Part shown: in pieces, positions 1 to 40,815 of the stretch
Layout of the letters: each line of letters begins with the position of its first letter
Numbering within the stretch: position 1 is the first letter of the stretch
Sequence record: NC_104876.1
Length of the DNA stretch: 40,815 bases
Strand: one strand, 5' to 3'
Source: a phage
Notes under the pieces: generated by a model
The model's database searches: none
Seen by the model: the letters and a program-made list of their open reading frames with translations, nothing else
What the model was told of the DNA's origin: nothing
Made by a program: the position numbers and the translations under genes

Positions 1-261
1 ATCGAACCGGTTATGATCGCCAAGTTCCGCAAAGCGTTCGGCGAGAGTGTTTACAGCTACGCCCATATAGGACACCTGCACCACCAAAAGATTGTAGAAA
101 GCCGTAACATGATTGTTGAGCAACACCGCACTCTCGCGGCTAAAGATGCATATGCCTCCCGCGGTGGGTGGATGTCGGGCCGCAGTGCAAATGTAATTAC
201 TTATAGCGCCGAATATGGTGAGGTCGCACGTTTAACTATTTCACCGGAGATGCTTGGATGA
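1..261 (+). CDS. Metallophosphoesterase (calcineurin-like), C-terminal part; in-frame continuation of the CDS that runs off the window at 40815
   Basis: Frame is open from nt 1 (IEPVMIAKF...). GHxH motif HIGHLH at nt 64-81 completes the DxH/GDxxD/GNHDE/GH motif series found at 39946-40815. Stop at 259-261 overlaps next start (ATGA). Confidence 0.55.
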   Translation: MEPVMIAKFRKAFGESVYSYAHIGHLHHQKIVESRNMIVEQHRTLAAKDAYASRGGWMSGRSANVITYSAEYGEVARLTISPEMLG

Positions 262-743
262 AAGATATTGTGATTTTCGATTTAGACGGGACATTGGCAG
301 ATGGTACTCATCGTTTACACCTGCTGCCGAAAGATAACTACGGCGAAACCTGGGCGTGGAAACCATTTAACATGGCGTGCAAAGACGATGCACCCATTAA
401 AGATAACATCGAACTGTGTAACGCCCTTAATCGTCGCTATGCCGTTATTATCTTAACAGGCCGTAGTGATGACGCGGAAAAAGAAACCAGAATGTGGTTG
501 CAGCGCCACCGCGTCGAATTTTATCAGTTAATCATGCGCAGCAAACACGACAACAGAAAAGACATCGTAATTAAAGAAGAGGTGTTGCGTGCTATTGGGC
601 CGGAGAGAATCTTGTGTGCATTCGACGACTCTCCAGCGGTAATAAAGCATTTCCGCGAACTCGGCATAACCACTCACGCAGTTACTGAATACGACTGTAA
701 CGGGAACTCTACACACTTAAAACCACATGGGAGTGATAAATAA
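258..743 (+). CDS. HAD-superfamily phosphatase (small, cap-less; polynucleotide 3'-phosphatase or 5'-nucleotidase type)
   Basis: HAD motifs I FDLDGTL, II IILTGRS, III conserved K, IV FDDSP. GGAG RBS 9 nt upstream. Start and stop both overlap neighbouring genes. Confidence 0.65.
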   Translation: MKDIVIFDLDGTLADGTHRLHLLPKDNYGETWAWKPFNMACKDDAPIKDNIELCNALNRRYAVIILTGRSDDAEKETRMWLQRHRVEFYQLIMRSKHDNRKDIVIKEEVLRAIGPERILCAFDDSPAVIKHFRELGITTHAVTEYDCNGNSTHLKPHGSDK

Positions 744-1297
744 TGGCTAAGGTAATTATTCTTAATGGTCCTGCGGGCTGCGGGAAAGACACACTTGCTA
801 GGGCGCTGGTAGAAATGGGCTTTGCGAAGGGTGTCGCCAGTTTCAAGAATCCGATGTTCAATATTGCTATGGCTGCGTTAGGCCAGGATGCTTACCGCGA
901 GTTTCTCGACGGCTACGACGACCGGGCGCGGAAAGAAAAGCCAGAGGGTTTCCTTAACGGGTTGTCTCGGCGTCAGTTCATGATTGCCATTTCCGAGCAA
1001 TTCATTAAACCGGTATTCGGTGATGATTATTTCGGTAAGTATCTTGCCGGAAACTTGCCCGACGGCGACGAAGTTTTTGTGGTGTCTGATGGCGGGTTCG
1101 CCAGCGAAGTAGCCCCTATCGTTGCCGCGGGGCATGATGTGAGAATCGTCCGCTTGCACAGAGACGGCCATACGTTTGAAGGGGACAGCCGCGGTTACCT
1201 GTACGATATTGATGGTGTAAAAGATTATGACACCTACATCATACCGGGTTACGTTAAATCGAACGCTATAGGCATTGCTTTAAGATTAGGTTTGTAA
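743..1297 (+). CDS. P-loop nucleotide kinase, dNMP-kinase-like (phage T4 gp1-like)
   Basis: Walker A GPAGCGKDT with the GKDT signature recalled for dNMP kinases; about 184 aa; TAATG overlap with upstream HAD gene; followed by hairpin terminator. Confidence 0.6.
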   Translation: MAKVIILNGPAGCGKDTLARALVEMGFAKGVASFKNPMFNIAMAALGQDAYREFLDGYDDRARKEKPEGFLNGLSRRQFMIAISEQFIKPVFGDDYFGKYLAGNLPDGDEVFVVSDGGFASEVAPIVAAGHDVRIVRLHRDGHTFEGDSRGYLYDIDGVKDYDTYIIPGYVKSNAIGIALRLGL

Positions 1298-1302
1298 GAA
1301 AA

Positions 1303-1320
1303 AGGCCCCAAACGGGGCCT
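1303..1320. terminator. Bidirectional intrinsic terminator (AGGCCCC-AAAC-GGGGCCT) between convergent kinase and tail tube genes
   Basis: 7-bp GC stem, 4-nt loop, T-runs on both strands (TAGTTTTATG on plus; TTTTTCTT on minus). Confidence 0.6.
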
Positions 1321-1325
1321 TAGTT

Positions 1326-2498
1326 TTATGCGTATGTGATACGCTGAATAACAATAGACGACTGGTACTGGTTGCCAGTAGCCTGGCCTTCAATAGACTG
1401 AGTGATTGACTCAGGTCCTCCAATCTCAGGTGTAACCGCGGTAAGTTCTGCACGTTTCAAGCTGAAAGACATAGCCCCGTTTACTCCCGCCAGAATAGAG
1501 TTAATCTCCACCTGCTGCTCGTTGATAAACTTCTGAATCATCGCCATGTCGTACAGCTTACCGGAGATGGAGAAGGTGTTAGCTGCTCGGCTACGCTCCA
1601 CAAACGCTACGTTAGTGTTGCCGAGTTCGAACTGTGCGGACGCGCTGTTGTCGTTGGTGATGGTCAGGCTGTCGCAACGCAACGGCGTAGAACCGTCGAA
1701 CACAGAAACATCGACCGAGGAGAATGGCTCGTCACCAAACGTAACAGAGGAGAAATCAGAACCAGACGGCTGCGTGGTGAGAATCTCCTGACTGCGACCG
1801 ATGAACGGGAAGCTGCCAGTTACCATAGCGTTAACAGCCTGTTCGATGGTAAAACCAGAAACTTCCACGCCTTTGGTTAGTGTGTACGCGTCAGTCCCGC
1901 CGCACTGGCCTTTGTACCAGGTGAGAATAGAGAACGTCTTGCACTGGCTTCCCGTTTCCAGTTTATCCCCTGTCTTAGCGGCGGTAGTTACTGTCTCTGT
2001 GGTCAGGGTATGCTGGATACCCGCCCCGGTCACTACCCGCGCCTCTACTGCAGTTACGATAAACGGTTTTGCGTTGTCACCGGTTAAGCCGGTAAACGCA
2101 ATCAGGTCGCCCACTTCAACGCCGTCAGAAATAAAGCTACCTTCGGCACGGGTAAAGGTCTTGCCTGCAGGCGCGACGGTAATTGATAGCCCGGTCAGAG
2201 AACTACCGGATTGCCATGTAGAGCCTAAAGCACCCGCCAGCCAGTCGTCCTGGCTTTTCGAGCTAAGCTCAATAGCGTATTCTCCGCTAACCTGCTTGTT
2301 ACCGGTGCGGATTGACGTAGTTTCACGGCTGCCGTCCAGTTCGTTGGAGGTCAGCGTGTCGCGGGTAATGGCAGGAACGCCACCTGTGTTACGCAATGGC
2401 GACCAGACCGGGTTAGTCGGTGTTACGCCAGGGGTAGTTTCTGCCACATAGAATTGCGCAGTATTCGCGCCCTTAAAAGGAGTTGTAGCCATATTCAC
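1326..2498 (-). CDS. Major tail (tube) protein, gpV-like
   Basis: N-terminus PFKGANTAQFYVAETTPG resembles the lambda gpV start (PVKGAGTTLWVY) as recalled; 390 aa; last gene of the head-neck operon; start overlaps upstream stop. Confidence 0.5.
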   Translation of the reverse strand: MNMATTPFKGANTAQFYVAETTPGVTPTNPVWSPLRNTGGVPAITRDTLTSNELDGSRETTSIRTGNKQVSGEYAIELSSKSQDDWLAGALGSTWQSGSSLTGLSITVAPAGKTFTRAEGSFISDGVEVGDLIAFTGLTGDNAKPFIVTAVEARVVTGAGIQHTLTTETVTTAAKTGDKLETGSQCKTFSILTWYKGQCGGTDAYTLTKGVEVSGFTIEQAVNAMVTGSFPFIGRSQEILTTQPSGSDFSSVTFGDEPFSSVDVSVFDGSTPLRCDSLTITNDNSASAQFELGNTNVAFVERSRAANTFSISGKLYDMAMIQKFINEQQVEINSILAGVNGAMSFSLKRAELTAVTPEIGGPESITQSIEGQATGNQYQSSIVIQRITYA

Positions 2499-2911
2499 AG
2501 CCTCTTGGTGAATGCAATAAAGTTAATTGACAATGGTCGTTTGGCCCATCCGTTTTCTACAATCAGCGGCCCCAGGCTAACCGATTGAACCTCGGCGCAG
2601 ATGTCGTTACGAGAAAATGACTTACCTGCTTTGAATGCCGTGTTAAGTAAGTCTGCCATTTTATTGATTGGCGCGCTACCTTTCACCGATGCGTAGTTAA
2701 TGTCGACCTGATAAACACCCGCGCGTTGTTCCGTGAAGAACAAATCTGCTTGCTCGGTATCCGCCAGTAACATGTAACTTGCCAGATATGGCGTATCGGT
2801 TGACGTCGGCGCGTCGATGTTTTCAAGCGCGACCTTGATGCCGTTGGCGGTTCCGAAGGCTACCAGCGGAACATCGAACGCTTTTGTTAAGTCCTCAAAG
2901 TAGCCCATCAT
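2495..2911 (-). CDS. Neck / tail completion protein (hypothetical)
   Basis: 138-aa ORF translationally coupled (4-nt overlaps) inside the structural operon between capsid and tail tube genes. Confidence 0.4.
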   Translation of the reverse strand: MMGYFEDLTKAFDVPLVAFGTANGIKVALENIDAPTSTDTPYLASYMLLADTEQADLFFTEQRAGVYQVDINYASVKGSAPINKMADLLNTAFKAGKSFSRNDICAEVQSVSLGPLIVENGWAKRPLSINFIAFTKRL

Positions 2912-3303
2912 TTCACCTTGTTGGCTTCTTCGTTAATGAGTTGCTGGAAGCGAGACACATTAGTCCTGACAACCCCGGCTGGCGCCTGTTGCGACCAACC
3001 ATACTCCAGCCGTTGCGCATACGGCAGATTATTTGTCAGCGTGAACTCATGCCAGTCAGCGGCTTTCAGCACGAAACTCGTAGCGTTTCCGGTTGCTGTG
3101 TTTCCTGATTTATCCGTAGCGTCCGTAATCCCGGAAGCAGGAGTACCGCCAGATGCCATCCAGTTCATACGAAAGCGGCCCGTGTCTACCGGACTCGCCT
3201 TTATAATAGCGGAAAACAGCTTGATAGACACCTGACGCATCACCTTCTCAGGGTTCTTCTTCGCCTTTTCCACGAACTTAGAGACATCGAGCGCGAAACT
3301 CAT
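2908..3303 (-). CDS. Head-tail connector protein (hypothetical)
   Basis: 131-aa ORF, overlapping start/stop with neighbours, in structural operon. Confidence 0.4.
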   Translation of the reverse strand: MSFALDVSKFVEKAKKNPEKVMRQVSIKLFSAIIKASPVDTGRFRMNWMASGGTPASGITDATDKSGNTATGNATSFVLKAADWHEFTLTNNLPYAQRLEYGWSQQAPAGVVRTNVSRFQQLINEEANKVK

Positions 3304-3659
3304 TTTCTCACCTGAATAAAGTACGCCACGACGTCATCGTTAACCATCTTCTTCTCAATAGCTACGATGGACCATTGCTCGCAGCCGAATTGCACCTTGT
3401 CTTCCATCTTCGGAACGACGCTGTAATCGGCTTTAACAATCATGTCGCCAGCCTGAATCGTCGTACCGTTTACCAGTCCCGCGTTTACCGGAACCGGAAC
3501 GGCCTTCAACGGCAACACTTCATCCGCAGACCAGACGTACTCACCGAGAACTTCATCCCATACTTTTGAACCAGCGCGAATCAGAGATACCGTGCTACCG
3601 AATTTGGTTAGCAGGCGCGTACCCACGCCTTGCATACGTTTACTGAAATCGGTGCTCAT
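3300..3659 (-). CDS. Hypothetical virion protein
   Basis: Track ORF 3300..3713; start moved to the internal ATG at 3659 (MSTDFSKR...), which abuts the stop of the upstream gene. Confidence 0.4.
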   Translation of the reverse strand: MSTDFSKRMQGVGTRLLTKFGSTVSLIRAGSKVWDEVLGEYVWSADEVLPLKAVPVPVNAGLVNGTTIQAGDMIVKADYSVVPKMEDKVQFGCEQWSIVAIEKKMVNDDVVAYFIQVRK

Positions 3660-3913
3660 TACGCTGCCTCCAGTCTCGAAATAACCAGTAGCGCGGACGG
3701 TGCTGTGCCCCATGCGGTTACGGTAGCGGCTTGTGCTATGGTCGACGCAGCACGGAGAACTTCAACCTCTTTAACACCAGGAGTGGTGTAAATAGGCGAG
3801 TCGGCCATCTGCGTAAGTACGCCACGCAATTTAGCTGGCGTAATTTGCCCGGTCGTGTTGTCAGGTAGCTCGGACCCGATTAGCGTAAATATCTCTGTTT
3901 TAGTCTTCGCCAT
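3659..3913 (-). CDS. Hypothetical head-tail joining protein
   Basis: 84-aa ORF in structural operon. Confidence 0.35.
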   Translation of the reverse strand: MAKTKTEIFTLIGSELPDNTTGQITPAKLRGVLTQMADSPIYTTPGVKEVEVLRAASTIAQAATVTAWGTAPSALLVISRLEAA

Positions 3914-3915
3914 TT

Positions 3916-4428
3916 TTAACCCCGGTACACATTAAATGAGAAGCCATTGTTAAGACCGCCGCACAGTAACGGGCGTAATGCGTCGTCCGCAGCGGTAATA
4001 GCGGTTGTGGCGCCACTGTTGCCGTTGTTGAAGTATGTCACTGTCACAGCACCCTCAACACGCTCAGTCTGCACGGAACGCCCATCTGAGTTAGCCCGAA
4101 CATCAGTACCCGCACCATACGTAACCGCAGCGATTACTTGTGCCCGGATTAACTGCGACGGGATAACATTATCCGCTACGGTGAAGCCGTTTAGTGTTGT
4201 TCCTGTACGTGGGTACGCCAGAGACTGTTCAGCGGATACGCGACGCCCGCACATCTGAGGTTCTGCAAGCCCGACATAAGTAGCCCCGTTGCGCAAGGCC
4301 ACCTCTGCGGCGGTATCGTCCGCGGGCAACTCCAGTCCGTAATTAGCCGCTAACGCGCGGGCGTCGGCCAGACTAACGTAACTGTCGGCATCAGGTACTA
4401 TCGACCCATCTTCCACGATTAGCGGCAT
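3916..4428 (-). CDS. Hypothetical virion protein (possibly head-tail adaptor or decoration)
   Basis: 170-aa ORF directly downstream of the capsid gene region. Confidence 0.4.
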   Translation of the reverse strand: MPLIVEDGSIVPDADSYVSLADARALAANYGLELPADDTAAEVALRNGATYVGLAEPQMCGRRVSAEQSLAYPRTGTTLNGFTVADNVIPSQLIRAQVIAAVTYGAGTDVRANSDGRSVQTERVEGAVTVTYFNNGNSGATTAITAADDALRPLLCGGLNNGFSFNVYRG

Positions 4429-4620
4429 AAATTATTCCTCTGATTTCGCCCGGCGCTGGCGGCGTGGTGTCTCTTCTTTAGCCGATTCTACCACGGTGCC
4501 TTCTGGTGCGAAACGAGCATCTACCACACGGAACCCCTGACGGTTGTACTCCCGCTTCTGTTCTACGGTAATAGGCATAGGTACGTATTTAATTTCCACT
4601 TTAATTTCTCCTAGTAAAAA

Positions 4621-4634
4621 GGGGCCGTAGCCCC
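4621..4634 (-). terminator. Intrinsic terminator after the major capsid gene (GGGGC-CGTA-GCCCC)
   Basis: GC hairpin followed by a T5 run on the minus strand (plus-strand AAAAA at 4616-4620), immediately 3' of the capsid gene. Confidence 0.5.
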
Positions 4635-4656
4635 TTTGTTTTTACCATCAACCGTA

Positions 4657-5625
4657 TTACAGGTCCGCGTCGGCGATTGCCAGAGTACCGAGAGTGTGCT
4701 TGTTCTCGGCAACAGCTTTGTCCCAGTTGGTCGCGGTGAACAGTTCTGCGTCCAGCGGAGATTTACCGCCGTTGGCGACATCCCAGCTATAGCCTTTCAG
4801 TTTCAGGCCGAAGCTGTAATCTGCCTGCCAGGTGGTCTGGATGCGGGTGTTACCGTTTCTGGTATCAATGTTGCTGATAATGTCAGAAGCATTATCAACG
4901 ATGATGCCGTTTGCAACTACGGACAGGACCTTAGTCTTGTTCGGAGTACCGGCCTCGTACAGCGCAGGAATGTCAGAGATTACGTAACGCTTGCCGAGAA
5001 CATCGACAACCATAACGTTACCAGCAACGAACAGCTGGTTTGCGTTAGTCAGCGCTTTATCTACCAGCGTGTGGTAAGCAGCACCGGTCATGATGTCGGT
5101 AATCAGCAGCTGAGACTGGTCGCCGAATTTAGCGTGGCTGTTGTTCAGCACGTTCAGGGACAGACCCACGGTTGCAGATACGTCGTTAACCAGCGCGGCC
5201 TGACCAGATACCGCCGCAACAGCTGCGCCAACAGCGGTGTTGAGCTGGTCTGCTAACAGCGCATCGGAGAAGCCTTCGGAAATAGCACGAATCGCGCTTG
5301 CCGGGTCTTCGTTAAGCCAGGTCATTTGCGCAGGCTCGAACAGTACCGGTCCGAAGCCGCCAGCGACTTTAACGCCTACATGCTCGCCCTGAGTCAGCGC
5401 GGTAGCTGCCTGAGACGCGATATCGGCGTAACGGTCAACGCGGCGTTTAGCGGAGGCAATCTGGTTAAAGAAAGACTCACGGGAGAAGTCACCGCGCCAT
5501 GAAGCGGTAGACAGTACAATTGCGCCACCGGAGGCTGCGTTAAACTGGTCAGTTTTCTGGCCAAGCAGTTCGATAGTGGTACCGACGATATCGTCGTTAT
5601 AAACCTTCATATCTGACAGAGACAT
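4657..5625 (-). CDS. Major capsid protein
   Basis: 322-aa ORF following the scaffold gene, with its own downstream terminator; position and size typical of a major capsid gene. No family-level motif verified. Confidence 0.55.
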   Translation of the reverse strand: MSLSDMKVYNDDIVGTTIELLGQKTDQFNAASGGAIVLSTASWRGDFSRESFFNQIASAKRRVDRYADIASQAATALTQGEHVGVKVAGGFGPVLFEPAQMTWLNEDPASAIRAISEGFSDALLADQLNTAVGAAVAAVSGQAALVNDVSATVGLSLNVLNNSHAKFGDQSQLLITDIMTGAAYHTLVDKALTNANQLFVAGNVMVVDVLGKRYVISDIPALYEAGTPNKTKVLSVVANGIIVDNASDIISNIDTRNGNTRIQTTWQADYSFGLKLKGYSWDVANGGKSPLDAELFTATNWDKAVAENKHTLGTLAIADADL

Positions 5626-5631
5626 ATTCTG

Positions 5632-6258
5632 TTATCCTCGTTTGCCGTATTTGGCGTTAAGTTTTTGCTGGATTACGTCCGCACCACCGGCCCCGCCAGT
5701 AGAATTTTTGTTACCGGAAGCCCCGCCGCCGGTTGCTGCATCTGCTTTAATCAGATGCGAAAATGCTTTGTGCTCACGCAGATACTTTTTAAATTGCTCT
5801 GCGTCGGTGGTGATGACATTACCGTCTGCACCAGTGAACTTGGTAACAACGTCATCGCCGTCGAACTCGGCCTTGACCATCATAGCGATGATATCCGCTG
5901 CGCTCTCATCAATCAACATGCCAGACAACTGGCTGATAACTGATTTACGTTCTGCGCCGAGGATACGCTCCGCCATTTTGCTAATCTTACCGTCTTTCTC
6001 GGCGAGTACTGGCTCATACTGACTGCGCAACGTTTTCTCGAATGCCTCAAGTTCGCCGTTCTGTTTTGCGCGTTCCTGTTCGGCTTTCAGCTTCGCATCT
6101 GCGGCTTCTTTAGCGGCAGCGGCAGCAGCTTTCTTTTCAGACAAGAGTTTCTCGTTGTTAGCTTTAAGACCTGATACCAGCGCGTCAACTTCTTCTTTGG
6201 TAAACGTGGTCTTAGTCTCTTGTTGTTCGATAGTTTCGTCTTTCACTTCTTCGCTCAT
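5632..6258 (-). CDS. Scaffolding protein
   Basis: Ala/Lys/Glu-rich helical protein (KAAAAAAKEAADAKLKAEQERAK) immediately upstream of the capsid gene. Start set to ATG at 6258 (MSEEVKDE) with a GGGGG RBS; track start 6309 has no RBS. Confidence 0.5.
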   Translation of the reverse strand: MSEEVKDETIEQQETKTTFTKEEVDALVSGLKANNEKLLSEKKAAAAAAKEAADAKLKAEQERAKQNGELEAFEKTLRSQYEPVLAEKDGKISKMAERILGAERKSVISQLSGMLIDESAADIIAMMVKAEFDGDDVVTKFTGADGNVITTDAEQFKKYLREHKAFSHLIKADAATGGGASGNKNSTGGAGGADVIQQKLNAKYGKRG

Positions 6259-6337
6259 CAGTATGCCCCCTGGACGTTGGAATCCGGGCCACCCGGATTT
6301 ACATGTCAAGAATAAATTATTCCAACATACAAGGCAA

Positions 6338-6601
6338 CTATTCCAGAATATTCCTCACGTAATCCTGCAACATGAACACTTTCAGACGCAGTTGCCGCAC
6401 ACATTCGGCGTTCTGAACGTCGATAGCTAAATCCTCGTCAGCGTCGCTACTTGGCAGTGCCAGTTTGCACGGCGGCTGCATCATCGTCGTATCCGGGGAT
6501 GGAATTGGCGTTTGCGACGGCGCGGGACTTGAGCTGCACGCGCTCAGGGTCAAAAGTGCACACGCTGCGGCCAGGCGTTTTAATGTACTTAACGACTTCA
6601 C
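6338..6601 (-). CDS. Outer-membrane spanin (Rz1-like lipoprotein)
   Basis: Signal peptide with lipobox LTLSAC followed by a Pro-rich segment. Starts inside the Rz-like gene in another frame and extends beyond it. Confidence 0.5.
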   Translation of the reverse strand: MKSLSTLKRLAAACALLTLSACSSSPAPSQTPIPSPDTTMMQPPCKLALPSSDADEDLAIDVQNAECVRQLRLKVFMLQDYVRNILE

Positions 6602-6833
6602 GGGTGATTACCTCTGATTTCGTCTTGCCTTCGTTATCAGCGGCTGCGGCCTTCGATTCATCCTGCTGCTGCCGTTGTGTTTTCTTAGCTAACTCAGCCT
6701 GTGCTTTCTGCTGTTGTTGCGAAACGAGATTCGCCCGGCCTCCGTTCCAGCCGCTGCGATACTGGTAGATGCCGTGTGCGTAAGCCAGGATGATGAAACA
6801 TGCTCCCGCTACGACAGTTGCTTTAAGATTCAT
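6447..6833 (-). CDS. Inner-membrane spanin (Rz-like)
   Basis: N-terminal TM helix (VVAGACFIILAYAHGIY), Gln/Lys-rich coiled-coil region, overlapping lipoprotein ORF embedded in alternate frame. Confidence 0.5.
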   Translation of the reverse strand: MNLKATVVAGACFIILAYAHGIYQYRSGWNGGRANLVSQQQQKAQAELAKKTQRQQQDESKAAAADNEGKTKSEVITREVVKYIKTPGRSVCTFDPERVQLKSRAVANANSIPGYDDDAAAVQTGTAK

Positions 6834-7152
6834 GTTTCCCCTTTCTCGATAAGTAAAGCCCCGCCTTAAAGCGGGGCGCTAGTCCTTATCATTTAAACAT
6901 AGAAACGGCGTAATCTCAGTAAACCAGTTACTTTTTACACAAGCAATAGAGTATGGCCCTTCCGAACGCGTCAGCGCAACTACACTCGGACTTAACGTCC
7001 GACTCCGTTACCTGCCGCGCCGCGGTCGCTTGTTCATACTTCACAAGCTCAGGTGGAGCTTAGCACATTTTTGGTGAAAAGTCAACTATTCGAATAGTTT
7101 ATTCCAACATTTACAATTGAGTGGAATAACTGGAATAATCACAGGCACTAAA

Positions 7153-7170
7153 AAGCCCCTTTCGGGGCTT
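7153..7170 (-). terminator. Intrinsic terminator (AGCCCC-TTTC-GGGGCT) after the Ig-like protein gene
   Basis: GC hairpin followed by TTTTT on the minus strand. The same 18-nt hairpin recurs at 8722-8739. Confidence 0.55.
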
Positions 7171-7174
7171 CAGT

Positions 7175-7636
7175 TTATTCTGGCTTAGTAACCTTCGCCG
7201 CTTTACTGACGGCCTCTACCCCATCGGCATCGGTGACTTTAACGAAGTATTCACCGACTGCATTAACCGTCAGAGACAAAGCCTCTTCGGGTGCGTTTAC
7301 CACTTCCTTACCGTCTTTGTACCAGGTCAGAGTATACGGTGCTTTGCCTGCCTTAACTCCGACAGTGATAGTTGCGCTGCCGTCCGCCAGTTCAGTGTCT
7401 TTCGGTTGCACAGAGAAATACACGTCACCGGCGTCCGCCAGATACGGAATCTCATAAAGCATGCCCGCCGCGGGTAGGGAAATACCGGTTTTATCTGCAA
7501 ACGGCATATCGTCTACAGGTGTACCTAGTACACTTTCGTCCCCAATAGACACCACGTTCTCGCCGGAGCCGGACACGCGAGCAAACTGGACAACGCGACG
7601 CGAAGGTACGTCAGTTACTTTGAAAAAGCCCATCAT
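7175..7636 (-). CDS. Ig-like domain virion protein (possible decoration protein)
   Basis: C-terminal Ig-like signature (ATITVGVKAGKAPYTLTWYKDGKEV...GEYFVKVTDADG); 153 aa. Confidence 0.45.
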   Translation of the reverse strand: MMGFFKVTDVPSRRVVQFARVSGSGENVVSIGDESVLGTPVDDMPFADKTGISLPAAGMLYEIPYLADAGDVYFSVQPKDTELADGSATITVGVKAGKAPYTLTWYKDGKEVVNAPEEALSLTVNAVGEYFVKVTDADGVEAVSKAAKVTKPE

Positions 7637-8712
7637 TATTCCCCTTTCAGATAATCAGCAACACGTTTATCGAGTTCCGCCATCTGCTTAAGCGTGAGCG
7701 GATTCCCGAAACCATCTACAGATATTACGCGAAACTCTTCCGGCGATATACCGCTGTTACGGAAAATCTTACCTCGCACCGGGCCGAGGGCCTGGTCCTG
7801 AAACCACGCCGTTTGTTGTTTAAGGAACTCGTAGTAAGTGGTGTCTGCGCTTACCTGGGTTCCACCTTCTGCGCCCTTAGCTGCGCGTTTTGCGCCCTTA
7901 TCGAGGAAGTCGAACTCTGAACTGATTACCGGTGCCGTGGTACTTCTGCACCCAAAATGGGCCGGAGGCATCGGCCCTTTACCGATTTCCCACATCATTC
8001 CGTCTCTGGCCCTGCAAATCGTGCTGGTACGGCTGTCCAGCGTTGATACCCACTCGTACCTATCGATGATGTCGTCGTTCTGGCGGTACGTCTCGTTGCG
8101 GGCTTCGTTGGACACGTGAGACAGCGCAGTACGGATTACTGTAGCTGCATGTTTCTCTGATACGTCAGCCAGCCCGCCTTTACCGACTACTTCTTTAACA
8201 ATCTGCCGTGTTGTCTTGCCCTGAACAAAGCCCATCTTAACGCCGGTGACCAGGCGCGCCACCTCCGTTTCACCCCAACCTGACATCAGTTTAGTGAAAT
8301 CAACTGGCTTGCCACTCAATGATAATGGCTGAAACTCAGCAGCGGCCCACACCTGTTCGGCGGTGGGCGTAACAAATTCCGCATCTACGTTGGCGGTCAG
8401 GGTCTTTACGTTCCACTCAGCTTCATACACCGCCAGTTCCTTGAGGTCTTCTGCCAGCTTTGTTTGCCAGTCACCAGTAAGTCCTGTCAGTGCTTCTTCA
8501 AGGTCACGTAACAGTTTATTCAGTCGCGCAGTGCTACGACCGTCGTCGCCGAATAACAGCACCTGCCGTTTGATTTCATCCCGCATCTCCTGAATGAACG
8601 GTGCGAGGTCTTTCACCTCACCGGATGCGGTGCGTTGCAGCCATATCTGATGGCTGATGAGGGATGTAAGTAAGCTCATAGATAAACCCTGTTGCGCTAA
8701 AGTTAATAGCAT
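7636..8712 (-). CDS. Head morphogenesis protein (minor capsid protein)
   Basis: 358-aa ORF immediately downstream of the portal gene, the usual position of this family; call is by synteny only. Confidence 0.45.
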   Translation of the reverse strand: MLLTLAQQGLSMSLLTSLISHQIWLQRTASGEVKDLAPFIQEMRDEIKRQVLLFGDDGRSTARLNKLLRDLEEALTGLTGDWQTKLAEDLKELAVYEAEWNVKTLTANVDAEFVTPTAEQVWAAAEFQPLSLSGKPVDFTKLMSGWGETEVARLVTGVKMGFVQGKTTRQIVKEVVGKGGLADVSEKHAATVIRTALSHVSNEARNETYRQNDDIIDRYEWVSTLDSRTSTICRARDGMMWEIGKGPMPPAHFGCRSTTAPVISSEFDFLDKGAKRAAKGAEGGTQVSADTTYYEFLKQQTAWFQDQALGPVRGKIFRNSGISPEEFRVISVDGFGNPLTLKQMAELDKRVADYLKGE

Positions 8713-8721
8713 ACTACAAGA

Positions 8722-8739
8722 AAGCCCCTTTCGGGGCTA
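8722..8739 (-). terminator. Intrinsic terminator or attenuator between portal and head morphogenesis genes
   Basis: AGCCCC-TTTC-GGGGCT hairpin followed by TTTCTTGT on the minus strand. Confidence 0.45.
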
Positions 8740-8748
8740 TATGTGAAC

Positions 8749-10242
8749 TTACTGCTGGGTGGGGTCTTTTTGCTGCGCCGACTGCGGAATCTCCCCCGCT
8801 ACCTGAGTAACCGCACCAATCGGCAGAGGTGCGTCCTCGATAGCATTCTGAATGTCCTCGTCCGTCCAGTCAGTTACACCCGCCTTGCGCAATGCAGCAT
8901 AGTAAGCGGTCGCTGGTAACAGGCCTGCGTTTATATCAGCCATCCACTGCGCACGGTCCTGAGCGGTCATCGGTTGCAGGAAGAACTCCATATTCAGCTT
9001 AAACTCAATCTCAGTACCGTCACTAAGCCCAAGCATGCCTGCAACCCATTTCAGCGCATCGGTATACGCCATGCTTACGTTACGTGCGATTGTCGCCATA
9101 ACGGACGTGTCGGCGCCGCGTTGCAGTCGGGCGGATTCAGCGGTAATTTGCTGTGTCGGGGTAATAAGCTGCGCACCAATCTGGATGGCCTGATTCTCTT
9201 TATCCAGCATGTTTTGTTTGGCGAGGTTGTTCTCTCCCGCCTGAACCAGAAACGCATTGCCGCCGTAACCGATGTTATGGCCAGAACGTGACCCCATACG
9301 CACTCCGTGAGGGTTAGCTTCTTTCCACTGCGCCATGCTCATATTCTCACCGGGGGCGATGAACAGAGTAGGCTGGCCCACAACGAAGCTGGACTCTTCA
9401 TTGTCCGCGCTGTTGCGGAAGTGCCCGATATTAAGTTCAGCCAACGGCAGCAAAGGTGCATCGTCAGGGGTTGGGTCGTTATTTCCCGCGCCGATGAACG
9501 TGAACGGAATCACCCCGACCGGAATATTACCGAGTTTCGGGAATATTTCGATATAGCCACCTTCCGTCAGTGCACCTTTCTGGTTAAAGCGGTACAGACG
9601 CTGGCGATACTGGCCTTCGAAAATATCAAGGACGCGGTATTGCTCGCCGTAGTTGGGGCTGAACTCATCCGCGCCATCGGTGTACTCGTATTCCTCACGC
9701 AATACAACCATAACCACACGATTAACAGACCCGACGCGCTGGAGACGCCAGTTGATGATGTTCTCTGCGGTGTAGAAAGCGATTGTTGGGTTTAGTAAAC
9801 CCTCGTTTTGCTCTGCCATGGTAGCTACTTCTACCGCGGGGGCGTCAACCAGCAAACCACCGCGACCAACAGCATCAATCTCATACAGAGTATCCTGTGC
9901 GTGCTGCCACAGGCCAACGCCCGACCCGTCACAGTTAGTGGTCAGGTATTCCATCTGAGACGGAATAATCATCTCGGGGTCTTTGCGCATTACGCTGCCG
10001 ACCATGCCGGAAAGCGTTCGCTTGGTGAAGTTGTAGCAAATTGCCCCCGCTTCATATTCGGCCTGACGCTGGCGACCATACACCGGGTCTGGCTCATTCT
10101 TGCCGACGTCACGTAGATATGATGTCAGGTCACCAGAAAGTGCGTGCCGCACCTTCTGCCACTTAGGGAAATACTCCTCGTACTGGCGGTGGCAGGTTTT
10201 AACGTTCTGCCCTTGCCCTGAGTTAATGTTTGCGGAAACCAT
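8749..10242 (-). CDS. Portal protein
   Basis: 497-aa ORF directly downstream of the large terminase gene; size and position typical of a portal. Confidence 0.6.
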   Translation of the reverse strand: MVSANINSGQGQNVKTCHRQYEEYFPKWQKVRHALSGDLTSYLRDVGKNEPDPVYGRQRQAEYEAGAICYNFTKRTLSGMVGSVMRKDPEMIIPSQMEYLTTNCDGSGVGLWQHAQDTLYEIDAVGRGGLLVDAPAVEVATMAEQNEGLLNPTIAFYTAENIINWRLQRVGSVNRVVMVVLREEYEYTDGADEFSPNYGEQYRVLDIFEGQYRQRLYRFNQKGALTEGGYIEIFPKLGNIPVGVIPFTFIGAGNNDPTPDDAPLLPLAELNIGHFRNSADNEESSFVVGQPTLFIAPGENMSMAQWKEANPHGVRMGSRSGHNIGYGGNAFLVQAGENNLAKQNMLDKENQAIQIGAQLITPTQQITAESARLQRGADTSVMATIARNVSMAYTDALKWVAGMLGLSDGTEIEFKLNMEFFLQPMTAQDRAQWMADINAGLLPATAYYAALRKAGVTDWTDEDIQNAIEDAPLPIGAVTQVAGEIPQSAQQKDPTQQ

Positions 10243-10255
10243 TTGTTGTGTCCTC

Positions 10256-11506
10256 TTAAAGTGCGAAAGTCACCGGGATGTTGATTACTGGTTTAACCAC
10301 CGGCATCTCGTAAACTACAGGATAGCCTAGAGCATCCGCCATATGGTCAATGATGCCGTCTTTAGCTGGCTCTCCGTTATCGTCGTATGCCTGCTGCTCC
10401 AGCGTCTTCGCTATCTCAGGGCATAAGTGGTCGTTAATCCACAGTTTACCTTTTTCCAGTGCGGTATTCACGGCTAAAACACGGTCTTTAACCGGAGGGT
10501 TGGCGGATTTAGCGCGAACATCGAAACCTGCCTGCTGGAGTAACGCAATATCTGAGATTGACGCCGAGTTGGTCTTGCGGTTCTTGCCGCTGGCGTCCGG
10601 GTAAACGACTATGCGGTGGCCCTGCGACTTCCACTTCTCAGTAATTACGCGCACGGTATCCGGCGTATCAAACAGACCTTTCAGTTCTGCCACCGCGTGC
10701 CAGCCGTCTTTACGTTGCACATACACGGCGCTGGCGTTCTTCGTAACGTTGAAGTCCTGCCCGATGTACAACGTGTCGCCCGGTTGAATTACCTCTTTGC
10801 TGCGGTGCTTACGGCGGTCATATGCGTAATACACGCTGCCGGAGGTAAGGTTGACGAACTCACCATTCAGATACGCGTTAATCAACTGCGCCGGATAAGT
10901 CTCGGTCAGCGAACTAATGTAGTCAGGTGGCAGGAATCGCGCGTTCTCGTGTGTAGAAGCCTGCACCATCGAGTAACTCGGCGTCGGGTTCTCTTTGAAC
11001 TTGGCGTAGACGAACTTGAACCCTTCCGGTGTCGTGGTGACAGAGATGTGGTTAATTACGCCAGGAATAACAAGACGCATACGGGCCACAATTTTGTTCC
11101 ACGCCAGTTCAGCTTTCTCGCGGCTCAATACATCCAGCTCATCCACGACTGCCGCAGCGATTTTGAAGCCGACGATAGAGCCTGGGTTATCCATCGAACG
11201 GCAGATAACTGTACCGAGCACCGTCTTACCGCGAGTAACCACGACTTCTTTGTCGCCAGATTTAACCAGCACATCGAGGCCGAGCAGGTTAGCGGCTTCC
11301 TCAAATGTCGGGTAGAAGATGTCACGGATAGCCGGGTATGTCGGGCCGAAGTAACCCAGGCGCGTACCTGGATGCTTGAGCATAAACGTAAGCAGGTCAA
11401 GGCAGCCAACAAATGTCTTTCCGCTGCCGAAGCCGCCGACATATGCCTTATATTTGTTATCACAATTCAGGAACAGCGCCTGCGGTGCGGATAGCTGAAT
11501 ACTCAT
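10256..11506 (-). CDS. terL: Terminase large subunit
   Basis: Walker A GGFGSGKT near the N-terminus, 416 aa, overlaps the upstream small-subunit candidate, precedes the portal gene. Confidence 0.75.
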   Translation of the reverse strand: MSIQLSAPQALFLNCDNKYKAYVGGFGSGKTFVGCLDLLTFMLKHPGTRLGYFGPTYPAIRDIFYPTFEEAANLLGLDVLVKSGDKEVVVTRGKTVLGTVICRSMDNPGSIVGFKIAAAVVDELDVLSREKAELAWNKIVARMRLVIPGVINHISVTTTPEGFKFVYAKFKENPTPSYSMVQASTHENARFLPPDYISSLTETYPAQLINAYLNGEFVNLTSGSVYYAYDRRKHRSKEVIQPGDTLYIGQDFNVTKNASAVYVQRKDGWHAVAELKGLFDTPDTVRVITEKWKSQGHRIVVYPDASGKNRKTNSASISDIALLQQAGFDVRAKSANPPVKDRVLAVNTALEKGKLWINDHLCPEIAKTLEQQAYDDNGEPAKDGIIDHMADALGYPVVYEMPVVKPVINIPVTFAL

Positions 11507-12087
11507 TCCTCTACCTCACCCATATTCGTTGTTACAATTTTACCTACAGGCTCTGCAACACTAAAAATAATCTCAGTCGGTGCCGTTTCTTCGGTGGATT
11601 CGACTGGTTTCTCTTTACCGAGGCCCAGTTTAGCTGCGGCGAACGTAGCAGAGATGCCCGCGGCCCCTGTCTCAGTGAAGTACGCCTCTTCCAGTGCCTG
11701 TGCTGTCTCGTATGCTTCTGCAAATGCGGGAATCTCACGCAGCCATAGCTTAATAATAGGGATAGTGACGCCGATGTGTAAGGCAAAGCGGGCCAGTGAC
11801 GGAGGTTTATCCTGAATCAGCGGGCGTTCGTCACCCTTAGACGTAGGCACGAGTTCCCACGACGTGCGGTCGAAGAACTCGATTAGCGCGTCGCAATAAT
11901 CCGGGTCCCACAGTGCGGCGGAATTACGGGATGATTGATAAAGGCTCTGTTTACCGCGCGGTCGTTTACGTCGGCGGTTTGCGCTAACAGCTTCTTCATG
12001 TGCAGCTTGCACCACCTCTGGCGATGGCTGCTTGAGTTTCAGCTTCATATAATCCCCTTGCATATGCGTCTGACCATCAGAGCGCAC
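11503..12087 (-). CDS. Terminase small subunit (putative)
   Basis: Basic N-terminal region, 4-nt overlap with the large terminase gene. Probable start at internal ATG 12046 (MKLKLKQ). Preceded by a promoter-like TATATAAT. Confidence 0.4.
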   Translation of the reverse strand: MRSDGQTHMQGDYMKLKLKQPSPEVVQAAHEEAVSANRRRKRPRGKQSLYQSSRNSAALWDPDYCDALIEFFDRTSWELVPTSKGDERPLIQDKPPSLARFALHIGVTIPIIKLWLREIPAFAEAYETAQALEEAYFTETGAAGISATFAAAKLGLGKEKPVESTEETAPTEIIFSVAEPVGKIVTTNMGEVEE

Positions 12088-12147
12088 CAGACGCGCCCTA
12101 CGCGTCTAAAGGGATTATATAAGGTGATTGGGCAGGATGTACAGAAA

Positions 12148-12165
12148 AGCCCTCTACCGAGGGCT
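12148..12165 (-). terminator. Putative intrinsic terminator upstream of the terminase genes
   Basis: AGCCCTC-TACC-GAGGGCT hairpin followed by TTTCTGT on the minus strand. Confidence 0.35.
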
Positions 12166-12422
12166 TGTATCAGTTGTATAGGCCGTGGCGTGGTGCTCTT
12201 TTACCGTCGCCGCCGTAATGGTCGTTAGCTACAGCGATAGCCCAGGCGTTAGGAATGATTAGTAGTCTCATTTGAATAAACAATCCTTGGCAAGCTGACG
12301 GTATAGTTTAGCCGCGTAACTCTCGGCCTGACCTTTGCGCCGAAATATTTTCCCATTAACTGAATACTTGTTTAACTCTGGCTCGTAGCAAACTTGGTTG
12401 TCGATGAACTCCAGAATACTAA

Positions 12423-12659
12423 TCATTCCCCACTCTCCTCTTTAGCAATACGTTGCTCTGTTTTAGTGATACCCCGGCGCGTGAATAACACCGGACTTGT
12501 CTTAACGTGCGTCATGAGACGATTGTTATAAATTACGTGACGCTCGCAGTTCACGTCTTTGCTGTACTTGGCAATCGTCATCTCGCAGATACCGGTTTGT
12601 CGGCAAGTCTCCGACATATTTCCGTACTCTTCAATCAGTTTAGGGATGCTGGTAATCAA
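12423..12659 (-). CDS. Hypothetical small protein, possible HTH DNA-binding
   Basis: 78-aa ORF; ATGA overlap with a downstream 52-aa ORF (12271-12426); member of a chain of coupled small ORFs. Confidence 0.35.
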   Translation of the reverse strand: MITSIPKLIEEYGNMSETCRQTGICEMTIAKYSKDVNCERHVIYNNRLMTHVKTSPVLFTRRGITKTEQRIAKEESGE

Positions 12660-12937
12660 TTTGTCTCTCCTTTAGTGACGGTAATATCTTTCTTGTTAAG
12701 GTCTACAAAAATAGTATGTGCACCGCTTGTGTAAATGTGGCACCGCGGGATGAGGCTTTCTGTTGTCCATAAAAACTCGTACGGACGGTCGGCGCGCGCC
12801 CTTCTAACCTCAAACTTGCCGTATTTAACAATAACTCCGTAGTTATGTACCGCGGAGGGGTTGCAAAATCTACAATAAACGGCTTCTTCTATAGCGGATT
12901 CAATATCAGTGAATCTCGCGGAAACAGTACGTGCCAT
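12656..12937 (-). CDS. Hypothetical protein
   Basis: 93-aa ORF, 4-nt overlap with the downstream gene. Confidence 0.35.
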   Translation of the reverse strand: MARTVSARFTDIESAIEEAVYCRFCNPSAVHNYGVIVKYGKFEVRRARADRPYEFLWTTESLIPRCHIYTSGAHTIFVDLNKKDITVTKGETN

Positions 12938-12940
12938 TAT

Positions 12941-13204
12941 TTACAACCCCACATACCCGATGCCCCACATAACTAACATCCCAACCGCCACACCAATCAG
13001 AATCGATACTGTGGTATTAGTCCGCACCCTCTGGCTACGCAAAGTTTCGGCGTTCTCCAGAATGTCACGAACACGCGTTAAGTGTGCAATCTCCAGTTTC
13101 GCGGCGGTTAGTTCCTGAGTTGCTTTTGAATACTTACCATTAATCTTATCAAGCGCCTTCTTAAGGTCTTTGTTGTTCTTCTTGAGTTGTTCAATCTGCT
13201 CCAT
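12941..13204 (-). CDS. Hypothetical coiled-coil protein with C-terminal transmembrane anchor
   Basis: N-terminal coiled coil (EQIEQLKKNNKDLKKALDKI), C-terminal hydrophobic helix (VSILIGVAVGMLVMWGIGYVGL). Confidence 0.4.
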   Translation of the reverse strand: MEQIEQLKKNNKDLKKALDKINGKYSKATQELTAAKLEIAHLTRVRDILENAETLRSQRVRTNTTVSILIGVAVGMLVMWGIGYVGL

Positions 13205-13206
13205 AA

Positions 13207-13401
13207 CTACCCCACTATCTCATCACCGAGCCACGCCGTTTCTCGTATATCGTCAACCACACAAGCGGCGTGCTCACGGCTAATTGCAAAAATGTAGAAG
13301 CTAAACTTCTTCCCGTCGGCGTCGATGTGGTTAACCGAGTATGGTTTCCACAGGACGCCATCGATAACTACGGGTTCAGGCGCTTTCATACCCATCACCA
13401 T
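13207..13401 (-). CDS. Hypothetical protein
   Basis: 64-aa ORF in operon. Confidence 0.3.
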   Translation of the reverse strand: MVMGMKAPEPVVIDGVLWKPYSVNHIDADGKKFSFYIFAISREHAACVVDDIRETAWLGDEIVG

Positions 13402-13573
13402 GGGATTTGTTCAGGTTGAAGCGGTTAATCAGTTCACGGCGTGTCTCATAAAGCGACTCCACCATTTGCTCGGCTACCGCGATTTTAGTATTCAGGACGC
13501 GCATCACGTGGCTGATGTCTACGCCGCCGTTAACGGCCTCTACCATCATCTTTTCGTATTCACGGTCGGTCAT
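13376..13573 (-). CDS. Hypothetical protein
   Basis: 65-aa ORF; ATGA overlap with an upstream 52-aa ORF (13573-13728). Confidence 0.3.
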   Translation of the reverse strand: MTDREYEKMMVEAVNGGVDISHVMRVLNTKIAVAEQMVESLYETRRELINRFNLNKSHGDGYESA

Positions 13574-13907
13574 TCTTTACGTTCTCCCCACATGCGATTG
13601 AGATACTTGTTCTTGTCCGGCCCCGGGAAACTGTTGCGTTTCATCAGTTCCTCGCGTGTCGGGAACGGGGTGTGACTGACTTTACGGCCTACTCGTAACG
13701 GCTGGCTTACTGGGCCTTGTTCGCTCATTTCTTCTCTCCTGCATAAGCTGCTTTAAGTGTCTGCATCGCAGCGAACCAGAACGCGTCCGCTGGAATGCTG
13801 TTGCTCAGGTTACTAACGGCGATGCGTGCCATCAGTTGCGCGTCTTTGAATGCTTCGGTATCTGTGATTTTCATCTTCTCTACTCCGTTCTCGTTGTCGA
13901 TGGAGTA

Positions 13908-13936
13908 AATATAATAGGGTCGATGGTAATAGTCAA
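13908..13936 (-). promoter_or_regulatory. Sigma70-type promoter (TTGACT-N17-TATATT) for the operon ending at the terminase genes
   Basis: On minus strand: -35 TTGACT (13931-13936), 17-nt spacer, -10 TATATT (13908-13913); first ORF ATG at 13873 with GGAG RBS. Confidence 0.5.
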
Positions 13937-13960
13937 CTAGTCATTACAGAAAATAGATAA

Positions 13961-13988
13961 AAAAAATCCCGGCTGGGTCAGGGCCGGG
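13961..13988 (-). terminator. Intrinsic terminator after the lysis cassette
   Basis: CCCGGC-loop-GCCGGG hairpin followed by T8 on the minus strand, 3' of the endolysin gene. Confidence 0.6.
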
Positions 13989-14054
13989 ATAAAACTGGAG
14001 AGCAGAGGGATGGAGCAGGAGGTGATTTAAGTATCGTCGGATTAGTCTTAGGTG

Positions 14055-14543
14055 TCAACCTTTCACCGCGCGCCCAATAGCCTCAGCCTCTTGCCACGGT
14101 TTACCGTCGAACAGCGCCAGACGACCCGCGGTACGGCGACGCAATCCGAGGAGCGGTCTGCCGTTCTGGTTGATGAACAGCGCCAGCTTGGCGCGCAGCG
14201 TTGCAATATCGCCAGAACGCAGTGCCTTGCCTGTGCCCGTAGTAGACGCAATCACGCCAGCACCTGCGTTATACACCAGGTCGCACACTGCATCAAACTG
14301 CGCCTGTGTCAGGGAGTGGTGTGCTGCTGCGTCAACCGCAGCTACAGCCTTAGCCATATCACGATTCAGTAACAGGAGGCCTTGCCCTGGCGTGATGGTC
14401 TTACCTGGTGTTACGTCTGGCCCGTAGTGACCATAACCAATAGTCAGGTACTTCTCGTTCGGCGTAGCGCGATACGCAGTTCCGCGGAATCCCTCGAACG
14501 CGGCACAGAAATGCAATCCATTATCTGAAATATTTCGAGACAC
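14055..14543 (-). CDS. Endolysin, lysozyme (GH24-like muramidase)
   Basis: N-terminal lysozyme-like signature (NISDNGLHFCAAFEGFRGTAYRATPNEKYLTIGYGH) with catalytic E in FEG; 162 aa; adjacent to membrane-protein genes. Confidence 0.65.
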   Translation of the reverse strand: MSRNISDNGLHFCAAFEGFRGTAYRATPNEKYLTIGYGHYGPDVTPGKTITPGQGLLLLNRDMAKAVAAVDAAAHHSLTQAQFDAVCDLVYNAGAGVIASTTGTGKALRSGDIATLRAKLALFINQNGRPLLGLRRRTAGRLALFDGKPWQEAEAIGRAVKG

Positions 14544-14793
14544 GCTTATGTCCTCCGTATGACAGCCACGCCTGGCGAATCTGGCGCAGCGCGACTAATG
14601 TGATTAATGTCTCAGGCAGCGTAGGCGACATGCTGCCCTGTAACAGGTGGATACATCCGGCGGCGCAGACAATAGCAGTCAGGATATAGAGCACCCGACC
14701 GAACAGCCCGTCGTCAACGCTGGGGTGATATACATTAAACAGCGATGTGCCCCCGATTGCCAGCATACCACCGAACCAGAATAACTCATTCAT
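14521..14793 (-). CDS. Small membrane protein (holin or antiholin partner)
   Basis: Start set to ATG at 14793 (MNELFWFGGMLAIGG...), which overlaps the upstream holin stop (ATGAATGA). Two or three hydrophobic helices. The longer track ORF 14521..14973 is out of frame with the holin and lacks an RBS. Confidence 0.4.
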   Translation of the reverse strand: MNELFWFGGMLAIGGTSLFNVYHPSVDDGLFGRVLYILTAIVCAAGCIHLLQGSMSPTLPETLITLVALRQIRQAWLSYGGHKRVSKYFR

Positions 14794-15094
14794 CTGTGCC
14801 TCCTCGACGTGCAATGTATTCTCCGGCGACGATGCCGGAAAGGCGTGAATAGATAGGCATCCAGAGAATAGCGATGATGAAGCCCAGGCCAGCGATTTCA
14901 CGGTCGCCCGTGATACCAAACCATTGAGCTGCGAGAGGTGCACCAAATACGGCGCAAGCGAAGCCGGTTGCAATAAAGCAGAAGCCGTCGAGGGGGCCAG
15001 AAATAGCGGACTTATGTTGTCGTAGTCCGATGACCCCTCCGGCTAGCGCGGCAGCGAGAAGCCAGCCTGTCACTGTTTCAGTAAATTTATCCAA
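14786..15094 (-). CDS. Holin (putative)
   Basis: 102 aa with three hydrophobic segments (WLLAAALAGGVIGL, FCFIATGFACAVFGAPLAAQWF, GLGFIIAILWMPIY) and a charged C-terminus; immediately upstream of the endolysin region. Confidence 0.45.
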   Translation of the reverse strand: MDKFTETVTGWLLAAALAGGVIGLRQHKSAISGPLDGFCFIATGFACAVFGAPLAAQWFGITGDREIAGLGFIIAILWMPIYSRLSGIVAGEYIARRGGTDE

Positions 15095-15284
15095 GATGAA
15101 TCCTCCAGGTGCGTATTAAGTATGCAGTAACTGGAGGATAGCACGGTTAGGAATTATCTTAATAACGGTTTATTTATGGCGCCAGATGTATTGTCGTCTC
15201 TGTGGTTTCGTCGGAATATCATCGTATCCAAGCGATTTCCAGTAATTAAATAGCCGGTTAGCGATTGCTGCGCGTTCCTGTGTT

Positions 15285-15731
15285 TTAAACTCGCCGAGAT
15301 TCAAGTCCGTCCCACTCACGCTTGCCGCATTCGCAGCAAAACCGGCTACCGGGCACGTTGTCCTTGTGGCCTTCGGCAATAAACAATCCTGGAGCGATAA
15401 TCCAATTGTGGTCACATTCCTGCGTATCTTCTTTTCGGCAACCAGATTGCTCCGAACCGTACGCACCTTTGCGGATAAGTTTGTATGCCTCCACGTCACC
15501 AGTAGCCTCGACCAATGCCAGATGCAACTCCTTAACTTGCCCTGTCAGGTGCGATATGTGCTCAGATTTCTTAATGTTGTCTTCCCGCAACTCCTTAATC
15601 TGCGCCGACGCATCACGTAACTGATTCTTAAGTGACTGCACCTCATGCGCCAGGTCTTCGCTCCGGCTGTTATTTACCTGCTGCCGTAGCTGGTCGATCA
15701 GGTACTCGAATATTTCGTTTTTAGTGTTCAT
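15285..15731 (-). CDS. Hypothetical coiled-coil protein with C-terminal Cys-rich (zinc-ribbon-like) region
   Basis: 148-aa ORF; coiled-coil N-terminus; C-x-n-C-C-x-C cluster near C-terminus; first large gene after promoter at 15879-15909. Confidence 0.35.
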   Translation of the reverse strand: MNTKNEIFEYLIDQLRQQVNNSRSEDLAHEVQSLKNQLRDASAQIKELREDNIKKSEHISHLTGQVKELHLALVEATGDVEAYKLIRKGAYGSEQSGCRKEDTQECDHNWIIAPGLFIAEGHKDNVPGSRFCCECGKREWDGLESRRV

Positions 15732-15878
15732 ATTCTTCGCTCACCCCGTTATAGACGCCGTTGTAGTCCCCGTCGCAGATGAACGGGTAGAGCATATCTT
15801 CGTACTCGTCCTGCAACTCACCTAAAGTTACTTCGCTATAATCTTTCATATTCTGTCTCCCCTCTCGTTTGTGTAAAT

Positions 15879-15909
15879 GAATAGTAGCCTATTCTATCTT
15901 AGTGTGCAA
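15879..15909 (-). promoter_or_regulatory. Promoter (TTGCAC-N17-TACTAT) with embedded operator palindrome GAATAGTAGCCTATT
   Basis: -35 at 15904-15909 and -10 at 15881-15886 on minus strand; operator 15879-15893. Near-identical to promoters at 17201-17231 and 39657-39688. Confidence 0.55.
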
Positions 15910-15916
15910 GTAAATT

Positions 15917-16090
15917 TTATTGGTGTGTTATAGAGTCGATGAACGCCAGTAACTCCCTTTCCGCTTCTGCTTCTCTTTCTTCAAGCGACCAGGTAGCGGA
16001 TTCCTCTGTTGCCGTTGCTAAATCGGTTTTTACGTCAATCATCGTGTCGATTAACGTTATTAGTCGTTCAGCCTGTTCTTTAGTAATCAT
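15917..16090 (-). CDS. Hypothetical small acidic protein
   Basis: 57-aa ORF (MITKEQAERLITLIDTMIDVK...) with AGGAG RBS 8 nt upstream; not in track (under 60 aa). Confidence 0.3.
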   Translation of the reverse strand: MITKEQAERLITLIDTMIDVKTDLATATEESATWSLEEREAEAERELLAFIDSITHQ

Positions 16091-16224
16091 TGTTGCATCT
16101 CCTGCAATAGTCGCTTCGATTGTTGCGTTTGATGAAAGTGTCGCCTTTTGACGACACTAAGTTAAAGTTGTACGCTGCTGTGTAGCAGCGTAAGTCACTC
16201 AATAAAATCCCAAACTATTGAACA

Positions 16225-16419
16225 TCACACTTCTGGCGGCTCTGGTAACGGCATCCAGTGCGACGGTTCACATACCCCCTCAACACCATTCATGTAAAAG
16301 AATTGAAATAACCCTTTACCTCTGTGGAACCCCACCATCTGCTCTTTTGTATCTGAGCAATAAACCAAAACATCTTCTTCGTTTGGCATCCGCTCACTAC
16401 ACTTAATCCACTCACCCAT
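16225..16419 (-). CDS. DUF551-like small phage protein
   Basis: C-terminal HWMPLPEPP motif recalled as characteristic of DUF551; 64 aa. Confidence 0.45.
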   Translation of the reverse strand: MGEWIKCSERMPNEEDVLVYCSDTKEQMVGFHRGKGLFQFFYMNGVEGVCEPSHWMPLPEPPEV

Positions 16420-16570
16420 ACCTCACACCTCTTTCAATCAAGGATTGCACACCAGCTTTCCACGCCCGCCACGCGAGACGCGTCTTAACGTTCAGGTACT
16501 CTTTCTTTGAACCCTTGTTAACCGGCAGACCCTCGACTACGGCCCACCGTTCAAATGCTTCTCTCATAAC

Positions 16571-16771
16571 TTAGTCCTCCAGAACTTCGCATTCACTTGC
16601 ATACACAACTACATACCCCGCGTCACATTCAATAATGAACATATCGGGACCGGCGTGTGTAACCTCAAACTCATCTCCTACTGCAACGCCCCAGTAACTA
16701 AGCGGCAAATCATCGCCATCGCGCAGGTCCACATAATCAACGTCTGTTATACGAATCCTCATTAACGGCAA
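16571..16771 (-). CDS. Hypothetical early protein
   Basis: 66-aa ORF, overlapping start/stop with neighbours. Confidence 0.35.
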   Translation of the reverse strand: MPLMRIRITDVDYVDLRDGDDLPLSYWGVAVGDEFEVTHAGPDMFIIECDAGYVVVYASECEVLED

Positions 16772-16980
16772 CCTCCCTCAGAGTCGTCGGCACCGGCATC
16801 ATGATTCGATGCCGGTTCGAGTAAAGTGACCACACCACTTTCCTTCGTCAGAAGGATGTAAACCGTCCGCAAATGTGCGTACTGTTTTAGCCAGGGACCG
16901 ATTTCGGATTTACTGTTGAATTCTTTACTGGCTATGGTTTGTTTTGTCTCTTTCGATTTAATCTCTAGCTTAATCATCAC
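16762..16980 (-). CDS. Hypothetical early protein
   Basis: 72-aa ORF in coupled chain. Confidence 0.35.
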   Translation of the reverse strand: MMIKLEIKSKETKQTIASKEFNSKSEIGPWLKQYAHLRTVYILLTKESGVVTLLEPASNHDAGADDSEGGCR

Positions 16981-17168
16981 TTCGCCCCTTTGAATTTAAA
17001 ATTGTTGCCGATGAGTTTTAAGTTATCCTCTTCTACGTATATTCGTGAATTTACCCCTCTCACCTTTTGCACGGTCACTACGTACTCACCAGGGAATACA
17101 TTAGATTTCAATTCAATTATGCCGTGTTTACCGTCGGCGCATTTAACCAACTGACCATTCTTAAACAT
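16977..17168 (-). CDS. Hypothetical early protein
   Basis: Start set to ATG 17168 (MFKNGQLVK...) with GAGGAG RBS; first gene downstream of promoter 17201-17231. Confidence 0.4.
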   Translation of the reverse strand: MFKNGQLVKCADGKHGIIELKSNVFPGEYVVTVQKVRGVNSRIYVEEDNLKLIGNNFKFKGAK

Positions 17169-17200
17169 AACCCTCACTCCTCTGTCTCGTTTCGATAAGT

Positions 17201-17231
17201 GAATAGTAACCTATTATGTTGGGGTGTGCAA
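17201..17231 (-). promoter_or_regulatory. Promoter (TTGCAC-N17-TACTAT) with embedded operator GAATAGTAACCTATTAT
   Basis: -35 at 17226-17231, -10 at 17203-17208 (minus strand); inverted repeat AATAG-N4-CTATT at 17202-17215. Confidence 0.55.
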
Positions 17232-17602
17232 GAGAATAGTTACGTTGCCGTTGTGATTCTTCAGGTAGGGTTGTGCCTTTATTCTTATTACTTGGTAACT
17301 AAAGGGCGGGCCTTAAGCCTGCCCAATAATCGTTACATTTTTACGGTTGCGAATCTACGGCACTTTAAGAAAATCAGATACTTAAGAGATATGCTGCCGA
17401 TGAGAATAGAGCTTGCCCAGGGCAATCGGAGATACTTAGGAAGGAAAGTTACGATAATTCTCATGTTCAGTAAGCCTGCTGCTTAACCCTTTGCTTAACG
17501 CACGGGTTAAGCATTCTTACAAGGTGAACAGGAATCAAAGTAACTAAGATATAGAAGCACCTTAAACGAAGATTTTCATAATGTCAATAGGTGTGATTAT
17601 GT

Positions 17603-17631
17603 TTGATTTCCCATTATTCGCAATGTATACT
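17603..17631 (+). promoter_or_regulatory. Sigma70-type promoter TTGATT-N17-TATACT for the plus-strand arm
   Basis: -35 17603-17608, -10 17626-17631; first ATG with RBS at 17664. Confidence 0.5.
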
Positions 17632-17663
17632 TGGTTTCGTTAACTGATAATGAGGGTTTGAGA

Positions 17664-17834
17664 ATGACACAGAATGAGGTAGCTGAGCGTATCGGAGTTA
17701 CTCGTCGCACACTAAATAACTGGTTAAAGAGTGGGAAGTTCCCTGATTGCTGTATCCGTATTATGGGCCGCCGACAGCCAGGTACGTTTGACCGAGAGAA
17801 AGTGGAAGCGTGGATTAAGGAGAACGTGAAATGA
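17664..17834 (+). CDS. Small HTH DNA-binding protein (AlpA/excisionase-like regulator)
   Basis: MTQNEVAERIGVTRRTLNNWLKSGKFP looks like a helix-turn-helix. Start set to 17664 (GAGGG RBS) rather than track 17631, which overlaps the promoter -10. Confidence 0.5.
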   Translation: MTQNEVAERIGVTRRTLNNWLKSGKFPDCCIRIMGRRQPGTFDREKVEAWIKENVK

Positions 17835-18064
17835 CCGAGTTCCAGTCGCGCGTATTTACGGCGGTCGTTTCGCTAACACGTAAAAAAGGGTCGTGCAGCG
17901 TTATCGACTTGCGCCGTAGTTATTTTAAGTACTATAGTTCAGCCATTATTGAAGGGTCGTTGAAAGTGCTGGTTAAATCCGGTGTCGTGAAAAATGTTGG
18001 TGGGAAATATAGCGCCGTTGCTGAAGTTCGCGGAATGACCGCTACTTTAGAAGACCTGGAATAA
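17831..18064 (+). CDS. Hypothetical protein with C-terminal LEDLE tail
   Basis: 77-aa ORF, 4-nt overlap with upstream gene, ends ...TATLEDLE. Confidence 0.4.
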   Translation: MTEFQSRVFTAVVSLTRKKGSCSVIDLRRSYFKYYSSAIIEGSLKVLVKSGVVKNVGGKYSAVAEVRGMTATLEDLE

Positions 18065-18121
18065 AAGAAAGCCCCAGCGTTAGAGCGCTGAGGCCAAATT
18101 ACTTGCTGAAGGAAATACAAC

Positions 18122-20362
18122 ATGTCCGATGTAATTTTATCCTACTCGTGGTCTCGTCGCAACGCGCGGGCAGAGAAAAAGGATATAAACGTCAGAACCA
18201 CACACACGGCAACGCTGGACGACCTGAAAGATTTAATCCAGCCGCTTGATGCTGTCCGTGACGGGATTAACCCAAAGACCGCGCCCGGCTATATCACTGC
18301 CGCGTGTGATTCTACACACAGCACCGTGAAAGACCCGGAAACCGGTGACTTTAAGCAAGCGCGTAAGGGTTTCTTCTATCGCTGTGATGCGTCTGTAAGC
18401 AAATCGTCGCTGGCGTATCTGGACTTCGACAGTGCAACGCCGGAAGAGTATCAGGAAGCTGTACGCCTGGTTAAGCGTAGCCGCCAGGCCATGTGCCTCT
18501 ACACTACGGCGTCACATACTGACGAGGCCCCGCGCTTTCGCGTCGTCATGCCGCTGGCCCGCCCGGTCGAAGGAGGCGACATCATCCGTGTTCGTCACGG
18601 ATTGCTTGCGCATTTCTTCAAAGGCATGGGTGCGGACCGCAGCGGGTTCACTTTGTCTCAGCCGATGTACCTGCCGCCGGTTGGCGCTACCGTTATCTGG
18701 TCGCGCCGTAACGACCTGATTGACCCGGACGAATTACTGGAGGGCATCCCGGATTACGAGGTGAGCAGCGCATCGGATTACCAGATACCGGAAGAACTGC
18801 GCACCGCGTTTACAGACGCGTTCGAAGCACTGGCGTTCGAGTATGGCGGTGTTATGACCCCGCGCGGACTGAAAATGCCTGCCACGCCGGAACACGCAGA
18901 AAACTACAGCGACCCGACCCCGCGACCGGATGACTTCCTGCTGTGTTTCCCGCGCGAGGGATATGAAGCGCCTAACGTAACCATGATTCACGATACTGAC
19001 ATCACCGCGACCGAAGGCATGTCGCCGAAAGAGGTGTGGAAGTACGCGTGCGATGCGACCGGGCTACCGTTCAGTGAAGTCGCTGAGGCAATCGGCTGGG
19101 GTGCGCGTGAATCCGTTTCATGCAGCCTCGACGACCTGGAAGACGACGAGGACTCAGAGGAGGACGAGTTACCAGAACCGGTAAAGGCTGATTTCGTCGT
19201 AGAAGGGTACATGCCGTCAGATTGTATCTGGGATATTGTTGGGGAATCCGGCACGTACAAATCGTTTTATACGCTTGGGATGATGTACCTTAGCGCTGCC
19301 GGATACCGGTTTGCGGGGGCGGATACCCAACGTTGTCACCATTTCTATATCGACGGTGAAGGTGGTGCAGCCACGCGCACACGTATTGACGCGCTCGCGG
19401 CTAAATACGGCGAGGAAGGTAAAGATTACGTACATGTCATTGATATGGGCGAAGTCGGCAAACTGAAAAGCCTGATTAAGATAATGCGTGAAATTGCGGG
19501 CGACGAGCCGATTGGCATGGTTGCGTTCGACACCCTCAACCAGACGCTGGCCCTGACGATTGATAAGTTCGACGAGAACAGTTCATCAACGGCAATCGGC
19601 ATGGGTAAAGTTATCGCCATCCTGAAAGAAGTGCGCGATGCCACTAAAGCCGCGGTAGGCGTTGTCCATCATACGCCGAAGGGCGGAAAGAAAGCCCGCG
19701 GCAGTGGGGCATTGTATGCTGGCGTCGACGTGGAACTGACAATCGAACGCGCCACTGACCGTCAGATAAACGTATATCATTCTAAATTTAAGCATGGGCC
19801 TCAACAGAAGACGGTTGGCATGGTGCTGGAGTCTGTGCAGTTCCGTGAAGCCCCGCCGCCGAAAGAATACCGTGCTGTTGAGTTCCTCGGCAGCACCGAG
19901 GAATATGGCACAATCGTAAACCTCGACCTGCCTGAGCCTCACAAGGCGCTTGTGCTGATGCCGTGGGGCTTCGAGCCGTTCAAGACCGACGAGGAGAAAG
20001 AGCGTGAAGAAGGGCTGACAAAGGAAGGTAAAGAAAACGTAAAGAATGCTGTAAAACGCGGGAAGGATGAAGGGCGTAAGGAATCAATACTCGCCGCGCT
20101 GGAAGACCTGCAACAGTCCGACGACACCGGACGAGGTTTTACCCAACGGCAGATAGTAGCTAACTCTGGCGACCACGCCATAACCAGCCATCATCTTGAG
20201 AAGATGCTGAAAGACGGCGAGTTGATGCTCGGGTGTGATGTTAACGGTGAAGTTATACCGGGAACATACCGGATACCGGAAAAGATGGGTGACAGATTAA
20301 GGCCGAAGACAATATACGAACCGAATGAGATGCTGGTGGTGACAGAGGAGGATTTGGAATAG
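18122..20362 (+). CDS. Primase-helicase (prim-pol-like N-terminal region plus RecA-like ATPase)
   Basis: Walker A VGESGTYKS and Walker B GMVAFD in the central region; acidic linker DDLEDDEDSEEDE; 746 aa; ends ...TEEDLE. Confidence 0.6.
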   Translation: MSDVILSYSWSRRNARAEKKDINVRTTHTATLDDLKDLIQPLDAVRDGINPKTAPGYITAACDSTHSTVKDPETGDFKQARKGFFYRCDASVSKSSLAYLDFDSATPEEYQEAVRLVKRSRQAMCLYTTASHTDEAPRFRVVMPLARPVEGGDIIRVRHGLLAHFFKGMGADRSGFTLSQPMYLPPVGATVIWSRRNDLIDPDELLEGIPDYEVSSASDYQIPEELRTAFTDAFEALAFEYGGVMTPRGLKMPATPEHAENYSDPTPRPDDFLLCFPREGYEAPNVTMIHDTDITATEGMSPKEVWKYACDATGLPFSEVAEAIGWGARESVSCSLDDLEDDEDSEEDELPEPVKADFVVEGYMPSDCIWDIVGESGTYKSFYTLGMMYLSAAGYRFAGADTQRCHHFYIDGEGGAATRTRIDALAAKYGEEGKDYVHVIDMGEVGKLKSLIKIMREIAGDEPIGMVAFDTLNQTLALTIDKFDENSSSTAIGMGKVIAILKEVRDATKAAVGVVHHTPKGGKKARGSGALYAGVDVELTIERATDRQINVYHSKFKHGPQQKTVGMVLESVQFREAPPPKEYRAVEFLGSTEEYGTIVNLDLPEPHKALVLMPWGFEPFKTDEEKEREEGLTKEGKENVKNAVKRGKDEGRKESILAALEDLQQSDDTGRGFTQRQIVANSGDHAITSHHLEKMLKDGELMLGCDVNGEVIPGTYRIPEKMGDRLRPKTIYEPNEMLVVTEEDLE

Positions 20363-20381
20363 GTAAAAAAAGAAAGGGGCA

Positions 20382-20597
20382 TTAAGCCCCCTCACCTAAC
20401 GCCAGCCACTTGGCGTCTACTTGCAGCACTTCCGCCAGTTTAAACAGCGTCGCCGGGCGGACGTCCTGAGTTACACCGAGTGCAAGCTGGTTAATTGCGC
20501 CTTGGGAAACACCGGCCAGGACAGCCAGACGGCGCTGGGAGATGCCGAGTTCTTTGCGGCGTTGCTCTACACGGATACCTAGTTCAGATGGTTGCAT
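20382..20597 (-). CDS. XRE-family HTH transcriptional regulator (Cro/CI-like)
   Basis: LGISQRRLAVLAGVSQGAINQLALG is a classic XRE-type HTH; 71 aa; divergent from the operator-bearing promoter region 20627-20690. Confidence 0.65.
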   Translation of the reverse strand: MQPSELGIRVEQRRKELGISQRRLAVLAGVSQGAINQLALGVTQDVRPATLFKLAEVLQVDAKWLALGEGA

Positions 20598-20661
20598 GTC
20601 AATTACTCCTTAGTCAGTTGATATGTGAATAGTACCATATTAATTATTTTAGAAAAGCCCA

Positions 20662-20690
20662 TTGACATGTGAATAGTTCGCTATTATAGT
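20662..20690 (+). promoter_or_regulatory. Promoter TTGACA-N17-TATAGT with embedded operator GAATAGTTCGCTATTAT; second operator-like site at 20627-20643
   Basis: -35 20662-20667, -10 20685-20690; inverted repeat AATAG-N4-CTATT 20672-20685; upstream site GAATAGTACCATATTAA. Confidence 0.6.
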
Positions 20691-20720
20691 TAGCCCATAC
20701 CAAACGAGAGGAGAGATAAA

Positions 20721-20882
20721 ATGAAGTTCAGCGTAGACGTAATACCGACAGAAGAGATGCTAAAAGCGGGTATAGACCAACTGCTCGACGTAATACCAGG
20801 CCTCGAGGATGAAGTCGATGAAGAGCAACTGTCAGACGCCGTTTGTTTTATCTGGCAAGCAATGATTCAAGAGTCAAAATAA
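20721..20882 (+). CDS. Small acidic hypothetical protein
   Basis: 53-aa ORF with GAGGAGAG RBS directly after the promoter; not in track (under 60 aa). Confidence 0.35.
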   Translation: MKFSVDVIPTEEMLKAGIDQLLDVIPGLEDEVDEEQLSDAVCFIWQAMIQESK

Positions 20883-20897
20883 ACAGGAGAACAAATA

Positions 20898-21386
20898 ATG
20901 TTAGACCAATTCTTAAAATTACTGGAACGTTTCGTAGTTGCGCATGAACTGATCGCAGCGAACAGCGTGAAACAACCTGTGTATGAACTTAAGGCAGATG
21001 CAAACATCGCAGATAGTGTTCGTGATGTTGTTGTGAAAGAAGTAACGAAAGAAATCCCGGTAGAAGGTGAAGACACCGTTGACACTAAACCAGCAGAAGA
21101 AGAGAAGCCGAATCGCAAGCCGCGTAAAGCTAAAGTAGAGGAGCCAACGCCAGAGCCGGAAGAAGAGAAAGAAGAAGTCGATTATCAGTCTCTGCGCGAC
21201 CAGATTCAGGCTATCGACGATGCGATTAACGAAGGTCCGAGCGATGCCGCGTGCGATGACTCCGATGAACTGCTGGAAGAGTTCACCGGTAAGAAGATGA
21301 AGATTGCAGCGATTAAAGACGAAGACCTGGCTGAGTACCTGGAGCGCCTGACAGCAATCAAGAACAAGTATTTCGAAGAAGAATAA
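20898..21386 (+). CDS. Highly acidic hypothetical protein
   Basis: 162 aa, Glu/Asp-rich throughout; AGGAGA RBS; followed by weak hairpin 21394-21409. Confidence 0.45.
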   Translation: MLDQFLKLLERFVVAHELIAANSVKQPVYELKADANIADSVRDVVVKEVTKEIPVEGEDTVDTKPAEEEKPNRKPRKAKVEEPTPEPEEEKEEVDYQSLRDQIQAIDDAINEGPSDAACDDSDELLEEFTGKKMKIAAIKDEDLAEYLERLTAIKNKYFEEE

Positions 21387-21429
21387 CTATCCCGCGGCCT
21401 TCGGGCCGCTTTAACTGAGGGTCGGAATT

Positions 21430-21744
21430 ATGAAATACGAAAATTTAACAGACATAGAAATTAACGCACGGGTTAGCCGTGCGCTATGGGGCGATGTTTC
21501 TCGAGGACATCAGATGGAGTTAGCTTCTGGAGCGGTAGACTATTGTAATCGGATAGAGGACGCGTGGCCTATTATTGAAGAAAACAACATCAGCCTGATT
21601 TTAGATAACCCGACAATGCCGTGTGCAACGTCAAACGCTCGGGATTTATTTAACGACGACGATACAGAAGTGGGTGTTGCCTATGACAAGCCACTCCGCG
21701 CGGCCATGATAGTCTTTCTGGAAATGCAGGAGAAGGCGCAATGA
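21430..21744 (+). CDS. Hypothetical protein
   Basis: 104-aa ORF; 4-nt overlap with next gene. Confidence 0.4.
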   Translation: MKYENLTDIEINARVSRALWGDVSRGHQMELASGAVDYCNRIEDAWPIIEENNISLILDNPTMPCATSNARDLFNDDDTEVGVAYDKPLRAAMIVFLEMQEKAQ

Positions 21745-22019
21745 TTTACCAACTCTACCGAGCCGTTGACAGACGGGACAACACAGAGGCTCTATGGCTG
21801 TTGCGTGCGCCGTCTGGTGCGCACCAGATGGAAGAGATGGCGTACTTAGGCAAAGTACCGCGGCCTAAAGATATAGGCCGTCACGTGTCGCAGATTAAGC
21901 GCACGACATTCGCCAAACCTGACTTTTATGTCTTTGAGTCGATGTATGGGTGGGCTATGCACTGCGAGCATAAGACACGACATTTAATTGACCAGTGGGA
22001 GAGCAGAGCATGTTTGTAA
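21741..22019 (+). CDS. Hypothetical protein
   Basis: 92-aa ORF; followed by a coupled 46-aa acidic ORF (22010-22150). Confidence 0.4.
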   Translation: MIYQLYRAVDRRDNTEALWLLRAPSGAHQMEEMAYLGKVPRPKDIGRHVSQIKRTTFAKPDFYVFESMYGWAMHCEHKTRHLIDQWESRACL

Positions 22020-22146
22020 TTATGTATTCAATCGGTGAGGAAGAGTACGAACATAGTAGATACCTTACATCCGCAGAGGCCGAGAATATGATACACGAAC
22101 TTGACGCTGACAGTTTCGGCTACGCATGGATTGAGGAGATTGCGGA

Positions 22147-23388
22147 ATGATTCTTAAAGAACGCGGTGGAAATAACGATGTTCACGCATTACTGTCGCCG
22201 TCTGGGGCTAAAAAGTGGCTAAGCTGTGCCGCATCACTGGCCTGTGAGAAAGATATTCCTAACTCGTCCGGCAAAGCTGCCGTATTAGGTACAGCAATGC
22301 ACACCATAGCAGAGATGCATCTTAACCAGTACATCAAAGGCACTGCGCTGCCGTTAGAGCGCGAAGTCGGGGCTTACGTGCTGGATGAAGGTAAAGGCCA
22401 GATTAAGGCTCTAATCAGCCCGATGAAAGGCGCGGTACTTATTACGGCGGACATGATTGAACAGGTGCGCAAGTACACCGACTATTGTAAGGCGATTATC
22501 GATGTAGCGACTTACGCTAAGCTGGAAATGCGCGTCAATCTTACTGAGGTATTGCATCCGGGTTATGAGGGCGTTGAGACGTTCGGAACCGCTGACATCG
22601 TTGCCGTTCAGGAACTGGCAAACACTGACGAGCACATGCTAATTATCGGCGACCTTAAAACCGGGCGGCGTCGTGTCGAAGCGAAAGAAAACAAGCAGCT
22701 TATGCTTTACGCTCTCGGTGTTTATCGCCGACTCAAGAGACGTTATAACATAACAACCGTTCGTCTGGTCATCTTCCAGCCGTATGCTGGCTGTGCGTCG
22801 GAGTGGGGCATCTCGGTTGAAGGTCTGGAACTGTTCGCTAAGTTTGCACATAAACGCGCGCTGTTAGCCCTTGATGCGTATTTCCGTGGCAAGAAGAACC
22901 TGAAAGCGTCGGATTTCAGGCCGTCGGTCGATGGTTGTCAGTGGTGTCGGTTCTCTGAACAATGTGCCGCGCGTACAAAGACGGTTAATTCTGTACTGGC
23001 GGAAGAACTAGAAGACGACTTTGTGCTGGAACTTACGCCGGAGCAACTCGTAGCTGAGTATGAGAAGTTGCCGTTGTTGCGCCAGCACATCGACAAGGTT
23101 GAAAAAGCGATGGCAGCCGCTTTGCATTCCGGTAAGAAAGTGCCGGGTTACAAGCTGGTTGAAGGTCGCCAGGGTAATCGTGCGTGGAAAGACGCGGAGA
23201 AAGTAACAGAACTCTACGGCGACAAGCTGACTAAAGAAGTGCTCATGACGCCGACCGAAGCTGTTAAAGTAATACCGGAGGAAGAACTGAAAGACTTCAT
23301 CACGCGTAAACCGGGGGCGCCATGTGTCGCAACGGTAGACGACAAACGTCCTGAGTGGAATCAGGTTAGTGAAGAAGATTTAGAATAA
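22147..23388 (+). CDS. PD-(D/E)XK exonuclease, Cas4/RecB-like with probable Fe-S cluster
   Basis: Nuclease motifs GTADIV...IIGDLKTG...QLMLYALG; Cys cluster C...CQWCRFSEQC; 413 aa; ends ...SEEDLE. Confidence 0.55.
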   Translation: MILKERGGNNDVHALLSPSGAKKWLSCAASLACEKDIPNSSGKAAVLGTAMHTIAEMHLNQYIKGTALPLEREVGAYVLDEGKGQIKALISPMKGAVLITADMIEQVRKYTDYCKAIIDVATYAKLEMRVNLTEVLHPGYEGVETFGTADIVAVQELANTDEHMLIIGDLKTGRRRVEAKENKQLMLYALGVYRRLKRRYNITTVRLVIFQPYAGCASEWGISVEGLELFAKFAHKRALLALDAYFRGKKNLKASDFRPSVDGCQWCRFSEQCAARTKTVNSVLAEELEDDFVLELTPEQLVAEYEKLPLLRQHIDKVEKAMAAALHSGKKVPGYKLVEGRQGNRAWKDAEKVTELYGDKLTKEVLMTPTEAVKVIPEEELKDFITRKPGAPCVATVDDKRPEWNQVSEEDLE

Positions 23389-23392
23389 AGTG

Positions 23393-23421
23393 TTGACACC
23401 TGAATAGTTAGCTATTATAGT
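23393..23421 (+). promoter_or_regulatory. Promoter TTGACA-N17-TATAGT with embedded operator GAATAGTTAGCTATTAT
   Basis: -35 23393-23398, -10 23416-23421; inverted repeat 23403-23416. Confidence 0.6.
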
Positions 23422-23487
23422 TCTAATCACTGGCCGGGCAGTTCCCGGAGTAAACTTTGAAATATAAACTGAAAAGCGAGAAATCAA

Positions 23488-24114
23488 ATGGGACTGAAAC
23501 TGAATCTGCGTAAAGTAAACACTGCATGGGTTAACGTATTCGAACGCGAAAAAGACCGTGAAAACGATGATGGCTCAATCACTAAAGGCCAGTACAGCGC
23601 GACTATCATCCTGTCGCCGGACCATGCTCAAATCGACGCGCTCTACGACACTGTTTACGCAGTAGTCGAAGAAGCATTAGGCGCAGCCGCAGCCGAGAAG
23701 TGGATGAAGTCCAACTACGGCGAAGGTAAGCACATGGATAAATGTGCGATTAAAGACATTGCCGAGCGCGACAATCCGTTTGAAGACTTCCCGGAAGGCT
23801 TCTACTTCAAGGCGAAGGCACAGAAACAGCCACTGATTGTAACCTCTAAAAAAGGCGAGACTCAGGTAGAACAGGACTTCAACGTAGACGGCGAACAGAT
23901 TGAAGGTGAACAAGTTTACAGCGGCTGCGTCGCTAACGTAAGCGTCGAAATCTGGTTCAGCCAGAAATATAAAGTTCTCGGGGTTAACCTGCTGGCGATT
24001 AAATACGTAGGCGAAGGTAAAGCGTTCGGTGGTTCTAAAGTCGCCGCAAGCGTCAACGACCTGGAAGACGACGAAGAAGATGAAGCACCGCGCCGCGAGC
24101 GTCGTCGCCGCTAA
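23488..24114 (+). CDS. Putative ssDNA-binding or annealing protein (hypothetical)
   Basis: 208-aa ORF directly upstream of the DNA polymerase gene, with an acidic stretch DLEDDEEDE followed by a basic tail RRERRRR. Function is inferred from position only. Confidence 0.3.
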   Translation: MGLKLNLRKVNTAWVNVFEREKDRENDDGSITKGQYSATIILSPDHAQIDALYDTVYAVVEEALGAAAAEKWMKSNYGEGKHMDKCAIKDIAERDNPFEDFPEGFYFKAKAQKQPLIVTSKKGETQVEQDFNVDGEQIEGEQVYSGCVANVSVEIWFSQKYKVLGVNLLAIKYVGEGKAFGGSKVAASVNDLEDDEEDEAPRRERRRR

Positions 24115-24134
24115 TATCTGAATCAATTTAACTA

Positions 24135-24156
24135 AGGCCCTTCATTGGGTCTTTTT
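24135..24156 (+). terminator. Putative intrinsic terminator or attenuator upstream of the polymerase gene
   Basis: AGGCCC-TTCATT-GGGTCT hairpin (one G-U pair) followed by TTTTT. Confidence 0.4.
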
Positions 24157-24173
24157 ACTAAGGGTCGAAAATA

Positions 24174-26354
24174 ATGAGTTACCTGTTCTTAGACTTTGAA
24201 ACATTCTCCGGAGCCGATTTAAAGAAATTCGGCTCCTATGCTTACGCCGAACACCAGACTACCGAAGTGCTTATCTGTACCTATGCTTTTGACGACGAGC
24301 CTGTACAGGTATGGGATTGCACCAACGGCAGCGACATGCCGGGTGATTTGCACCGCGCGTTACGCCGTCTGGTGAAACCAAACAGTCGCATTAAGATGGT
24401 GTGGCACAACGGCTCAATGTTCGACAGGCTCATAATGAAGCATTGCTGGGACTTTGATATTCCGGTAAGCAACACCATTGATACGATGATTTGGGCGTTT
24501 CGTCACGCGCTGCCGGGTTCTCTTGATGCGCTGTGCGAAGTGCTTGGCGTGTCTGCAGACAACGCGAAAGACAAACGAGGCAAAGCGCTTATTCAGCGTT
24601 TCTCTAAACCGACGCCGAAGAACTACAAAATTCGCCGCTACACTGCTGAAACGCACCCGGATGAGTGGGCGCTGTTCATCAAGTACGCCGTTAGCGACAT
24701 CACCGCGATGCGTGAAGTGTTCCATAAGTTGCCGCGTTGGGGTAACTCCGAGTTCGAAGACCGTGTGCTGGAACTGGACCAGTTAATCAACGACCGCGGG
24801 TTTAAGGTTGACGTTGCACTGGCGGAGGCCGCGATTGAAGCCGTGGAGAAACACAAAGCGCAGTTACAGGAAGAAGCCCAACGTAAATACGGCGGCGCGC
24901 TTACCGGAAAGGACTTCCTTCCTATTCTGCGTGAACTCGCACCGGCGCACCGTATTCACAACGCACAGAAGTCTACGCTTAACGACCTGCTTGCTGACGA
25001 TGATTTACCGGACGACGCCCGCACGATTATAGAAATGCGCCTCGGGGCGGCATCCACTGCGTCAACGAAATATAACCCGCTGCTGTTAGGTCGCTCGTCT
25101 GACGACCGCCGTCGCGGTTGCATCCAGTATGGTGGAGCTAAACGTACGTTACGATTTGCGGGTAAAGGCTTCCAGCCGCAGAACCTGGCGCGTGGGTACT
25201 ATCACGATGATGAACTGGATAAAGGTATTTCAGCATTACTTAAGGGCCGAGCACATCGCCGTTTTGATGTAGCCAAGCTAACGGCATCTACGGTTCGCAG
25301 CTGCATTATCCCGGAAGCCGGGCATAAGTTTGTCGTCGCTGACTACTCGAACGTTGAAGGCCGCGGTTTGGCGTGGCTGGCTGGAGAAGAAACCGCGCTT
25401 GATACGTTCCGTGCCGGGCTGGATATTTACTGCGTAACCGCAGGCAAGATGTTCGGCATGGAGCCGGATTACATTAAGAAAGAACGTAAAGACTTACGCC
25501 AGATTGGTAAGGCATGCGAACTTGGACTTGGCTACGCGGGTGGTGTCGGCGCATTCGTACAGTTCGCCAAGAACCTCGGCCTTGACCTTGTTGATATGGC
25601 AAAAACAATGGACGGGACTTTCCCCGACCACATCTGGGCTGCTACCGCACGTGGATATGAGTGGGCGCGTATTCAGGAAGCCAAGCGACCACCACGTCCA
25701 GGTGAAAATGATGACCGACCATCTTATATTCTTGATAAGAAAGTGTGGCGCACCTGTGACGCTATCAAACGCATGTGGCGCGAGGCTCACCCGAAAACAG
25801 TAGCGTTCTGGCGTGATATTGAAGACGCAGCTATGGCGGCTATCCGCAATCCAGGCAAAGAGTTCACCGCGGGGCCGCGGGGAGTTAAGTTTTCGCGCAA
25901 CGTAGAAACGGACAACAACGGCAACAAAGTCGCCGGTTGGTGGTTGCGGATGACGTTGCCGTCGGGCCGCGTTATGTCTTATCCGGGTGTTGGGCTAAGC
26001 GTGTCGAAAGAGACAGACGAAGACGGGAAGGTGTCTACCAACGTGCACATCAAGTACCAGGGCGAAAACCAGTTAACCCGTCAGTGGGGCTTCCAGTACA
26101 CCTACTCTGGTAAACTGGTGGAAAACTGCACTCAGGCGCTGTGCCGTGATTTGTTGGCTAATGCGCTGCTTAACGTAGAAGCAAACGGCTATCCGATTGT
26201 GCTTCATGTTCACGATGAGATTATCTGCGAGACACCAGATTTACCAGAATACAATGTCGCAGAACTGGAACGATTGATGTGCGAATTACCAGAGTGGGCC
26301 GAGGGGTTCCCTCTTGTAGCAGAAGGCGCGGAGATGAAGCGTTATGCCAAGTAA
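24174..26354 (+). CDS. DNA polymerase, family A, with 3'-5' exonuclease domain
   Basis: Exo motifs LFLDFETFS, HNGSMFDRLI, YAVSDI; polymerase motif A DYSNVEGRGLAWLAGEE, motif B RQIGKACELGLGYAGG, motif C HVHDEI; 726 aa. Confidence 0.8.
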   Translation: MSYLFLDFETFSGADLKKFGSYAYAEHQTTEVLICTYAFDDEPVQVWDCTNGSDMPGDLHRALRRLVKPNSRIKMVWHNGSMFDRLIMKHCWDFDIPVSNTIDTMIWAFRHALPGSLDALCEVLGVSADNAKDKRGKALIQRFSKPTPKNYKIRRYTAETHPDEWALFIKYAVSDITAMREVFHKLPRWGNSEFEDRVLELDQLINDRGFKVDVALAEAAIEAVEKHKAQLQEEAQRKYGGALTGKDFLPILRELAPAHRIHNAQKSTLNDLLADDDLPDDARTIIEMRLGAASTASTKYNPLLLGRSSDDRRRGCIQYGGAKRTLRFAGKGFQPQNLARGYYHDDELDKGISALLKGRAHRRFDVAKLTASTVRSCIIPEAGHKFVVADYSNVEGRGLAWLAGEETALDTFRAGLDIYCVTAGKMFGMEPDYIKKERKDLRQIGKACELGLGYAGGVGAFVQFAKNLGLDLVDMAKTMDGTFPDHIWAATARGYEWARIQEAKRPPRPGENDDRPSYILDKKVWRTCDAIKRMWREAHPKTVAFWRDIEDAAMAAIRNPGKEFTAGPRGVKFSRNVETDNNGNKVAGWWLRMTLPSGRVMSYPGVGLSVSKETDEDGKVSTNVHIKYQGENQLTRQWGFQYTYSGKLVENCTQALCRDLLANALLNVEANGYPIVLHVHDEIICETPDLPEYNVAELERLMCELPEWAEGFPLVAEGAEMKRYAK

Positions 26355-26710
26355 ACTGATTATCGCGGTACTGGCGGGATTTGCTGCCGGTGTCTACTGT
26401 CACGAGGGTCAATACGGCATGATGGTTGCCATATTGGGCATGTTCATCGCAATTTATCTGTGGGTGCTGGAATGAAAATTTACTGGTTTTATGAAGAAGA
26501 CTGTCGAATCTGCCCGCGCTGTGGTATTGAACATACGAAACGTGAGGGGTGCGTATTATGACAATGTTTGTATTTTGGACGATAGTAACCATGCTCGCGC
26601 TGTTACTCGGTGCGGGAATAGCCGCGATGTTCTGTTACGGCCTGTTCTTTAAGTTTGTCGGTGTCGCCGTTCTAGGAGGGGCTTTCCTTACTTGGGTTCT
26701 ACGCTCATGA
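26344..26710 (+). other. Three tiny translationally coupled ORFs: 43-aa membrane peptide (26344-26475), 29-aa Cys-ribbon peptide (26472-26561), 50-aa membrane peptide (26558-26710)
   Basis: Each start overlaps the preceding stop (ATGA). Two are strongly hydrophobic; the middle one has CRICPRCG. None is in the track (under 60 aa). Confidence 0.3.
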
Positions 26711-26991
26711 CTAAAGAGGGCCGCGTACAGAAATACGCAAAAGACCGATTCGAGGCCCTTGGCGGCCTCGTTCGCAAACTCTCCTACGAGGGGCGTTCCG
26801 GCGCCCCAGACCTGCTGGTAATTCTCCCCGGCGGCATAGTCTGGTTCGTCGAGGTTAAGAAAGACGAGAACACGAAGCCAGACCCGCACCAGCTACGGGA
26901 ACATGAGCGGATGCGTAAACGTGGTGCGAATGTTTTTGTCGTTGGTTCGTTTAAACAGGTTGACGACCTAATAGCTAGCTATTATAGTTAG
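26707..26991 (+). CDS. VRR-NUC domain nuclease
   Basis: GAPDLLVILPGGIVWFVEVKK...HQLREH...RGANVFVV matches the VRR-NUC PD-(D/E)XK pattern. Start set to ATG 26707, coupled to the upstream small ORF. Confidence 0.55.
   Translation: MTKEGRVQKYAKDRFEALGGLVRKLSYEGRSGAPDLLVILPGGIVWFVEVKKDENTKPDPHQLREHERMRKRGANVFVVGSFKQVDDLIASYYS
26960..26988 (+). promoter_or_regulatory. Promoter TTGACG-N17-TATAGT with perfect 16-bp palindrome TAATAGCTAGCTATTA, located inside the 3' end of the VRR-NUC gene
   Basis: -35 26960-26965, -10 26983-26988; palindrome 26969-26984. Confidence 0.55.
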
Positions 26992-27021
26992 TCCTACACC
27001 AACAATATAAGGAATTGAGAA

Positions 27022-27213
27022 ATGAAACACGAATATGACCGCAAACCAGCACGTGACATCGTACCGGGTGACATGATTTTCAACGTTAAGACCCGCCACC
27101 CTGTTGCCGTTGATACGGTGTTCGTCGAGTCGAACGGTAAACTGGTTATCGAAGATGTAACAGGAAACGTTACGGCGTTCGGGCGTAAGGAACTGGTTCT
27201 GGTGGCGAAATGA
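27022..27213 (+). CDS. Hypothetical protein
   Basis: 63-aa ORF, ATGA overlap with next gene. Confidence 0.4.
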   Translation: MKHEYDRKPARDIVPGDMIFNVKTRHPVAVDTVFVESNGKLVIEDVTGNVTAFGRKELVLVAK

Positions 27214-28034
27214 ACTATTACAACGAATGGGATAAAGGCGCAGCCGCGTGGCTGCGTGAATTAATAAAACATGGTCACATACCTTTTGGAGTTGTAGATG
27301 AAAGAAGCATTACCGAAGTTAAGCCAGAAGACCTTGACGGGTTCACCCAGTGTCATTTTTTCGCTGGTATCGGCGGCTGGCCTCTCGCGCTCAGACTTGC
27401 GGGAGTTTCGGAGGATACGCCTCTCTGGACGGGAAGCCCGCCTTGCCAACCGTTTAGCACGGCAGGAAAACAACTCGGACAGTTCGACCAGAGACACCTC
27501 GCGCCGGTCTTCCTCGACCTCATCAGCGAGTGCCGCCCTCCAGTCATCTTTGGGGAGCAGGTTGCGGCAGCAATTGCAAAATCGTGGATGTGCGATTTAC
27601 AAGCTCACCTGGAAGGAGAAGACTACGCCGTCGGGTTTGCTGTACTCCCAGCTTGTAGCGTCGGCGCACCGCACAAAAGAGAACGACTCTTCTTTGGCGC
27701 GCACGAACTGGCCTACACCGACAGCGAACGACTTCAGAGGGAGCGGAGAGACAGTGATTCGCACGGACGGGAGAGACAGAACATTCGACAGGCTGGACTA
27801 CTCAACAGAGCAGGGATTGAAAGCGAGTCAACCAACCCGCACCACGGCTTCTGGTCAGATGCTGACTGGCTCGGATGCCGTGATGGAAAGTTCCGGCCGG
27901 TTGAACCCGGCGCATTCCCGCTGGCTAATGGGATACCCGCAAGAGTGGGACGATTGCGCGGTTACGGCAATGCCATCGTCCCGCAAGTAGCCGCCGAATT
28001 TATAAAGGCGTTTATGGGGGCCGTAAATGAGTAA
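27210..28034 (+). CDS. DNA (cytosine-5)-methyltransferase-like protein; reading frame appears interrupted (possible pseudogene or sequence error)
   Basis: Frame of 27210 carries motif [44 protein letters not shown] and [10 protein letters not shown]. Motif IX-like [17 protein letters not shown] lies in the +1 frame (27298..27990). Confidence 0.5.
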
Positions 28035-29451
28035 GTTTCAAAGGCGCGAATACCAGAAGCTCATGACTTCGTTCATGCTGCAACACCATCGCTGTAATAT
28101 TTGGGCGAGCATGGGCGCCGGGAAGACTGGCAGCGTCCTGTGGACTTTAAACCGCCTGTTCCGCAACGGGCAACTTACGGACGACGACCGCGTGTTAATT
28201 CTCGCCCCGTTGCGCGTTGCATCAGGTACATGGCCGGCAGAACAAGAGAAATGGCGATTCCCGTGCCTGCGCGTCGTAGATGCGACCGGGTCAGAGAAGC
28301 GCCGCATCGCGGCACTGGAGTCTGATGCTAACGTGGTGTGCACTAACTACGAAGTTATCGAGTGGCTGATCGACTACTACGGCAAAGATGACTGGCCTTT
28401 TACGGTTATCGTTGCCGATGAGAGCACGAAGCTGAAATCATTCCGCAGCCGTTCAGGTGGTAGCAAGCGGGCAAAGGCGCTCAGTAAGGTGGCGTTTGGA
28501 AAGGTTAAGCGTTTTATAAACCTTACCGGCACGCCATCACCAAACGGCCTCAAGGACTTGTGGGGTCAGAACTGGTTTATCGACGCTGGCGAACGCCTAG
28601 GGTCCTCATATACGGCATTCACCGACCGATGGTTTAACTCGGTACAGAAAGGTAAGTCAGCGATGGCGCGTGAGTATCATGCGCGCCCGGGTGCGGATAA
28701 TGAGATTCATCAGAAGATGAAAGACATCAGTCTCACGATTGACGCCGCCGAGTGGTTCGGATGTGAAGCGCCGATTATTGTACCGGTTGAAATCGACCTG
28801 CCGAAGAAGGCGCGCCAGGCGTACATTGATATGGAGGAGAAGCTATTCGCGGAACTGGAGAGCGGAGAAGTTGAAGCGGCTAATGCGGCAGCGAAGACGT
28901 CGAAGTGCCTACAGATTGCATCCGGTGCCGTGTATGTGTCAGGGCCAGACGGTGAAGCAACGAAAGACTGGGAGAAAGTGCACGACACGAAACTGGATGC
29001 GCTCGAGTCCATTGTTGAGGAGTTACAGGGGGCGCCGTTACTGGTCGCCTATCAGTTCAAGCACGAACTGGAGCGCATCCTCAAGCGCTTCCCGCAGGCG
29101 CAGGCTTTTGCAAAAGGCGCGAAGGGCAATAAGCAGATGGAAGCGTGGAACCGTGGCGAAATCGAAATCCTATGCGTGCACCCCGCGTCAGCCGGCCATG
29201 GTTTGAATTTACAGGACGGCGGACATCATCTGGCGTTTATTTCGCAAGGCTGGAACCTTGAGCACTATTTGCAGGTTGTCGAGCGTATAGGCCCGGTGCG
29301 CCAGAAGCAGGCGGGCCACGAGCGACCAGTGTTCCTCTATCACATCGTTGCTAAAGACACGCTGGACGAGGTTGTTGCCTCGCGTACTGACGAGAAGAAA
29401 TCGGTCCAGGAAGAGTTGCTTAATTACATGAAGAGACGAGGTAAGAAATGA
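28027..29451 (+). CDS. SNF2-family helicase
   Basis: Walker A SMGAGKTG, DExx box VIVADEST, C-terminal helicase domain; 474 aa; overlaps methyltransferase stop. Confidence 0.65.
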   Translation: MSKFQRREYQKLMTSFMLQHHRCNIWASMGAGKTGSVLWTLNRLFRNGQLTDDDRVLILAPLRVASGTWPAEQEKWRFPCLRVVDATGSEKRRIAALESDANVVCTNYEVIEWLIDYYGKDDWPFTVIVADESTKLKSFRSRSGGSKRAKALSKVAFGKVKRFINLTGTPSPNGLKDLWGQNWFIDAGERLGSSYTAFTDRWFNSVQKGKSAMAREYHARPGADNEIHQKMKDISLTIDAAEWFGCEAPIIVPVEIDLPKKARQAYIDMEEKLFAELESGEVEAANAAAKTSKCLQIASGAVYVSGPDGEATKDWEKVHDTKLDALESIVEELQGAPLLVAYQFKHELERILKRFPQAQAFAKGAKGNKQMEAWNRGEIEILCVHPASAGHGLNLQDGGHHLAFISQGWNLEHYLQVVERIGPVRQKQAGHERPVFLYHIVAKDTLDEVVASRTDEKKSVQEELLNYMKRRGKK

Positions 29452-29586
29452 ACATCATAGCCCCGATTCCGGCATTGCAAAAACGTATCAAGGAACTTGA
29501 GGGGGAGGTTCTACGACTACGGCAGCAAAGAGACGCCGCTAATGCGCAACTGGCGTTTGTACTGGAGAAGTTATCAGAAGAGTAGA
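29448..29586 (+). CDS. Small coiled-coil hypothetical protein
   Basis: 45-aa ORF with ATGA overlap with the SNF2 gene; last plus-strand ORF before the terminator. Confidence 0.3.
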
Positions 29587-29590
29587 GAAA

Positions 29591-29608
29591 AGGCCCCGTT
29601 TGGGGCCT
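29591..29608. terminator. Bidirectional intrinsic terminator (AGGCCCC-GTTT-GGGGCCT) between replication arm and tailspike gene
   Basis: Same stem and flanks as the 1303-1320 terminator with inverted loop; T-runs on both strands. Confidence 0.6.
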
Positions 29609-29613
29609 TAGTT

Positions 29614-32568
29614 TTATTTATCTTCTAGTGCTGCCAGCCTCTTCTCGAACTCGCGCATCTTCTTACGCTGATAGGCAATCTCTATGAAGAACATCTGGTC
29701 CGCCCTAACCCCCCATCTGCCGCCGGGAGGGGATACTTGTACAGTCTGGCCATCTTCATCAATATCATACGCAGCTTCAATTGGGTCGTAGCACAAGAAA
29801 GCATATTTACAATCGGTAGAATCTTTCTCCATAAGCCCATGGTTGACCAAGATGTCTCGCACATCTTGGGCTATCACACCGAAGTGTATCCTTGCAGTGT
29901 CACCCTTGATTGCTAGGCTTTCAAGCCACTTAAAAGACATTACATGTATATCTTCCCATGCGGTAAGGAGTTGTCCCTCAATTTCCTCTTTATTCGTCTT
30001 AAGTGTACCATCAGACGTATTTATCGTACCGGTGGTCGCGTACACCGTAGTCCACCTATTACCTGCCGAACCTAAAGACACTCGCGAGTCTAAGTAAGGA
30101 AGAAAATTGTTGTATGAGTAGAAGCCTCCTGACGCATGCATAATAGCCCTGTTAGGCGTTGCATGGTTTGCCCCGTACAGTTGCAGCAACGCACCATCGG
30201 AACTGGATGCACCATCACCACCGCTAACTATCAGTCTTTGACCCGATGGGGTTTTAGTGGGGACTGTTTTTGAAATCAGCCCGTAATCACCATCAAACTG
30301 TGCACGCACGGCGGACTGTTGTGTACCATCGTATTCCAGCCCCGTTACATGCAGTGAGTACACGCTTACATCATTATCAAATGTTAAAGGTGCCCCTACA
30401 TGACGTACACCATCTACCCCCATGGCGACAGGTAGTGTACGGTTAGGAGTTGCTCCGTATTTGAAATCACGGGATACATACGGGTGGTCTTCAATCTTTA
30501 TCCGGTAGCTATATAAGTCAGCCGGATGCCCATCATGTTTGTACCATAACCTCGCACTGTTATCCCCTATGCTCCAGGGAGAGAAGAAGTCTTCCCCACC
30601 AAAGATATAGTACAACCAGCCATCTTTAACACAGACCGAGCCGACGCCGACAGCAGAGTTAACGATATGACCCTGGTATATTTGGTCGGTAATATTAAAC
30701 CACTGAACATCATCTAAAGATGAAGGCCAGGACGACACATTAACTTTGCACATAAAGGTCCTCGGATACGAACCTTCATAGCGGCTGTCCTGCTCACCAC
30801 CTTCCCACTCACCAAAGGCACGTTCTGTACCAAAGATGTAGAGATAGTCACCTACTTTAGCGAACGGAAGATTGGAGTGATGTACATTGTTCGGAAATCG
30901 CAAGTAGCTCCAGTTTTGCCCAGAATCGGTGCTCATCGCCAGTGTAGAGCCGGGGGAAGTAGGTAATGTGCCGCGTGTGGTAAGGTATAACACACCACCA
31001 TAACTTTTCACGCACGGCTCAGAAGCGTTATCAGCGTATGCCTGAGCGACAGTGCGACGAACGAATACGCCAGGATTGTCATACACGTTACTAAAATACA
31101 AGACACCGAGACGCCTAGGGGACACATCGCCGTTGTGATAGCCGACAGCGATAGTGTAGTTAACATCATCTATAACCGCAAAACTATGTGTCTCCGTGAC
31201 ACACAAATCAGCGTTAGTGGAGTATGCTACCCCAGGCAATTCGGTAATTTCCCACGGGCTGTCCCAGAATCGCGTTGCGAAGTTCCAGGTAACACCCGCA
31301 TTGTTTATGGTGGAACTCGCCGGGCTTGAGAGCGTAACAGTGAACGTATTTCGGTTAATTATAGACGCAACCGTCATATTACCCGATACGCCAGTTGCCG
31401 ATGTATTAGAGAAGTTAACCGCATCTCCTGCTTTTAGGCCGTGATTTTCTATAACAATGGTAGCAGTAGTGGAACCAGAACTAATAGTTATTCCGCCGGT
31501 TGGGTGTCTAAAATACGGCATTGGGCGTGACCAAAGTTCTGCCTTCTTCATCCGCATATTAGATAAGTAGCGGGTTTCTATAACTGCATATAATCGGTTG
31601 CCGCACGTACCCATGCTCATGCAGTGGTAGTTAACTCTGTCCGCGGAAACACTAGCATTATAGCCAGCATGGATTGGGGTCAACCACTCAGGCATTGACC
31701 AAGTCTGCCCGTCGTCACCAGAGCGAACCCAAGCTACATGTAAGTTTTGAACGCCATGTCGTTCGCCTGCCATAAAGGGAGCGTAAATAACATTGTCGTA
31801 GACGAAAGTTTTATCCTGCGTCCATGCGTTGTAGAACGGGGTATCCGTCACCTTAGTTAGTGAGCTGTTAAAGAAGCCATCAGCTACATAAGTAAGCGGT
31901 TGCCCAGCTACGCGCTCGTAAACGAATGCAGCATTCTTAAATTTACTAATGTCAGGTAATTGGGAAACTTTATAAGTCAAACCCCTGCCGTCTATAATCC
32001 AATTGTTGTGGGAAGCTGCTAATACATTAAAAATAGATTGAGTATCATCAGTTACGCCGTCGCCCACGGCGCCCCATGCGCGCGGGTCGTATTCGTCCTT
32101 CCATCGCGCCACATGTAAATCTGGGTACAGAATTGCACCGTTTACATCAGATATTTGCTGCCGCAGTATGACCGACCCGACAGGCTGCCACGCCCCATCT
32201 GCCACGCCACCGGTGGACTGCGGAGAAGATGACGCCGGGATAGTTTTTGGCAGAGCGCCCAACCAATGGTACCAATCCCCATCGCCACCAGAGGACGACG
32301 GCCACAAAACTGCGGTGTTTCGGTCGTTAGCGGATAGTGTACCGCCTGACGTGAAATCAAAATCTGCCAGTTTAAAACCAGCGTCACGCAACACGGCAGG
32401 TAGTGTCTTCTGGGTCTGCCCTGTAACCTGGTTTGTCGCGTAATCAATATCTGCACCCCCGGCTACTCCGCCGGATTTACCCGTGATAACCTCGGCTTCA
32501 AAAATCTGGTGCTTCTTGGCGGTCTGTAAATCCGCCAGGCTTAAAACGTCACCACATCCGCTTGACAT
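29614..32568 (-). CDS. Tailspike with sialidase-like beta-propeller (putative endosialidase) and C-terminal intramolecular chaperone (peptidase S74-type) domain
   Basis: Asp-box motifs SGDDGQTW and STDSGQNW; C-terminal about 130 aa (from ...TINTSDGTLKTNKEE) match the self-cleaving chaperone pattern with a Ser-Lys dyad; 984 aa. Confidence 0.6.
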   Translation of the reverse strand: MSSGCGDVLSLADLQTAKKHQIFEAEVITGKSGGVAGGADIDYATNQVTGQTQKTLPAVLRDAGFKLADFDFTSGGTLSANDRNTAVLWPSSSGGDGDWYHWLGALPKTIPASSSPQSTGGVADGAWQPVGSVILRQQISDVNGAILYPDLHVARWKDEYDPRAWGAVGDGVTDDTQSIFNVLAASHNNWIIDGRGLTYKVSQLPDISKFKNAAFVYERVAGQPLTYVADGFFNSSLTKVTDTPFYNAWTQDKTFVYDNVIYAPFMAGERHGVQNLHVAWVRSGDDGQTWSMPEWLTPIHAGYNASVSADRVNYHCMSMGTCGNRLYAVIETRYLSNMRMKKAELWSRPMPYFRHPTGGITISSGSTTATIVIENHGLKAGDAVNFSNTSATGVSGNMTVASIINRNTFTVTLSSPASSTINNAGVTWNFATRFWDSPWEITELPGVAYSTNADLCVTETHSFAVIDDVNYTIAVGYHNGDVSPRRLGVLYFSNVYDNPGVFVRRTVAQAYADNASEPCVKSYGGVLYLTTRGTLPTSPGSTLAMSTDSGQNWSYLRFPNNVHHSNLPFAKVGDYLYIFGTERAFGEWEGGEQDSRYEGSYPRTFMCKVNVSSWPSSLDDVQWFNITDQIYQGHIVNSAVGVGSVCVKDGWLYYIFGGEDFFSPWSIGDNSARLWYKHDGHPADLYSYRIKIEDHPYVSRDFKYGATPNRTLPVAMGVDGVRHVGAPLTFDNDVSVYSLHVTGLEYDGTQQSAVRAQFDGDYGLISKTVPTKTPSGQRLIVSGGDGASSSDGALLQLYGANHATPNRAIMHASGGFYSYNNFLPYLDSRVSLGSAGNRWTTVYATTGTINTSDGTLKTNKEEIEGQLLTAWEDIHVMSFKWLESLAIKGDTARIHFGVIAQDVRDILVNHGLMEKDSTDCKYAFLCYDPIEAAYDIDEDGQTVQVSPPGGRWGVRADQMFFIEIAYQRKKMREFEKRLAALEDK

Positions 32569-32622
32569 ATAGAGTCCTCTTTAATTAAAACCATTGCTGA
32601 ATCCATCGGAGAAACCGCTGCC

Positions 32623-35136
32623 TTATGGCGCGACGCCGTCGTATTTATAGAATCCGTCGTCATAGTTGTAGCCAGTAATCTTGACCGTGCGGTCGTCGCC
32701 CGGGTCGATTGAAGAAACAACTATCTTCTGAGCATTATGCCTTGCTTCGTTGCCGAATGAAAACTCAGTTTTTAGCGCGCTATTCCCCGTGTAGATTGCT
32801 TCTTCCGGCGCGGAGAGCATAATCACCTCGCGGTCGTGGCTTCCTTTGATAACCGAGATACTCTGCACAGAGCCATCGCGCTTCTTGAGGATGATGGAGT
32901 GGTCGTCTCCGGGGGTAAACGTAACTGGCTGAGACAGCGTAAGCGTAAGCCCGTTAACGGCAACAACATAACCATCCTGCGGCGCGATGCGTGAGCCTTT
33001 AACCACGCAGATTACGCCGCCCGGTGTAGCGAGTGCCCCCTCTTCGGTAGCTTCGAACTCTACGACAACTTTACTTAACGCATTGCGCTGGTAGCGACGC
33101 CATGCCAGCCAGTACGCCTGCTGATAGTTGCGCACGCCCTTAGATTCGTACTCCTCAGTGTTTGCACCGAGTTCTTCCGGGATATAAATCGTTTCCTGTA
33201 CGTTCGTATCCGGGTCGATGTACGAGAACGACAGGCTATCGTAGGTCGTAGAATCGTTGAACGTGCGTGTCCATTTCTCCGTACCGGTCGTCTTACTACG
33301 GTGGGTGAACACCATTTCAGGCCCTGCAACCGGACGGTCGAAACGCAGCATAATGTCCGCGCCTTTACGGTACGCAGTACAGAACACGGCTTCAGCTATG
33401 GTCTGAACAATGTCCTGCATCGTCGTGTCGTAGTCGTCGAACGTGTAGCAGAATTGCCCGGCTAATTCGCTGCCAAAATAAGATTCAATCTCTTCCTGCA
33501 CAGCAAGTAACTTGTCCATGTTTGCCGTTGTCAGTTCCAGATTACCAACCGCCGGGTCACGCGCCAGTCTGATTAGCGACTGCACGGCCTGGGTGTTCGG
33601 TGTCATTACGCTATCAAATACGCCGTTACCTAGATATTTGTAGCACATCTCGGTCGCAATCATGCGCAGTTCAGGGTTATCGATACTGGCGGCCCGCGGT
33701 GTCTGTTTACGAGCGCAATGCACCGTTGTCCTGTTGCCGTAGTGCGGGGTTGTGTCCAGCGATTGCCCGTACAGGTTGATAAATGTTATCTCGTCGCTTA
33801 CGGTACCGTCGTAGTCCTTGTCGAAATTAGTTATACGGCGCATACGGGCGCGGAAACGCGATGCAGTAGGCAACTGCCCGTAGATAGAAGTACCGACGTA
33901 ATCCGTATTGTTGCCTGTAATTGTAGCCTGTACCGTGTAAATACCGCTCAACGGGTTACGATGAGAGTCAATCATCTGGTACTGGAGTTCTACGGTTACG
34001 CTGGTGCGGTTATAGCCGCCGTCGTATTTGTAGAGGCCGTTCTGCCCGGCTACGTTAGCGAGCACACGGTCGACTTCCCCACGCACCATGTAATACCAGT
34101 CGGTAAGGGATACGTCGTAGGTGTTGCTCGGGCCCATAAACGTATCTGAACGCTCTGTTAACGTGTACGTCTGCCCGCTGGTCAACGCCGCCCAGTTAGA
34201 CGCACCGTTTACCGCTAATCTTACTTCGAAGTCGTCAACGTATAAAACCTCAAACGAGCCGTTCAGGTTAGTGACATCAGCAACGTCAAAGTTGCTCAGC
34301 ACCGCGACATCACCGACGCTAAGAAACTCAGAAAAAGCAGAATCACCCGACGGGTCATAAATGTAGCCGGTGTTTGAAATACGTTTGGCGGTGCCGTCGG
34401 AGCTTGGGTTAGCTCCGATGTCGTTTGGCGCTTTCAGCACAATACCGTCAACGTCGTCGTTGGAGTATGTCACATAGAGTTTCTGATCAATGACGTCGCC
34501 GATTTGTAGTTGCGGCGATGTGGTGTTGTTCGGGGAGGTATACGGCGCGTATACGGCAACAGAAGAACCTGTGATGTCGCTTATCAGGGTGTCGCCTTCC
34601 GTTACGCCATCAGCCTCAATATGCAGATGCCCACGCCCCGCGTCATAATACGAATACTCCAGCAAAGCACCCGTGGAGTTGAACGCTTTATACGTCTGCA
34701 TCAGGTCGTTAGGGATTGTCTGCACAGTCCCGCAGATGTCATAGGAGCGCTCGTAAGGGCGTGGTTTGTTTGAGCGGTCTGTGAGGCTGTTATTTGGTGA
34801 TGTTGTCTGGTTGTTAGTCGCCGTATAGTTGGCGTTTGCGGACATGTTCAGACCAAACAACTTAGCGATTGGCTTAAGGATAAAACCGAACACCTTACTA
34901 ACGGCACCAAGCGCCCCGCTACCAGCACCCTCTATAATGTGGTACACGGCGTCTTCGTCTTTGAGTGCGTCGAAGTCGTCAGTTACGTCGGTATCATCAC
35001 CAATTTCGCCGAGGTAGACGCGCACCGGCACGCCGTCCGGGATACGGTTAACGACAAACTCCATCGGCATCCCGACGTGTTTTGTACGGTCGAAAGCGCC
35101 ATCAGCGTTTCGCGTGTAGTGCAGGATTATCGCCAA
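32623..35136 (-). CDS. Tail tip / central fibre protein (gpJ-like, possibly with gpI-like N-terminal part)
   Basis: 837-aa ORF downstream of the K-like and L-like genes and upstream of the tailspike. Confidence 0.45.
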   Translation of the reverse strand: MAIILHYTRNADGAFDRTKHVGMPMEFVVNRIPDGVPVRVYLGEIGDDTDVTDDFDALKDEDAVYHIIEGAGSGALGAVSKVFGFILKPIAKLFGLNMSANANYTATNNQTTSPNNSLTDRSNKPRPYERSYDICGTVQTIPNDLMQTYKAFNSTGALLEYSYYDAGRGHLHIEADGVTEGDTLISDITGSSVAVYAPYTSPNNTTSPQLQIGDVIDQKLYVTYSNDDVDGIVLKAPNDIGANPSSDGTAKRISNTGYIYDPSGDSAFSEFLSVGDVAVLSNFDVADVTNLNGSFEVLYVDDFEVRLAVNGASNWAALTSGQTYTLTERSDTFMGPSNTYDVSLTDWYYMVRGEVDRVLANVAGQNGLYKYDGGYNRTSVTVELQYQMIDSHRNPLSGIYTVQATITGNNTDYVGTSIYGQLPTASRFRARMRRITNFDKDYDGTVSDEITFINLYGQSLDTTPHYGNRTTVHCARKQTPRAASIDNPELRMIATEMCYKYLGNGVFDSVMTPNTQAVQSLIRLARDPAVGNLELTTANMDKLLAVQEEIESYFGSELAGQFCYTFDDYDTTMQDIVQTIAEAVFCTAYRKGADIMLRFDRPVAGPEMVFTHRSKTTGTEKWTRTFNDSTTYDSLSFSYIDPDTNVQETIYIPEELGANTEEYESKGVRNYQQAYWLAWRRYQRNALSKVVVEFEATEEGALATPGGVICVVKGSRIAPQDGYVVAVNGLTLTLSQPVTFTPGDDHSIILKKRDGSVQSISVIKGSHDREVIMLSAPEEAIYTGNSALKTEFSFGNEARHNAQKIVVSSIDPGDDRTVKITGYNYDDGFYKYDGVAP

Positions 35137-35492
35137 AATTCAATCTCCGTGTACGTGTCTCTGAGGTCCGCCAGCCTGTCAAGCCGTACCTGACGAGAAG
35201 CAAGCTCGCAATGGCTAACCATCCCGTCGAAGTATACTCCTGCGTGCCACACGATACGACCACCACGGCGATACCCCATAAGCACCGCACAGAAGTTTTC
35301 AGGCTTATCTATTTTCGTAAGCCCCTTCGTGTTGCGATGTCCTTCGTCGAACGCTTCATTAATTGCCGTTGGGCTTGTGACGTCGAACGCCGGGGTTTCT
35401 AACCCGGCATCCGCGCGGACAATGCGCACGTGATGCCAGCAATTGCGCTTGCGAAAGTCGTAAGGTATGCCCGTGTAGTCGTTAATATTCAT
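35127..35492 (-). CDS. Tail assembly protein, gpK-like (NlpC/P60-type Cys-His motif)
   Basis: Cys in NCWHHV and His in WHAGVY spaced as in NlpC/P60; 121 aa; in the M-L-K order. Confidence 0.45.
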   Translation of the reverse strand: MNINDYTGIPYDFRKRNCWHHVRIVRADAGLETPAFDVTSPTAINEAFDEGHRNTKGLTKIDKPENFCAVLMGYRRGGRIVWHAGVYFDGMVSHCELASRQVRLDRLADLRDTYTEIEFWR

Positions 35493-36019
35493 GTGGTCAA
35501 CAGGCCGCGTAATAACGGTATCTCTTTAGGTGTCATCAGTATACCAGTGCTTCGTTGGTTCAGCATAGGTGTACCAACATCTGCGGAGAACTCGCCATTC
35601 TCCTGGTTGATGGCCTGTAACTCGTACACGACCGGGCCGTCAGCCGGGTAAGACAGGTCGGTGCTGACGTAACGGCGAAATACGAACTTCGGCAACTCGG
35701 TGTTACTCATCGGGATTTTATCCATCTCATCATCAAGTTGATTGAGGATATCCGGTAGAGTAAACGTGGTCGTCTGGTCCATGTCACTGTTGTTAGCCGC
35801 GCCCGACGCCTCCATCGGGGTTGGCTCGAATGTTATTGTTTCGCCTGTCTCCAGTGTCGCCGTAAGTTCCTGTAGCCCGCGCACAAGATAATACGTCTTT
35901 GACAGCAACGGGTGGCTGATTTGCAACGTGATGTAGTCCATCTCACCATCTGGGTTCGACGCCAGCTTACGGCGGTAGGCTGCTTCTACTGATTCCTGAC
36001 TCATTGCATCGGGTCCCAA
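35489..36019 (-). CDS. Minor tail protein, gpL-like
   Basis: 176-aa ORF between M-like and K-like genes; overlapping start/stop. Confidence 0.45.
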   Translation of the reverse strand: MGPDAMSQESVEAAYRRKLASNPDGEMDYITLQISHPLLSKTYYLVRGLQELTATLETGETITFEPTPMEASGAANNSDMDQTTTFTLPDILNQLDDEMDKIPMSNTELPKFVFRRYVSTDLSYPADGPVVYELQAINQENGEFSADVGTPMLNQRSTGILMTPKEIPLLRGLLTT

Positions 36020-36501
36020 ATTCGTGGAAACGTTGATTGCGCGGTTCCGTAGGCTTTAAGGAAACACCCCAGCCCGTCACCATAGCAACCAAACAAATCT
36101 GGCAGATTGTTAATCAGGCACTGGTTCTCAAGGTCCTGGAACGGCGATTTCTCGGCAGTTGCCGTGAAGGTGATTGTCCAGTTAATCCCGTCTTCGGTGG
36201 ACTCGGCGATAGTGGACGTAATGGTTACCTGATAATCTTCGATGCCCATGCCGAAGTCGTGCGCCATCCAGAAACTTGACGCACCGCCGTCTACTTTTTC
36301 GAGGAACGACAGAAACGCTTGTCGCCCCATTGCGGATGTAATCAGGGTTACGCTAACAGGGAACACGTCGTAATACGTGTCACGGCCCTGACGCACCCCG
36401 CCACCGGCTAAATCTACACTCCAGACGTTGTTACGTCTGGTCATTGAGTAGCCTTTCGATACAATTGGCTTAAGGCTACGTGGGAAATATAAGTCGCTCA
36501 T
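36001..36501 (-). CDS. Minor tail protein, gpM-like
   Basis: YDVFPVSVTLITS...FLSFLEKVDGGASSFWM resembles the lambda gpM pattern as recalled; directly downstream of the tape measure gene. Confidence 0.5.
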   Translation of the reverse strand: MSDLYFPRSLKPIVSKGYSMTRRNNVWSVDLAGGGVRQGRDTYYDVFPVSVTLITSAMGRQAFLSFLEKVDGGASSFWMAHDFGMGIEDYQVTITSTIAESTEDGINWTITFTATAEKSPFQDLENQCLINNLPDLFGCYGDGLGCFLKAYGTAQSTFPRIWDPMQ

Positions 36502-38774
36502 TATTTGAACCCCGGCGCGTTTCTTGTGGCCTTGCGGGCCTTGCTAATCTTACTGTTGCTGTTCTGCAAAGAGGCCGCCACTTGCTCTTCAATGATGATA
36601 CGCAAACGGCCTTCATCATCTTGTTCAGTGGATACGTTGCCAATCTGAGAACTCGTGTTGTTTACGATAGTAACATTAGACGGGCCGGAAGAAGACCCGT
36701 TTTGCCCCATAATTTCTTTCATCTGCTGTGCTGTGCGAACACGAGATGCGCCAGCCGGCATAATAACTTCTGGTTTACCGCGTTCTGCGATGGTGGAAGC
36801 CTGCCCCGCGGATAACTGTCCACCCTGTTCACGCGCGGACCGGATAGCGGAAACCTGCGCCATACCTGCACCAACGGCAGCGGCAGCGGCTACAGGGGCC
36901 AGGAACGGGCCAACTACAGGTATAGCTGCCGTTGACTTGTACGCCTCAATAGCTGCGGTGTACGTGGCGATAGTGGCCTGTACGATAGCGAATGCCTTGT
37001 ACGCGCCAGAAGCCTCACCCAACGCAGACCCGATGTTTGAGGCCATGTTACCAAAGGCCGTTGCCGTTGCATCGGCACGTTTGGTTGCGTATTGCTCGTT
37101 GATGGCGTTAAGAGCGGCCTGATACTGCTTCTCGCTAATCAAACCCTGCTCGCGGTACTTATCCGCTACCGCCAGTTTCTGCTGTTCCTGGATGTCGAGA
37201 AGCTCAAGCTCAGTAGCGTTCTGACCCATAATCTGAGCCATGAAGTCGTCACCTTTCTGCTGCTTTTCCTGGGCTTCTTTCTGGCGTTTATCCAGTTCAT
37301 CTTGTCGTTTTTGCCCGGCTTCGAGGACGATAGCTGTTTTAGCTTGTTCATATTCTTTCAGGGACAACGCGCCCTGGCTGTAGAACTCTTTTGCCTTAGC
37401 CAGTTTCTGCTGTTCCTGCGCGTCGATAGCCTTTAACTCGTCGTTGTTCTGACGGGCCAAAGTGTCGAGGTAATCTTGCGCCTGATTCCGCAATTGCTCT
37501 GCTTTCTTGGCGGCGGCTTTTGCTGCTTTATCGTCGGTTGTCCCCACCCCACCAGTTCCGCCCTTTTTATTAACAAGGCTGGCTAAGTCAATTTCTTGCT
37601 TCTTACGCTCGTCGTACTGCTTGCGCTGTTCCTCAATTTCTTTCTTACGCTGCTTAGACCTGTCGGTAATGGCTTGGGATTCGGCCTCTGCACGTTTTAT
37701 ACTGGCGTCGTATGCGGCGTCAGCTTCTGCGGTCAGGTTTTTAAATGTGAGTGCTGCCGTTTTGCTCGGATCAAACACGTCTGCGAGGGTCTGACCTAAC
37801 GCTACGGCGTAATCGTCAATGCGCTGGAACCACGCAATAACCTCGTGAAACGTCTGCTGGATGTCAGGCAACCATTCACGGATAGCATCCGGTATAGTAC
37901 CCAGCGAGTCTGACATATCCGCGGATTTGTCCTCGGTATCGTATGCCAGGTCGTTTAAGGCATCAGAAATAAACTTGAATGATTCATTGAACAGTGTCAC
38001 CCAATCCTGGAGCGTGGCGGCTATCTCATTAGACGCAATGGCGTCGGTGAGTGCCGAAATAGCGTCTTCTGCCTTCGCGGCTTGCTCACCTACGGCGTCG
38101 CCGAAACCGGATTGCGCTACCGCAAGTACAAGGCCATCAAAGGAGTCCGCCAGGCTCGACAACTGACCGTCTAACGTCTTAGAGCGCGTCTCCATCGCCC
38201 CGGCGAAATCGGTGTTGCCGATGTTTAGCAGGTATTTCTGAATCTCTTCGGAGTTCTTTTTAACCGTGGTGGTGACGCCGCGGAACGTGAACGAAACGGT
38301 ATCTGCCTGTTGGGAAGACTTGATACCGAACTCTTTCAGTCGCTCAAACTCAAAGGTACTGGCGTCGGCAACCGCCTCAATCATCTGATTAAGGTCTTTA
38401 CCCATAGCCGCCGCGGTGTTGCCGTAGGAGATTAACGCCTCTTTGCTTGGGTTCAGGCCGAGGGCCACCAGCTTAGTAAAGCCTTCCACCGCCTGGTTAA
38501 GACCATATGGGGTTTCTTTTGCGAACTGTTGCAGGACGCTGAAAGCCTTAGCCGCGTTCTCAGCGCTCCCGGTCATTGTGATGAGGCCGGAGTTCAGCTT
38601 ATCGAAGTTGCGCTGGGAGTCCACCAGCGCACTGAACACCTGTTTGGCAGTTTCCAGACTGACAACGGCGGCGGCGGCGGCCCCCGCCGCCTTGGTAAGC
38701 CCGTTCAGTTGTGATGTGGTTTTATCGACGCCGGTCGATGATACTCGTACTATCAAGCTAGCGGTATCAGCCAT
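36501..38774 (-). CDS. Tail tape measure protein
   Basis: 757 aa, long Ala/Gln/Lys-rich coiled coils with internal repeats, C-terminal Gly/Ala-rich hydrophobic segment. Start set to ATG 38774 (MADTAS); track start 38789 is TTG. Confidence 0.7.
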   Translation of the reverse strand: MADTASLIVRVSSTGVDKTTSQLNGLTKAAGAAAAAVVSLETAKQVFSALVDSQRNFDKLNSGLITMTGSAENAAKAFSVLQQFAKETPYGLNQAVEGFTKLVALGLNPSKEALISYGNTAAAMGKDLNQMIEAVADASTFEFERLKEFGIKSSQQADTVSFTFRGVTTTVKKNSEEIQKYLLNIGNTDFAGAMETRSKTLDGQLSSLADSFDGLVLAVAQSGFGDAVGEQAAKAEDAISALTDAIASNEIAATLQDWVTLFNESFKFISDALNDLAYDTEDKSADMSDSLGTIPDAIREWLPDIQQTFHEVIAWFQRIDDYAVALGQTLADVFDPSKTAALTFKNLTAEADAAYDASIKRAEAESQAITDRSKQRKKEIEEQRKQYDERKKQEIDLASLVNKKGGTGGVGTTDDKAAKAAAKKAEQLRNQAQDYLDTLARQNNDELKAIDAQEQQKLAKAKEFYSQGALSLKEYEQAKTAIVLEAGQKRQDELDKRQKEAQEKQQKGDDFMAQIMGQNATELELLDIQEQQKLAVADKYREQGLISEKQYQAALNAINEQYATKRADATATAFGNMASNIGSALGEASGAYKAFAIVQATIATYTAAIEAYKSTAAIPVVGPFLAPVAAAAAVGAGMAQVSAIRSAREQGGQLSAGQASTIAERGKPEVIMPAGASRVRTAQQMKEIMGQNGSSSGPSNVTIVNNTSSQIGNVSTEQDDEGRLRIIIEEQVAASLQNSNSKISKARKATRNAPGFK
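37171..37419 (-). repeat. Internal tandem duplication within the tape measure gene
   Basis: Exact 19-nt repeat CCAGTTTCTGCTGTTCCTG at 37172-37190 and 37401-37419; protein repeat IDAQEQQKLAKAKEFY / LDIQEQQKLAVADKYR. Confidence 0.6.
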
Positions 38775-39099
38775 GATTTCTACCTTCAAAGATTGCTTCT
38801 AAGCCCATGATAATGTCTATCTCGAACAGGCTAAGCTGTTTTTGCGTAACATCGAGATAGGCTTTCAGGTCTTGCCACGTAACAGATTCTCTTGCAAACA
38901 ATACTACAGCGTCCTCGCGCACGTGTCGCGTAAACTTAATGTCGCAATACGTCTCAAAGGTGGATATAAAAAGGGGTGGGCATTCTGGCCCACCCCGTCG
39001 CGCTGCACGTTTTTTCTTATCGATTACACCCATCGCGATAAGCGCCTGTTCGTGTCCGTCGGCGATAGAATCAAACTCTCTGATTTTATGCTTATCCAC
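38767..39099 (-). CDS. Tail assembly chaperone extension (gpT-like), probably made by -1 frameshift from the upstream chaperone ORF
   Basis: No RBS and a GTG as first in-frame start; frame is open back into the last codons of 39132..39548; stop overlaps the tape measure start. Confidence 0.4.
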   Translation of the reverse strand: MDKHKIREFDSIADGHEQALIAMGVIDKKKRAARRGGPECPPLFISTFETYCDIKFTRHVREDAVVLFARESVTWQDLKAYLDVTQKQLSLFEIDIIMGLEAIFEGRNHG

Positions 39100-39131
39100 A
39101 AACTCGTAGGTGGCGAACCTGTACAGCGCGT

Positions 39132-39548
39132 CTACTTTTCCTGTAATGCTTTACGCTCGGCGTTATGGAACGCCGCCACCTGTGTACCTAATGCCTTGAA
39201 TTGGTCGAGCAATTTGCTAAACGCTTCCTTAGAGAAAGGCTCGTCAAAGCTCCAGCCGTTTACTACTTCTGCCGCAAGTTGCCGGTTGAGGTCTTCTGCC
39301 AGTTCGTTAACCGCCAGGTTATATTCAGTATAATCACCAGAGTCTTTGGCAGCTTTTTCCAGTTCTTCAAAACGTGCCAGCCCGCGGCGGTACGCAATAA
39401 TGAAAGCACGCCCCGCTTTAACGGCGGCATCCGCATCTGGATTTACAACGTTAAGCCACTCACCGGAGTCTTCGCCATTCGGCAGGAGAATCGGCATCTT
39501 CTTGCCCGCCAGTGCTTTCTCTTCGAAATAAAAATCAGAAAGTTTCAT
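39132..39548 (-). CDS. Tail assembly chaperone (gpG-like)
   Basis: 138-aa ORF immediately upstream of the tape measure region; ends at slippery-like GGAAAAG plus stop. Confidence 0.45.
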   Translation of the reverse strand: MKLSDFYFEEKALAGKKMPILLPNGEDSGEWLNVVNPDADAAVKAGRAFIIAYRRGLARFEELEKAAKDSGDYTEYNLAVNELAEDLNRQLAAEVVNGWSFDEPFSKEAFSKLLDQFKALGTQVAAFHNAERKALQEK

Positions 39549-39656
39549 TCTTTAATCCTTTGGTTAAGAGGTTACAGGTTAACGATAAATGCGCCAGACG
39601 GGAACCACCCGCTTTTCGTGTGCGACACTAGGCGCAAAATTATTCTATCACATTAC

Positions 39657-39688
39657 TTGCACACCCCAACATAATAGGGTACTATTCA
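39657..39688 (+). promoter_or_regulatory. Promoter (TTGCAC-N17-TACTAT) with operator AATAGGGTACTATT driving the accessory cassette
   Basis: -35 39657-39662, -10 39680-39685; operator 39673-39686. Over about 35 nt it is nearly identical to the reverse complement of the 17201-17235 promoter. Confidence 0.55.
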
Positions 39689-39715
39689 CTTACACCAACA
39701 ATGAAGGGGTTTAAA

Positions 39716-39907
39716 ATGTCCAGTTTACCAGTTTCCTTAATTCTGATTGCACTGCTCGCTTATTTCGCGCCTTTCCTGGTTGCGTACTTCCGTAACCATA
39801 AAGCGAAGTTAGCGATATTCATGGCTAATCTGTTTCTTGGCTGGGCGCTGCTGCCGTGGGTCTTTATTTTAATCTGGGCGTGCAACTCGAATGTTAACGA
39901 GAAGTGA
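39716..39907 (+). CDS. Small membrane protein, Imm-like (superinfection-immunity family)
   Basis: Two hydrophobic helices with AYFAPFLVAYFRNHKAKLAIFMANLFLGWALLPWVFILIWA pattern recalled for T4 Imm-like proteins. Start at 39716 with AAGGGG RBS (track start 39701 lacks RBS). Confidence 0.45.
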   Translation: MSSLPVSLILIALLAYFAPFLVAYFRNHKAKLAIFMANLFLGWALLPWVFILIWACNSNVNEK

Positions 39908-39945
39908 GCTAGTATAGGACAAATCCTAAACACGAGGAAGTAAGT

Positions 39946-40815
39946 ATGGCCAAGAAGAAAATAACCGACGAACAGTTGCAGGAAGAATTGAACGCCGGGA
40001 TGAAGAATATCGATATAGCTCGTAAATACGGCATCTCTGACCGCGTTATCCGTATCCGTAAAGCGAAGCTGGCTAAGAAAGGCGTAGGCCACGGGCGCGA
40101 CGTTAGTCACCTTGTGCCGGACGGCTACAAGATTAAAGGAACGTCGTCGCTGGTGGACGAGTTCGGCAACACTAAGTTGCAATGGGTTAAGACAGACACC
40201 GATGCTGAACGTCAGGTCGAGTTGATGAAAGCCGTAATCGAAGGAATGAAATCAGAGATTACACCAGTCGCCCCTGTTAAAGCAGCACGCGCCAAACGCG
40301 ACGGCAAGCTACTCAATCTTTACACGGTATCTGATTTTCACCTCGGTATGCTGGCATGGGCTGACGAGAGCGGCGACGACTGGGATATGAAAATCGCGGA
40401 AGACCTGTTCTCTCGTTGGTTCGATGCCGCGTTTCAGAAAGCGCCGGATGCAGGAACAGGAGTTATTAATCTGCTCGGCGACCTTGCGCACTTCGATAGC
40501 CTGGACGCCGTTACACCGGCAAGTGGTCATGTTCTCGATGCGGACACGCGCTATCAGAAACTGGTCCGCTACATGATTCGTATGGTCCGCCGTGTCGTTG
40601 ATATGGCCCTTGTTAAGCATAAAAATGTTCGCTTGCTTATTGTGCAAGGTAACCACGACGAAAGCGGAATGATTTGGTTAGCTGAGATGTTTAGTACGCT
40701 GTACGACAATGAGCCGTGTGTGTTCGTCGATACGTCGCCGGATGTTTACAAGATGGTGCAACACGGCAAAACTACGCTGTTCTTTCACCACGGCCATAAA
40801 GCACGCTTCGATGCT
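39946..40815 (+). CDS. Metallophosphoesterase with N-terminal HTH-like region, 5' part; runs off the window end and continues in frame at nt 1
   Basis: GAGGAAG RBS; motifs SDFHLG (DxH), LLGDLAHFD (GDxxD), QGNHDE (GNHD/E), FFHHGH (GH); no stop before 40815. Confidence 0.6.
   Translation, partial: MAKKKITDEQLQEELNAGMKNIDIARKYGISDRVIRIRKAKLAKKGVGHGRDVSHLVPDGYKIKGTSSLVDEFGNTKLQWVKTDTDAERQVELMKAVIEGMKSEITPVAPVKAARAKRDGKLLNLYTVSDFHLGMLAWADESGDDWDMKIAEDLFSRWFDAAFQKAPDAGTGVINLLGDLAHFDSLDAVTPASGHVLDADTRYQKLVRYMIRMVRRVVDMALVKHKNVRLLIVQGNHDESGMIWLAEMFSTLYDNEPCVFVDTSPDVYKMVQHGKTTLFFHHGHKARFDA

What the first reader, a model, noticed from the sequence alone, without database searches (positions are those of the whole stretch)
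20627..20690. A single operator palindrome (GAATAG-N4-CTATT) embedded in three near-identical TTGAC(A/G)-N17-TATAGT promoters of the replication arm
Promoters at 20662-20690, 23393-23421 and 26960-26988 share about 30 nt, and each contains the inverted repeat AATAG-N4-CTATT across the spacer and -10 region; the third is a perfect 16-bp palindrome TAATAGCTAGCTATTA inside the VRR-NUC coding sequence. A further operator-like site sits at 20627-20643, in the divergent region in front of the XRE-family repressor-like gene (20382-20597), which is the arrangement of an autoregulated switch. This implies one DNA-binding protein gating the whole replication arm in a phage with no integrase.
Basis: seen in the sequence. 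Interest (0 to 1): 0.55.

Follow-up and report, generated by a model that had tools for sequence, protein, structure and literature searches.

The report
Cro-like operator on phage early promoters
A 14-base mirror-image DNA motif sits on the core of every strong early and replication promoter of this virulent E. coli phage, and is most likely where the phage's own small 434-Cro-like repressor binds to turn those genes down; this is an ordinary kind of phage switch, not previously recognised as such in this phage group.

Summary
The window is a Kagunavirus (Guernseyvirinae), a virulent siphophage. The dyad AATAG-N4-CTATT occurs six times (0.09 expected), not three. Three copies lie on the replication-arm promoters (TTGAC(A/G)-N17-TATAGT). 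Three more lie on a second promoter class (TTGCAC-N17-TACTAT) that serves the leftward early/lysis genes and the superinfection-immunity/nuclease/kinase operon. A seventh, degenerate copy (20628-20641) lies on the -10 predicted for the XRE gene's own promoter.

In relatives chosen without reference to the dyad, the half-sites are nearly invariant, while the central 4 bp and the neighbouring spacer vary. Other lineages carry symmetric variants: AATAC-N4-GTATT in Pantoea phage AH01 and TATTA-N6-TAATA in Cornellvirus. This points to a phage-encoded dimeric binding protein.

The 71-aa XRE protein is the best candidate. Its closest solved relative is 434 Cro (71 aa, 14-bp operators), and it is the only HTH protein found in all lineages. 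The 56-aa HTH_17 protein is missing from Cornellvirus and AH01.

Binding is untested. The motif was already listed by PHIRE for a Kagunavirus, mislabelled as a "phage RNAP promoter". Verdict: new member of a known kind; moderate interest.

The parts
20672..20685 (.). Operator dyad O-P1 (AATAGTTCGCTATT). It lies in the spacer and first -10 base of class A promoter P1 (-35 20662-20667, -10 20685-20690), which serves genes from 20721 through the DUF2800/PD-(D/E)XK exonuclease (22147-23388).
   Evidence: 23 of 25 distinct orthologous sequences keep the exact dyad.
23403..23416 (.). Operator dyad O-P2 (AATAGTTAGCTATT) in class A promoter P2 (-35 23393-23398, -10 23416-23421), upstream of the ssDNA-binding protein and DNA polymerase genes.
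   Evidence: 23 of 26 distinct orthologues keep the exact dyad.
26969..26984 (.). Operator dyad O-P3, a perfect 16-bp palindrome TAATAGCTAGCTATTA, in class A promoter P3 (-35 26960-26965, -10 26983-26988). It is embedded in the last codons of the VRR-NUC-like ORF 26692-26991 and lies upstream of the 63-aa ORF, the C5-methylase and the SNF2 helicase.
   Evidence: The orthologous promoter is annotated inside Jersey_39.
15880..15893 (.). Operator dyad on class B promoter (minus strand: -35 TTGCAC 15909-15904, -10 TACTAT 15886-15881). The promoter serves a 42-aa ORF (15849-15721) and a 148-aa ORF, and probably the holin/endolysin genes downstream.
   Evidence: 10 of 11 distinct orthologues keep the exact dyad.
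17202..17215 (.). Operator dyad on class B promoter (minus strand: -35 TTGCAC 17231-17226, -10 TACTAT 17208-17203). This is the first promoter of the leftward operon of small early genes, which starts at 17171.
   Evidence: 15 of 15 distinct orthologues keep the exact dyad.
39673..39686 (.). Operator dyad on class B promoter (plus strand: -35 TTGCAC 39657-39662, -10 TACTAT 39680-39685). The promoter serves the superinfection-immunity gene (39701-39907) and the exonuclease, PNK-phosphatase and kinase genes. It stands back to back with the leftward tail-operon promoter region.
20628..20641 (-). Degenerate dyad (minus strand AATATGGTACTATT; 4 of 5 symmetric). It overlaps a class B-type -10 (TACTAT, 20634-20629, minus strand) in front of the XRE gene, and is the presumed low-affinity autoregulatory site. 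A rival prediction for the XRE promoter is TTCACA-N16-TAAAAT at 20673-20646 (minus strand).
   Evidence: The homologous -10 and leader occur in Jersey. Degenerate, lineage-matched dyads lie in front of the XRE gene in Jersey and AH01.
20382..20597 (-). Gene for the 71-aa single-domain XRE/HTH_3 protein, the candidate repressor. The closest solved relative is 434 Cro.
   Evidence: Pfam HTH_3, E 1.2e-12. PDB best hit 434 Cro, E 1.8e-6, near full length. Present in every Guernseyvirinae lineage examined.
20373..20393 (.). G+C-rich hairpin with a T-run, scored as terminator-like on the minus strand. It lies between the convergent helicase-primase gene (ends 20362) and the XRE gene; that it also terminates plus-strand transcription is my inference.
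17664..17834 (+). It was considered and judged unlikely.
   Evidence: Pfam HTH_17, E 3.6e-8. tblastn finds it only in Kagunavirus and Jerseyvirus, not in three Cornellvirus genomes or AH01.

Best explanation
AATAG-N4-CTATT is the operator of a phage-encoded dimeric helix-turn-helix repressor. The most likely binder is the 71-aa 434-Cro-like XRE protein encoded at 20382-20597.

The operator lies over the spacer and -10 of all six strong promoters that serve the non-structural transcription units: the leftward early/lysis genes, three units of the replication arm, and the sie/nuclease/kinase operon. These promoters should fire with host sigma-70 RNA polymerase as soon as the DNA enters the cell.

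The XRE protein is made from its own weaker promoter, which diverges from P1. As it accumulates, and as genome copies multiply, it would occupy the perfect dyads and block polymerase, turning down early and middle transcription. This is a Cro-type shut-off or dosage brake. The degenerate dyad on its own -10 would give weaker negative autoregulation.

Shown here: the dyad's positions, enrichment, conservation and lineage-specific symmetric variants; the family relationship of the XRE protein; and which lineages carry it.

Inferred: that any protein binds the dyad, that this protein is XRE, that binding represses, and the timing.
For: 1. There are 6 exact dyads against 0.09 expected. Single half-sites are not enriched.
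2. Every exact dyad overlaps the -10/spacer of a promoter-like element that is followed, about 25-45 nt downstream, by a Shine-Dalgarno sequence and start codon with related leader sequences.
3. The register of the dyad relative to the -10 differs between classes. By my reading, its centre is about -18.5 in class A and -12.5 in class B, and the asymmetric flanks are inverted relative to the direction of transcription. The dyad is therefore not a fixed part of one duplicated promoter cassette.
4. Orthologues were picked by downstream anchors, independently of the dyad. They keep the exact dyad in 23/25, 23/26, 6/8, 15/15, 10/11 and 3/3 distinct sequences. The central 4 bp and the -35-proximal spacer vary, and variants with an 18-nt spacer keep the dyad fixed relative to the -10.
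5. Other lineages carry symmetric variants on the same kind of promoter: AATAC-N4-GTATT in Pantoea phage AH01 (5 against 0.04) and TATTA-N6-TAATA in Cornellvirus SP-031 (3 against 0.01). In uncultivated relatives L076/L080 I read the core as TTAGC-N2-GCTAA.
6. The XRE protein is a single HTH_3 domain. Its best solved relative is 434 Cro, also 71 aa, which from established knowledge binds 14-bp dyads as a dimer. The glutamine at the start of helix 3 is invariant in the four-lineage alignment.
7. XRE is the only HTH protein found in all lineages. HTH_17 and p77 are confined to Kagunavirus and Jerseyvirus, and no other HTH appeared among the early ORFs tested.
8. The XRE gene diverges from P1, and a degenerate dyad of the lineage's own type lies in front of it in the window, Jersey and AH01.
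Against: - There is no binding, footprint or transcription-start evidence for any Guernseyvirinae phage in the literature I could search.
- The recognition helices of XRE proteins do not track the operator variants in any simple way. The window (QGAINQ) and Jersey (QSLITH) share AATAG. L059 has an S-H helix like Cornellvirus but AATAG-type sites.
- Position 5/10 is not strictly symmetric in some lineages (AATAG...GTATT in L059), which weakens the 'compensatory change' argument for AH01.
- The right half-site always overlaps -10-like sequence (TATT/CTAT), so part of its conservation could be promoter constraint.
- Class B hexamers match the sigma-70 consensus only moderately (TTGCAC, TACTAT), and the consensus scanner does not report them.
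- The helicase-primase unit has no dyad, so 'all early/middle units' is not strictly true.
- Lineage L062 shows a different, non-palindromic repeat.
Confidence: 0.55

Rival explanations
1. The dyad is an operator, but the binder is a different protein. Candidates are the 56-aa HTH_17 protein, another small early protein, or a host factor.
For: Nothing links XRE to the site directly. HTH_17 is the first gene of the neighbouring rightward operon. XRE recognition helices do not correlate cleanly with the operator variants.
Against: HTH_17 and p77 are absent from the Cornellvirus genomes and AH01, which still carry dyad-bearing promoters. From general knowledge, HTH_17 (excisionase-like) proteins usually bind as monomers to direct repeats. 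A conserved enterobacterial host factor would not predict lineage-specific symmetric half-site changes among phages of Escherichia, Salmonella and Pantoea. No other HTH was found among the early ORFs scanned.
Confidence: 0.17
2. There is no dedicated binding protein. The promoters are paralogous copies of strong sigma-70 promoter cassettes, and the inverted repeat is a by-product of -10-like sequence (TATT/ATAG) plus shared ancestry or gene conversion between promoters.
For: The right half always overlaps -10-like sequence. Promoters within a class share about 30 nt plus related leaders. The Jersey record annotates them simply as sigma-70 promoters.
Against: The left half lies in the spacer, where sigma-70 has no base requirement. 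It is nevertheless nearly invariant, while the adjacent spacer bases and the spacer length vary. The dyad is kept in two promoter classes with different registers and opposite orientation. Both halves change together between lineages. Single half-sites are not enriched.
Confidence: 0.15
3. The motif tgAATAGTa-ccTATTat-T is a phage-specific promoter, read by a phage-encoded RNA polymerase or sigma factor, as it is labelled in the fBC-Eco01 paper.
For: PHIRE recovers it as the dominant repeated motif, and the paper tabulates seven copies as 'phage RNAP promoters'. The flanks are asymmetric, so the motif has an orientation.
Against: No RNA polymerase gene is annotated in related complete genomes, and the large ORFs of the window that I scanned against Pfam gave replication and nuclease families only. 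In motif orientation, two of the window's seven copies (15880, 17202) point away from any gene. Every copy coincides with -35/-10 hexamers spaced by 17 nt and correctly oriented towards a gene with a Shine-Dalgarno sequence.
Confidence: 0.03
4. The bound protein is an activator, or has a dual function, rather than being a pure repressor. At 39673 the dyad would repress the rightward class B promoter and stimulate the back-to-back leftward tail-operon promoter, as lambda or 434 CI does at PRM.
For: A conserved element like an extended -10 (TGATAGAAT; 39650-39642, minus strand) lies 25 nt from the dyad in both the window and AH01. That places the dyad centre near -44.5, just upstream of the -35 region.
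Against: The gap is 23 nt in Jersey and 34 nt in Cornellvirus, so the geometry is not conserved. The other structural-gene promoter (13936, minus strand) has no upstream dyad. The transcription start sites are unknown.
Confidence: 0.1

Closest known systems
Phage 434 Cro (and the 434 repressor N-terminal domain) with the 14-bp operators of OR/OL
   Same: 434 Cro is the best solved-structure match of the XRE protein, aligned over nearly its whole length (E 1.8e-6), and both proteins are 71 aa. Both are single-domain HTH_3 proteins with the glutamine at the start of the recognition helix conserved. In both cases the site is a 14-bp dyad with conserved outer bases and a variable centre, it overlaps core promoter elements, and a weaker site lies on the regulator's own promoter.
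   Different: This phage group is considered strictly virulent: there is no CI partner and no lysogeny module in the relatives, whose genome papers report no lysogeny genes. The half-site sequence differs (AATAG against ACAA). The operators are single sites spread over at least six promoters across about 25 kb, not two clusters of three sites. Binding is untested.
Lambda/P22 Cro function: turning down the early promoters PL and PR during lytic growth
   Same: The proposed role is the same. A small early repressor feeds back on the strong early promoters once it has accumulated.
   Different: More promoters are involved. The protein fold matches P22 C2 and 434 rather than lambda Cro; P22 C2 is also among the PDB hits (E about 2e-3). 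From general knowledge, P22 operators likewise have a 4-bp non-contacted centre.
PHIRE-predicted 'phage-specific promoters' of Kagunavirus phages (fBC-Eco01, consensus tgAATAGTa-ccTATTat-T; Golestan, seven PHIRE sites)
   Same: The fBC-Eco01 motif is the same. Its site PP5, TGAATAGTACCATATTAATT, is identical to window 20626-20645. The Golestan paper reports seven PHIRE sites, but I did not see their sequences.
   Different: The fBC-Eco01 paper assigns the motif to a phage-encoded RNA polymerase, and no RNA polymerase gene is annotated in related genomes. Neither paper uses the words palindrome, operator or repressor, and the PHIRE sites are tabulated apart from the host-polymerase -35/-10 promoters.
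Sigma-70 promoters annotated in the Salmonella phage Jersey GenBank record (KF148055)
   Same: The orthologues of P2 and P3, and one class B-type promoter, are annotated as 'similar to TTGACA(N15-18)TATAAT'. This includes the promoter inside the VRR-NUC gene.
   Different: No operator or regulator is annotated.
Phi29 p4 early-to-late switch (a virulent phage)
   Same: It is a conceptual analogue: one small phage DNA-binding protein shuts early promoters in a virulent phage.
   Different: The protein family is unrelated. p4 also activates the late promoter, and there is only weak positional support for that here.

Membership tests
XRE / 434-Cro-type HTH repressor (protein 20382-20597) | HTH_3 (PF01381) domain above the curated threshold | tested here: met
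   48.1 bits against a cut-off of 23; E 1.2e-12; residues 11-65 of 71
XRE / 434-Cro-type HTH repressor (protein 20382-20597) | Cro-like architecture: one DNA-binding domain, with no C-terminal peptidase or oligomerisation domain | tested here: met
   The protein is 71 aa and the domain covers almost all of it. It aligns to residues 4-64 of the 71-aa 434 Cro. CI-like relatives with long C-terminal domains occur only in unrelated temperate contigs.
XRE / 434-Cro-type HTH repressor (protein 20382-20597) | Sequence-specific binding as a dimer to a dyad operator | not testable with these tools
   Needs EMSA, footprinting or protein-DNA modelling
Repressor operator (the AATAG-N4-CTATT sites) | Dyad symmetry, in multiple copies, far above chance | tested here: met
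   6 exact against 0.09 expected. The same holds in Jersey, AH01 and SP-031.
Repressor operator (the AATAG-N4-CTATT sites) | Overlap with core promoter elements, so that an occupied site excludes RNA polymerase | tested here: met
   All six exact sites overlap the predicted -10 and spacer. The promoters are predictions, not mapped transcription starts.
Repressor operator (the AATAG-N4-CTATT sites) | Selective constraint on the half-sites beyond what the promoter requires | tested here: met
   In orthologue sets chosen by anchors, the half-sites are nearly invariant while the centre and the adjacent spacer vary and the spacer length changes. Symmetric variants occur in other lineages.
Repressor operator (the AATAG-N4-CTATT sites) | A cognate regulator encoded nearby, with an autoregulatory site | tested here: inconclusive
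   The XRE gene diverges from P1, and a degenerate dyad lies on its predicted -10. Two alternative predictions exist for the XRE promoter, and the protein-site link is inferred.
Repressor operator (the AATAG-N4-CTATT sites) | Covariation between the regulator's recognition helix and the operator sequence | tested here: inconclusive
   The helix-3 variants of eight lineages do not map simply onto the half-site variants.
Phage-RNAP-specific promoter (the literature's label) | A phage-encoded RNA polymerase or sigma factor is present | tested here: not met
   No such gene is annotated in complete relatives, and the large window ORFs scanned against Pfam gave none.
Lambdoid immunity region (CI/Cro bistable switch) | A CI-type repressor with a cleavable C-terminal domain, an integrase, and tripartite OR/OL operators | tested here: not met
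   None is annotated in related complete genomes. The sites are single and dispersed.

The most novel reading that the evidence does not exclude
The Cro-like protein is the phage's single early-to-late switch. Bound at the 39673 dyad, it would shut the rightward early promoter and also contact RNA polymerase at the back-to-back tail-operon promoter. By my reading, the dyad centre is about -44.5 from the start predicted for the TGATAGAAT extended -10, which is a lambda-PRM-like geometry. At the other five dyads it would free polymerase for the late genes.

A related reading, also not excluded, concerns the lineage-specific operator variants (AATAG, AATAC, ATTAS, TTAGC). They could define 'immunity-like' specificity groups among strictly virulent phages and matter when relatives co-infect the same cell.
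Probability: 0.1. Interest if true: 0.6.

Novelty: new member of a known kind. Interest (0 to 1): 0.38.

Why it matters
Guernseyvirinae (Kagunavirus, Jerseyvirus, Cornellvirus) are among the phages most often isolated for therapy and biocontrol of E. coli and Salmonella, and the BASEL phage-collection paper describes them as attractive models for synthetic biology. In the literature I could search, I found no description of how their transcription is controlled.

If the model is right, one 71-aa protein and a 14-bp site control most non-structural transcription units. That would give:
- a simple handle for engineering, either as tunable promoters or by deleting the repressor;
- a correction to published annotation, where the motif is labelled 'phage RNAP promoter';
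- a compact natural series of repressor/operator variants for studying how HTH specificity evolves.

It is not a new principle. Cro-type shut-off of early promoters is textbook biology.

Tried and rejected
- **Rfam scan** of the whole window at gathering thresholds found no family. The dyads are not part of a known RNA, and a 5-bp A/U stem upstream of the start site is not a credible RNA element.
- **Single half-site enrichment** was absent, so the model is a dyad, not an iteron.
- **HTH_17 (17664-17834) as binder** was rejected on its distribution across lineages.
- **A code linking recognition helix to operator** was sought across eight XRE lineages from IMG/VR. No clean correlation emerged.
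- **Reading class B motifs in 'PHIRE orientation'** as promoters for the opposite strand fails. There is no usable -35, and no gene lies downstream at 15880 or 17202.
- **Host-factor sites recalled from memory** (CRP, ArgR, Fur, LexA, IHF) do not fit the dyad. This was recollection, not a tested comparison.
- **Kagunavirus time-course RNA-seq paper** (PMC12645636): it reports an HTH-domain gene among four 'early' genes. I could not map its gene numbers onto the XRE gene, so I do not use it as evidence.
- **Activation of the tail promoter**: the spacing is the same in the window and AH01 but differs in Jersey and Cornellvirus. I keep it only as the low-probability novel case.
- **A literature query with six loosely combined terms** returned only irrelevant papers.

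Full report
**What the window is.** Bases 19500-24500 match about 450 phage records. The best matches are Escherichia phages of genus Kagunavirus (subfamily Guernseyvirinae) at about 90-92% identity, followed by several hundred Salmonella phage records at lower identity, Jerseyvirus among them. The gene order follows annotated relatives:
- structural and terminase genes on the minus strand (about 1326-13728);
- lysis genes and small early genes on the minus strand (about 14055-17171);
- a 490-bp non-coding gap;
- a rightward unit of HTH_17, a 77-aa protein and the helicase-primase (17664-20362);
- the XRE gene on the minus strand (20597-20382);
- the rightward replication arm (20721-29451);
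- tail genes on the minus strand (29614-39548);
- a rightward unit of sie, exonuclease, PNK-phosphatase and kinase, which starts at 39701 and continues at the start of the window.

Pfam confirms the main assignments. No integrase or RNA polymerase gene is annotated in complete relatives.

**Checking the observation.** A window-wide search for AATAG-N(3-5)-CTATT gives six hits against 0.09 expected, all with a 4-bp centre. The single half-site is not enriched.

Each of these promoters is followed at about 25-30 nt by a Shine-Dalgarno sequence and a start codon. Their leaders resemble those of the replication-arm promoters (…ACAAACGAGAGG… or …ACACCAACAAT…).

So the dyad marks six promoters on both arms, not three on one arm.

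**Anatomy.** In class A (P1-P3), by my reading, the dyad runs from spacer position 5 to the first base of the -10, with its centre near -18.5. In class B it runs from spacer position 11 to one base past the -10, with its centre near -12.5.

The flanks are asymmetric (TGAATAG…CTATTAT). In class B this longer motif is inverted relative to the direction of transcription. A dyad kept in two registers and two orientations is hard to explain as part of one duplicated promoter. It is easy to explain as a separate protein site that only has to overlap the polymerase footprint.

The site at 20628-20641, read on the minus strand, is AATATGGTACTATT. That is a class B-type -10 (TACTAT) with a 4-of-5 dyad, followed by the leader and Shine-Dalgarno sequence of the XRE gene. 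The same -10 and leader are recognisable in front of the Jersey XRE gene. The consensus scanner offers another XRE promoter (TTCACA-N16-TAAAAT, 20673-20646). Only start-site mapping can decide between them.

**Is the conservation more than promoter conservation?** I collected orthologous promoters from 50 related genomes and IMG/VR contigs. I used downstream leader anchors only, so the selection did not depend on the dyad. The exact dyad is kept in the following numbers of distinct sequences:

| Promoter set | Distinct sequences with the exact dyad |
|---|---|
| P1 | 23 of 25 |
| P2 | 23 of 26 |
| P3 | 6 of 8 |
| Class B, leftward early operon | 15 of 15 |
| Class B, 15909-type | 10 of 11 |
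| Class B, sie operon | 3 of 3 |

The four central bases and the bases between the -35 and the left half-site vary freely. Several P1 and P2 orthologues have an 18-nt spacer, in which the dyad stays fixed relative to the -10 and not to the -35.

The left half lies where sigma-70 promoters have no base requirement, so its invariance needs another explanation.

In P3 the dyad is also coding sequence (…V D D L I A S Y Y S*). Its centre differs from that of the relative vB_VIPECOTH07 by a synonymous change, GCT to GCG.

**Other lineages.** The same kind of promoter carries a dyad in every Guernseyvirinae lineage I examined, but the half-sites differ:
- Jersey: TAATAG-N4-CTATTA, 4 exact and 7 with up to one mismatch, against 1.19 expected.
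- Pantoea phage AH01: AATAC-N4-GTATT, 5 against 0.04 expected. Its class B-type -10 changes from TACTAT to TAGTAT accordingly.
- Cornellvirus: ATTA(C/G)-N4-(C/G)TAAT, that is TATTA-N6-TAATA. It occurs three times each in SP-031, VSiA and Shemara, against 0.01 expected in SP-031. Two of the SP-031 sites, and the corresponding Shemara sites, have TAATAT as the -10.
- Uncultivated relatives L076/L080: a core I read as TTAGC-N2-GCTAA.
- L059: AATAG-N4-(G/C)TATT.

Both halves change together, at positions 2/13 and partly at 5/10. That is what a symmetric dimer with evolving specificity predicts. A conserved host factor would not predict it.

One caveat applies: position 5/10 is not strictly symmetric everywhere (L059, Cornellvirus). 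It may be only weakly specified, as the fifth position of 434 operators is (general knowledge).

One more distant lineage (L062) has a different, non-palindromic repeat, GCAACCAAC.

**Which protein?** The XRE protein is a single HTH_3 domain (E 1.2e-12). Its best solved relative is 434 Cro, also 71 aa (E 1.8e-6). The 434 repressor head-piece and P22 C2 follow, and a tblastn search also reaches the 434 cro gene. From established knowledge, 434 Cro binds 14-bp dyads with conserved outer bases and a variable centre, which is the layout seen here. The glutamine that opens helix 3 is invariant in the four-lineage XRE alignment.

tblastn against complete genomes finds XRE in Kagunavirus, Jerseyvirus, three Cornellvirus genomes, AH01 and Serratia phage Scapp. 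HTH_17 and the 77-aa protein occur only in Kagunavirus and Jerseyvirus. No other HTH appeared among the early ORFs I scanned.

In AH01 and Jersey, degenerate dyads of the lineage's own type lie in front of the XRE gene: AATACTACGGTATA and ATTACTGTACTATT.

I could not derive a residue-to-base code. The window and Jersey share AATAG but differ in helix 3. That is the main weakness of the XRE assignment.

**Mechanism proposed.** P1-P3 match the sigma-70 consensus closely (10-11 of 12), and the class B promoters match it moderately. All of them should fire with host polymerase on entry.

XRE, made from a weaker promoter that diverges from P1, would accumulate and occupy the perfect dyads. It would block polymerase at the -10/spacer and turn down early, replication and sie/nuclease transcription while genome copies multiply. 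The degenerate dyad on its own -10 would give weaker self-repression.

Several promoters would escape because they lack the dyad:
- 13936 (minus strand), upstream of small genes and the terminase genes;
- the tail-operon promoter region with its extended -10-like element;
- 7085 (minus strand);
- the promoter of the HTH_17/helicase-primase unit.

All of this is inference from position. No start site, binding or kinetic data exist. The one Kagunavirus RNA-seq time course I found could not be mapped onto these genes.

**What was already known.** The fBC-Eco01 paper lists seven copies of tgAATAGTa-ccTATTat-T found by PHIRE and calls them promoters for a phage-encoded RNA polymerase. Its site PP5 is identical to the window's 20626-20645. 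The Golestan paper also reports seven PHIRE sites. The Jersey GenBank record annotates orthologues of P2 and P3, and one class B-type promoter, as sigma-70-like promoters. Many records name the XRE gene 'repressor' or 'Cro'.

I found nothing that connects the dyad, the promoters and the XRE protein, or that notes the lineage-specific variants. The library lacks most subscription-journal papers, including the original Jerseyvirinae description.

**Verdict.** The operator reading is well supported by comparative evidence. The XRE protein is the best but unproven binder. This is a new member of a familiar kind of system: a Cro-type repressor with dispersed single operators in a virulent phage. 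Interest is moderate.

Noticed in passing
window 39546-39650, minus strand (leader of the tail assembly chaperone gene, ATG at 39548): A leader of about 95 nt lies downstream of an extended -10-like element (TGATAGAAT). It is conserved in Jersey, AH01 and Cornellvirus. It has an outer stem (GCGCC/GGCGC, which becomes GCGGC/GCCGC in SP-031), an inner hairpin (GCGGG-UGGUU-CCCGU), then three TAACC repeats before the Shine-Dalgarno sequence. In a four-sequence RNAalifold, 5 of 17 pairs show compensatory changes. No Rfam family matches. It could be a regulatory RNA element for late (tail) gene expression.
   Followed up: partly
window about 6840-7100, minus strand: A promoter-like element (TTGACT-N17-TAAGCT, -35 at 7085-7080) is followed by about 230 nt without an ORF, ending in a strong terminator-like hairpin (6877-6858), just before the gene that starts at 6833. 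It could be a small RNA or a long leader. A perfect 12-bp palindrome CTATTCGAATAG (7086-7097) has the half-sites in the opposite order and overlaps the first base of the -35.
   Followed up: no
window 17215-17660: A 450-bp non-coding gap lies between the divergent early-left operon and the helicase-primase operon. It contains short direct repeats (AGATACTTAAGA/AGATACTTAGGA, 54 bp apart; AAGTGAATAGTAAC/AAGAGAATAGTTAC) and a perfect 10-bp hairpin (17480-17513). It is a candidate replication origin or regulatory region, and a gap of similar size is present in the relative vB_VIPECOTH07.
   Followed up: partly
window 13908-13936, minus strand: A promoter-like element (TTGACT-N17-TATATT) lies upstream of small genes and the terminase genes. 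It keeps the right half (CCTATTATATT) but has no left half-site. It is therefore a natural 'operator-less' comparison promoter and may drive late genes.
   Followed up: partly
window 26959-26991: Promoter P3 and its 16-bp palindrome are dual-coded with the last ten codons of the VRR-NUC-like ORF (…VDDLIASYYS*). The arrangement is conserved in Jersey and vB_VIPECOTH07, and the centre of the dyad differs from vB_VIPECOTH07 at a codon wobble position.
   Followed up: partly
loci L003-L006 compared with the window (XRE and helicase-primase region): In Cornellvirus and AH01 the XRE gene lies directly upstream of the helicase-primase gene and in the same direction. In Kagunavirus and Jerseyvirus the helicase-primase gene is inverted, converges on the XRE gene, and has acquired an HTH_17 gene plus a 77-aa gene upstream. 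The helicase-primase proteins are only about 28% identical between the two arrangements.
   Followed up: partly
loci L062-L067, L071, L086 (IMG/VR contigs): A more distant lineage with a related XRE protein carries the repeated, non-palindromic motif GCAACCAAC in and around its promoter -35 regions, in place of the AATAG-type dyad.
   Followed up: no

What the first reader, a model, noticed from the sequence alone, without database searches (positions are those of the whole stretch)
20721..21386. Two strongly acidic proteins encoded first after an operator-controlled early promoter: possible DNA-mimic anti-restriction proteins
The 53-aa and 162-aa products immediately downstream of the 20662-20690 promoter are Glu/Asp-rich with no recognisable enzymatic motif. 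Position (first genes of an early transcript) and composition are reminiscent of Ocr- or ArdA-type DNA mimics. This is speculative and based on composition only.
Basis: inference. Interest (0 to 1): 0.4.

Follow-up and report, generated by a model that had tools for sequence, protein, structure and literature searches.

The report
Two unrelated acidic early phage proteins
Both acidic proteins are real, but the larger is a conserved part of the phage's DNA-replication gene block and does not block restriction, while the smaller is an optional gene in a swap-in slot that holds a known anti-restriction gene (Ral) in sister phages.

Summary
The window is a Kagunavirus (Guernseyvirinae) genome, apparently Escherichia phage ULINTec2. 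Both ORFs exist as described: 53 aa (net charge -10) and 162 aa (net -21). They follow a near-consensus sigma-70 promoter that carries a repeated operator-like motif, opposite a Cro/CI-type HTH gene.

The two proteins are different things.

The 162-aa protein (PHROG 3127, labelled "13.88 kDa late protein") is a core gene. It heads the replication/recombination operon in Guernseyvirinae and has the same position in a Dhillonvirus. It is predicted as an N-terminal amphipathic helix, about 70 disordered residues and a small acidic three-helix bundle. It shows no sequence or fold link to Ocr, ArdA, Gam or gp5.9. BASEL kagunaviruses, at least four of which carry its homologue, are restricted 10^-3 to 10^-5 by EcoKI. 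The Ocr/ArdA reading is therefore rejected for it. It is most likely a replisome or host-factor adaptor.

The 53-aa protein is rare. It sits in a hypervariable slot that is empty in half of the relatives. In other relatives the slot holds different cassettes, including a lambda Ral anti-restriction homologue at exactly the same position. It is a plausible counter-defence protein, but nothing supports DNA mimicry.

The parts
20382..20597 (-). 71-aa Cro/CI-type HTH_3 regulator, transcribed divergently from the early promoter
   Evidence: Pfam HTH_3, E 1.2e-12. Conserved at this position in all related loci.
20618..20642 (+). Operator-like repeat, copy 1 (TTGATATGTGAATAGTACCATATTA)
   Evidence: Direct repeat family D1. 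Nearly invariant in kagunaviruses. Replaced by a different repeated motif in Jerseyvirus-like loci with a diverged HTH.
20662..20690 (+). Early promoter P1 (TTGACA-17-TATAGT) with operator-like repeat copy 2 embedded in its spacer
   Evidence: 11 of 12 consensus matches. Repeat shown. The -10 region TATTATAGTT is conserved across the subfamily.
20721..20882 (+). 53-aa acidic accessory protein: a helical hairpin and one of at least ten alternative cassettes in the promoter-proximal slot
   Evidence: ORF. Charge. Only 7 clusters among 5.8 billion proteins. pN/pS 0.25-0.47. AF2 helices 11-24 and 34-51, pLDDT 82. Slot survey.
20898..20972 (+). 162-aa protein, residues 1-25: conserved N-terminal amphipathic helix (MLDQFLKLLERFVVAHELIAANSV)
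   Evidence: AF2 helix 2-25. 20-21 of 24 residues identical to relatives whose helicase-primase is about 30% identical. Conserved at the amino-acid level, not at synonymous sites.
20973..21182 (+). 162-aa protein, residues 26-95: disordered mixed-charge linker with the conserved motif EIPVEGEDxxDTKP and the basic patch KPNRKPRKAK
   Evidence: pLDDT 45-56. Near-invariant columns E52, V55-D59, D62-K64, E68-K72 and K74. Variable length of 49-136 residues.
21183..21386 (+). 162-aa protein, residues 96-162 plus stop: acidic three-helix bundle (residues 93-162 carry net -13) ending in YFEEE
   Evidence: AF2 helices 96-112, 116-130 and 141-159, pLDDT above 90. Conserved acidic columns D116, D120, D123, E124, E127, D141-D143. 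Duplicated in 208-212-aa relatives.
21394..21409 (+). GC-rich hairpin (GCGGCC-TTCG-GGCCGC) directly after the stop codon of the 162-aa gene
   Evidence: Sequence. A hairpin at this place is kept in nearly all relatives, with unrelated stem sequences in distant ones. It is not called a canonical terminator because only TTT follows.
21430..23388 (+). Rest of the first transcription unit: NinX-like (21430-21744), PHROG 4965 (21741-22019), acidic 46-51-aa ORF (21995-22150), DUF2800/PD-(D/E)XK exonuclease (22147-23388)
   Evidence: Pfam and PHROG hits.
23393..23421 (+). Second copy of the same promoter-plus-operator (TTGACAccTGAATAGTTaGCTATTATAGT), ahead of the gp2.5-like SSB and DNA polymerase genes

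Best explanation
The two ORFs are real, probably early-expressed acidic proteins, but they are unrelated in kind.

(1) ORF 20898-21386 (162 aa) is a core component of the replication/recombination module shared by Guernseyvirinae, Dhillonvirus and relatives. That module holds a helicase-primase, a PD-(D/E)XK exonuclease, a gp2.5/Enc34-type SSB and a family-A polymerase. The protein is not an Ocr/ArdA-type DNA mimic and does not protect against restriction. It is a modular, mostly disordered adaptor with three parts: a very conserved N-terminal amphipathic docking or oligomerisation helix; a mixed-charge linker with a conserved short motif and a basic patch; and a small acidic three-helix bundle. 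The bundle would bind a basic, probably nucleic-acid-binding, surface of a partner. The partner would be a phage replisome or recombination protein, or a conserved host factor recruited to or kept away from it. That it is made early and in excess of the downstream genes is inferred from the strong promoter and the conserved hairpin after its stop codon.

(2) ORF 20721-20882 (53 aa) is an optional cassette inserted between the early promoter and that core gene. The slot is hypervariable. In sister phages it holds a lambda-Ral anti-restriction homologue at the identical position. The 53-aa helical hairpin is therefore most likely a small host-takeover or counter-defence protein that works by binding a host protein. 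Its target is unknown.

Shown here: gene existence, charge, promoter and operator architecture, conservation and synteny, predicted folds, absence of known-family membership, and restriction sensitivity of relatives that carry the 162-aa gene. Inferred: timing, abundance, binding partners and the counter-defence role of the 53-aa protein.
For: 162-aa protein:
- PHROG 3127, E 1e-67.
- Homologues in 484 phage records, at least 80% coverage in 480.
- It starts 124-134 nt after the divergent HTH gene, with no ORF between, in 31 of 63 related loci. It is always upstream of the exonuclease.
- Same position in Dhillonvirus jat, where gp19 matches with hhalign probability 99.4% and E 5.6e-22.
- AF2 model: helix 2-25, disorder 26-95, three-helix bundle 96-159 with pLDDT above 90.
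- N-terminal 24 residues are 83-88% identical across clades in which the SSB is 47-50%, the exonuclease 54-58% and the helicase-primase 30% identical. Synonymous variation there is normal, so the constraint is on the peptide.
- Acidic columns of the bundle are conserved. The median net charge of the C-terminal 67 residues is -10 over 258 homologues.
- A hairpin after the stop codon is conserved.
- BASEL raw data (PMC11990801): Bas70 EOP 1.3e-5 on EcoKI and 1e-3 on EcoCFT_I. Bas73 gave 5e4 versus 6e7 pfu on EcoKI. Bas73 carries an 80% identical homologue. Bas71, 72 and 76 also carry one.

53-aa protein:
- Only 7 clusters at E <= 0.01 among 5.8 billion proteins.
- Present in 2 of the 63 surveyed loci and in a further metagenomic contig.
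- pN/pS 0.25-0.47.
- The slot holds at least ten alternatives. One is a Ral homologue: PF11058 E 1.6e-30 and 66.7% identity to lambda ral.
- In phage GZMU_E2010 ral occupies locus positions 1501-1680. The 53-aa gene occupies 1501-1662 in fFiEco03, with the same flanks.
Against: - No partner of either protein was identified. AF2 was run on monomers only.
- An abundant, first-transcribed, conserved acidic protein also fits a host-directed inhibitor, for example of RecBCD, a nucleoid protein or RNA polymerase. That is not excluded for the 162-aa protein.
- The restriction phenotypes come from relatives (80% identity), not from this phage. They do not cover BREX or other systems.
- The slot argument for the 53-aa protein is guilt by association. 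The same slot also holds HNH homing endonucleases, a ParB-like gene and a basic 49-aa protein, so not every occupant need be counter-defence.
- The only RNA-seq study of a kagunavirus (PMC12645636) has coarse timing. It does not say in which class the 162-aa homologue falls.
Confidence: 0.55

Rival explanations
1. One reading: both proteins are Ocr- or ArdA-type DNA mimics that block type I restriction (and BREX) by occupying the enzyme's DNA-binding groove.
For: Both are strongly acidic. The 53-aa protein has -0.19 net charge per residue and the 162-aa protein -0.13, against Ocr -0.24 and gp5.9 -0.15. Both come first after a strong early promoter. A real anti-restriction gene (ral) can occupy the slot of the 53-aa gene.
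Against: - No hit to the Pfam Ocr, ArdA, Gam or Antirestrict families in either protein or in 101 homologues.
- The 162-aa protein is 43% disordered and 14% basic, and its only fold is a bundle about 25-28 A long.
- BASEL kagunaviruses are restricted 10^-3 to 10^-5 by EcoKI and EcoCFT_I, and Bas73 carries an 80% identical homologue.
- The 162-aa gene is core and syntenic with replication genes.
- For the 53-aa protein nothing was tested beyond charge and fold.
Confidence: 0.07
2. The 162-aa protein is a host-takeover inhibitor. Its conserved N-helix and acidic bundle bind a conserved host DNA-handling protein (RecBCD, H-NS/HU, RNA polymerase or host SSB). It would act as a local nucleic-acid mimic that protects or favours phage DNA, rather than as a replisome part.
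For: - The N-terminal helix is far more conserved than any phage replication protein compared. That is expected if the partner is a slowly evolving host protein.
- It is first transcribed and followed by a conserved hairpin, which suggests stoichiometric amounts.
- Acidic surface positions are conserved.
- No recognisable Gam, gp5.9 or Abc2 homologue was found among the window ORFs that were scanned against Pfam or PHROGs, about 28 of 62, mostly in the early region.
- Kagunaviruses show variable sensitivity to the Old system. From my own knowledge, P2 Old is linked to RecBCD inhibition.
Against: Strict co-inheritance with one type of replication module across several phage groups. In Dhillonvirus the N-helix has diverged (10 of 24 identical) although the host is still E. 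coli. There is no fold or sequence link to any known inhibitor.
Confidence: 0.25
3. The 53-aa ORF has no defence-related role. It is a small mobile 'filler' or regulatory gene, for example one that modulates the operon or the HTH repressor, and it happens to lie in a recombination hot spot.
For: The slot also carries homing endonucleases, a ParB-like gene and a basic 49-aa ORF, and is empty in half of the relatives. Distant relatives of the domain lie in unrelated contexts, for example as the C-terminal part of a 122-aa protein between the portal and coat genes in phage sortregn.
Against: Purifying selection (pN/pS 0.25-0.47). About 50% identity to the Cornellvirus-like copy in the same slot, although the flanking genes have diverged to 37-39%. 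Conserved acidity, net -7 to -11. Allelic position with ral.
Confidence: 0.2

Closest known systems
Lambda Ral (Pfam PF11058, restriction alleviation)
   Same: In sister kagunaviruses it occupies exactly the slot, and the same offset from the early promoter, as the 53-aa gene. It is a small early accessory protein.
   Different: No sequence similarity to the 53-aa protein, which has no Pfam hit. The Ral homologue in the slot has net charge -1, is Cys-rich and is 59 aa long. From general knowledge, Ral works by stimulating methylation, not by mimicry.
T7 Ocr (gp0.3) and ArdA, DNA-mimic anti-restriction proteins
   Same: Acidic (pI about 4). First gene after a strong early host-RNAP promoter.
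   Different: No sequence or fold similarity. The 162-aa protein is largely disordered, 14% basic and a core replication-module gene. BASEL kagunaviruses, several of which carry its homologue, are not protected from type I R-M.
T7 gp5.9 and lambda Gam (RecBCD inhibitors)
   Same: gp5.9 is 52 aa with 25% acidic residues, like the 53-aa protein. Both known inhibitors sit in recombination/exonuclease gene neighbourhoods.
Acidic C-terminal tails of phage and bacterial SSBs (T7 gp2.5, E. coli SSB) and small three-helix-bundle adaptor domains such as the Red-beta C-terminal domain
Phage accessory regions / counter-defence hot spots (hypervariable loci between conserved genes)
   Same: The promoter-to-core-gene interval is either empty or holds one of at least ten unrelated cassettes, rarely two. 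These include an anti-restriction gene and homing endonucleases.
   Different: This particular locus in Guernseyvirinae does not appear in the papers I could search. None of its occupants except Ral has a known function.

Membership tests
Ocr (T7 gp0.3) DNA mimics | Sequence membership (Pfam Ocr family) | tested here: not met
   No Pfam hit at E <= 0.1 for either protein. None among 101 homologues of the 162-aa protein. BLAST against T7 Ocr gave only compositional matches.
Ocr (T7 gp0.3) DNA mimics | Rigid elongated all-helical fold that presents carboxylates like about 24 bp of bent DNA | tested here: not met
Ocr (T7 gp0.3) DNA mimics | Protects the phage from type I restriction | tested here: not met
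   Published plating data cover the 162-aa protein only. Bas70 has EOP 1.3e-5 on EcoKI. Bas73 gave 5e4 of 6e7 pfu, and Bas73 carries an 80% identical homologue. No data exist for the 53-aa protein.
ArdA | Sequence membership (Pfam ArdA) and three-domain elongated dimer | tested here: not met
RecBCD inhibitors Gam / gp5.9 | Sequence or fold similarity to lambda Gam or T7 gp5.9 | tested here: not met
RecBCD inhibitors Gam / gp5.9 | Binds RecBCD and blocks its DNA-end entry | not testable with these tools
   Needs complex prediction or biochemistry.
Ral (PF11058) | Sequence membership | tested here: not met
   The 53-aa protein has no Pfam hit. The alternative 59-aa cassette of locus L023 scores 104.9 bits against a cut-off of 25.
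PHROG 3127 ('13.88 kDa late protein' family) | Full-length profile match | tested here: met
   E 9.9e-68 over residues 1-162. The label traces to UniProt Q9T1Z8 of Salmonella phage MB78 and carries no functional evidence here.
PHROG 35278 (unknown function) | Profile match of the 53-aa protein | tested here: inconclusive
   E 1.1e-4, matching only the C-terminal third of a 138-position profile. Clearer in sortregn gp36, E 9e-22.
Hypervariable accessory (counter-defence) locus | Conserved flanks with many mutually exclusive unrelated inserts, at least one with known counter-defence function | tested here: met
   63 loci surveyed: 31 empty and at least ten cassette types. Ral is among them. Identical flanks and start offset.

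The most novel reading that the evidence does not exclude
The interval between the repressor-controlled early promoter and the core 162-aa gene is a dedicated counter-defence slot of Guernseyvirinae. The 53-aa acidic hairpin would then be a new family of small inhibitors of a DNA-targeting host defence (type I R-M, BREX or similar), functionally allelic to Ral, possibly acting as a dimeric mini DNA mimic. In parallel, the 162-aa family would be a so far unrecognised hub protein of T7-like replication modules in small siphoviruses. Its charge-block linker imitates the cognate SSB tail.
Probability: 0.2. Interest if true: 0.6.

Novelty: new member of a known kind. Interest (0 to 1): 0.4.

Why it matters
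Kagunaviruses and jerseyviruses are among the phages most often isolated for E. coli and Salmonella therapy and biocontrol. They are limited by restriction and other defences.

A defined swap-in slot directly behind the early promoter already carries Ral in some isolates and at least nine other uncharacterised small genes in others. It is a compact, testable source of new counter-defence proteins and a natural site for engineering such genes into these phages.

Separately, the 162-aa family is found in 484 phage records and in Dhillonvirus, and is probably one of the first proteins made, yet it has no assigned function. Showing that it is not an anti-restriction protein but part of the replication module redirects the experiments that should be done on it.

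Tried and rejected
- Sequence searches for a known family: Pfam, PHROGs and NCBIfam on both proteins, Pfam on 101 homologues, and a PDB sequence profile search. None gave a functional hit.
- An exhaustive HMMER search of 1.8 billion cluster representatives with the 162-aa protein found only 30 clusters, all the same family.
- Direct BLAST against T7 Ocr, T7 gp5.9 and lambda Gam gave nothing significant.
- I tested whether the extreme conservation of the N-terminal helix reflects an overlapping RNA or DNA element. I rejected this because synonymous sites vary normally.
- I tested whether the linker of the 162-aa protein copies the tail of the cognate SSB. This is significant in phages jat and STM-ZS but not in this window or in TS33, so I kept it only as a lead.
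- Transcriptome data for a kagunavirus (PMC12645636) have coarse time points, and the class of the homologue is not stated.
- I found no essentiality or genome-reduction data for this phage group. The CiPGr phage seszw is a Skatevirus.
- I found no literature on the MB78 'late protein' in the held library.
- The 'nuclease inhibitor gamma' annotated next to the homologue in phage jat could have argued against a RecBCD-inhibitor role. It turned out to be an HTH protein, so that argument was dropped.

Full report
**What the window is.** The 162-aa product is 100% identical to a protein of Escherichia phage ULINTec2 whose contig is 40,815 bp, the length of this window. The region is 86-94% identical at the DNA level to many Kagunavirus (Guernseyvirinae) genomes. 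These are virulent siphoviruses of E. coli and Salmonella.

**Checking the observation.** ORFs 20721-20882 (53 aa) and 20898-21386 (162 aa) exist. Both have good ribosome-binding sites.
- The 53-aa protein has pI 4.05 and net charge -10. The 162-aa protein has pI 4.42 and net charge -21.
- Among 62 crude ORFs they are two of the four most negatively charged per residue. The acidity is therefore unusual for this genome.
- The promoter at 20662-20690 is TTGACA-17-TATAGT.
- A 25-nt direct repeat places one copy in the promoter spacer and one 44 nt upstream.
- Its 11-mer core occurs four times in the window within one mismatch, against 0.52 expected. A further, more divergent copy (cCTGAATAGT) lies in a second, nearly identical promoter at 23393-23421 ahead of the SSB gene.
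- In Jerseyvirus-like relatives, whose divergent HTH protein is only about 49% identical, both copies carry an AATAG core instead of GAATAGT. The -10 region TATTATAGTT stays fixed.
- Together with the divergent 71-aa HTH_3 gene, this supports an operator-controlled, host-RNAP promoter.

'Early' remains an inference.

**The 162-aa protein is a core gene of the replication module.** It matches PHROG 3127 over its full length and has homologues in 484 phage records.
- In 63 related loci it always lies downstream of the divergent HTH gene and upstream of the DUF2800/PD-(D/E)XK exonuclease. In 31 of them it starts 124-134 nt after the HTH gene, with no ORF between, so it is the first gene after the promoter.
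- The operon continues with a gp2.5/Enc34-type SSB, a family-A polymerase, a resolvase-like nuclease, a methyltransferase and a helicase.
- The same layout is kept in distant Guernseyvirinae, where the helicase-primase is inverted.
- It is also kept in Dhillonvirus phage jat, whose gp19 is a full-length homologue (hhalign 99.4%, E 5.6e-22).
- The family is otherwise narrow, with 30 clusters at 50% identity among 1.8 billion proteins.
- The label '13.88 kDa late protein' comes from a UniProt entry of Salmonella phage MB78. I found no data behind it.

**Anatomy of the 162-aa protein.** AlphaFold2 with 101 homologues gives three parts:
- a helix at residues 2-25;
- about 70 disordered residues, 26-95;
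- a confident three-helix bundle at 96-159 (pLDDT above 90).

The N-terminal 24 residues are 83-88% identical to relatives in which the SSB is 47-50%, the exonuclease 54-58% and the helicase-primase 30% identical. Synonymous sites there vary as much as elsewhere, so the peptide itself is constrained.

The linker varies in length (49-136 residues) and is rich in P, K, E, A and D. It keeps a short motif, EIPVEGEDxxDTKP, and a basic patch.

The C-terminal region (residues 93-162) carries net charge -13. Its acidic columns are conserved. It ends in an aromatic-acidic tail, YFEEE or YYEIEE. It is duplicated in some 208-212-aa members.

**Test of the DNA-mimic reading for the 162-aa protein.**
- There is no Pfam hit to the Ocr, ArdA, Gam or Antirestrict families in it or in 101 homologues. 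There is no PDB sequence relative.
- The only folded part has helices of 15-19 residues, roughly 25 A long. That is far shorter than the DNA footprint that Ocr or ArdA copy. Also, 14% of the residues are basic.
- Most decisive are the plating data. The BASEL study reports that kagunaviruses Bas70-76 are highly sensitive to R-M systems (PMC11990801).
- Its raw data give Bas70 an EOP of 1.3e-5 on EcoKI and 1e-3 on EcoCFT_I. Bas73 gave 5e4 versus 6e7 pfu on EcoKI, although these genomes have only 2-4 EcoKI sites.
- Bas73 encodes an 80% identical homologue. Bas71, 72 and 76 also carry one.

An Ocr-like function is therefore rejected for this protein.

**What the 162-aa protein most likely does.** Four things point to an adaptor rather than an enzyme or a mimic of long DNA:
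- core status and strict synteny with one type of replication module;
- a multi-part architecture made of a docking helix, a linear motif, a basic patch and an acidic bundle;
- occasional duplication of the bundle;
- a conserved hairpin directly after the stop codon, kept with unrelated stem sequences in distant relatives, which suggests higher expression than the downstream genes.

The acidic bundle would bind a basic surface.

Two leads place it near the replisome.
- The helicase-primase and the exonuclease both end in ..EEDLE, and the SSB tail contains NDLEDDEEDEAPRRERRRR. This acidic DL motif is kept in TS33 and in Dhillonvirus, much as the acidic tails of T7 replisome proteins are.
- In phages jat and STM-ZS the linker resembles the cognate SSB tail well beyond composition (z above 5, 0 of 2000 shuffles). 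In this window it does not (z 0.3).

The very high conservation of the N-helix would equally fit a conserved host partner. A host-directed inhibitor (RecBCD, nucleoid protein or RNAP) is therefore kept as the main rival.

**The 53-aa protein is an optional cassette.**
- Only seven clusters match it at E <= 0.01 among 5.8 billion proteins.
- Among cultured phages it is found unchanged only in fFiEco03. It is about 50% identical in two Cornellvirus-like phages in the same slot. Weaker matches occur in other siphovirus groups in unrelated contexts.
- It is under purifying selection (pN/pS 0.25-0.47), and its acidity is kept (net -7 to -11).

**The slot.** In the 63 surveyed loci the interval between the promoter and the 162-aa gene is empty in 31. 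Elsewhere it holds unrelated inserts:
- a basic 49-aa ORF;
- a 58-aa ORF;
- a Cys-rich acidic 75-aa ORF;
- other acidic ORFs of 58, 85 and 86 aa;
- HNH homing endonucleases;
- a ParB-like protein;
- a 224-aa ORF;
- the 53-aa family.

One locus has two cassettes in tandem. The leader and ribosome-binding site are the same whichever gene follows.

One cassette, 59 aa, is a clear Ral homologue. It scores PF11058 E 1.6e-30, PHROG 'restriction alleviation ral' E 1.1e-30, and 66.7% identity to lambda ral. In the cultured kagunavirus GZMU_E2010 it occupies locus positions 1501-1680. The 53-aa gene occupies 1501-1662 in fFiEco03, between identical flanks.

So a known anti-restriction gene and the 53-aa gene are alternative occupants of one position. 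This is the only positive evidence for a counter-defence role, and it is by association. Nothing supports DNA mimicry specifically.

**Comparison with the known, and verdict.** The finding is real. Its interpretation is wrong for the larger protein and untested but plausible in spirit for the smaller.

Neither protein is a member of the Ocr, ArdA, Gam, gp5.9 or Ral families. The 162-aa protein is a member of an uncharacterised but widespread family tied to a T7-like replication module. The 53-aa protein is a new occupant of what looks like a counter-defence accessory locus, which is a known kind of phage feature.

Interest is moderate. The slot is a practical lead for finding anti-defence genes, and the 162-aa family deserves a functional study, but no unusual mechanism is demonstrated.

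Noticed in passing
window 21995-22150 (+): An even more acidic small ORF (46-51 aa, net -12, PHROG 31152, unknown function) overlaps the start of the exonuclease gene. This is the same layout as T7 gene 5.9 (RecBCD inhibitor) before gene 6. It is present in only a few relatives and shows no significant similarity to gp5.9.
   Followed up: partly
window 21394-21409 (+): A GC hairpin (GCGGCC-TTCG-GGCCGC) lies right after the stop codon of the 162-aa gene. A hairpin at this spot is kept in nearly all relatives, with unrelated stem sequences in distant ones. Only a short T run follows, so it may be an attenuator or an RNA-stabilising or processing element.
   Followed up: partly
window 23393-23421 (+); 17193-17235 (+); 39655-39697 (-): A second near-identical promoter-plus-operator lies ahead of the SSB gene. 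Two copies of a roughly 40-nt element, TAAGTGAATAGTAnCCTATTATGTTGGGGTGTGCAAG, lie in other intergenic regions. This suggests a small regulon of the 71-aa HTH protein.
   Followed up: partly
window 20335-20359, 23361-23385, 24052-24111: The helicase-primase and the exonuclease both end in ..EEDLE. The SSB tail reads NDLEDDEEDEAPRRERRRR. The acidic 'DL' tail motif is kept in Hafnia phage TS33 and in Dhillonvirus jat although the proteins are only 30-55% identical. It may be a shared docking peptide.
   Followed up: partly
L074:3252-3695 and 6070-6852; L003:3001-3492 and L075:41-736: In phages jat and STM-ZS the disordered linker of the 162-aa homologue resembles the charge-block tail of the cognate SSB far beyond composition (z 5.3-5.7, 0 of 2000 shuffles). 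This does not hold in this window or in TS33.
   Followed up: partly
whole window: GATC occurs only 6 times against 134 +/- 11 expected from dinucleotide-preserving shuffles. EcoRI occurs once. This is strong site avoidance alongside a phage DNA methyltransferase gene at 27210-28034.
   Followed up: partly
L074:2521-2850 (-) (Escherichia phage jat gp18): This gene is annotated 'DNA recombination nuclease inhibitor gamma', but Pfam finds only HTH domains (HTH_23, Sigma70_r4_2). It is likely a regulator and the annotation looks wrong.
   Followed up: yes
window 16571-16771 (-): Another very acidic small ORF (66 aa, net -13, weak PHROG 30395 hit) lies in a leftward cluster of small genes.
   Followed up: no
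L001:3587-4077 (phage M01); UniProt Q9T1Z8 (phage MB78, 123 aa): The 162-aa homologue is split into two ORFs in the M01 record and is truncated in MB78. Several metagenomic representatives are frameshifted in the low-complexity linker. The '13.88 kDa' label thus describes a fragment.
   Followed up: partly
L073:2337-2662: One metagenomic kagunavirus carries two slot cassettes in tandem, the basic 49-aa ORF followed by the 53-aa homologue. Cassettes can therefore stack.
   Followed up: no

Follow-up and report, generated by a model that had tools for sequence, protein, structure and literature searches.

The 40,815-nucleotide stretch of phage DNA analyzed here (sequence record NC_104876.1; below, "the window" is this whole stretch) shares ~97% identity with Escherichia phage K1G, a Kagunavirus, and contains a gene, which we call alpha, whose product resembles C5-cytosine DNA methyltransferases and seems to carry its conserved motifs out of their usual order. 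The start of alpha overlaps the stop codon of an upstream 63-amino-acid ORF (ATGA), and its own stop codon overlaps the start of a helicase gene. The initial annotation had placed motif I only about 20 residues ahead of motif IV, following an N-terminal segment resembling motifs II and III, and had suggested either a segmentally permuted methyltransferase or a domain used for something other than methylation. The questions raised by the locus are whether the motif order is truly rearranged, whether such a protein could still be a methyltransferase, and, if so, how the enzyme might be put together. The features discussed below are collected in Table 1.

Table 1. Features of the alpha/beta locus, with nucleotide positions counted from the first letter of the window
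Feature	Residues or length	Nucleotides	Strand	Remarks
alpha ORF	274 aa	27210-28034	+	Large (catalytic) domain of a putative C5-cytosine methyltransferase; N-terminal motifs permuted
Motif II-like YYNEWD (E6), helix, motif III-like VVDERSI (D30)	alpha 3-34	27216-27311	+	Assigned by profile matches and invariance
Motif I and helix A	alpha 44-68	27339-27413	+	Displaced; immediately 5' of motif IV
Motif IV, predicted catalytic Cys79	alpha 75-83	27432-27458	+	Aligned to HhaI GFPCQAFS
Motif VI (FGEQV) to motif VIII	alpha 114-162	27549-27695	+	Dual-coding with beta 85-133; aligned to HhaI FMENV...GIPQKRERIYM
Low-complexity linker of variable length	alpha 166-212	27705-27845	+	Shadow of the beta W-x-T-P region; not a folded target-recognition domain
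Conserved hairpin, then putative motif X	alpha 214-264	27849-28001	+	Hairpin followed by shadow of the motif IX-like part of beta (AFPLANGIP)
beta ORF	230 aa	27298-27990	+	+1 frame relative to alpha; wholly within the alpha gene
beta translation start (candidate)		27288-27300	+	GGAG (27288-27291), 6-nt spacer, ATG (27298); within alpha codons G27-V-V-D30-E31
Helix and beta-hairpin	beta 76-125	27523-27672	+	AF2 pLDDT 78-87; the sole confident part when beta is modelled alone
W-x-T-P module, one copy	beta 137-150	27706-27747	+	Proposed DNA-recognition module
Motif IX-like helix	beta 201-217	27898-27948	+	Most conserved beta block; beta-type periodicity; AF2 helix 204-211

The AdoMet-binding subdomain of alpha is permuted

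Alpha matches the PF00145 profile with 62.9 bits (cut-off, 22), and the alignment covers only profile positions 64 to 165 of 324. Alignment with M.HhaI equates alpha E6 with HhaI E40, D30 with D60, F51-x-G53-x-G55 with motif I (HhaI FAGLGG), and P78-C79-Q80 with the HhaI PCQ motif, making C79 the predicted catalytic cysteine. Along the chain, the 11-residue N-terminal stretch cited in the initial annotation occupies residues 5 to 15, SITEVK residues 33 to 38, the motif I segment residues 50 to 65, and PPCQPFS residues 77 to 83. The motif II/III segment forms the N terminus of the protein (residues 1 to 43) rather than lying downstream of motif I, and the distance from the phenylalanine of motif I to the catalytic cysteine is 28 residues in alpha (F51 to C79) versus 63 in M.HhaI (F18 to C81).

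Several comparisons support this arrangement. Using phmmer, alpha and M.HhaI gave three non-colinear local matches (alpha 35-66 with HhaI 2-33, alpha 3-27 with HhaI 37-59, and alpha 75-162 with HhaI 77-168), and the TIGR00675 profile aligned residues 3 to 166 of alpha with profile positions 25 to 161, so that the N terminus corresponds to motif II and not to motif I. When an alignment of 80 family members was compared with HhaI using hhalign (probability 98%, E = 2.8e-13), alpha 37-170 aligned with HhaI 4-178; within this alignment, alpha 37-68 fell on the motif I and helix A region of HhaI (4-35), the region of motifs II and III (HhaI 36-70) was skipped, and the match resumed at PCQ. We also un-permuted the protein in silico by placing residues 44 to 68 ahead of residues 2 to 43. 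With PF00145 the score climbed from 62.9 to 88.4 bits and with TIGR00675 from 40.8 to 68.3 bits, the gain attributable to the displaced segment being about 20 to 27 bits, and one colinear alignment was obtained, running from profile position 4-5 to 161-165. No comparable gain was seen in control variants in which the moved segment was scrambled (68.6 bits) or deleted (69.0 bits, aligning to PF00145 positions 27 to 165). The same swap also raised the score in four distant relatives (N15 gp58, epsilon15, EBPR podovirus 2, and a Xanthomonas phage), the gain being 7 to 27 bits in five of five relatives. The residues concerned are strictly conserved: N5, E6, D30, R32, S33, I34, Q47, C48, H49, F51, A52, G53, I54, G55, P78, C79, and Q80 are invariant in the 80 homologues. 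In the AlphaFold2 (AF2) model of alpha, a strand (residues 47 to 50) and a helix (residues 56 to 63) are predicted in the displaced segment with pLDDT values of 86 to 96.

Taken alone, the N-terminal local matches are weak (7.1 and -1.6 bits with phmmer and 5.2 bits with the profile), as would be expected if the motif order were in fact canonical, the likeness to motif II were due to chance, motif I were missing or the true start lay upstream, and FFAGIGG were simply an insertion ahead of motif IV. This interpretation is hardly credible given that hhalign sets FFAGIGG squarely on motif I of HhaI and that un-permutation improves the score in every relative tried, a gain not reproduced by the scrambled control. 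Moreover, the upstream 63-amino-acid ORF is in a different frame from alpha and is a member of phrog_4879, an unrelated family; an upstream start or a split motif I was rejected for this reason. All relatives, in addition, begin M-x(1-10)-YYNE regardless of the gene upstream. On the strength of these alignments, we conclude that the motif order of alpha is II/III, I, IV throughout the family and that, at the level of sequence and profile, its AdoMet-binding subdomain is segmentally permuted. The arrangement proposed in the initial annotation is thus borne out by phmmer, hhalign, TIGR00675, and the un-permutation experiment, and PF00145 aligns in one colinear stretch once the segments are swapped back. 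Our literature searches found no description of a noncircular permutation of motif I relative to motifs II and III; the natural permuted C5 enzymes listed there are all circular.

Alpha retains the catalytic residues and lacks a recognizable target-recognition domain

Downstream of motif IV, E116 (in FGEQV) and the motif VIII arginines R157 and R159 are invariant. Judged by alignment, alpha keeps all of the AdoMet-binding and catalytic residues and is the catalytic domain of a C5-cytosine DNA methyltransferase, with putative activity. Of the two interpretations offered earlier, that of a permuted methyltransferase is supported by the profile matches and the conserved residues, and nothing suggests a use other than methylation.

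No target-recognition domain or motif IX is recognizable in alpha, and the PF00145 and TIGR00675 alignments stop at profile positions 161 to 165. From motif VIII to approximately residue 210, the family alignment is poorly conserved and rich in gaps. The linker that occupies most of this region has block-mean pLDDT values of 62 to 29, dropping below 50 from residue 185, and most of residues 185 to 251 (185 to 224, 226 to 228, and 230 to 251) are modelled with pLDDT values below 50. The C-terminal part of alpha nevertheless contains a set of invariant residues (W215, D219, W220, C223, D225, R229, P230, V231, E232, Y252, G253, and N254). At the position expected for motif IX lies the proline-rich sequence AFPLANGIP, where constraint follows the other reading frame described below. 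The motif X region (residues 251 to 264) falls outside every profile alignment, with A255 and I256 nearly invariant, and AF2 predicts a helix at residues 258 to 273 (block-mean pLDDT, 94 for residues 261 to 270 and 85 for residues 271 to 274). Neither the missing target-recognition domain and motif IX nor the gene embedded in the +1 frame was mentioned in the initial annotation.

A second, constrained ORF lies within alpha in the +1 frame

The embedded ORF, which we call beta, is annotated in phage K1G as a "putative Mte8-like protein," a name for which the literature yielded only that bare mention in a phage-genomics paper; searches for overlapping methyltransferase genes in phages and for N15 gp58 likewise found nothing relevant. 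Beta matches phrog_1008 (E = 3.7e-54), and its family comprises 3,453 homologues and 15,130 representative clusters (E ≤ 1e-3; 50% identity); members occur in phages of Proteobacteria and Acidobacteria and on a Bacillus plasmid. The +1 ORF was seen in K1G, N15, epsilon15, PMG1, and a Klebsiella phage, in Rhodobacter, Xanthomonas, EBPR, and Tunturiibacter phages, and on a Bacillus thuringiensis plasmid with a GC content of 36%. Where the ORF begins and ends is conserved from locus to locus: in half of the loci (33/66), an ATG coincides with the D30 codon in the +1 position, and in the others a Met follows within a few codons. In approximately 80 IMG/VR loci (GC content, 0.49 to 0.71), the +1 frame is open over 65 to 100% of the gene versus 8 to 48%, mostly 10 to 30%, for the +2 frame, and in most loci the open stretch runs from ~60 to 110 nt past the alpha start to just short of the alpha stop. 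When alpha codons were shuffled synonymously, the observed +1 open length was reached in 390 of 14,800 trials.

Substitution patterns also distinguish the two frames along the gene. The entropy of the third codon position of alpha is 1.3 to 1.8 bits over residues 3 to 106, ~1.0 bit over residues 107 to 154, and 0.38 to 1.13 bits over residues 219 to 250. Periodicity of the type expected for beta, with the third position of the beta codon the most variable, is found at YKLTW (beta residues 97 to 104), WPTP (0.99/0.88/1.46 for the W-x-T-P module), and WLMGYP. The W-x-T-P module is present in one to five copies in relatives, and the lengths of alpha and beta co-vary (r = 0.83). These data show that the +1 frame is open and selectively constrained across very diverse phages.

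Some observations would sit comfortably with the idea that the +1 ORF is not a gene at all, being a by-product of the amino acid composition and codon usage of alpha that gene callers have passed on as an annotation artefact, with alpha alone the enzyme. The +1 frame remains more open than the +2 frame even after synonymous shuffling (mean open length, 136 versus 69 codons), the N-terminal ~75 residues of beta bear alpha-type constraint only, beta is without a Pfam or PDB match, and PGAP annotates only alpha in bacterial genomes. We consider this quite improbable, however, because the frame is open in ~80 diverged loci spanning GC contents of 0.36 to 0.71 and several bacterial phyla, because synonymous variation in alpha falls exactly where beta is conserved, with beta-type periodicity at three blocks, because alpha itself is devoid of a recognition domain, and because an embedded beta subunit has a precedent established by experiment.

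The predicted beta protein

Searches of Pfam, NCBIfam, and the PDB with beta, either as a single sequence or as a profile, gave no meaningful match (hits to chalcone synthases, at E ≥ 0.3, are noise), and the AF2 model of beta alone has a mean pLDDT of 53. When the beta family was compared with HhaI using hhalign, the sole match paired beta 197-218 with HhaI 269-290, which is motif IX, at a weak E value of 0.096 and a probability of 0.6%. A chimera of alpha (1-166), beta (133-218), and alpha (249-274) gained only ~2 bits against PF00145, its C terminus remaining unaligned.

The absence of significant similarity between beta and any methyltransferase profile, together with the fusion of some beta representatives to unrelated modules (Dam PF05869 or DUF2800/PD-(D/E)XK), could be taken to mean that alpha and beta are both made and have unrelated jobs, beta being, for example, an overprinted antidefense or DNA-binding protein rather than a methyltransferase subunit. 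Such a division of labor seems unlikely to us. The beta ORF overlaps the alpha gene in every locus examined in both frames, whether the motif order of alpha is permuted or canonical; the single strongest local match between beta and HhaI falls on motif IX; and M.EcoHK31I, discussed below, provides a precedent. Furthermore, alpha is without a recognition domain and motif IX, which matches what beta appears to offer. Beta most likely provides the DNA-recognition part that is absent from alpha.

A probable two-subunit methyltransferase encoded in two frames

Overall, the product of the locus is probably a two-subunit orphan DNA (cytosine-5) methyltransferase, with one stretch of DNA read in two frames. 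In this model, alpha would be the AdoMet-binding and catalytic large domain. Its chain would open with motifs II and III (strand 2, helix B, strand 3), continue with motif I (strand 1, Gly loop, helix A), and then reach motif IV, and it would have motif X and lack a target-recognition domain and the helical motif IX. Beta would be translated from its own GGAG-ATG as a separate polypeptide, of which the N-terminal ~75 residues would be a loosely constrained read-through of the region encoding motifs I to IV of alpha. The conserved parts of beta, namely the helix and hairpin (YKLTWK), the W-x-T-P-x-A-x-D module or modules, and the motif IX-like helix (LNPxHSRWLMGxPxEW), would dock on alpha and supply DNA recognition and the hinge. 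Together, the two proteins would methylate phage and host DNA and so shield the phage from restriction. We infer the translation of beta, its association with alpha, its role in specificity, and the activity of the enzyme from the patterns described above.

A single chain could in principle be assembled from the same DNA by two programmed frameshifts, with the ribosome reading alpha as far as motif VIII, shifting +1 into beta for WPTP, recognition, and motif IX, and shifting -1 back into alpha for motif X. The order and spacing of the blocks would then be canonical: motif VIII ends at 27695 and WPTP begins at 27706, and beta motif IX ends at 27948 and the alpha sequence GYGNAIVP begins at 27960. 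We nevertheless rank this model very low because the conserved blocks interleave more than twice, with beta YKLTWK placed 5' of alpha motif VIII and the hairpin of alpha falling within the C-terminal region of beta, and because beta possesses its own Shine-Dalgarno sequence and ATG. In addition, the beta frame is open over nearly the whole gene, which frameshifting would not need, and the analogous M.EcoHK31I consists of two separate polypeptides. Neither the inspected phage loci nor the 10 longest representatives of the beta family included a single-chain relative with beta in frame after alpha. Under the two-polypeptide model, the interleaving of conserved blocks means that the disordered linker of each protein would be the functional segment of the other.

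Implications

A broader reading is that a gene-within-a-gene of the M.EcoHK31I kind is a major and ancient architecture for C5 methyltransferases of phages and prophages, and that within it a large proteobacterial-phage branch carries the first natural noncircular permutation of the AdoMet-binding subdomain. This is a tentative proposal, to which we would give slightly less than an even chance. If it is true, the recognition subunit, built from one to five W-x-T-P modules, would be encoded in the +1 frame over 650 to 1,200 nt of the gene for the catalytic subunit, and such pairs would be among the longest and most widespread same-strand overlapping genes known in prokaryotic viruses. The overlapping alpha/beta design would become a large family, no longer a curiosity of one enzyme. 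The C5 fold would tolerate a noncircular exchange in which strand 2/strand 3 trade places with strand 1/helix A and every cofactor contact survives, a topology not represented among the natural permutants that the literature we found lists.

There would also be practical consequences. Standard annotation mostly misses beta, for which there is no Pfam family and in whose place PGAP calls alpha alone, and thousands of beta ORFs would have been dropped or labelled as separate "methyltransferases." Specificity would sit in a frame that pipelines ignore, so that phage and prophage methylomes would need rereading. For the study of overlapping genes, the family would offer a deep and well-sampled case of two proteins whose linkers and functional segments coincide. 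Finally, the enzymes would be natural heterodimeric C5 methyltransferases, the kind already used in split-enzyme targeted methylation.

Comparison with known C5 methyltransferases

The closest analogue is M.EcoHK31I, a YGGCCR-specific C5 methyltransferase from E. coli (Lee, Kam & Shaw 1995; accounts in PMC2836561 and PMC3404938) and the one characterized C5 enzyme described as having its beta chain encoded inside the alpha gene (PMC2836561). According to these accounts, its alpha chain has motifs I to VIII and X and a predicted target-recognition domain, its beta chain has motif IX, and both are needed for activity (PMC2836561, PMC3404938). We sought the M.EcoHK31I sequence among plasmids by tblastn and did not identify it there, and the comparison that follows is with its published description. 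Both systems have a small beta lying wholly within the alpha gene in another frame, with an N-terminal part that is dispensable or loosely constrained, and alpha of the window likewise appears to carry motifs I to VIII and X, although in our case motif I is permuted relative to motifs II and III and motif X lies outside the profile alignments. No such permutation is reported for M.EcoHK31I in the descriptions given in PMC2836561 and PMC3404938. The window beta, with 230 amino acids, approaches alpha (274 amino acids) in length and appears to carry recognition modules. Whereas the predicted recognition domain of M.EcoHK31I is described as lying in its alpha chain, the region between motifs VIII and X of the window alpha is a variable, low-confidence linker, with the conserved modules in the beta frame. 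M.EcoHK31I is a member of a restriction-modification pair; the window enzyme would be an orphan within the phage replication module.

[quoted passage not shown] In the window, by contrast, the predicted motif X remains in alpha, and the beta gene is nested within alpha in the +1 frame. [quoted passage not shown] The window differs from them in swapping only the II-III and I blocks, a noncircular change that leaves the predicted motif X at the C terminus (residues 251 to 264).

Relative to M.HhaI and the other monomeric PF00145 enzymes, alpha has the order II/III, I, IV, its small domain would not be in the same chain, and it has no PF00145 match past position 165. The Bacillus phage methyltransferases SPR, phi3T, and rho11s are multispecific orphan C5 enzymes whose tandem recognition modules vary in number and lie within a single chain, in the interval from motif VIII to motif IX. 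They resemble the window family in being phage-encoded C5 orphans whose module count varies and differ from it in the location of those modules: in the window family, the one to five W-x-T-P repeats, which we propose to determine specificity, lie in the overlapping beta frame.

Motif order in alpha

From the sequence alone, the initial annotation had placed a motif II/III-like segment ahead of motif I in alpha, the 274-aa C5-cytosine methyltransferase-like product, and had proposed either a segmentally permuted fold or a use other than methylation. The motif positions it gave match the alpha sequence exactly: NEWDK lies at residues 5-9, the motif I stretch at 50-65, and PPCQPFS at 77-83. The match to PF00145 was confined to alpha 72-169 (profile positions 64-165), and positions 25-161 of TIGR00675 aligned with alpha 3-166, which puts the alpha N terminus on motif II and leaves the motif I of that model unmatched. 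Searching alpha against M.HhaI, a canonical C5 enzyme, with phmmer returned three noncolinear pieces (alpha 35-66 on HhaI 2-33, 3-27 on 37-59, and 75-162 on 77-168). With an 80-member family alignment, hhalign (probability, 98%; E = 2.8e-13) paired HhaI 4-35 with alpha 37-68, skipped HhaI 36-70 (motifs II and III), and then ran through motif VIII. N5, E6, D30, R32-S33-I34, Q47-C48-H49, F51-A-G-I-G55, and P78-C-Q80 are invariant in the 80 homologues, and the permuted order is a family trait.

Un-permutation in silico, placing alpha residues 44-68 before residues 2-43, raised the PF00145 score from 62.9 to 88.4 bits and the TIGR00675 score from 40.8 to 68.3 bits and gave one colinear alignment with both profiles from profile position 4-5. 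Controls in which segment 44-68 was deleted or replaced by a scrambled copy scored 69.0 and 68.6 bits, respectively, so that the gain comes specifically from the genuine motif I at its canonical position. Un-permuting also raised the scores of N15 gp58 (56.3 to 63.6 bits), epsilon15 (54.3 to 77.3), EBPR podovirus 2 (50.4 to 70.5), and a Xanthomonas phage (55.0 to 78.6). Together, the two profiles, the HhaI comparisons, and the un-permutation gain bear out a II/III-like segment before motif I and support a segmentally permuted methyltransferase at the sequence and profile level; a non-methylation role for alpha found no support.

AlphaFold2, run with the same family alignment, modelled alpha 1-80 with 10-residue block-mean pLDDT values of 81-96 and predicted strands at 2-5, 27-30, 47-50, and 72-75 and helices at 9-20, 39-42 (short), and 56-63; the usual elements of motifs VI-VIII come next. 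These elements indicate that alpha is a complete large domain with a segmentally permuted N-terminal subdomain, in which we infer, rather than see, the strand order of the sheet. The pLDDT fell below 50 over most of residues 185-251 (185-224, 226-228, and 230-251) and was confident again in the C-terminal helix 258-273 (motif X). In Salmonella phage epsilon15, some 16 extra residues are inserted in alpha just before motif X (RLGRVEPGVARVASSN; columns ~401-417 of alignment A1), apparently a local duplicate of the VEPG…RVG segment ahead of them.

A probable second gene embedded in the +1 frame

An ORF at 27298-27990, encoding a 230-aa product that we call beta, is contained wholly within the alpha gene in the +1 frame. 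Beta matches phrog_1008 (E = 3.7e-54), and a database search gave 3,453 homologues, with matches spanning the full length at identities as low as 52%. The beta profile, searched against 1.84 billion representatives, retrieved 15,130 clusters with E <= 1e-3, of which 4,778 reached E <= 1e-30. The nested pair also occurs in phage N15 (gp58 locus), Klebsiella phage VLCpiM12a, Pseudomonas PMG1, Rhodobacter RcMrWorf, EBPR podovirus 2, Salmonella epsilon15, Xanthomonas PhiXhv-28, an acidobacterial Tunturiibacter phage, and a 36%-GC Bacillus thuringiensis plasmid, there with canonical alpha motif order. The latter gene (strain HD-771 plasmid p05, 991-1731) encodes a 246-aa Dcm of order I-II-III-IV without a recognition domain, and its +1 frame holds an ORF of ~130-150 codons (…YLTWK…LLPTPTAS…YLNPNYAELLMGFPIKWTDLEA); the overlap thus seems to predate the permutation and to be more widespread. 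The PMG1 sequence as deposited (1000-2020) has a single frameshift that breaks the alpha frame near 'DERSI', and the beta frame alone is annotated, as 'DNA methyltransferase'; the break is a sequencing error or else marks alpha as a pseudogene beside an intact beta.

In ~80 IMG/VR loci (GC, 0.49-0.71) whose alpha is 45-80% identical to that of the window, the open part of the +1 frame amounts to 65-100% of the gene; in the +2 frame the longest open stretch reaches 8-48%, mostly 10-30%. Of 14,800 synonymous-codon shuffles, each leaving the encoded alpha protein unchanged, 390 reached the +1 open length seen in the real loci. None of the 10 longest beta representatives is an alpha-beta fusion, and two carry other C-terminal modules: P0315 has a Dam N6-adenine methyltransferase (PF05869) and P0323 a DUF2800/PD-(D/E)XK nuclease.

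The beta ATG at 27298 is preceded by 6 nt by GGAG (27288-27291), inside alpha codons G27-V-V-D30-E31. Of 66 loci, 33 have an ATG at this +1 position of the D30 codon; in the remainder a Met follows a few codons downstream. The beta ORF regularly opens 60-110 nt past the alpha start and ends 5-60 nt short of the alpha stop, and these regular ends, with the interleaved conservation described below, favour independent initiation over frameshifting as the probable origin of beta.

Sequence searches of Pfam and PDB with beta gave no match, and beta modelled alone was poorly predicted except for a helix and hairpin (76-125) and a short helix (204-211). The family carries one to five copies of a (G/A)W-x-T-P-x-A-x-D module, and copy number tracks beta length (r = 0.72). 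The sole hhalign match between the beta family and M.HhaI, beta 197-218 on HhaI motif IX (269-290; E = 0.096), is only suggestive.

Selection in both frames

Entropy was measured per codon position on a codon alignment of 70 loci. At alpha residues 3-106 the third position has an entropy of 1.3-1.8 bits, and this region is under ordinary single-frame constraint. Third-position entropy drops to about 1.0 at residues 107-154 and is 0.38-1.13 at 219-250, and at 235-242 the most variable position is the first, equivalent to the beta third. Beta-type periodicity is seen at beta 97-104 (YKLTW; 0.62/0.72/1.16), 137-144 (WPTP; 0.99/0.88/1.46), and 209-216 (WLMGYP; 0.39/0.51/1.07), and over beta 1-72 there is alpha constraint only. 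Along the DNA, conserved blocks of one frame thus alternate with those of the other: the beta modules have the disordered alpha linker (166-212) as their shadow, and alpha motifs I-IV have the loose N terminus of beta as theirs. The locus combines dual constraint with the permutation, and a conserved embedded gene for a putative subunit makes it more notable than the initial annotation had it.

Gene neighbourhood

Window positions 26600-28600 are 97% identical to Escherichia phage K1G (Kagunavirus, Guernseyvirinae), and the methyltransferase-like gene lies in the replication module. The K1G record labels the alpha ORF 'putative C-specific methylase' and the fully embedded second ORF 'putative Mte8-like protein'.

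Genes of the replication module around the methyltransferase-like ORF
Feature	Position
DNA polymerase	24174-26354
VRR-NUC-type nuclease	26692-26991
63-aa ORF, phrog_4879, function unknown	27022-27213
Methyltransferase-like ORF (alpha, 274 aa)	27210-28034
SNF2-type helicase	28027-29451

Neighbouring ORFs overlap at both ends of alpha, its start with the stop of the 63-aa ORF (ATGA) and its stop with the helicase start (28027-28034; ATGAGTAA); junctions this tight suggest translational coupling through the module. In many related Salmonella Jersey-like phages (e.g., SETP3 and SETP7), compared with window 26692-28034, the flanking nuclease and helicase match but the methyltransferase does not, and its site has an annotated HNH endonuclease or nothing, which gives the alpha/beta cassette the look of an accessory, exchangeable module. 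The window yielded no tRNA genes. Elsewhere, 10616-11494 (+) is nested antisense in 10256-11506 (-) and 1801-2451 (+) in 1326-2498 (-), and 4636-5256 (+) forms a long antisense ORF pair with 4657-5625 (-); all of these may be chance.

Proposed mechanism and comparison with known enzymes

We propose that alpha would bind AdoMet through E6, D30, F51-G55, and motif X and catalyse through C79, E116, and R157/R159. Beta, presumably translated, may dock on alpha, perhaps by its helix and hairpin and a conserved alpha hairpin, and would supply the motif IX hinge helix and DNA-reading modules that set specificity. The active complex would then methylate phage DNA and so protect it from restriction. 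We regard this two-subunit mechanism, taken as a whole, as fairly probable.

The natural permuted C5 enzymes that we found in the literature are all whole-chain circular permutants, with motifs IX-X before I (PMC5944983), and the swap described here is of a different type. [quoted passage not shown] Judged by the published description of M.EcoHK31I, the architecture is alike. In contrast to that enzyme, the window's alpha has a permuted N-terminal motif order, a much larger beta appears to hold the recognition modules, and the enzyme is a phage orphan, outside any restriction-modification pair.

What the first reader, a model, noticed from the sequence alone, without database searches (positions are those of the whole stretch)
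29614..32568. Tailspike combines sialidase-type Asp-boxes with a self-cleaving C-terminal chaperone domain: predicted endosialidase, implying a polysialic-acid (K1-type) capsulated host
Two Asp-box motifs (SGDDGQTW, STDSGQNW) mark a sialidase-like beta-propeller. The last 130 or so residues (from TINTSDGTLKTNKEE..., starting near 30015) match the intramolecular chaperone that is auto-cleaved from endosialidases and some long tail fibres. On a siphovirus-type tail this fits a depolymerase against polysialic acid capsule.
Basis: partly seen in the sequence, partly recalled or inferred. Interest (0 to 1): 0.5.

Follow-up and report, generated by a model that had tools for sequence, protein, structure and literature searches.

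The report
Known K1 phage endosialidase tailspike
This gene encodes the polysialic-acid-cutting tailspike, with a self-cleaving folding domain, that K1G/63D-type E. coli phages use to get through the K1 capsule.

Summary
The ORF 29614..32568 (-) encodes 984 aa. It matches all four Pfam endosialidase domains: N-terminal extension, six-bladed beta-propeller (E 2e-221), inserted beta-barrel and stalk. It also matches a C-terminal Peptidase_S74 chaperone domain and an N-terminal Tail_spike_N anchor. Residues 166-851 align to the solved phage phi92 endosialidase (4HIZ, E=0) and to K1F endoNF (E 1e-227). Residues 754-984 align to the endoNF stalk-plus-chaperone structure 3GW6. The catalytic residues (H271, R485, E517, R532, R583) and the autocleavage Ser-Lys dyad (S852, K857) are conserved. 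Both Asp-boxes sit where endoNF has its own. The protein is 99.1% identical to the annotated "tailspike endosialidase" of phage fKuEco01. It is 98.2% identical to K1G, 97.8% to K1H, 96.9% to 63D and 96.7% to JSSK01. The K1H enzyme has been purified, runs at 93 kDa after proteolysis (92.7 kDa predicted here for residues 1-851) and degrades K1 capsule. The gene follows a siphovirus tail module in a Kagunavirus genome. Verdict: an ordinary, already-known K1-capsule depolymerase tailspike.

The parts
29614..32568 (-). Tailspike endosialidase precursor gene (984 aa, 107.9 kDa; stop codon at 29614-29616)
   Evidence: ORF. Pfam domains. PDB matches. 99.5-99.6% nt identity to the annotated 'tailspike endosialidase' of fTaEco03, fTaEco01 and fKuEco01.
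32575..32581 (-). Shine-Dalgarno sequence AAGAGGA, 7 nt upstream of the ATG
   Evidence: Upstream sequence printed. The homologous position is annotated as a ribosome-binding site in the 63D record AB015437.
32074..32568 (-). N-terminal virion-anchor module (aa 1-165), including the Tail_spike_N motif at aa 97-131
   Evidence: Pfam PF18668, 51.3 bits. PDB tailspike N-domains 9vvr, 4oj5 and 5w6h match here. The first 141 aa are 67% identical to the otherwise unrelated tailspike of Kagunavirus Schulenburg, and nearly identical over aa 1-85.
31870..32073 (-). Endosialidase N-terminal extension (aa 166-233)
   Evidence: Pfam PF12218, 126 bits. Aligned to 4HIZ and 1V0E from their first residues.
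30490..31869 (-). Six-bladed catalytic beta-propeller (aa 234-693). It carries H271 (31756-31758), R485 (31114-31116), E517 (31018-31020), R532 (30973-30975) and R583 (30820-30822).
   Evidence: Pfam PF12217, E 2e-221. Residues aligned to endoNF H350, R549, E581, R596 and R647, checked. Their roles are given in PMC12632334.
31270..31518 (-). Beta-barrel polysialic-acid-binding domain inserted in the propeller (aa 351-433)
   Evidence: Pfam PF12195, 140 bits.
31699..31722 (-). Asp-box 1, SGDDGQTW (aa 283-290)
   Evidence: Aligned to the identical endoNF and phi92 motif.
30910..30933 (-). Asp-box 2, STDSGQNW (aa 546-553)
   Evidence: Aligned to SRDIGQTW of endoNF and SADLGENW of phi92.
30016..30489 (-). 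Stalk (tail-spike) domain, aa 694-851. It ends at Thr851, the predicted C-terminus of the mature protein (92.7 kDa).
   Evidence: Pfam PF12219, 245 bits. The 4HIZ chain ends exactly at the residue aligned to T851. Molecular weight.
29617..30015 (-). C-terminal intramolecular chaperone / autoprotease domain (aa 852-984, 15.3 kDa). Nucleophile S852 (30013-30015) and base K857 (29998-30000).
   Evidence: Pfam PF13884 over 852-912. 3GW6 aligns to the last residue, and its S911A position falls on S852 and its lysine on K857. The dyad is described in PMC3742443.
29590..29609 (.). GC-rich hairpin, likely a bidirectional intrinsic terminator, between the tailspike gene and the convergent 45-aa ORF and helicase operon
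   Evidence: Terminator scan. RNA fold -15.5 kcal/mol, z = -5.2. The homologous site is annotated as a terminator on both strands in phage Schulenburg.

Best explanation
The gene encodes the receptor-destroying tailspike of a K1G/63D-type Kagunavirus siphophage. It is an endo-N-acetylneuraminidase (endosialidase).

Inferred by homology:
- The 108-kDa precursor folds and oligomerises, most probably as a trimer, under the guidance of its C-terminal 133-residue intramolecular chaperone domain.
- Once the assembly is correct, the Ser852-Lys857 dyad cuts the Thr851-Ser852 bond. This releases the 15-kDa chaperone and leaves a 92.7-kDa mature spike.
- The N-terminal ~135-165 residues anchor the spike to the tail tip.
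- The beta-barrel and stalk bind polysialic acid.
- The six-bladed propeller (E517, R532 and R583, with H271 and R485) hydrolyses internal alpha-2,8 linkages of the K1 capsule, so the phage can tunnel to the outer membrane.

Shown here: the domain architecture, the conserved residues, the near-identity to characterised enzymes and the genomic context.

Inferred, but shown experimentally for proteins 97-98% identical: the catalytic activity and the autocleavage.
For: Pfam finds End_N_terminal, End_beta_propel (E 2e-221), End_beta_barrel, End_tail_spike, Peptidase_S74 and Tail_spike_N, all above their gathering scores.

PDB matches: 4HIZ phi92 endosialidase at E=0 over 166-851, endoNF 1V0E/3GVL at about 1e-227, and 3GW6 (endoNF stalk plus chaperone) over 754-984.

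Catalytic and dyad residues are conserved in the window and in five homologues.

Amino-acid identity, with no indels: 99.1% to fKuEco01, 98.2% to K1G, 97.8% to K1H, 96.9% to 63D and 96.7% to JSSK01.

Recombinant K1H enzyme runs at 93 kDa, 'the expected size after proteolysis', and degrades K1 capsule in vitro (PMC5696595). JSSK01 ORF40 depolymerase specifically degraded K1 capsule (PMC11641727).

dN/dS is 0.10-0.16 against K1G, K1H, 63D and JSSK01, which indicates purifying selection.

The neighbouring genes form a siphovirus tail module. Hosts of the nearest relatives are E. coli O18:K1:H7 or K1.
Against: No direct evidence argues against it. Four caveats apply:
- The host of this particular phage is not known from the window.
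- Activity and cleavage are inferred from proteins that are 97-99% identical, not fully identical. Four residues (G302, R673, H811, M877) differ from all five compared homologues.
- The 63D enzyme was reported as a tetramer (Machida et al. 2000, as cited in PMC5380687). The homologous 4HIZ and endoNF structures and the chaperone mechanism imply a trimer.
- The residue aligned to endoNF Q853 is Leu here and in the phi92 enzyme (alignments; residue 794 checked). From memory only, Q853 belongs to the endoNF stalk polysialic-acid site, so processivity may differ from endoNF.
Confidence: 0.96

Rival explanations
1. It is a phi92-like bifunctional endosialidase. It would cleave alpha-2,9 as well as alpha-2,8 linkages and act non-processively, so the natural host range could include K92-type (alternating alpha-2,8/alpha-2,9) capsules as well as K1.
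For: The catalytic part is much closer to the phi92 enzyme (78% identity, 4HIZ E=0) than to K1F (52%) or K1E (49%). The residue aligned to endoNF Q853 is Leu in both this protein and phi92. The bifunctionality and non-processivity of endoN92 are recalled from Schwarzer et al. 2015 (Virology).
Against: All characterised members of the 95-99% identical group (K1G, K1H, JSSK01, and phages L, P and G) were isolated on K1 strains and described as K1-dependent. At 78% identity, about 150 residues differ from phi92. No linkage-specificity data exist for this subgroup in the papers read.
Confidence: 0.15
2. It is a catalytically dead, binding-only spike that adsorbs to polysialic acid without cleaving it, or a different glycosidase or lyase that merely carries Asp-box-like motifs.
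For: Asp-boxes alone are not diagnostic. The generic Pfam BNR and BNR_2 matches fall below their cut-offs (E 0.48 and 0.018).
Against: The whole 686-residue catalytic part aligns without large gaps to solved endosialidases. All five catalytic or substrate-binding residues are intact. dN/dS is about 0.1. Enzymes 97-98% identical are active.
Confidence: 0.02
3. The C-terminal domain is not removed. It stays on the virion as a distal receptor-binding tip rather than serving as a cleaved chaperone.
For: Cleavage was not observed for this exact protein. The only evidence here is sequence.
Against: S852 and K857 occupy the positions of the endoNF dyad. The 4HIZ crystal chain ends at the residue equivalent to T851. 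Recombinant K1H runs at 93 kDa, against 92.7 kDa predicted for residues 1-851 and 107.9 kDa for the full length.
Confidence: 0.03

Closest known systems
Tailspike endosialidases of K1-dependent Kagunavirus siphophages: 63D (AB015437, BAA32990), K1G (ADA82273), K1H (ADA82322), JSSK01 ORF40, fKuEco01, fTaEco01 and fTaEco03
   Same: Same length (984 aa) with no indels, and 96.7-99.1% amino-acid identity. Same position downstream of the J-like tail protein and convergent with the helicase operon. Same domains and catalytic residues.
   Different: Only point substitutions differ. Across the six sequences 58 positions vary, and four residues are unique to the window: G302, R673, H811 and M877. None falls on a catalytic or dyad residue.
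Phage phi92 endosialidase gp143 (endoN92, PDB 4HIZ)
   Same: 78% identity over residues 166-851. Collinear alignment with one 4-residue indel. Same propeller, barrel and stalk architecture.
   Different: It comes from a myovirus that carries several other spikes, and it has a different N-terminal attachment region. Its host is K92. Its reported weak alpha-2,9 activity (from memory) has not been tested for this subgroup.
Phage K1F endosialidase endoNF (PDB 1V0E, 3GVL; chaperone construct 3GW6)
   Same: 52% identity in the catalytic part. The residues aligned to H350, R549, E581, R596 and R647, both Asp-boxes and the S911/K916 dyad are all conserved.
   Different: Its N-terminal domain is T7-fibre-like, for a podovirus. 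The chaperone domain here lacks about 20 residues that endoNF has in two insertions. The residue aligned to endoNF Q853 is Leu here.
Peptidase S74 / intramolecular chaperone autocleavage domains of other fibres (T5 pb1 4UW8, GA-1 neck appendage 3GUD, eukaryotic MYRF)
   Same: Same fold family by sequence (E 1e-7 to 1e-11) and the same Ser-Lys dyad logic.
   Different: These domains are attached to unrelated passenger domains, so only the maturation mechanism is shared.

Membership tests
Phage endosialidase (endo-N-acetylneuraminidase; CAZy GH58 from general knowledge) | Domain order: N-terminal extension, six-bladed beta-propeller with an inserted beta-barrel, then a stalk | tested here: met
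   PF12218 (126 bits), PF12217 (735 bits), PF12195 (140 bits, nested at 351-433) and PF12219 (245 bits), all far above their gathering scores. Collinear with 4HIZ and 1V0E.
Phage endosialidase (endo-N-acetylneuraminidase; CAZy GH58 from general knowledge) | Active-site residues equivalent to endoNF E581, R596 and R647 (plus H350 and R549) | tested here: met
   E517, R532, R583, H271 and R485 by alignment. They are invariant in five homologues. Their roles are stated in PMC12632334.
Phage endosialidase (endo-N-acetylneuraminidase; CAZy GH58 from general knowledge) | Two Asp-boxes at the propeller positions seen in endoNF | tested here: met
   aa 283-290 and 546-553 align with the endoNF and phi92 Asp-boxes.
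Phage endosialidase (endo-N-acetylneuraminidase; CAZy GH58 from general knowledge) | Hydrolysis of internal alpha-2,8 linkages of polysialic acid | not testable with these tools
   Shown for K1H (97.8% identical; PMC5696595) and JSSK01 ORF40 (96.7%; PMC11641727). The 63D enzyme is listed as an endo-N-acetylneuraminidase.
Phage endosialidase (endo-N-acetylneuraminidase; CAZy GH58 from general knowledge) | Homotrimeric spike | not testable with these tools
   4HIZ is deposited with three chains. The 63D enzyme was reported as a tetramer. I ran no oligomer prediction.
Peptidase S74 / C-terminal intramolecular chaperone domain | Sequence match to the domain model and to a solved chaperone-domain structure, up to the C-terminus | tested here: met
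   PF13884 scores 48.5 bits against a cut-off of 22. 3GW6 matches at E 3e-58 and aligns through residue 984. 3GUD, 4UW8 and 7Y5S also match.
Peptidase S74 / C-terminal intramolecular chaperone domain | Ser-Lys catalytic dyad at the cleavage site (endoNF S911/K916; motif S-x-x-x-x-K) | tested here: met
   S852 aligns with the S911A position of 3GW6 and K857 with its lysine. Both are invariant in homologues. The dyad is described in PMC3742443. The S911/K916 numbering is from memory.
Peptidase S74 / C-terminal intramolecular chaperone domain | Actual autoproteolytic release of the domain | not testable with these tools
   Indirect evidence only. K1H protein runs at 93 kDa after proteolysis, against 92.7 kDa calculated for residues 1-851. 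The 4HIZ chain ends at the residue equivalent to T851.
Kagunavirus (K1G-like, Guernseyvirinae) tailspike locus | Last gene of the siphovirus tail module, downstream of the J-like tail protein | tested here: met
   PHROG matches: tail protein (32623-35136), minor tail proteins, tape measure (36501-38789) and tail assembly chaperone (39132-39548). Window 25001-40815 is 96.5% identical and collinear with fKuEco01.
Kagunavirus (K1G-like, Guernseyvirinae) tailspike locus | Genus-conserved N-terminal anchor joined to an exchangeable enzymatic module | tested here: met
   Non-K1 Kagunavirus tailspikes match only nt 1-250 or 1-393. The Schulenburg tailspike shares aa 1-141 at 67% and nothing beyond. 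XY1 shares only nt 407-2955.

The most novel reading that the evidence does not exclude
This 63D/K1G-type enzyme is far closer to the bifunctional, non-processive phi92 endosialidase than to endoNF, and it shares Leu at the position aligned to endoNF Q853. It might therefore also cleave alpha-2,9 linkages or act non-processively. In that case K1G-like siphophages could attack K92-type or mixed-linkage polysialic acid capsules. The few residues unique to this allele (G302, R673, H811, M877), together with the nonsynonymous changes clustered in the stalk, might tune that specificity.
Probability: 0.12. Interest if true: 0.25.

Novelty: already known. Interest (0 to 1): 0.07.

Why it matters
It identifies the phage as K1-capsule dependent, which is relevant to phage or depolymerase therapy against neonatal-meningitis and extraintestinal pathogenic (ExPEC) E. 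coli K1. This is the standard, already-published biology of K1G, K1H, 63D and JSSK01 phages. The window adds only one more allele of a well-characterised enzyme, so it opens no new question.

Tried and rejected
- A literature search for the closest phages (fKuEco01, fTaEco01, fTaEco03) found no papers in the library.
- The generic sialidase Pfam models BNR and BNR_2 fall below their cut-offs. The call therefore rests on the endosialidase-specific models and the PDB alignments, not on the Asp-boxes alone.
- I looked for the endoNF stalk-site residues R837, S848 and Q853 in the K1F deep-mutational-scanning paper and found no mention. Assigning them to the stalk binding site therefore rests on memory only.
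I did not run it, because sequence matches to solved endosialidase structures at E=0 and 1e-227 already settle the fold.
- The overlapping ORFs of 60-104 aa in other frames and on the opposite strand of the gene have no support and were treated as spurious.
Full report
**Observation.** The window has an ATG-initiated ORF of 984 codons at exactly 29614..32568 on the minus strand. An AAGAGGA Shine-Dalgarno sequence lies 7 nt upstream. A strong GC-rich hairpin follows the stop codon at 29590-29609 (-15.5 kcal/mol, z = -5.2).

Only about 0.015 strict matches would be expected from amino-acid composition.
- The quoted C-terminal string starts at aa 848.

**What it is.** Pfam places six domains in a single collinear order:

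| Domain | Residues | Score |
|---|---|---|
| Tail_spike_N | 97-131 | 51 bits |
| End_N_terminal | 167-233 | 126 bits |
| End_beta_propel | 234-693 | 735 bits, E 2e-221 |
| End_beta_barrel (nested in the propeller) | 351-433 | 140 bits |
| End_tail_spike | 694-851 | 245 bits |
| Peptidase_S74, 'chaperone of endosialidase' | 852-912 | 48.5 bits (cut-off 22) |

- Against solved structures, residues 166-851 match the phage phi92 endosialidase 4HIZ at E=0. They match K1F endoNF (1V0E, 3GVL and others) at about 1e-227.
- Residues 754-984 match 3GW6, the endoNF stalk-plus-chaperone construct, through to the last residue (E 3e-58).
- The same C-terminal domain also matches the chaperone domains of the T5 L-shaped fibre (4UW8) and the GA-1 neck appendage (3GUD).

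**Functional residues.**
- I indexed the 1V0E chain against endoNF numbering (chain position = residue minus 244, checked against the letters in the alignment). On that mapping endoNF H350, R549, E581, R596 and R647 align with H271, R485, E517, R532 and R583 here. The K1F deep-mutational-scanning study calls these residues catalytic or key for sialic-acid binding and cleavage (PMC12632334).
- In the chaperone domain, Ser852 aligns with the alanine of the 3GW6 S911A construct, and Lys857 aligns with its lysine.
- In endosialidases this Ser-Lys pair forms the catalytic dyad of the autocleavage, which becomes competent only after folding and trimerisation (PMC3742443).
- All of these residues are invariant in the five close homologues I extracted.

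**Relatives.**
- The gene is 99.5-99.6% identical in DNA to the 'tailspike endosialidase' of the Finnish Kagunavirus phages fTaEco03, fTaEco01 and fKuEco01. It is 98.2% identical to K1G, 97.4% to K1H and 96.0% to the 63D endo-N-acetylneuraminidase gene AB015437.
- At the protein level, all homologues are 984 aa with no indels. Identity is 99.1% (fKuEco01), 98.2% (K1G), 97.8% (K1H), 96.9% (63D) and 96.7% (JSSK01).
- More distant relatives of the catalytic part are phi92 and phAPEC8-type myophages (78-79%), K1F-type (about 52%) and K1E-type (about 49%) podophages.
- dN/dS against K1G, K1H, 63D and JSSK01 is 0.10-0.16, so the gene is under purifying selection.

**Experimental anchors from the literature.**
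- Lin et al. 2017 cloned the K1H depolymerase. The purified protein ran at 93 kDa, 'the expected size after proteolysis'. It degraded purified K1 capsule, with specific activity similar to K1E and K1F at low enzyme doses, and it rescued mice (PMC5696595).
- I calculate 92.7 kDa for residues 1-851 here, 15.3 kDa for residues 852-984 and 107.9 kDa for the precursor.
- The JSSK01 ORF40 enzyme specifically degraded the K1 capsule (PMC11641727).
- All three Smith-Huggins siphophages (P, G, L) carry this gene (PMC5582158).

**Context.**
- Upstream, in the same orientation, lie a J-like tail protein (32623-35136), minor tail proteins, a tape measure protein (36501-38789) and a tail assembly chaperone (39132-39548). 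This is a siphovirus tail module.
- Downstream and convergent are a 45-aa ORF (29448-29585), an SNF2-type helicase and a C5 methyltransferase.
- Window 25001-40815 is collinear with fKuEco01 at 96.5% identity. Window 1-25000 finds at best 93.7% identity over 90% coverage, with phage P AB-2017. The genome is therefore a mosaic Kagunavirus.
- The N-terminal ~85-135 residues are shared with Kagunavirus tailspikes that carry unrelated enzymatic modules. The Schulenburg tailspike is 67% identical over aa 1-141 and unrelated after that. Conversely, phage XY1 shares only nt 407-2955.
- This is the familiar pattern of a genus-specific anchor joined to an exchangeable depolymerase module.

**Mechanism.** The domains, residues, identity and context are shown here. 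The following steps are inferred by homology and were shown experimentally in close relatives:
- The precursor folds and oligomerises under the guidance of the C-terminal chaperone domain.
- The S852/K857 dyad cleaves after T851.
- The mature spike is anchored through its N-terminal module.
- It binds polysialic acid through the barrel and stalk, and it hydrolyses alpha-2,8 linkages in the propeller active site. This strips the K1 capsule so the phage can reach the outer membrane.

**Rivals.**
- A dead or different enzyme is excluded for practical purposes by the intact active site, the purifying selection and the activity of proteins 97-98% identical.
- The only open nuance is whether this subgroup shares two properties of the phi92 enzyme, its nearest structurally characterised relative: weak alpha-2,9 activity and non-processivity. 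I recall those properties from memory and did not read the source here. The residue aligned to endoNF Q853 is Leu in both this protein and phi92.
- The tetramer reported for 63D (cited in PMC5380687) conflicts with the trimeric homologous structures. I could not resolve this here.

**Verdict.** The feature is already known: it is annotated, structurally represented at 78% identity, and biochemically characterised at 97-98% identity. Interest is low.

Noticed in passing
window 29614-32568 compared with flanks 25000-29451 and 32623-38789: Against phage fKuEco01 the tailspike gene is 99.5% identical in DNA. The flanking genes are only 92.9% (helicase), 95.9% (J-like tail protein), 96.0-97.9% (minor tail proteins, tape measure) and about 96.5% (methyltransferase, polymerase side). 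The first 25 kb of the window finds no relative better than 93.7% over 90% coverage. The tailspike therefore looks like a recently shared or exchanged cassette in a mosaic Kagunavirus genome.
   Followed up: partly
window 30016-30489 (stalk, aa 694-851): Against fKuEco01 the stalk has 5 nonsynonymous and 0 synonymous differences: E745K, T773N, S789R, T804K and H811Y. The whole gene has 9 nonsynonymous and 5 synonymous differences. Position 789 aligns with endoNF S848. [quoted passage not shown]
   Followed up: partly
window codons for aa 302, 673, 811 and 877 of the tailspike: Four residues (G302, R673, H811, M877) differ from all five compared homologues (fKuEco01, K1G, K1H, 63D, JSSK01), which share D, K, Y and I at those positions. 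None is a known catalytic or dyad residue.
   Followed up: no
window 29590-29609: The hairpin AAGGCCCC-GTTT-GGGGCCTT lies between the convergent tailspike gene and the 45-aa ORF / helicase operon, with T-rich runs on both strands. It is probably a bidirectional terminator. The homologous site is annotated that way in phage Schulenburg.
   Followed up: yes
window 29448-29585 (+): A 45-aa ORF overlaps the helicase stop codon by 4 nt. It is conserved as a 'hypothetical protein' in fKuEco01, K1H, JSSK01 and Schulenburg. Its sequence looks like a coiled coil, and its function is unknown.
   Followed up: no
window 27210-28034 (+): In fKuEco01 the homologous C5 cytosine methyltransferase gene is annotated with a second CDS nested inside it ('putative Mte8-like methyltransferase'). 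I did not examine whether such an overlapping gene is real in the window.
   Followed up: no
phage records KP137434 and KP137436 (Mannheimia phages), found: Tail fibre protein H of Mannheimia haemolytica serotype A2 myophages is about 36% identical to aa 225-735 of this protein, that is, to the propeller. From general knowledge, the serotype A2 capsule is also polysialic acid, so these are probably endosialidase fibres annotated only as 'tail fiber protein H'.
   Followed up: no
phage records PV615262 (Acinetobacter phage vB_Aba_01KA) and NC_031924 ('Salmonella phage IME207', host Klebsiella), found: Both records carry K1F/K1E-like endosialidase genes (about 49-51% identity to the catalytic part), although their hosts are not known for polysialic acid capsules. 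PV615262 (39,611 bp) is almost the same length as E. coli phage vB_Eco_1RS (39,612 bp). The host labels may be wrong, or the host range may be unexpected.
   Followed up: no

What the first reader, a model, noticed from the sequence alone, without database searches (positions are those of the whole stretch)
39657..40815. Opposite-strand four-gene accessory cassette inserted between the tail tube and tail chaperone genes (continues at 1..1322)
Between the gpV-like tube gene (1326-2498, minus) and the G/GT-like chaperone genes (39548 down, minus), where lambda-like tail operons are normally contiguous, sits a plus-strand unit. It has its own promoter (39657-39688) and a bidirectional terminator (1303-1320). 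It encodes an Imm-like two-helix membrane protein (39716-39907), an HTH-metallophosphoesterase of about 376 aa (39946-40815 plus 1-261), a HAD phosphatase (258-743) and a dNMP-kinase-like P-loop kinase (743-1297); the last three are translationally coupled. The promoter carries the same operator as the phage's early promoters, so the unit is wired into phage regulation. This moron-like position and the enzyme mix suggest a host-takeover or anti-defence module: degradation of a nucleotide immune signal, nucleic-acid end healing, or nucleotide salvage combined with superinfection exclusion. I know of no described system with this composition, but I cannot search.
Basis: partly seen in the sequence, partly recalled or inferred. 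Interest (0 to 1): 0.8.

Follow-up and report, generated by a model that had tools for sequence, protein, structure and literature searches.

The report
Phage nucleotide-processing operon splitting tail genes
The opposite-strand four-gene unit that interrupts the tail genes of this E. coli K1 phage is real, but it is a conserved and already annotated feature of its phage subfamily, most likely a nuclease plus a nucleotide phosphatase/kinase pair for DNA breakdown and nucleotide supply rather than a new anti-defence system.

Summary
The window is a circularly permuted Kagunavirus genome (99% identical to fKuEco01 and K1ind1) and its ends are contiguous. A plus-strand operon sits between the tail tube and chaperone genes. 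It comprises a promoter, an Imm-like 2-TM protein, a 376-aa HTH-metallophosphoesterase (MPE), a PNKP-type HAD phosphatase, a T4-gp1-type dNMP kinase and a bidirectional terminator. The last three genes overlap (ATGA, TAATG).

The "novel accessory cassette" reading is only partly right.
- Imm plus MPE occupy this slot throughout Guernseyvirinae.
- Only the HAD-kinase pair is exchangeable. About 50 genomes carry it, while about 387 carry an unrelated 76-aa gene, with swap borders at window 262-1293.
- The MPE-HAD-kinase trio is common in T1-like Drexlerviridae and has been described there. It also occurs in Autographiviridae with a different MPE family.
- Natural HAD-kinase fusion proteins exist, one encoded directly beside an HTH-MPE.

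My best reading (confidence 0.45) is an early DNA-breakdown and nucleotide-salvage operon plus superinfection exclusion. A DNA end-repair role is the main rival. Nothing supports degradation of immune signals. No enzyme activity was tested, and a full-length MPE structure could not be modelled.

The parts
39657..39685 (+). Cassette promoter: -35 TTGCAC (39657-39662), 17-nt spacer, -10 TACTAT (39680-39685)
   Evidence: Sequence. A 28/29 copy lies at 17203-17231(-), where 0 are expected by chance. Conserved in Kagunavirus and, as TTGCAT-17-TATTAT, in Jerseyvirus SETP7. Not listed by the consensus scan because the -35 matches only 3 of 6.
39673..39686 (.). Palindromic operator-like motif AATAGGGTACTATT, overlapping the -10
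   Evidence: AATAG-N4-CTATT occurs 6 times in the window against 0.045 expected, always at promoter-like sites. Conserved upstream of Imm in relatives.
39716..39907 (+). Imm-like 63-aa protein with two TM spans (superinfection immunity family)
   Evidence: PF14373 E=3e-13, 49.7 bits against cut-off 27.9. phrog_1039 E=3e-22. Two hydrophobic spans. SD GAAGGGG lies 5 nt upstream.
39946..40815 (+). HTH-metallophosphoesterase, residues 1-290 (the gene continues at window 1)
   Evidence: phrog_704 E=2e-166. N-terminal three-helix HTH modelled with pLDDT 72-87; weak GerE/LuxR-type matches. MPE motifs I-III (D130/H132, G178-D179, G235-N236-H237) are invariant across the family.
1..261 (+). HTH-metallophosphoesterase, residues 291-376 plus the stop codon
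   Evidence: The frame continues across the window ends. MPE motif V (G314-H315-x-H317) is invariant across the family; motif IV (H282) lies just upstream in the first part of the gene. Contiguity shown.
258..743 (+). PNKP-type HAD phosphatase (161 aa); its start overlaps the MPE stop (ATGA)
   Evidence: PF25109 HAD_PNKP E=7e-20. The family profile hits Pnkp1 4xrp at 1e-18 and T4 Pnk 1ltq at 5e-12 over the whole domain. Motifs DLDGT, TGR, DNRKD and FDD are present. It falls in phrog_415, which also holds T5 Dmp.
743..1297 (+). T4-gp1-type dNMP-kinase-like P-loop kinase (184 aa); its start overlaps the HAD stop (TAATG)
1302..1321 (.). Bidirectional intrinsic terminator shared with the convergent tail tube gene
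   Evidence: 8-bp stem with 6 GC pairs, with T-runs on both strands. A near-identical hairpin lies at 29588-29617 between two other convergent operons.
1326..2498 (-). Context: tail tube gene, the last gene of the head-to-tube operon
   Evidence: 99.7% identical to the fKuEco01 tail tube protein.
39132..39548 (-). Context: tail assembly chaperone (G-like), first gene of the chaperone-to-tailspike operon
   Evidence: 95.7% identical to the fKuEco01 TAC, which is annotated with a frameshift product.
17203..17231 (-). Twin of the cassette promoter, heading the leftward cluster of small genes
   Evidence: 28/29 identity, 0 expected by chance. Gene map.
15881..15909 (-). Third promoter of the same class (TTGCAC-17-TACTAT with the palindrome)
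   Evidence: Inverted repeat I1, 81% over 47 nt. Palindrome at 15880-15893.

Best explanation
The unit is a genuine sigma-70-type operon of a virulent Kagunavirus. It is wired to the same palindromic regulatory site as the phage's non-structural promoters, and it has kept its slot between the tube and chaperone genes across Guernseyvirinae.

It has a fixed part and an exchangeable part. The fixed part is the Imm-like membrane protein and the HTH-metallophosphoesterase. The exchangeable 3' cargo is, in this genome, a PNKP-type HAD phosphatase plus a T4-gp1-type dNMP kinase that work as one bifunctional unit.

Most likely mechanism:
1. The HTH domain brings the Mn-dependent phosphodiesterase to DNA, where it acts as a nuclease on host DNA. 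T5's metallophosphatase A1 is the analogy.
2. The phosphatase removes 3'-phosphates from the resulting ends or nucleotides. MPE-fold nucleases can leave 3'-PO4.
3. The kinase converts 5'-dNMPs to dNDPs for phage DNA synthesis.
4. Imm blocks entry of superinfecting phage DNA.

Shown here: the genes, their family membership, intact catalytic residues, the gene linkage and fusions, and the regulatory motif. Inferred: all substrates, the pathway order, and the timing of expression.
For: - All canonical MPE metal and catalytic residues are invariant in relatives down to 31% identity. Motif II reads GD(L/F)xH, as in Mre11.
- The N-terminal domain is an HTH.
- The HAD protein is of the PNKP type. T4 Pnkp phosphatase acts on 3'-dTMP mononucleotide as well as on polynucleotide ends (PMC3592404).
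- HAD-kinase fusion proteins P0165 and P0166 exist. P0165 is encoded directly beside an HTH-MPE (hhalign E=3e-130).
- The ordered trio recurs in Drexlerviridae and in a Yersinia phage. In Autographiviridae it follows exonuclease and endonuclease VII and uses a different MPE family, phrog_221.
- T5 A1, a predicted metallophosphatase, is essential and sufficient for host DNA degradation and shares an operon with the dNMP phosphatase Dmp. Dmp is in the same PHROG as this HAD protein.
- P. putida MPE yields both 3'-PO4 and 3'-OH ends.
- The authors of PMC13164509 independently propose a nucleotide-supply role in T1-like phages.
- The promoter is a near-copy of the one that heads the small-gene cluster.
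- In Kagunavirus K1B4 RNA-seq, Imm falls in the same temporal class as DNA polymerase and the methyltransferases, not with the capsid and tail genes. This is weak evidence.
Against: - No activity was tested, and host DNA degradation by Kagunavirus is not documented.
- This MPE family has no significant sequence similarity to T5 A1 or to any solved MPE. Pfam MPE scores are below the gathering thresholds. No full-length structure could be modelled.
- The HAD protein's closest characterised relatives act on polynucleotide ends, which fits repair as well as salvage.
- A gp1-type kinase adds a phosphate to a 5'-phosphate, so the chemical need to couple it to a 3'-phosphatase is conjectural.
- Most Guernseyvirinae manage without the HAD-kinase pair, so it is not essential.
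- The kinase family profile matched T4 gp1 only over the P-loop at the sequence level.
Confidence: 0.45

Rival explanations
1. DNA end-processing and repair toolkit. The MPE acts as an Mre11/SbcD-like nuclease on phage replication or recombination intermediates, or on damaged ends. The HAD-kinase unit acts like PNKP, restoring 3'-OH and 5'-P ends so that host ligase and phage polymerase can use them. This could serve to repair damage from host nucleases.
For: - The HAD protein is of the PNKP type, with the T4 Pnkp motifs.
- HAD-kinase fusions share the phosphatase-then-kinase order of mammalian PNKP, by my recollection of that enzyme.
- Motif II is Mre11-like and the family carries the PHROG label 'DNA repair exonuclease'.
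- In Autographiviridae the trio sits beside recombination and repair nucleases.
- P. putida MPE belongs to a DNA repair operon.
Against: - No Rad50/SbcC-like partner and no ligase is annotated in the near-identical genome.
- The pair is dispensable in most of the subfamily.
Confidence: 0.25
2. The MPE is mainly a regulatory or host-shutoff factor, pleiotropic like T5 A1. Its HTH binds specific DNA sites, possibly the AATAG-N4-CTATT palindrome. Nuclease activity would then be secondary or targeted.
For: - The N-terminal HTH is conserved family-wide.
- T5 A1 is annotated as required for shutoff of host genes and phage pre-early genes.
- The palindrome overlaps the -10 of the cassette's own promoter.
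Against: - The palindrome is absent from the T1, Dhillonvirus, Guelphvirus and Webervirus sequences examined, although all encode the MPE.
- A DicA-like repressor gene directly adjoins two operator copies at 20618-20691 and is the better candidate binder.
- The catalytic residues are invariant.
Confidence: 0.1
3. RNA (tRNA) repair against anticodon nucleases, as with T4 Pnkp and Rnl1. The MPE and HAD proteins would heal 2',3'-cyclic phosphate ends and the kinase would phosphorylate 5'-OH ends.
For: - The HAD protein is homologous to the phosphatase domains of T4 Pnkp and Pnkp1.
- Bacterial Pnkp uses an MPE-fold phosphatase for healing 2',3'-cyclic phosphates (PMC2190708 and PMC3675462, listed).
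Against: - No RNA ligase is annotated in the near-identical genome.
- The kinase is not of the Pnk type.
- The HTH domain points to DNA.
Confidence: 0.05
4. Anti-defence by destroying nucleotide immune signals (CBASS, Pycsar, Thoeris or type III CRISPR messengers).
For: MPE and HAD enzymes can hydrolyse nucleotides in general. The HAD-kinase pair is variable cargo flanked in relatives by homing endonucleases, a pattern also seen for counter-defence genes.
Against: - The MPE is a core gene with a DNA-binding HTH found in more than 2,000 phages.
- By my knowledge of their folds, the known signal-degrading enzymes belong to other families (Acb1 is a 2H phosphoesterase, Apyc1 an MBL-fold enzyme). 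None was compared directly here.
- The four proteins also have no match to PADLOC defence-system models.
- The genomic context in other phages is DNA metabolism.
Confidence: 0.05

Closest known systems
Drexlerviridae (T1-like) 'DNA repair exonuclease - polynucleotide kinase - dNMP kinase' gene cluster (T1 gp16, gp64, gp62)
   Same: The same three protein families (phrog_704, phrog_415, phrog_139) at 41-59% identity, in the same gene order, often with overlapping genes. Described in PMC13164509 and hypothesised there to supply nucleotides.
   Different: It lies after the replication genes and before the lysis cassette, on the same strand as its neighbours. It has no Imm gene. In T1 itself the MPE is separate from the HAD-HNH-kinase pair. 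It is not embedded in the tail operon.
Phage T5 pre-early operon (A2 DNA-binding protein, T5.005 2-TM protein, A1 metallophosphatase, Dmp dNMP phosphatase)
   Same: It combines a DNA-binding function, a small 2-TM protein directly upstream of an MPE-fold enzyme, and a HAD-like nucleotide phosphatase of the same PHROG. A1 drives host DNA degradation.
   Different: A1 has no significant similarity to this MPE. T5.005 is not an Imm_superinfect protein. In T5 the DNA-binding function is a separate protein rather than a fused domain. Dmp dephosphorylates 5'-dNMPs so they are exported, the opposite of salvage, and it lacks a Pfam HAD_PNKP hit.
T4 polynucleotide kinase-phosphatase (PseT) and T4 gp1 dNMP kinase
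   Same: The HAD domain aligns with the T4 Pnkp phosphatase domain across its catalytic motifs. The kinase's best structural match is T4 gp1. T4 gene 1 also lies among tail and head genes.
   Different: In T4 the phosphatase is fused to a Pnk-type kinase, and gp1 is a separate, unlinked gene. Here a PNKP-type phosphatase is paired with, and in some relatives fused to, a gp1-type kinase.
Pseudomonas putida MPE (Lhr-MPE DNA repair operon) and Mre11/SbcD nucleases
   Same: All are binuclear metallophosphoesterases acting on DNA. Motif II here is GD(L/F)xH, as I recall for Mre11. P. putida MPE shows that MPE-fold nucleases can leave 3'-PO4 ends that a 3'-phosphatase would need to remove.
   Different: No detectable sequence similarity. 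No Rad50/SbcC or Lhr partner. The N-terminal HTH and the invariant TPxSxHxLDxDxR block are specific to the phage family.
T4 Imm superinfection immunity protein
   Same: A Pfam Imm_superinfect domain and a small protein with two TM spans.
   Different: It is 63 aa and its function is untested. Here it is the leader gene of an enzyme operon.
Lambdoid morons (autonomous promoter-gene-terminator units inside late operons)
   Same: Its own promoter and terminator, embedded in a late structural region, on the opposite strand.
   Different: The phage is virulent. Imm plus MPE are conserved across the subfamily, and their composition is not foreign. Only the HAD-kinase segment varies between relatives.

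Membership tests
Imm_superinfect (T4 Imm-like, PF14373) | Profile match above the curated threshold | tested here: met
   49.7 bits against cut-off 27.9, E=3e-13. phrog_1039 E=3e-22.
Imm_superinfect (T4 Imm-like, PF14373) | Small inner-membrane protein with two hydrophobic spans | tested here: met
   Kyte-Doolittle windows above 1.6 at residues 1-26 and 30-57.
Imm_superinfect (T4 Imm-like, PF14373) | Blocks DNA entry of superinfecting phage | not testable with these tools
   Needs an exclusion assay.
Binuclear metallophosphoesterase superfamily | Motifs I-V (DxH, GD, GNH[DE], H, GHxH) supplying the metal ligands | tested here: met
   D130/H132, G178-D179, G235-N236-H237, H282 and G314-H315-x-H317 are invariant in 9 family members down to 31% identity.
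Binuclear metallophosphoesterase superfamily | Pfam Metallophos or Metallophos_2 match above the gathering score | tested here: not met
   20.1 bits against 27, and 18.2 against 21.5. The family is too divergent for these models, so membership rests on the motifs.
Mre11/SbcD nuclease family | Detectable homology to, or fold match with, Mre11/SbcD, including the capping domain | tested here: inconclusive
   No PDB sequence hit to any MPE, with the single sequence or with the family profile. A full-length model was impossible and the fragment model had pLDDT 44.8.
Mre11/SbcD nuclease family | Rad50/SbcC-type ATPase partner gene | tested here: not met
   None among the 72 annotated genes of the 99%-identical genome fKuEco01.
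T5 A1 family (host-DNA-degrading metallophosphatase) | Sequence or profile homology to A1 | tested here: not met
   Best BLASTP E=0.26. hhalign probability 1.5%, aligning only the GNHD motif. The PHROGs differ, 704 against 1745.
PNKP-type HAD phosphatase (PF25109; T4 Pnkp C-terminal domain) | Profile match above threshold, over the full domain | tested here: met
   72.1 bits against 27.6, covering 3-144 of the protein and 2-140 of the 143-position profile. The family profile hits 4xrp at 1e-18 and 1ltq at 5e-12, residues 160-297.
PNKP-type HAD phosphatase (PF25109; T4 Pnkp C-terminal domain) | Catalytic residues equivalent to T4 Asp165, Asp167, Ser211, Lys258 and Asp278 (PMC3592404) | tested here: met
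   D8-L-D10-G-T, T67-G-R, D98-N-R-K-D and F-D123-D124 align with T4 DVDGT, SGR, DTRKD and IDD. D8, D10, T67, R69 and D124 are invariant in the family.
PNKP-type HAD phosphatase (PF25109; T4 Pnkp C-terminal domain) | 3'-phosphatase activity on polynucleotide ends or 3'-dNMP, as opposed to 5'-dNMPase activity like T5 Dmp | not testable with these tools
   T5 Dmp shares phrog_415, but BLASTP aligns it only over motif I (E=1e-4). The substrate needs an enzyme assay.
T4 gp1-type dNMP kinase | P-loop kinase fold closest to gp1 | tested here: met
T4 gp1-type dNMP kinase | Sequence-level homology to gp1 beyond the P-loop | tested here: inconclusive
   hhalign aligned only residues 3-31, probability 46%. 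The PDB profile search found only P-loop matches.
T4 gp1-type dNMP kinase | Phosphorylates dNMPs to dNDPs | not testable with these tools
   Needs an enzyme assay.
Polynucleotide 5'-kinase (T4 Pnk, mammalian PNKP or Trl1 kinase domain) | Kinase fold closest to Pnk-type kinases | tested here: not met
Moron (autonomous accessory unit in a late operon) | Own promoter and terminator | tested here: met
Moron (autonomous accessory unit in a late operon) | Present in some close relatives and absent in others | tested here: not met
   Not met for the unit as a whole. Imm plus MPE are present in all Guernseyvirinae examined. It is met only for the HAD-kinase segment: about 50 records carry it and about 387 carry the 76-aa alternative.
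Moron (autonomous accessory unit in a late operon) | Foreign base composition | tested here: not met
   GC is 51% for the MPE, 50% for the kinase, 45% for HAD and 46% for Imm, against 51% for the genome and 45% for the phage's own small-gene cluster.

The most novel reading that the evidence does not exclude
The MPE, PNKP-type phosphatase and gp1-type dNMP kinase trio is an uncharacterised three-enzyme pathway shared by thousands of virulent phages. In this reading an ambidextrous MPE nuclease cuts DNA to products carrying 3'-phosphates. A bifunctional phosphatase-kinase, sometimes a single fused polypeptide, converts those products into dNDPs. That would be a salvage route distinct from those of T4, T5 and T7. 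It might also let phages replicate when hosts deplete dNTP pools as a defence.
Probability: 0.25. Interest if true: 0.6.

Novelty: already known. Interest (0 to 1): 0.3.

Why it matters
None of these three enzymes has been characterised biochemically, as far as the literature held here shows, even though the MPE is a near-universal core gene of T1-like and Jersey-like phages, many of which are used therapeutically. Knowing whether the module degrades host DNA, salvages nucleotides or repairs ends would explain a conserved part of their infection cycle. It would also help predict how they behave on hosts with nucleotide-depleting or nuclease-based defences.

Two further points are of interest:
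- Genome architecture: an antisense operon with an early-type promoter has stably split the otherwise invariant tube-chaperone-tape-measure gene order across a whole subfamily.
- Evolution: the operon's 3' end is a defined slot for gene exchange.

Tried and rejected
- **76-aa cargo as a kinase remnant.** I asked whether the alternative 76-aa cargo gene of phage 26 and SETP7 is a remnant of the kinase. BLASTP found no similarity, so the event is a replacement and not a deletion.
- **76-aa protein as DUF3310/T7 gp1.7-like.** I recalled that the 76-aa protein resembles DUF3310/SaV-like domains and the T7 gp1.7 nucleotide kinase. There was no Pfam hit even at E≤10, and BLASTP against T7 gp1.7 gave E=0.099. 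Rejected.
- **Homology of the MPE to T5 A1.** Not significant. I kept it only as a functional analogy.
- **T5.005 as an Imm homologue.** No: it belongs to a different PHROG and has no PF14373 hit.
- **Homology between the siphophage MPE (phrog_704) and the Autographiviridae MPE (phrog_221).** hhalign found none, so I treat this as non-orthologous displacement.
- **Full-length MPE structure.** The 1-290 fragment modelled without an alignment gave pLDDT 44.8 and was not searched.
- **PADLOC scan.** No hits.
- **Sequence-level link of the kinase to T4 gp1.** Only the P-loop aligned. The link rests on the structure comparison.
Full report
**What the window is.**
- Both ends of the window match Kagunavirus genomes (Guernseyvirinae; the K1G, K1ind and fKuEco01 group) at 95-99.5% identity.
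- The two ends map to adjacent coordinates in those records: K1ind1 10077-12676 and 12677-13992, and fKuEco01 8923-11522 and 11523-12837.
- So the window is a circularly permuted complete phage genome and the finding's two halves are one locus.
- I transferred the fKuEco01 annotation onto the window. The minus strand reads terminase to tube (11506 down to 1326). Then comes the plus-strand unit. Then the minus strand resumes with chaperone, tape measure and the rest down to the tailspike (39548 down to 29617).

**Anatomy of the unit.**
- The ORFs are as stated.
- Imm (39716-39907) passes the Pfam Imm_superinfect threshold and has two hydrophobic spans.
- The 376-aa protein formed by joining 39946-40815 to 1-261 is 99% identical to full-length database proteins. 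It belongs to phrog_704, labelled 'DNA repair exonuclease'.
- The next gene (258-743) is a HAD_PNKP phosphatase. The last (743-1297) belongs to phrog_139, labelled 'dNMP kinase'.
- The overlaps ATGA (258-261) and TAATG (741-745) are visible in the sequence.
- An 8-bp GC-rich hairpin at 1302-1321 is called as a terminator on both strands.
- fKuEco01 also annotates a 41-codon ORF (39589-39714). It overlaps the promoter, and I do not count it as a gene.

**Regulation.**
- The proposed promoter, TTGCAC-17-TACTAT (39657-39685), is too weak in its -35 for the consensus scan to list.
- It nevertheless recurs almost exactly, 28 of 29 bases, at 17203-17231 on the minus strand, where chance expects none. 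It recurs again near 15881-15909.
- Its -10 is embedded in the palindrome AATAG-N4-CTATT. That palindrome occurs six times in the genome against 0.045 expected.
- Three copies sit in this promoter class. The other three sit in the spacer of near-consensus TTGACA-17-TATAGT promoters ahead of the replication genes (20672, 23403, 26970).
- The promoter and palindrome upstream of Imm are conserved in other Kagunavirus genomes. They are also conserved in Jerseyvirus SETP7, where the surrounding DNA is only about 73% identical.
- So the unit does share a regulatory site with the phage's non-structural promoters.
- Who binds the site is unknown. A DicA-like repressor gene (20385-20597) directly adjoins two copies and is the obvious candidate.
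- The only transcriptome of a Kagunavirus (K1B4, PMC12645636) is coarse. It places Imm in the same temporal class as DNA polymerase and the methyltransferases, and not with the capsid and tail genes.

**Conservation: a fixed part and an exchangeable part.**
- Jerseyvirus SETP7 has the same slot, on the same strand, holding Imm, the MPE and a 76-aa ORF.
- Kagunavirus phage 26 has the same content. Ro145c2YLVW has Imm, the MPE, an HNH gene, the 76-aa ORF and a second HNH gene.
- Aligning the window with phage 26 shows homology up to the MPE stop codon and again from just before the terminator. Window 262-1293, which is exactly HAD plus kinase, is replaced by a 224-bp segment encoding the unrelated 76-aa protein.
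- The 76-aa version is the majority state, at 387 records that are mostly Jerseyvirus. About 50 records carry the HAD-kinase version.
- Base composition does not mark the unit as foreign.
- So Imm plus MPE are a conserved core feature of the subfamily. Only the 3' cargo behaves like an accessory element.

**The trio beyond this subfamily.**
- Full-length HTH-MPE homologues occur in 2,044 phage records.
- In Webervirus, Guelphvirus and a Yersinia phage the MPE is followed by the same HAD and kinase families, but after the replication genes and next to lysis or head genes.
- In T1 the MPE (gp16) is separate from a HAD-HNH-kinase group (gp64, gp63, gp62).
- In Dhillonvirus and in the Rhodobacter and Vibrio phages examined, the MPE is not accompanied by the HAD-kinase pair.
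- PMC13164509 reports the 'DNA repair exonuclease' as persistent in 508 of 522 Drexlerviridae. It reports PNK and dNMP kinase as the genes most often following it, and proposes that they enhance nucleotide supply.
- So the composition is already described, although the enzymes are uncharacterised.

**Three results that tie the three activities together.**
1. Autographiviridae (Klebsiella vB_Kpn1-P3 and Aeromonas CF7) carry the ordered trio MPE-HAD-kinase after exonuclease and endonuclease VII. Their MPE belongs to another family, phrog_221, with no detectable similarity to phrog_704.
2. An exhaustive search with the kinase found 1,686 cluster representatives at E≤1e-10, nearly all standalone proteins of about 190 aa. 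Two are natural fusions of an N-terminal HAD_PNKP domain to this kinase (P0165, P0166).
3. P0165 lies on a 60.8-kb phage-like contig directly upstream of an HTH-MPE of the window's family (hhalign E=3e-130).

**What each enzyme is.**
- **MPE.** All metal and catalytic residues are invariant across members down to 31% identity. Motif II is GD(L/F)xH, and there is a family-specific invariant block, TPxSxHxLDxDxR. The N-terminus is a three-helix HTH. No solved structure is detectable by sequence, and I could not obtain a usable model.
- **HAD.** It is firmly of the PNKP type (Pnkp1 1e-18; T4 Pnk 5e-12 over the whole domain). It carries the counterparts of the T4 catalytic residues. Its PHROG also contains T5 Dmp, a 5'-dNMP phosphatase, but Dmp aligns only over motif I.

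**Mechanism.**
- I favour a DNA-breakdown and nucleotide-salvage operon (0.45).
- The pathway would run as follows. An HTH-guided MPE nuclease degrades DNA. The PNKP-type phosphatase removes 3'-phosphates from ends or nucleotides. The gp1-type kinase makes dNDPs. Imm provides superinfection exclusion.
- The precedents are:
  - T5 A1, a predicted metallophosphatase that is essential and sufficient for host DNA degradation and shares an operon with Dmp;
  - P. putida MPE, which leaves both 3'-PO4 and 3'-OH ends;
  - T4 Pnkp's activity on 3'-dTMP.
- The main rival (0.25) is a DNA end-repair toolkit. The HAD protein's relatives and the PNKP-like fusion order favour it. The kinase fold and the lack of a Rad50-like partner or a ligase weaken it.
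- A regulatory role for the HTH-MPE (0.1), tRNA repair (0.05) and immune-signal degradation (0.05) have little support. The remaining 0.1 is left unassigned, for functions not considered here.
- All substrate assignments are inference.

**Verdict.**
- This is an already annotated feature conserved across the subfamily, and its enzyme trio is widespread and already noted in the literature.
- It is not a new system, and nothing points specifically to anti-defence.
- The biochemistry is still open, which is why I keep a modest novel reading.

Noticed in passing
window 20618-20691, 23393-23422, 26946-26989 (+); 20385-20597 (-): A second promoter class, TTGACA-17-TATAGT, carries the same AATAG-N4-CTATT palindrome in its spacer and precedes the replication genes. 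Two operator-like copies, one exact and one degenerate, lie directly upstream of a divergent DicA-like repressor gene, an arrangement typical of an autoregulated switch in a phage regarded as virulent.
   Followed up: partly
window 39599-39616 and 39619-39636 (+): Two small hairpins lie between the chaperone gene and the cassette promoter. The first is CGGG-AACCA-CCCG followed by a T-run; the second is TGCGC...GCGCA. The first is conserved between Kagunavirus and Jerseyvirus despite 73% overall DNA identity. Their function is unknown. They could insulate the cassette promoter or form the 5' leader of the chaperone mRNA.
   Followed up: no
window 39642-39670 (-): The bidirectional terminator after the tube gene implies that the chaperone-to-tailspike operon needs its own promoter. 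A candidate on the minus strand is TTGGGG-16-TAGAAT with an extended -10 (TGATAGAAT). That would put the palindrome about 45 bp upstream of its start, where an activator could sit. This comes from reading the sequence only and was not tested.
   Followed up: no
window 29588-29617 and 7150-7179: The terminator hairpin of the cassette (AAAAGGCCCC-loop-GGGGCCTTAGTTTT) recurs at 87% identity between the convergent helicase and tailspike genes, and at 73% near 7150. The phage appears to reuse one terminator module.
   Followed up: no
L011 3628-4098 and 4386-4874; L005 4709-5203; L010 5465-5959; L008 4741-5250: HNH homing-endonuclease genes repeatedly sit inside or next to the MPE, HAD and kinase genes in relatives (Ro145c2YLVW, ACG-M12, T1, Vibrio phage). 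This may explain how the 3' cargo of the operon is exchanged.
   Followed up: partly
window about 17800-20360 (+): The primase/helicase region is only 31% identical at the protein level to fKuEco01, over 54% of that protein's length. Several small genes at 12.7-16.8 kb are also divergent or absent, although the rest of the genome is 95-100% identical. These are mosaic replacements in the early region.
   Followed up: no
L019 4650-5375 (T4 gene 1): T4's dNMP kinase gene also lies among tail and head genes (57A, 1, 3, 2, 4). A nucleotide kinase next to tail genes therefore has a classical precedent.
   Followed up: no
L017 2504-3705 (Vequintavirus V18): The same kinase family is followed by a phrog_420 protein that the window's HAD protein also matches weakly (E=7e-9). 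That looks like a kinase-then-phosphatase pair in the reverse order in large myoviruses.
   Followed up: no
window 39589-39714 (+): A 41-codon ORF annotated as a hypothetical protein in fKuEco01 contains the cassette promoter and operator. It is probably an annotation artefact.
   Followed up: partly
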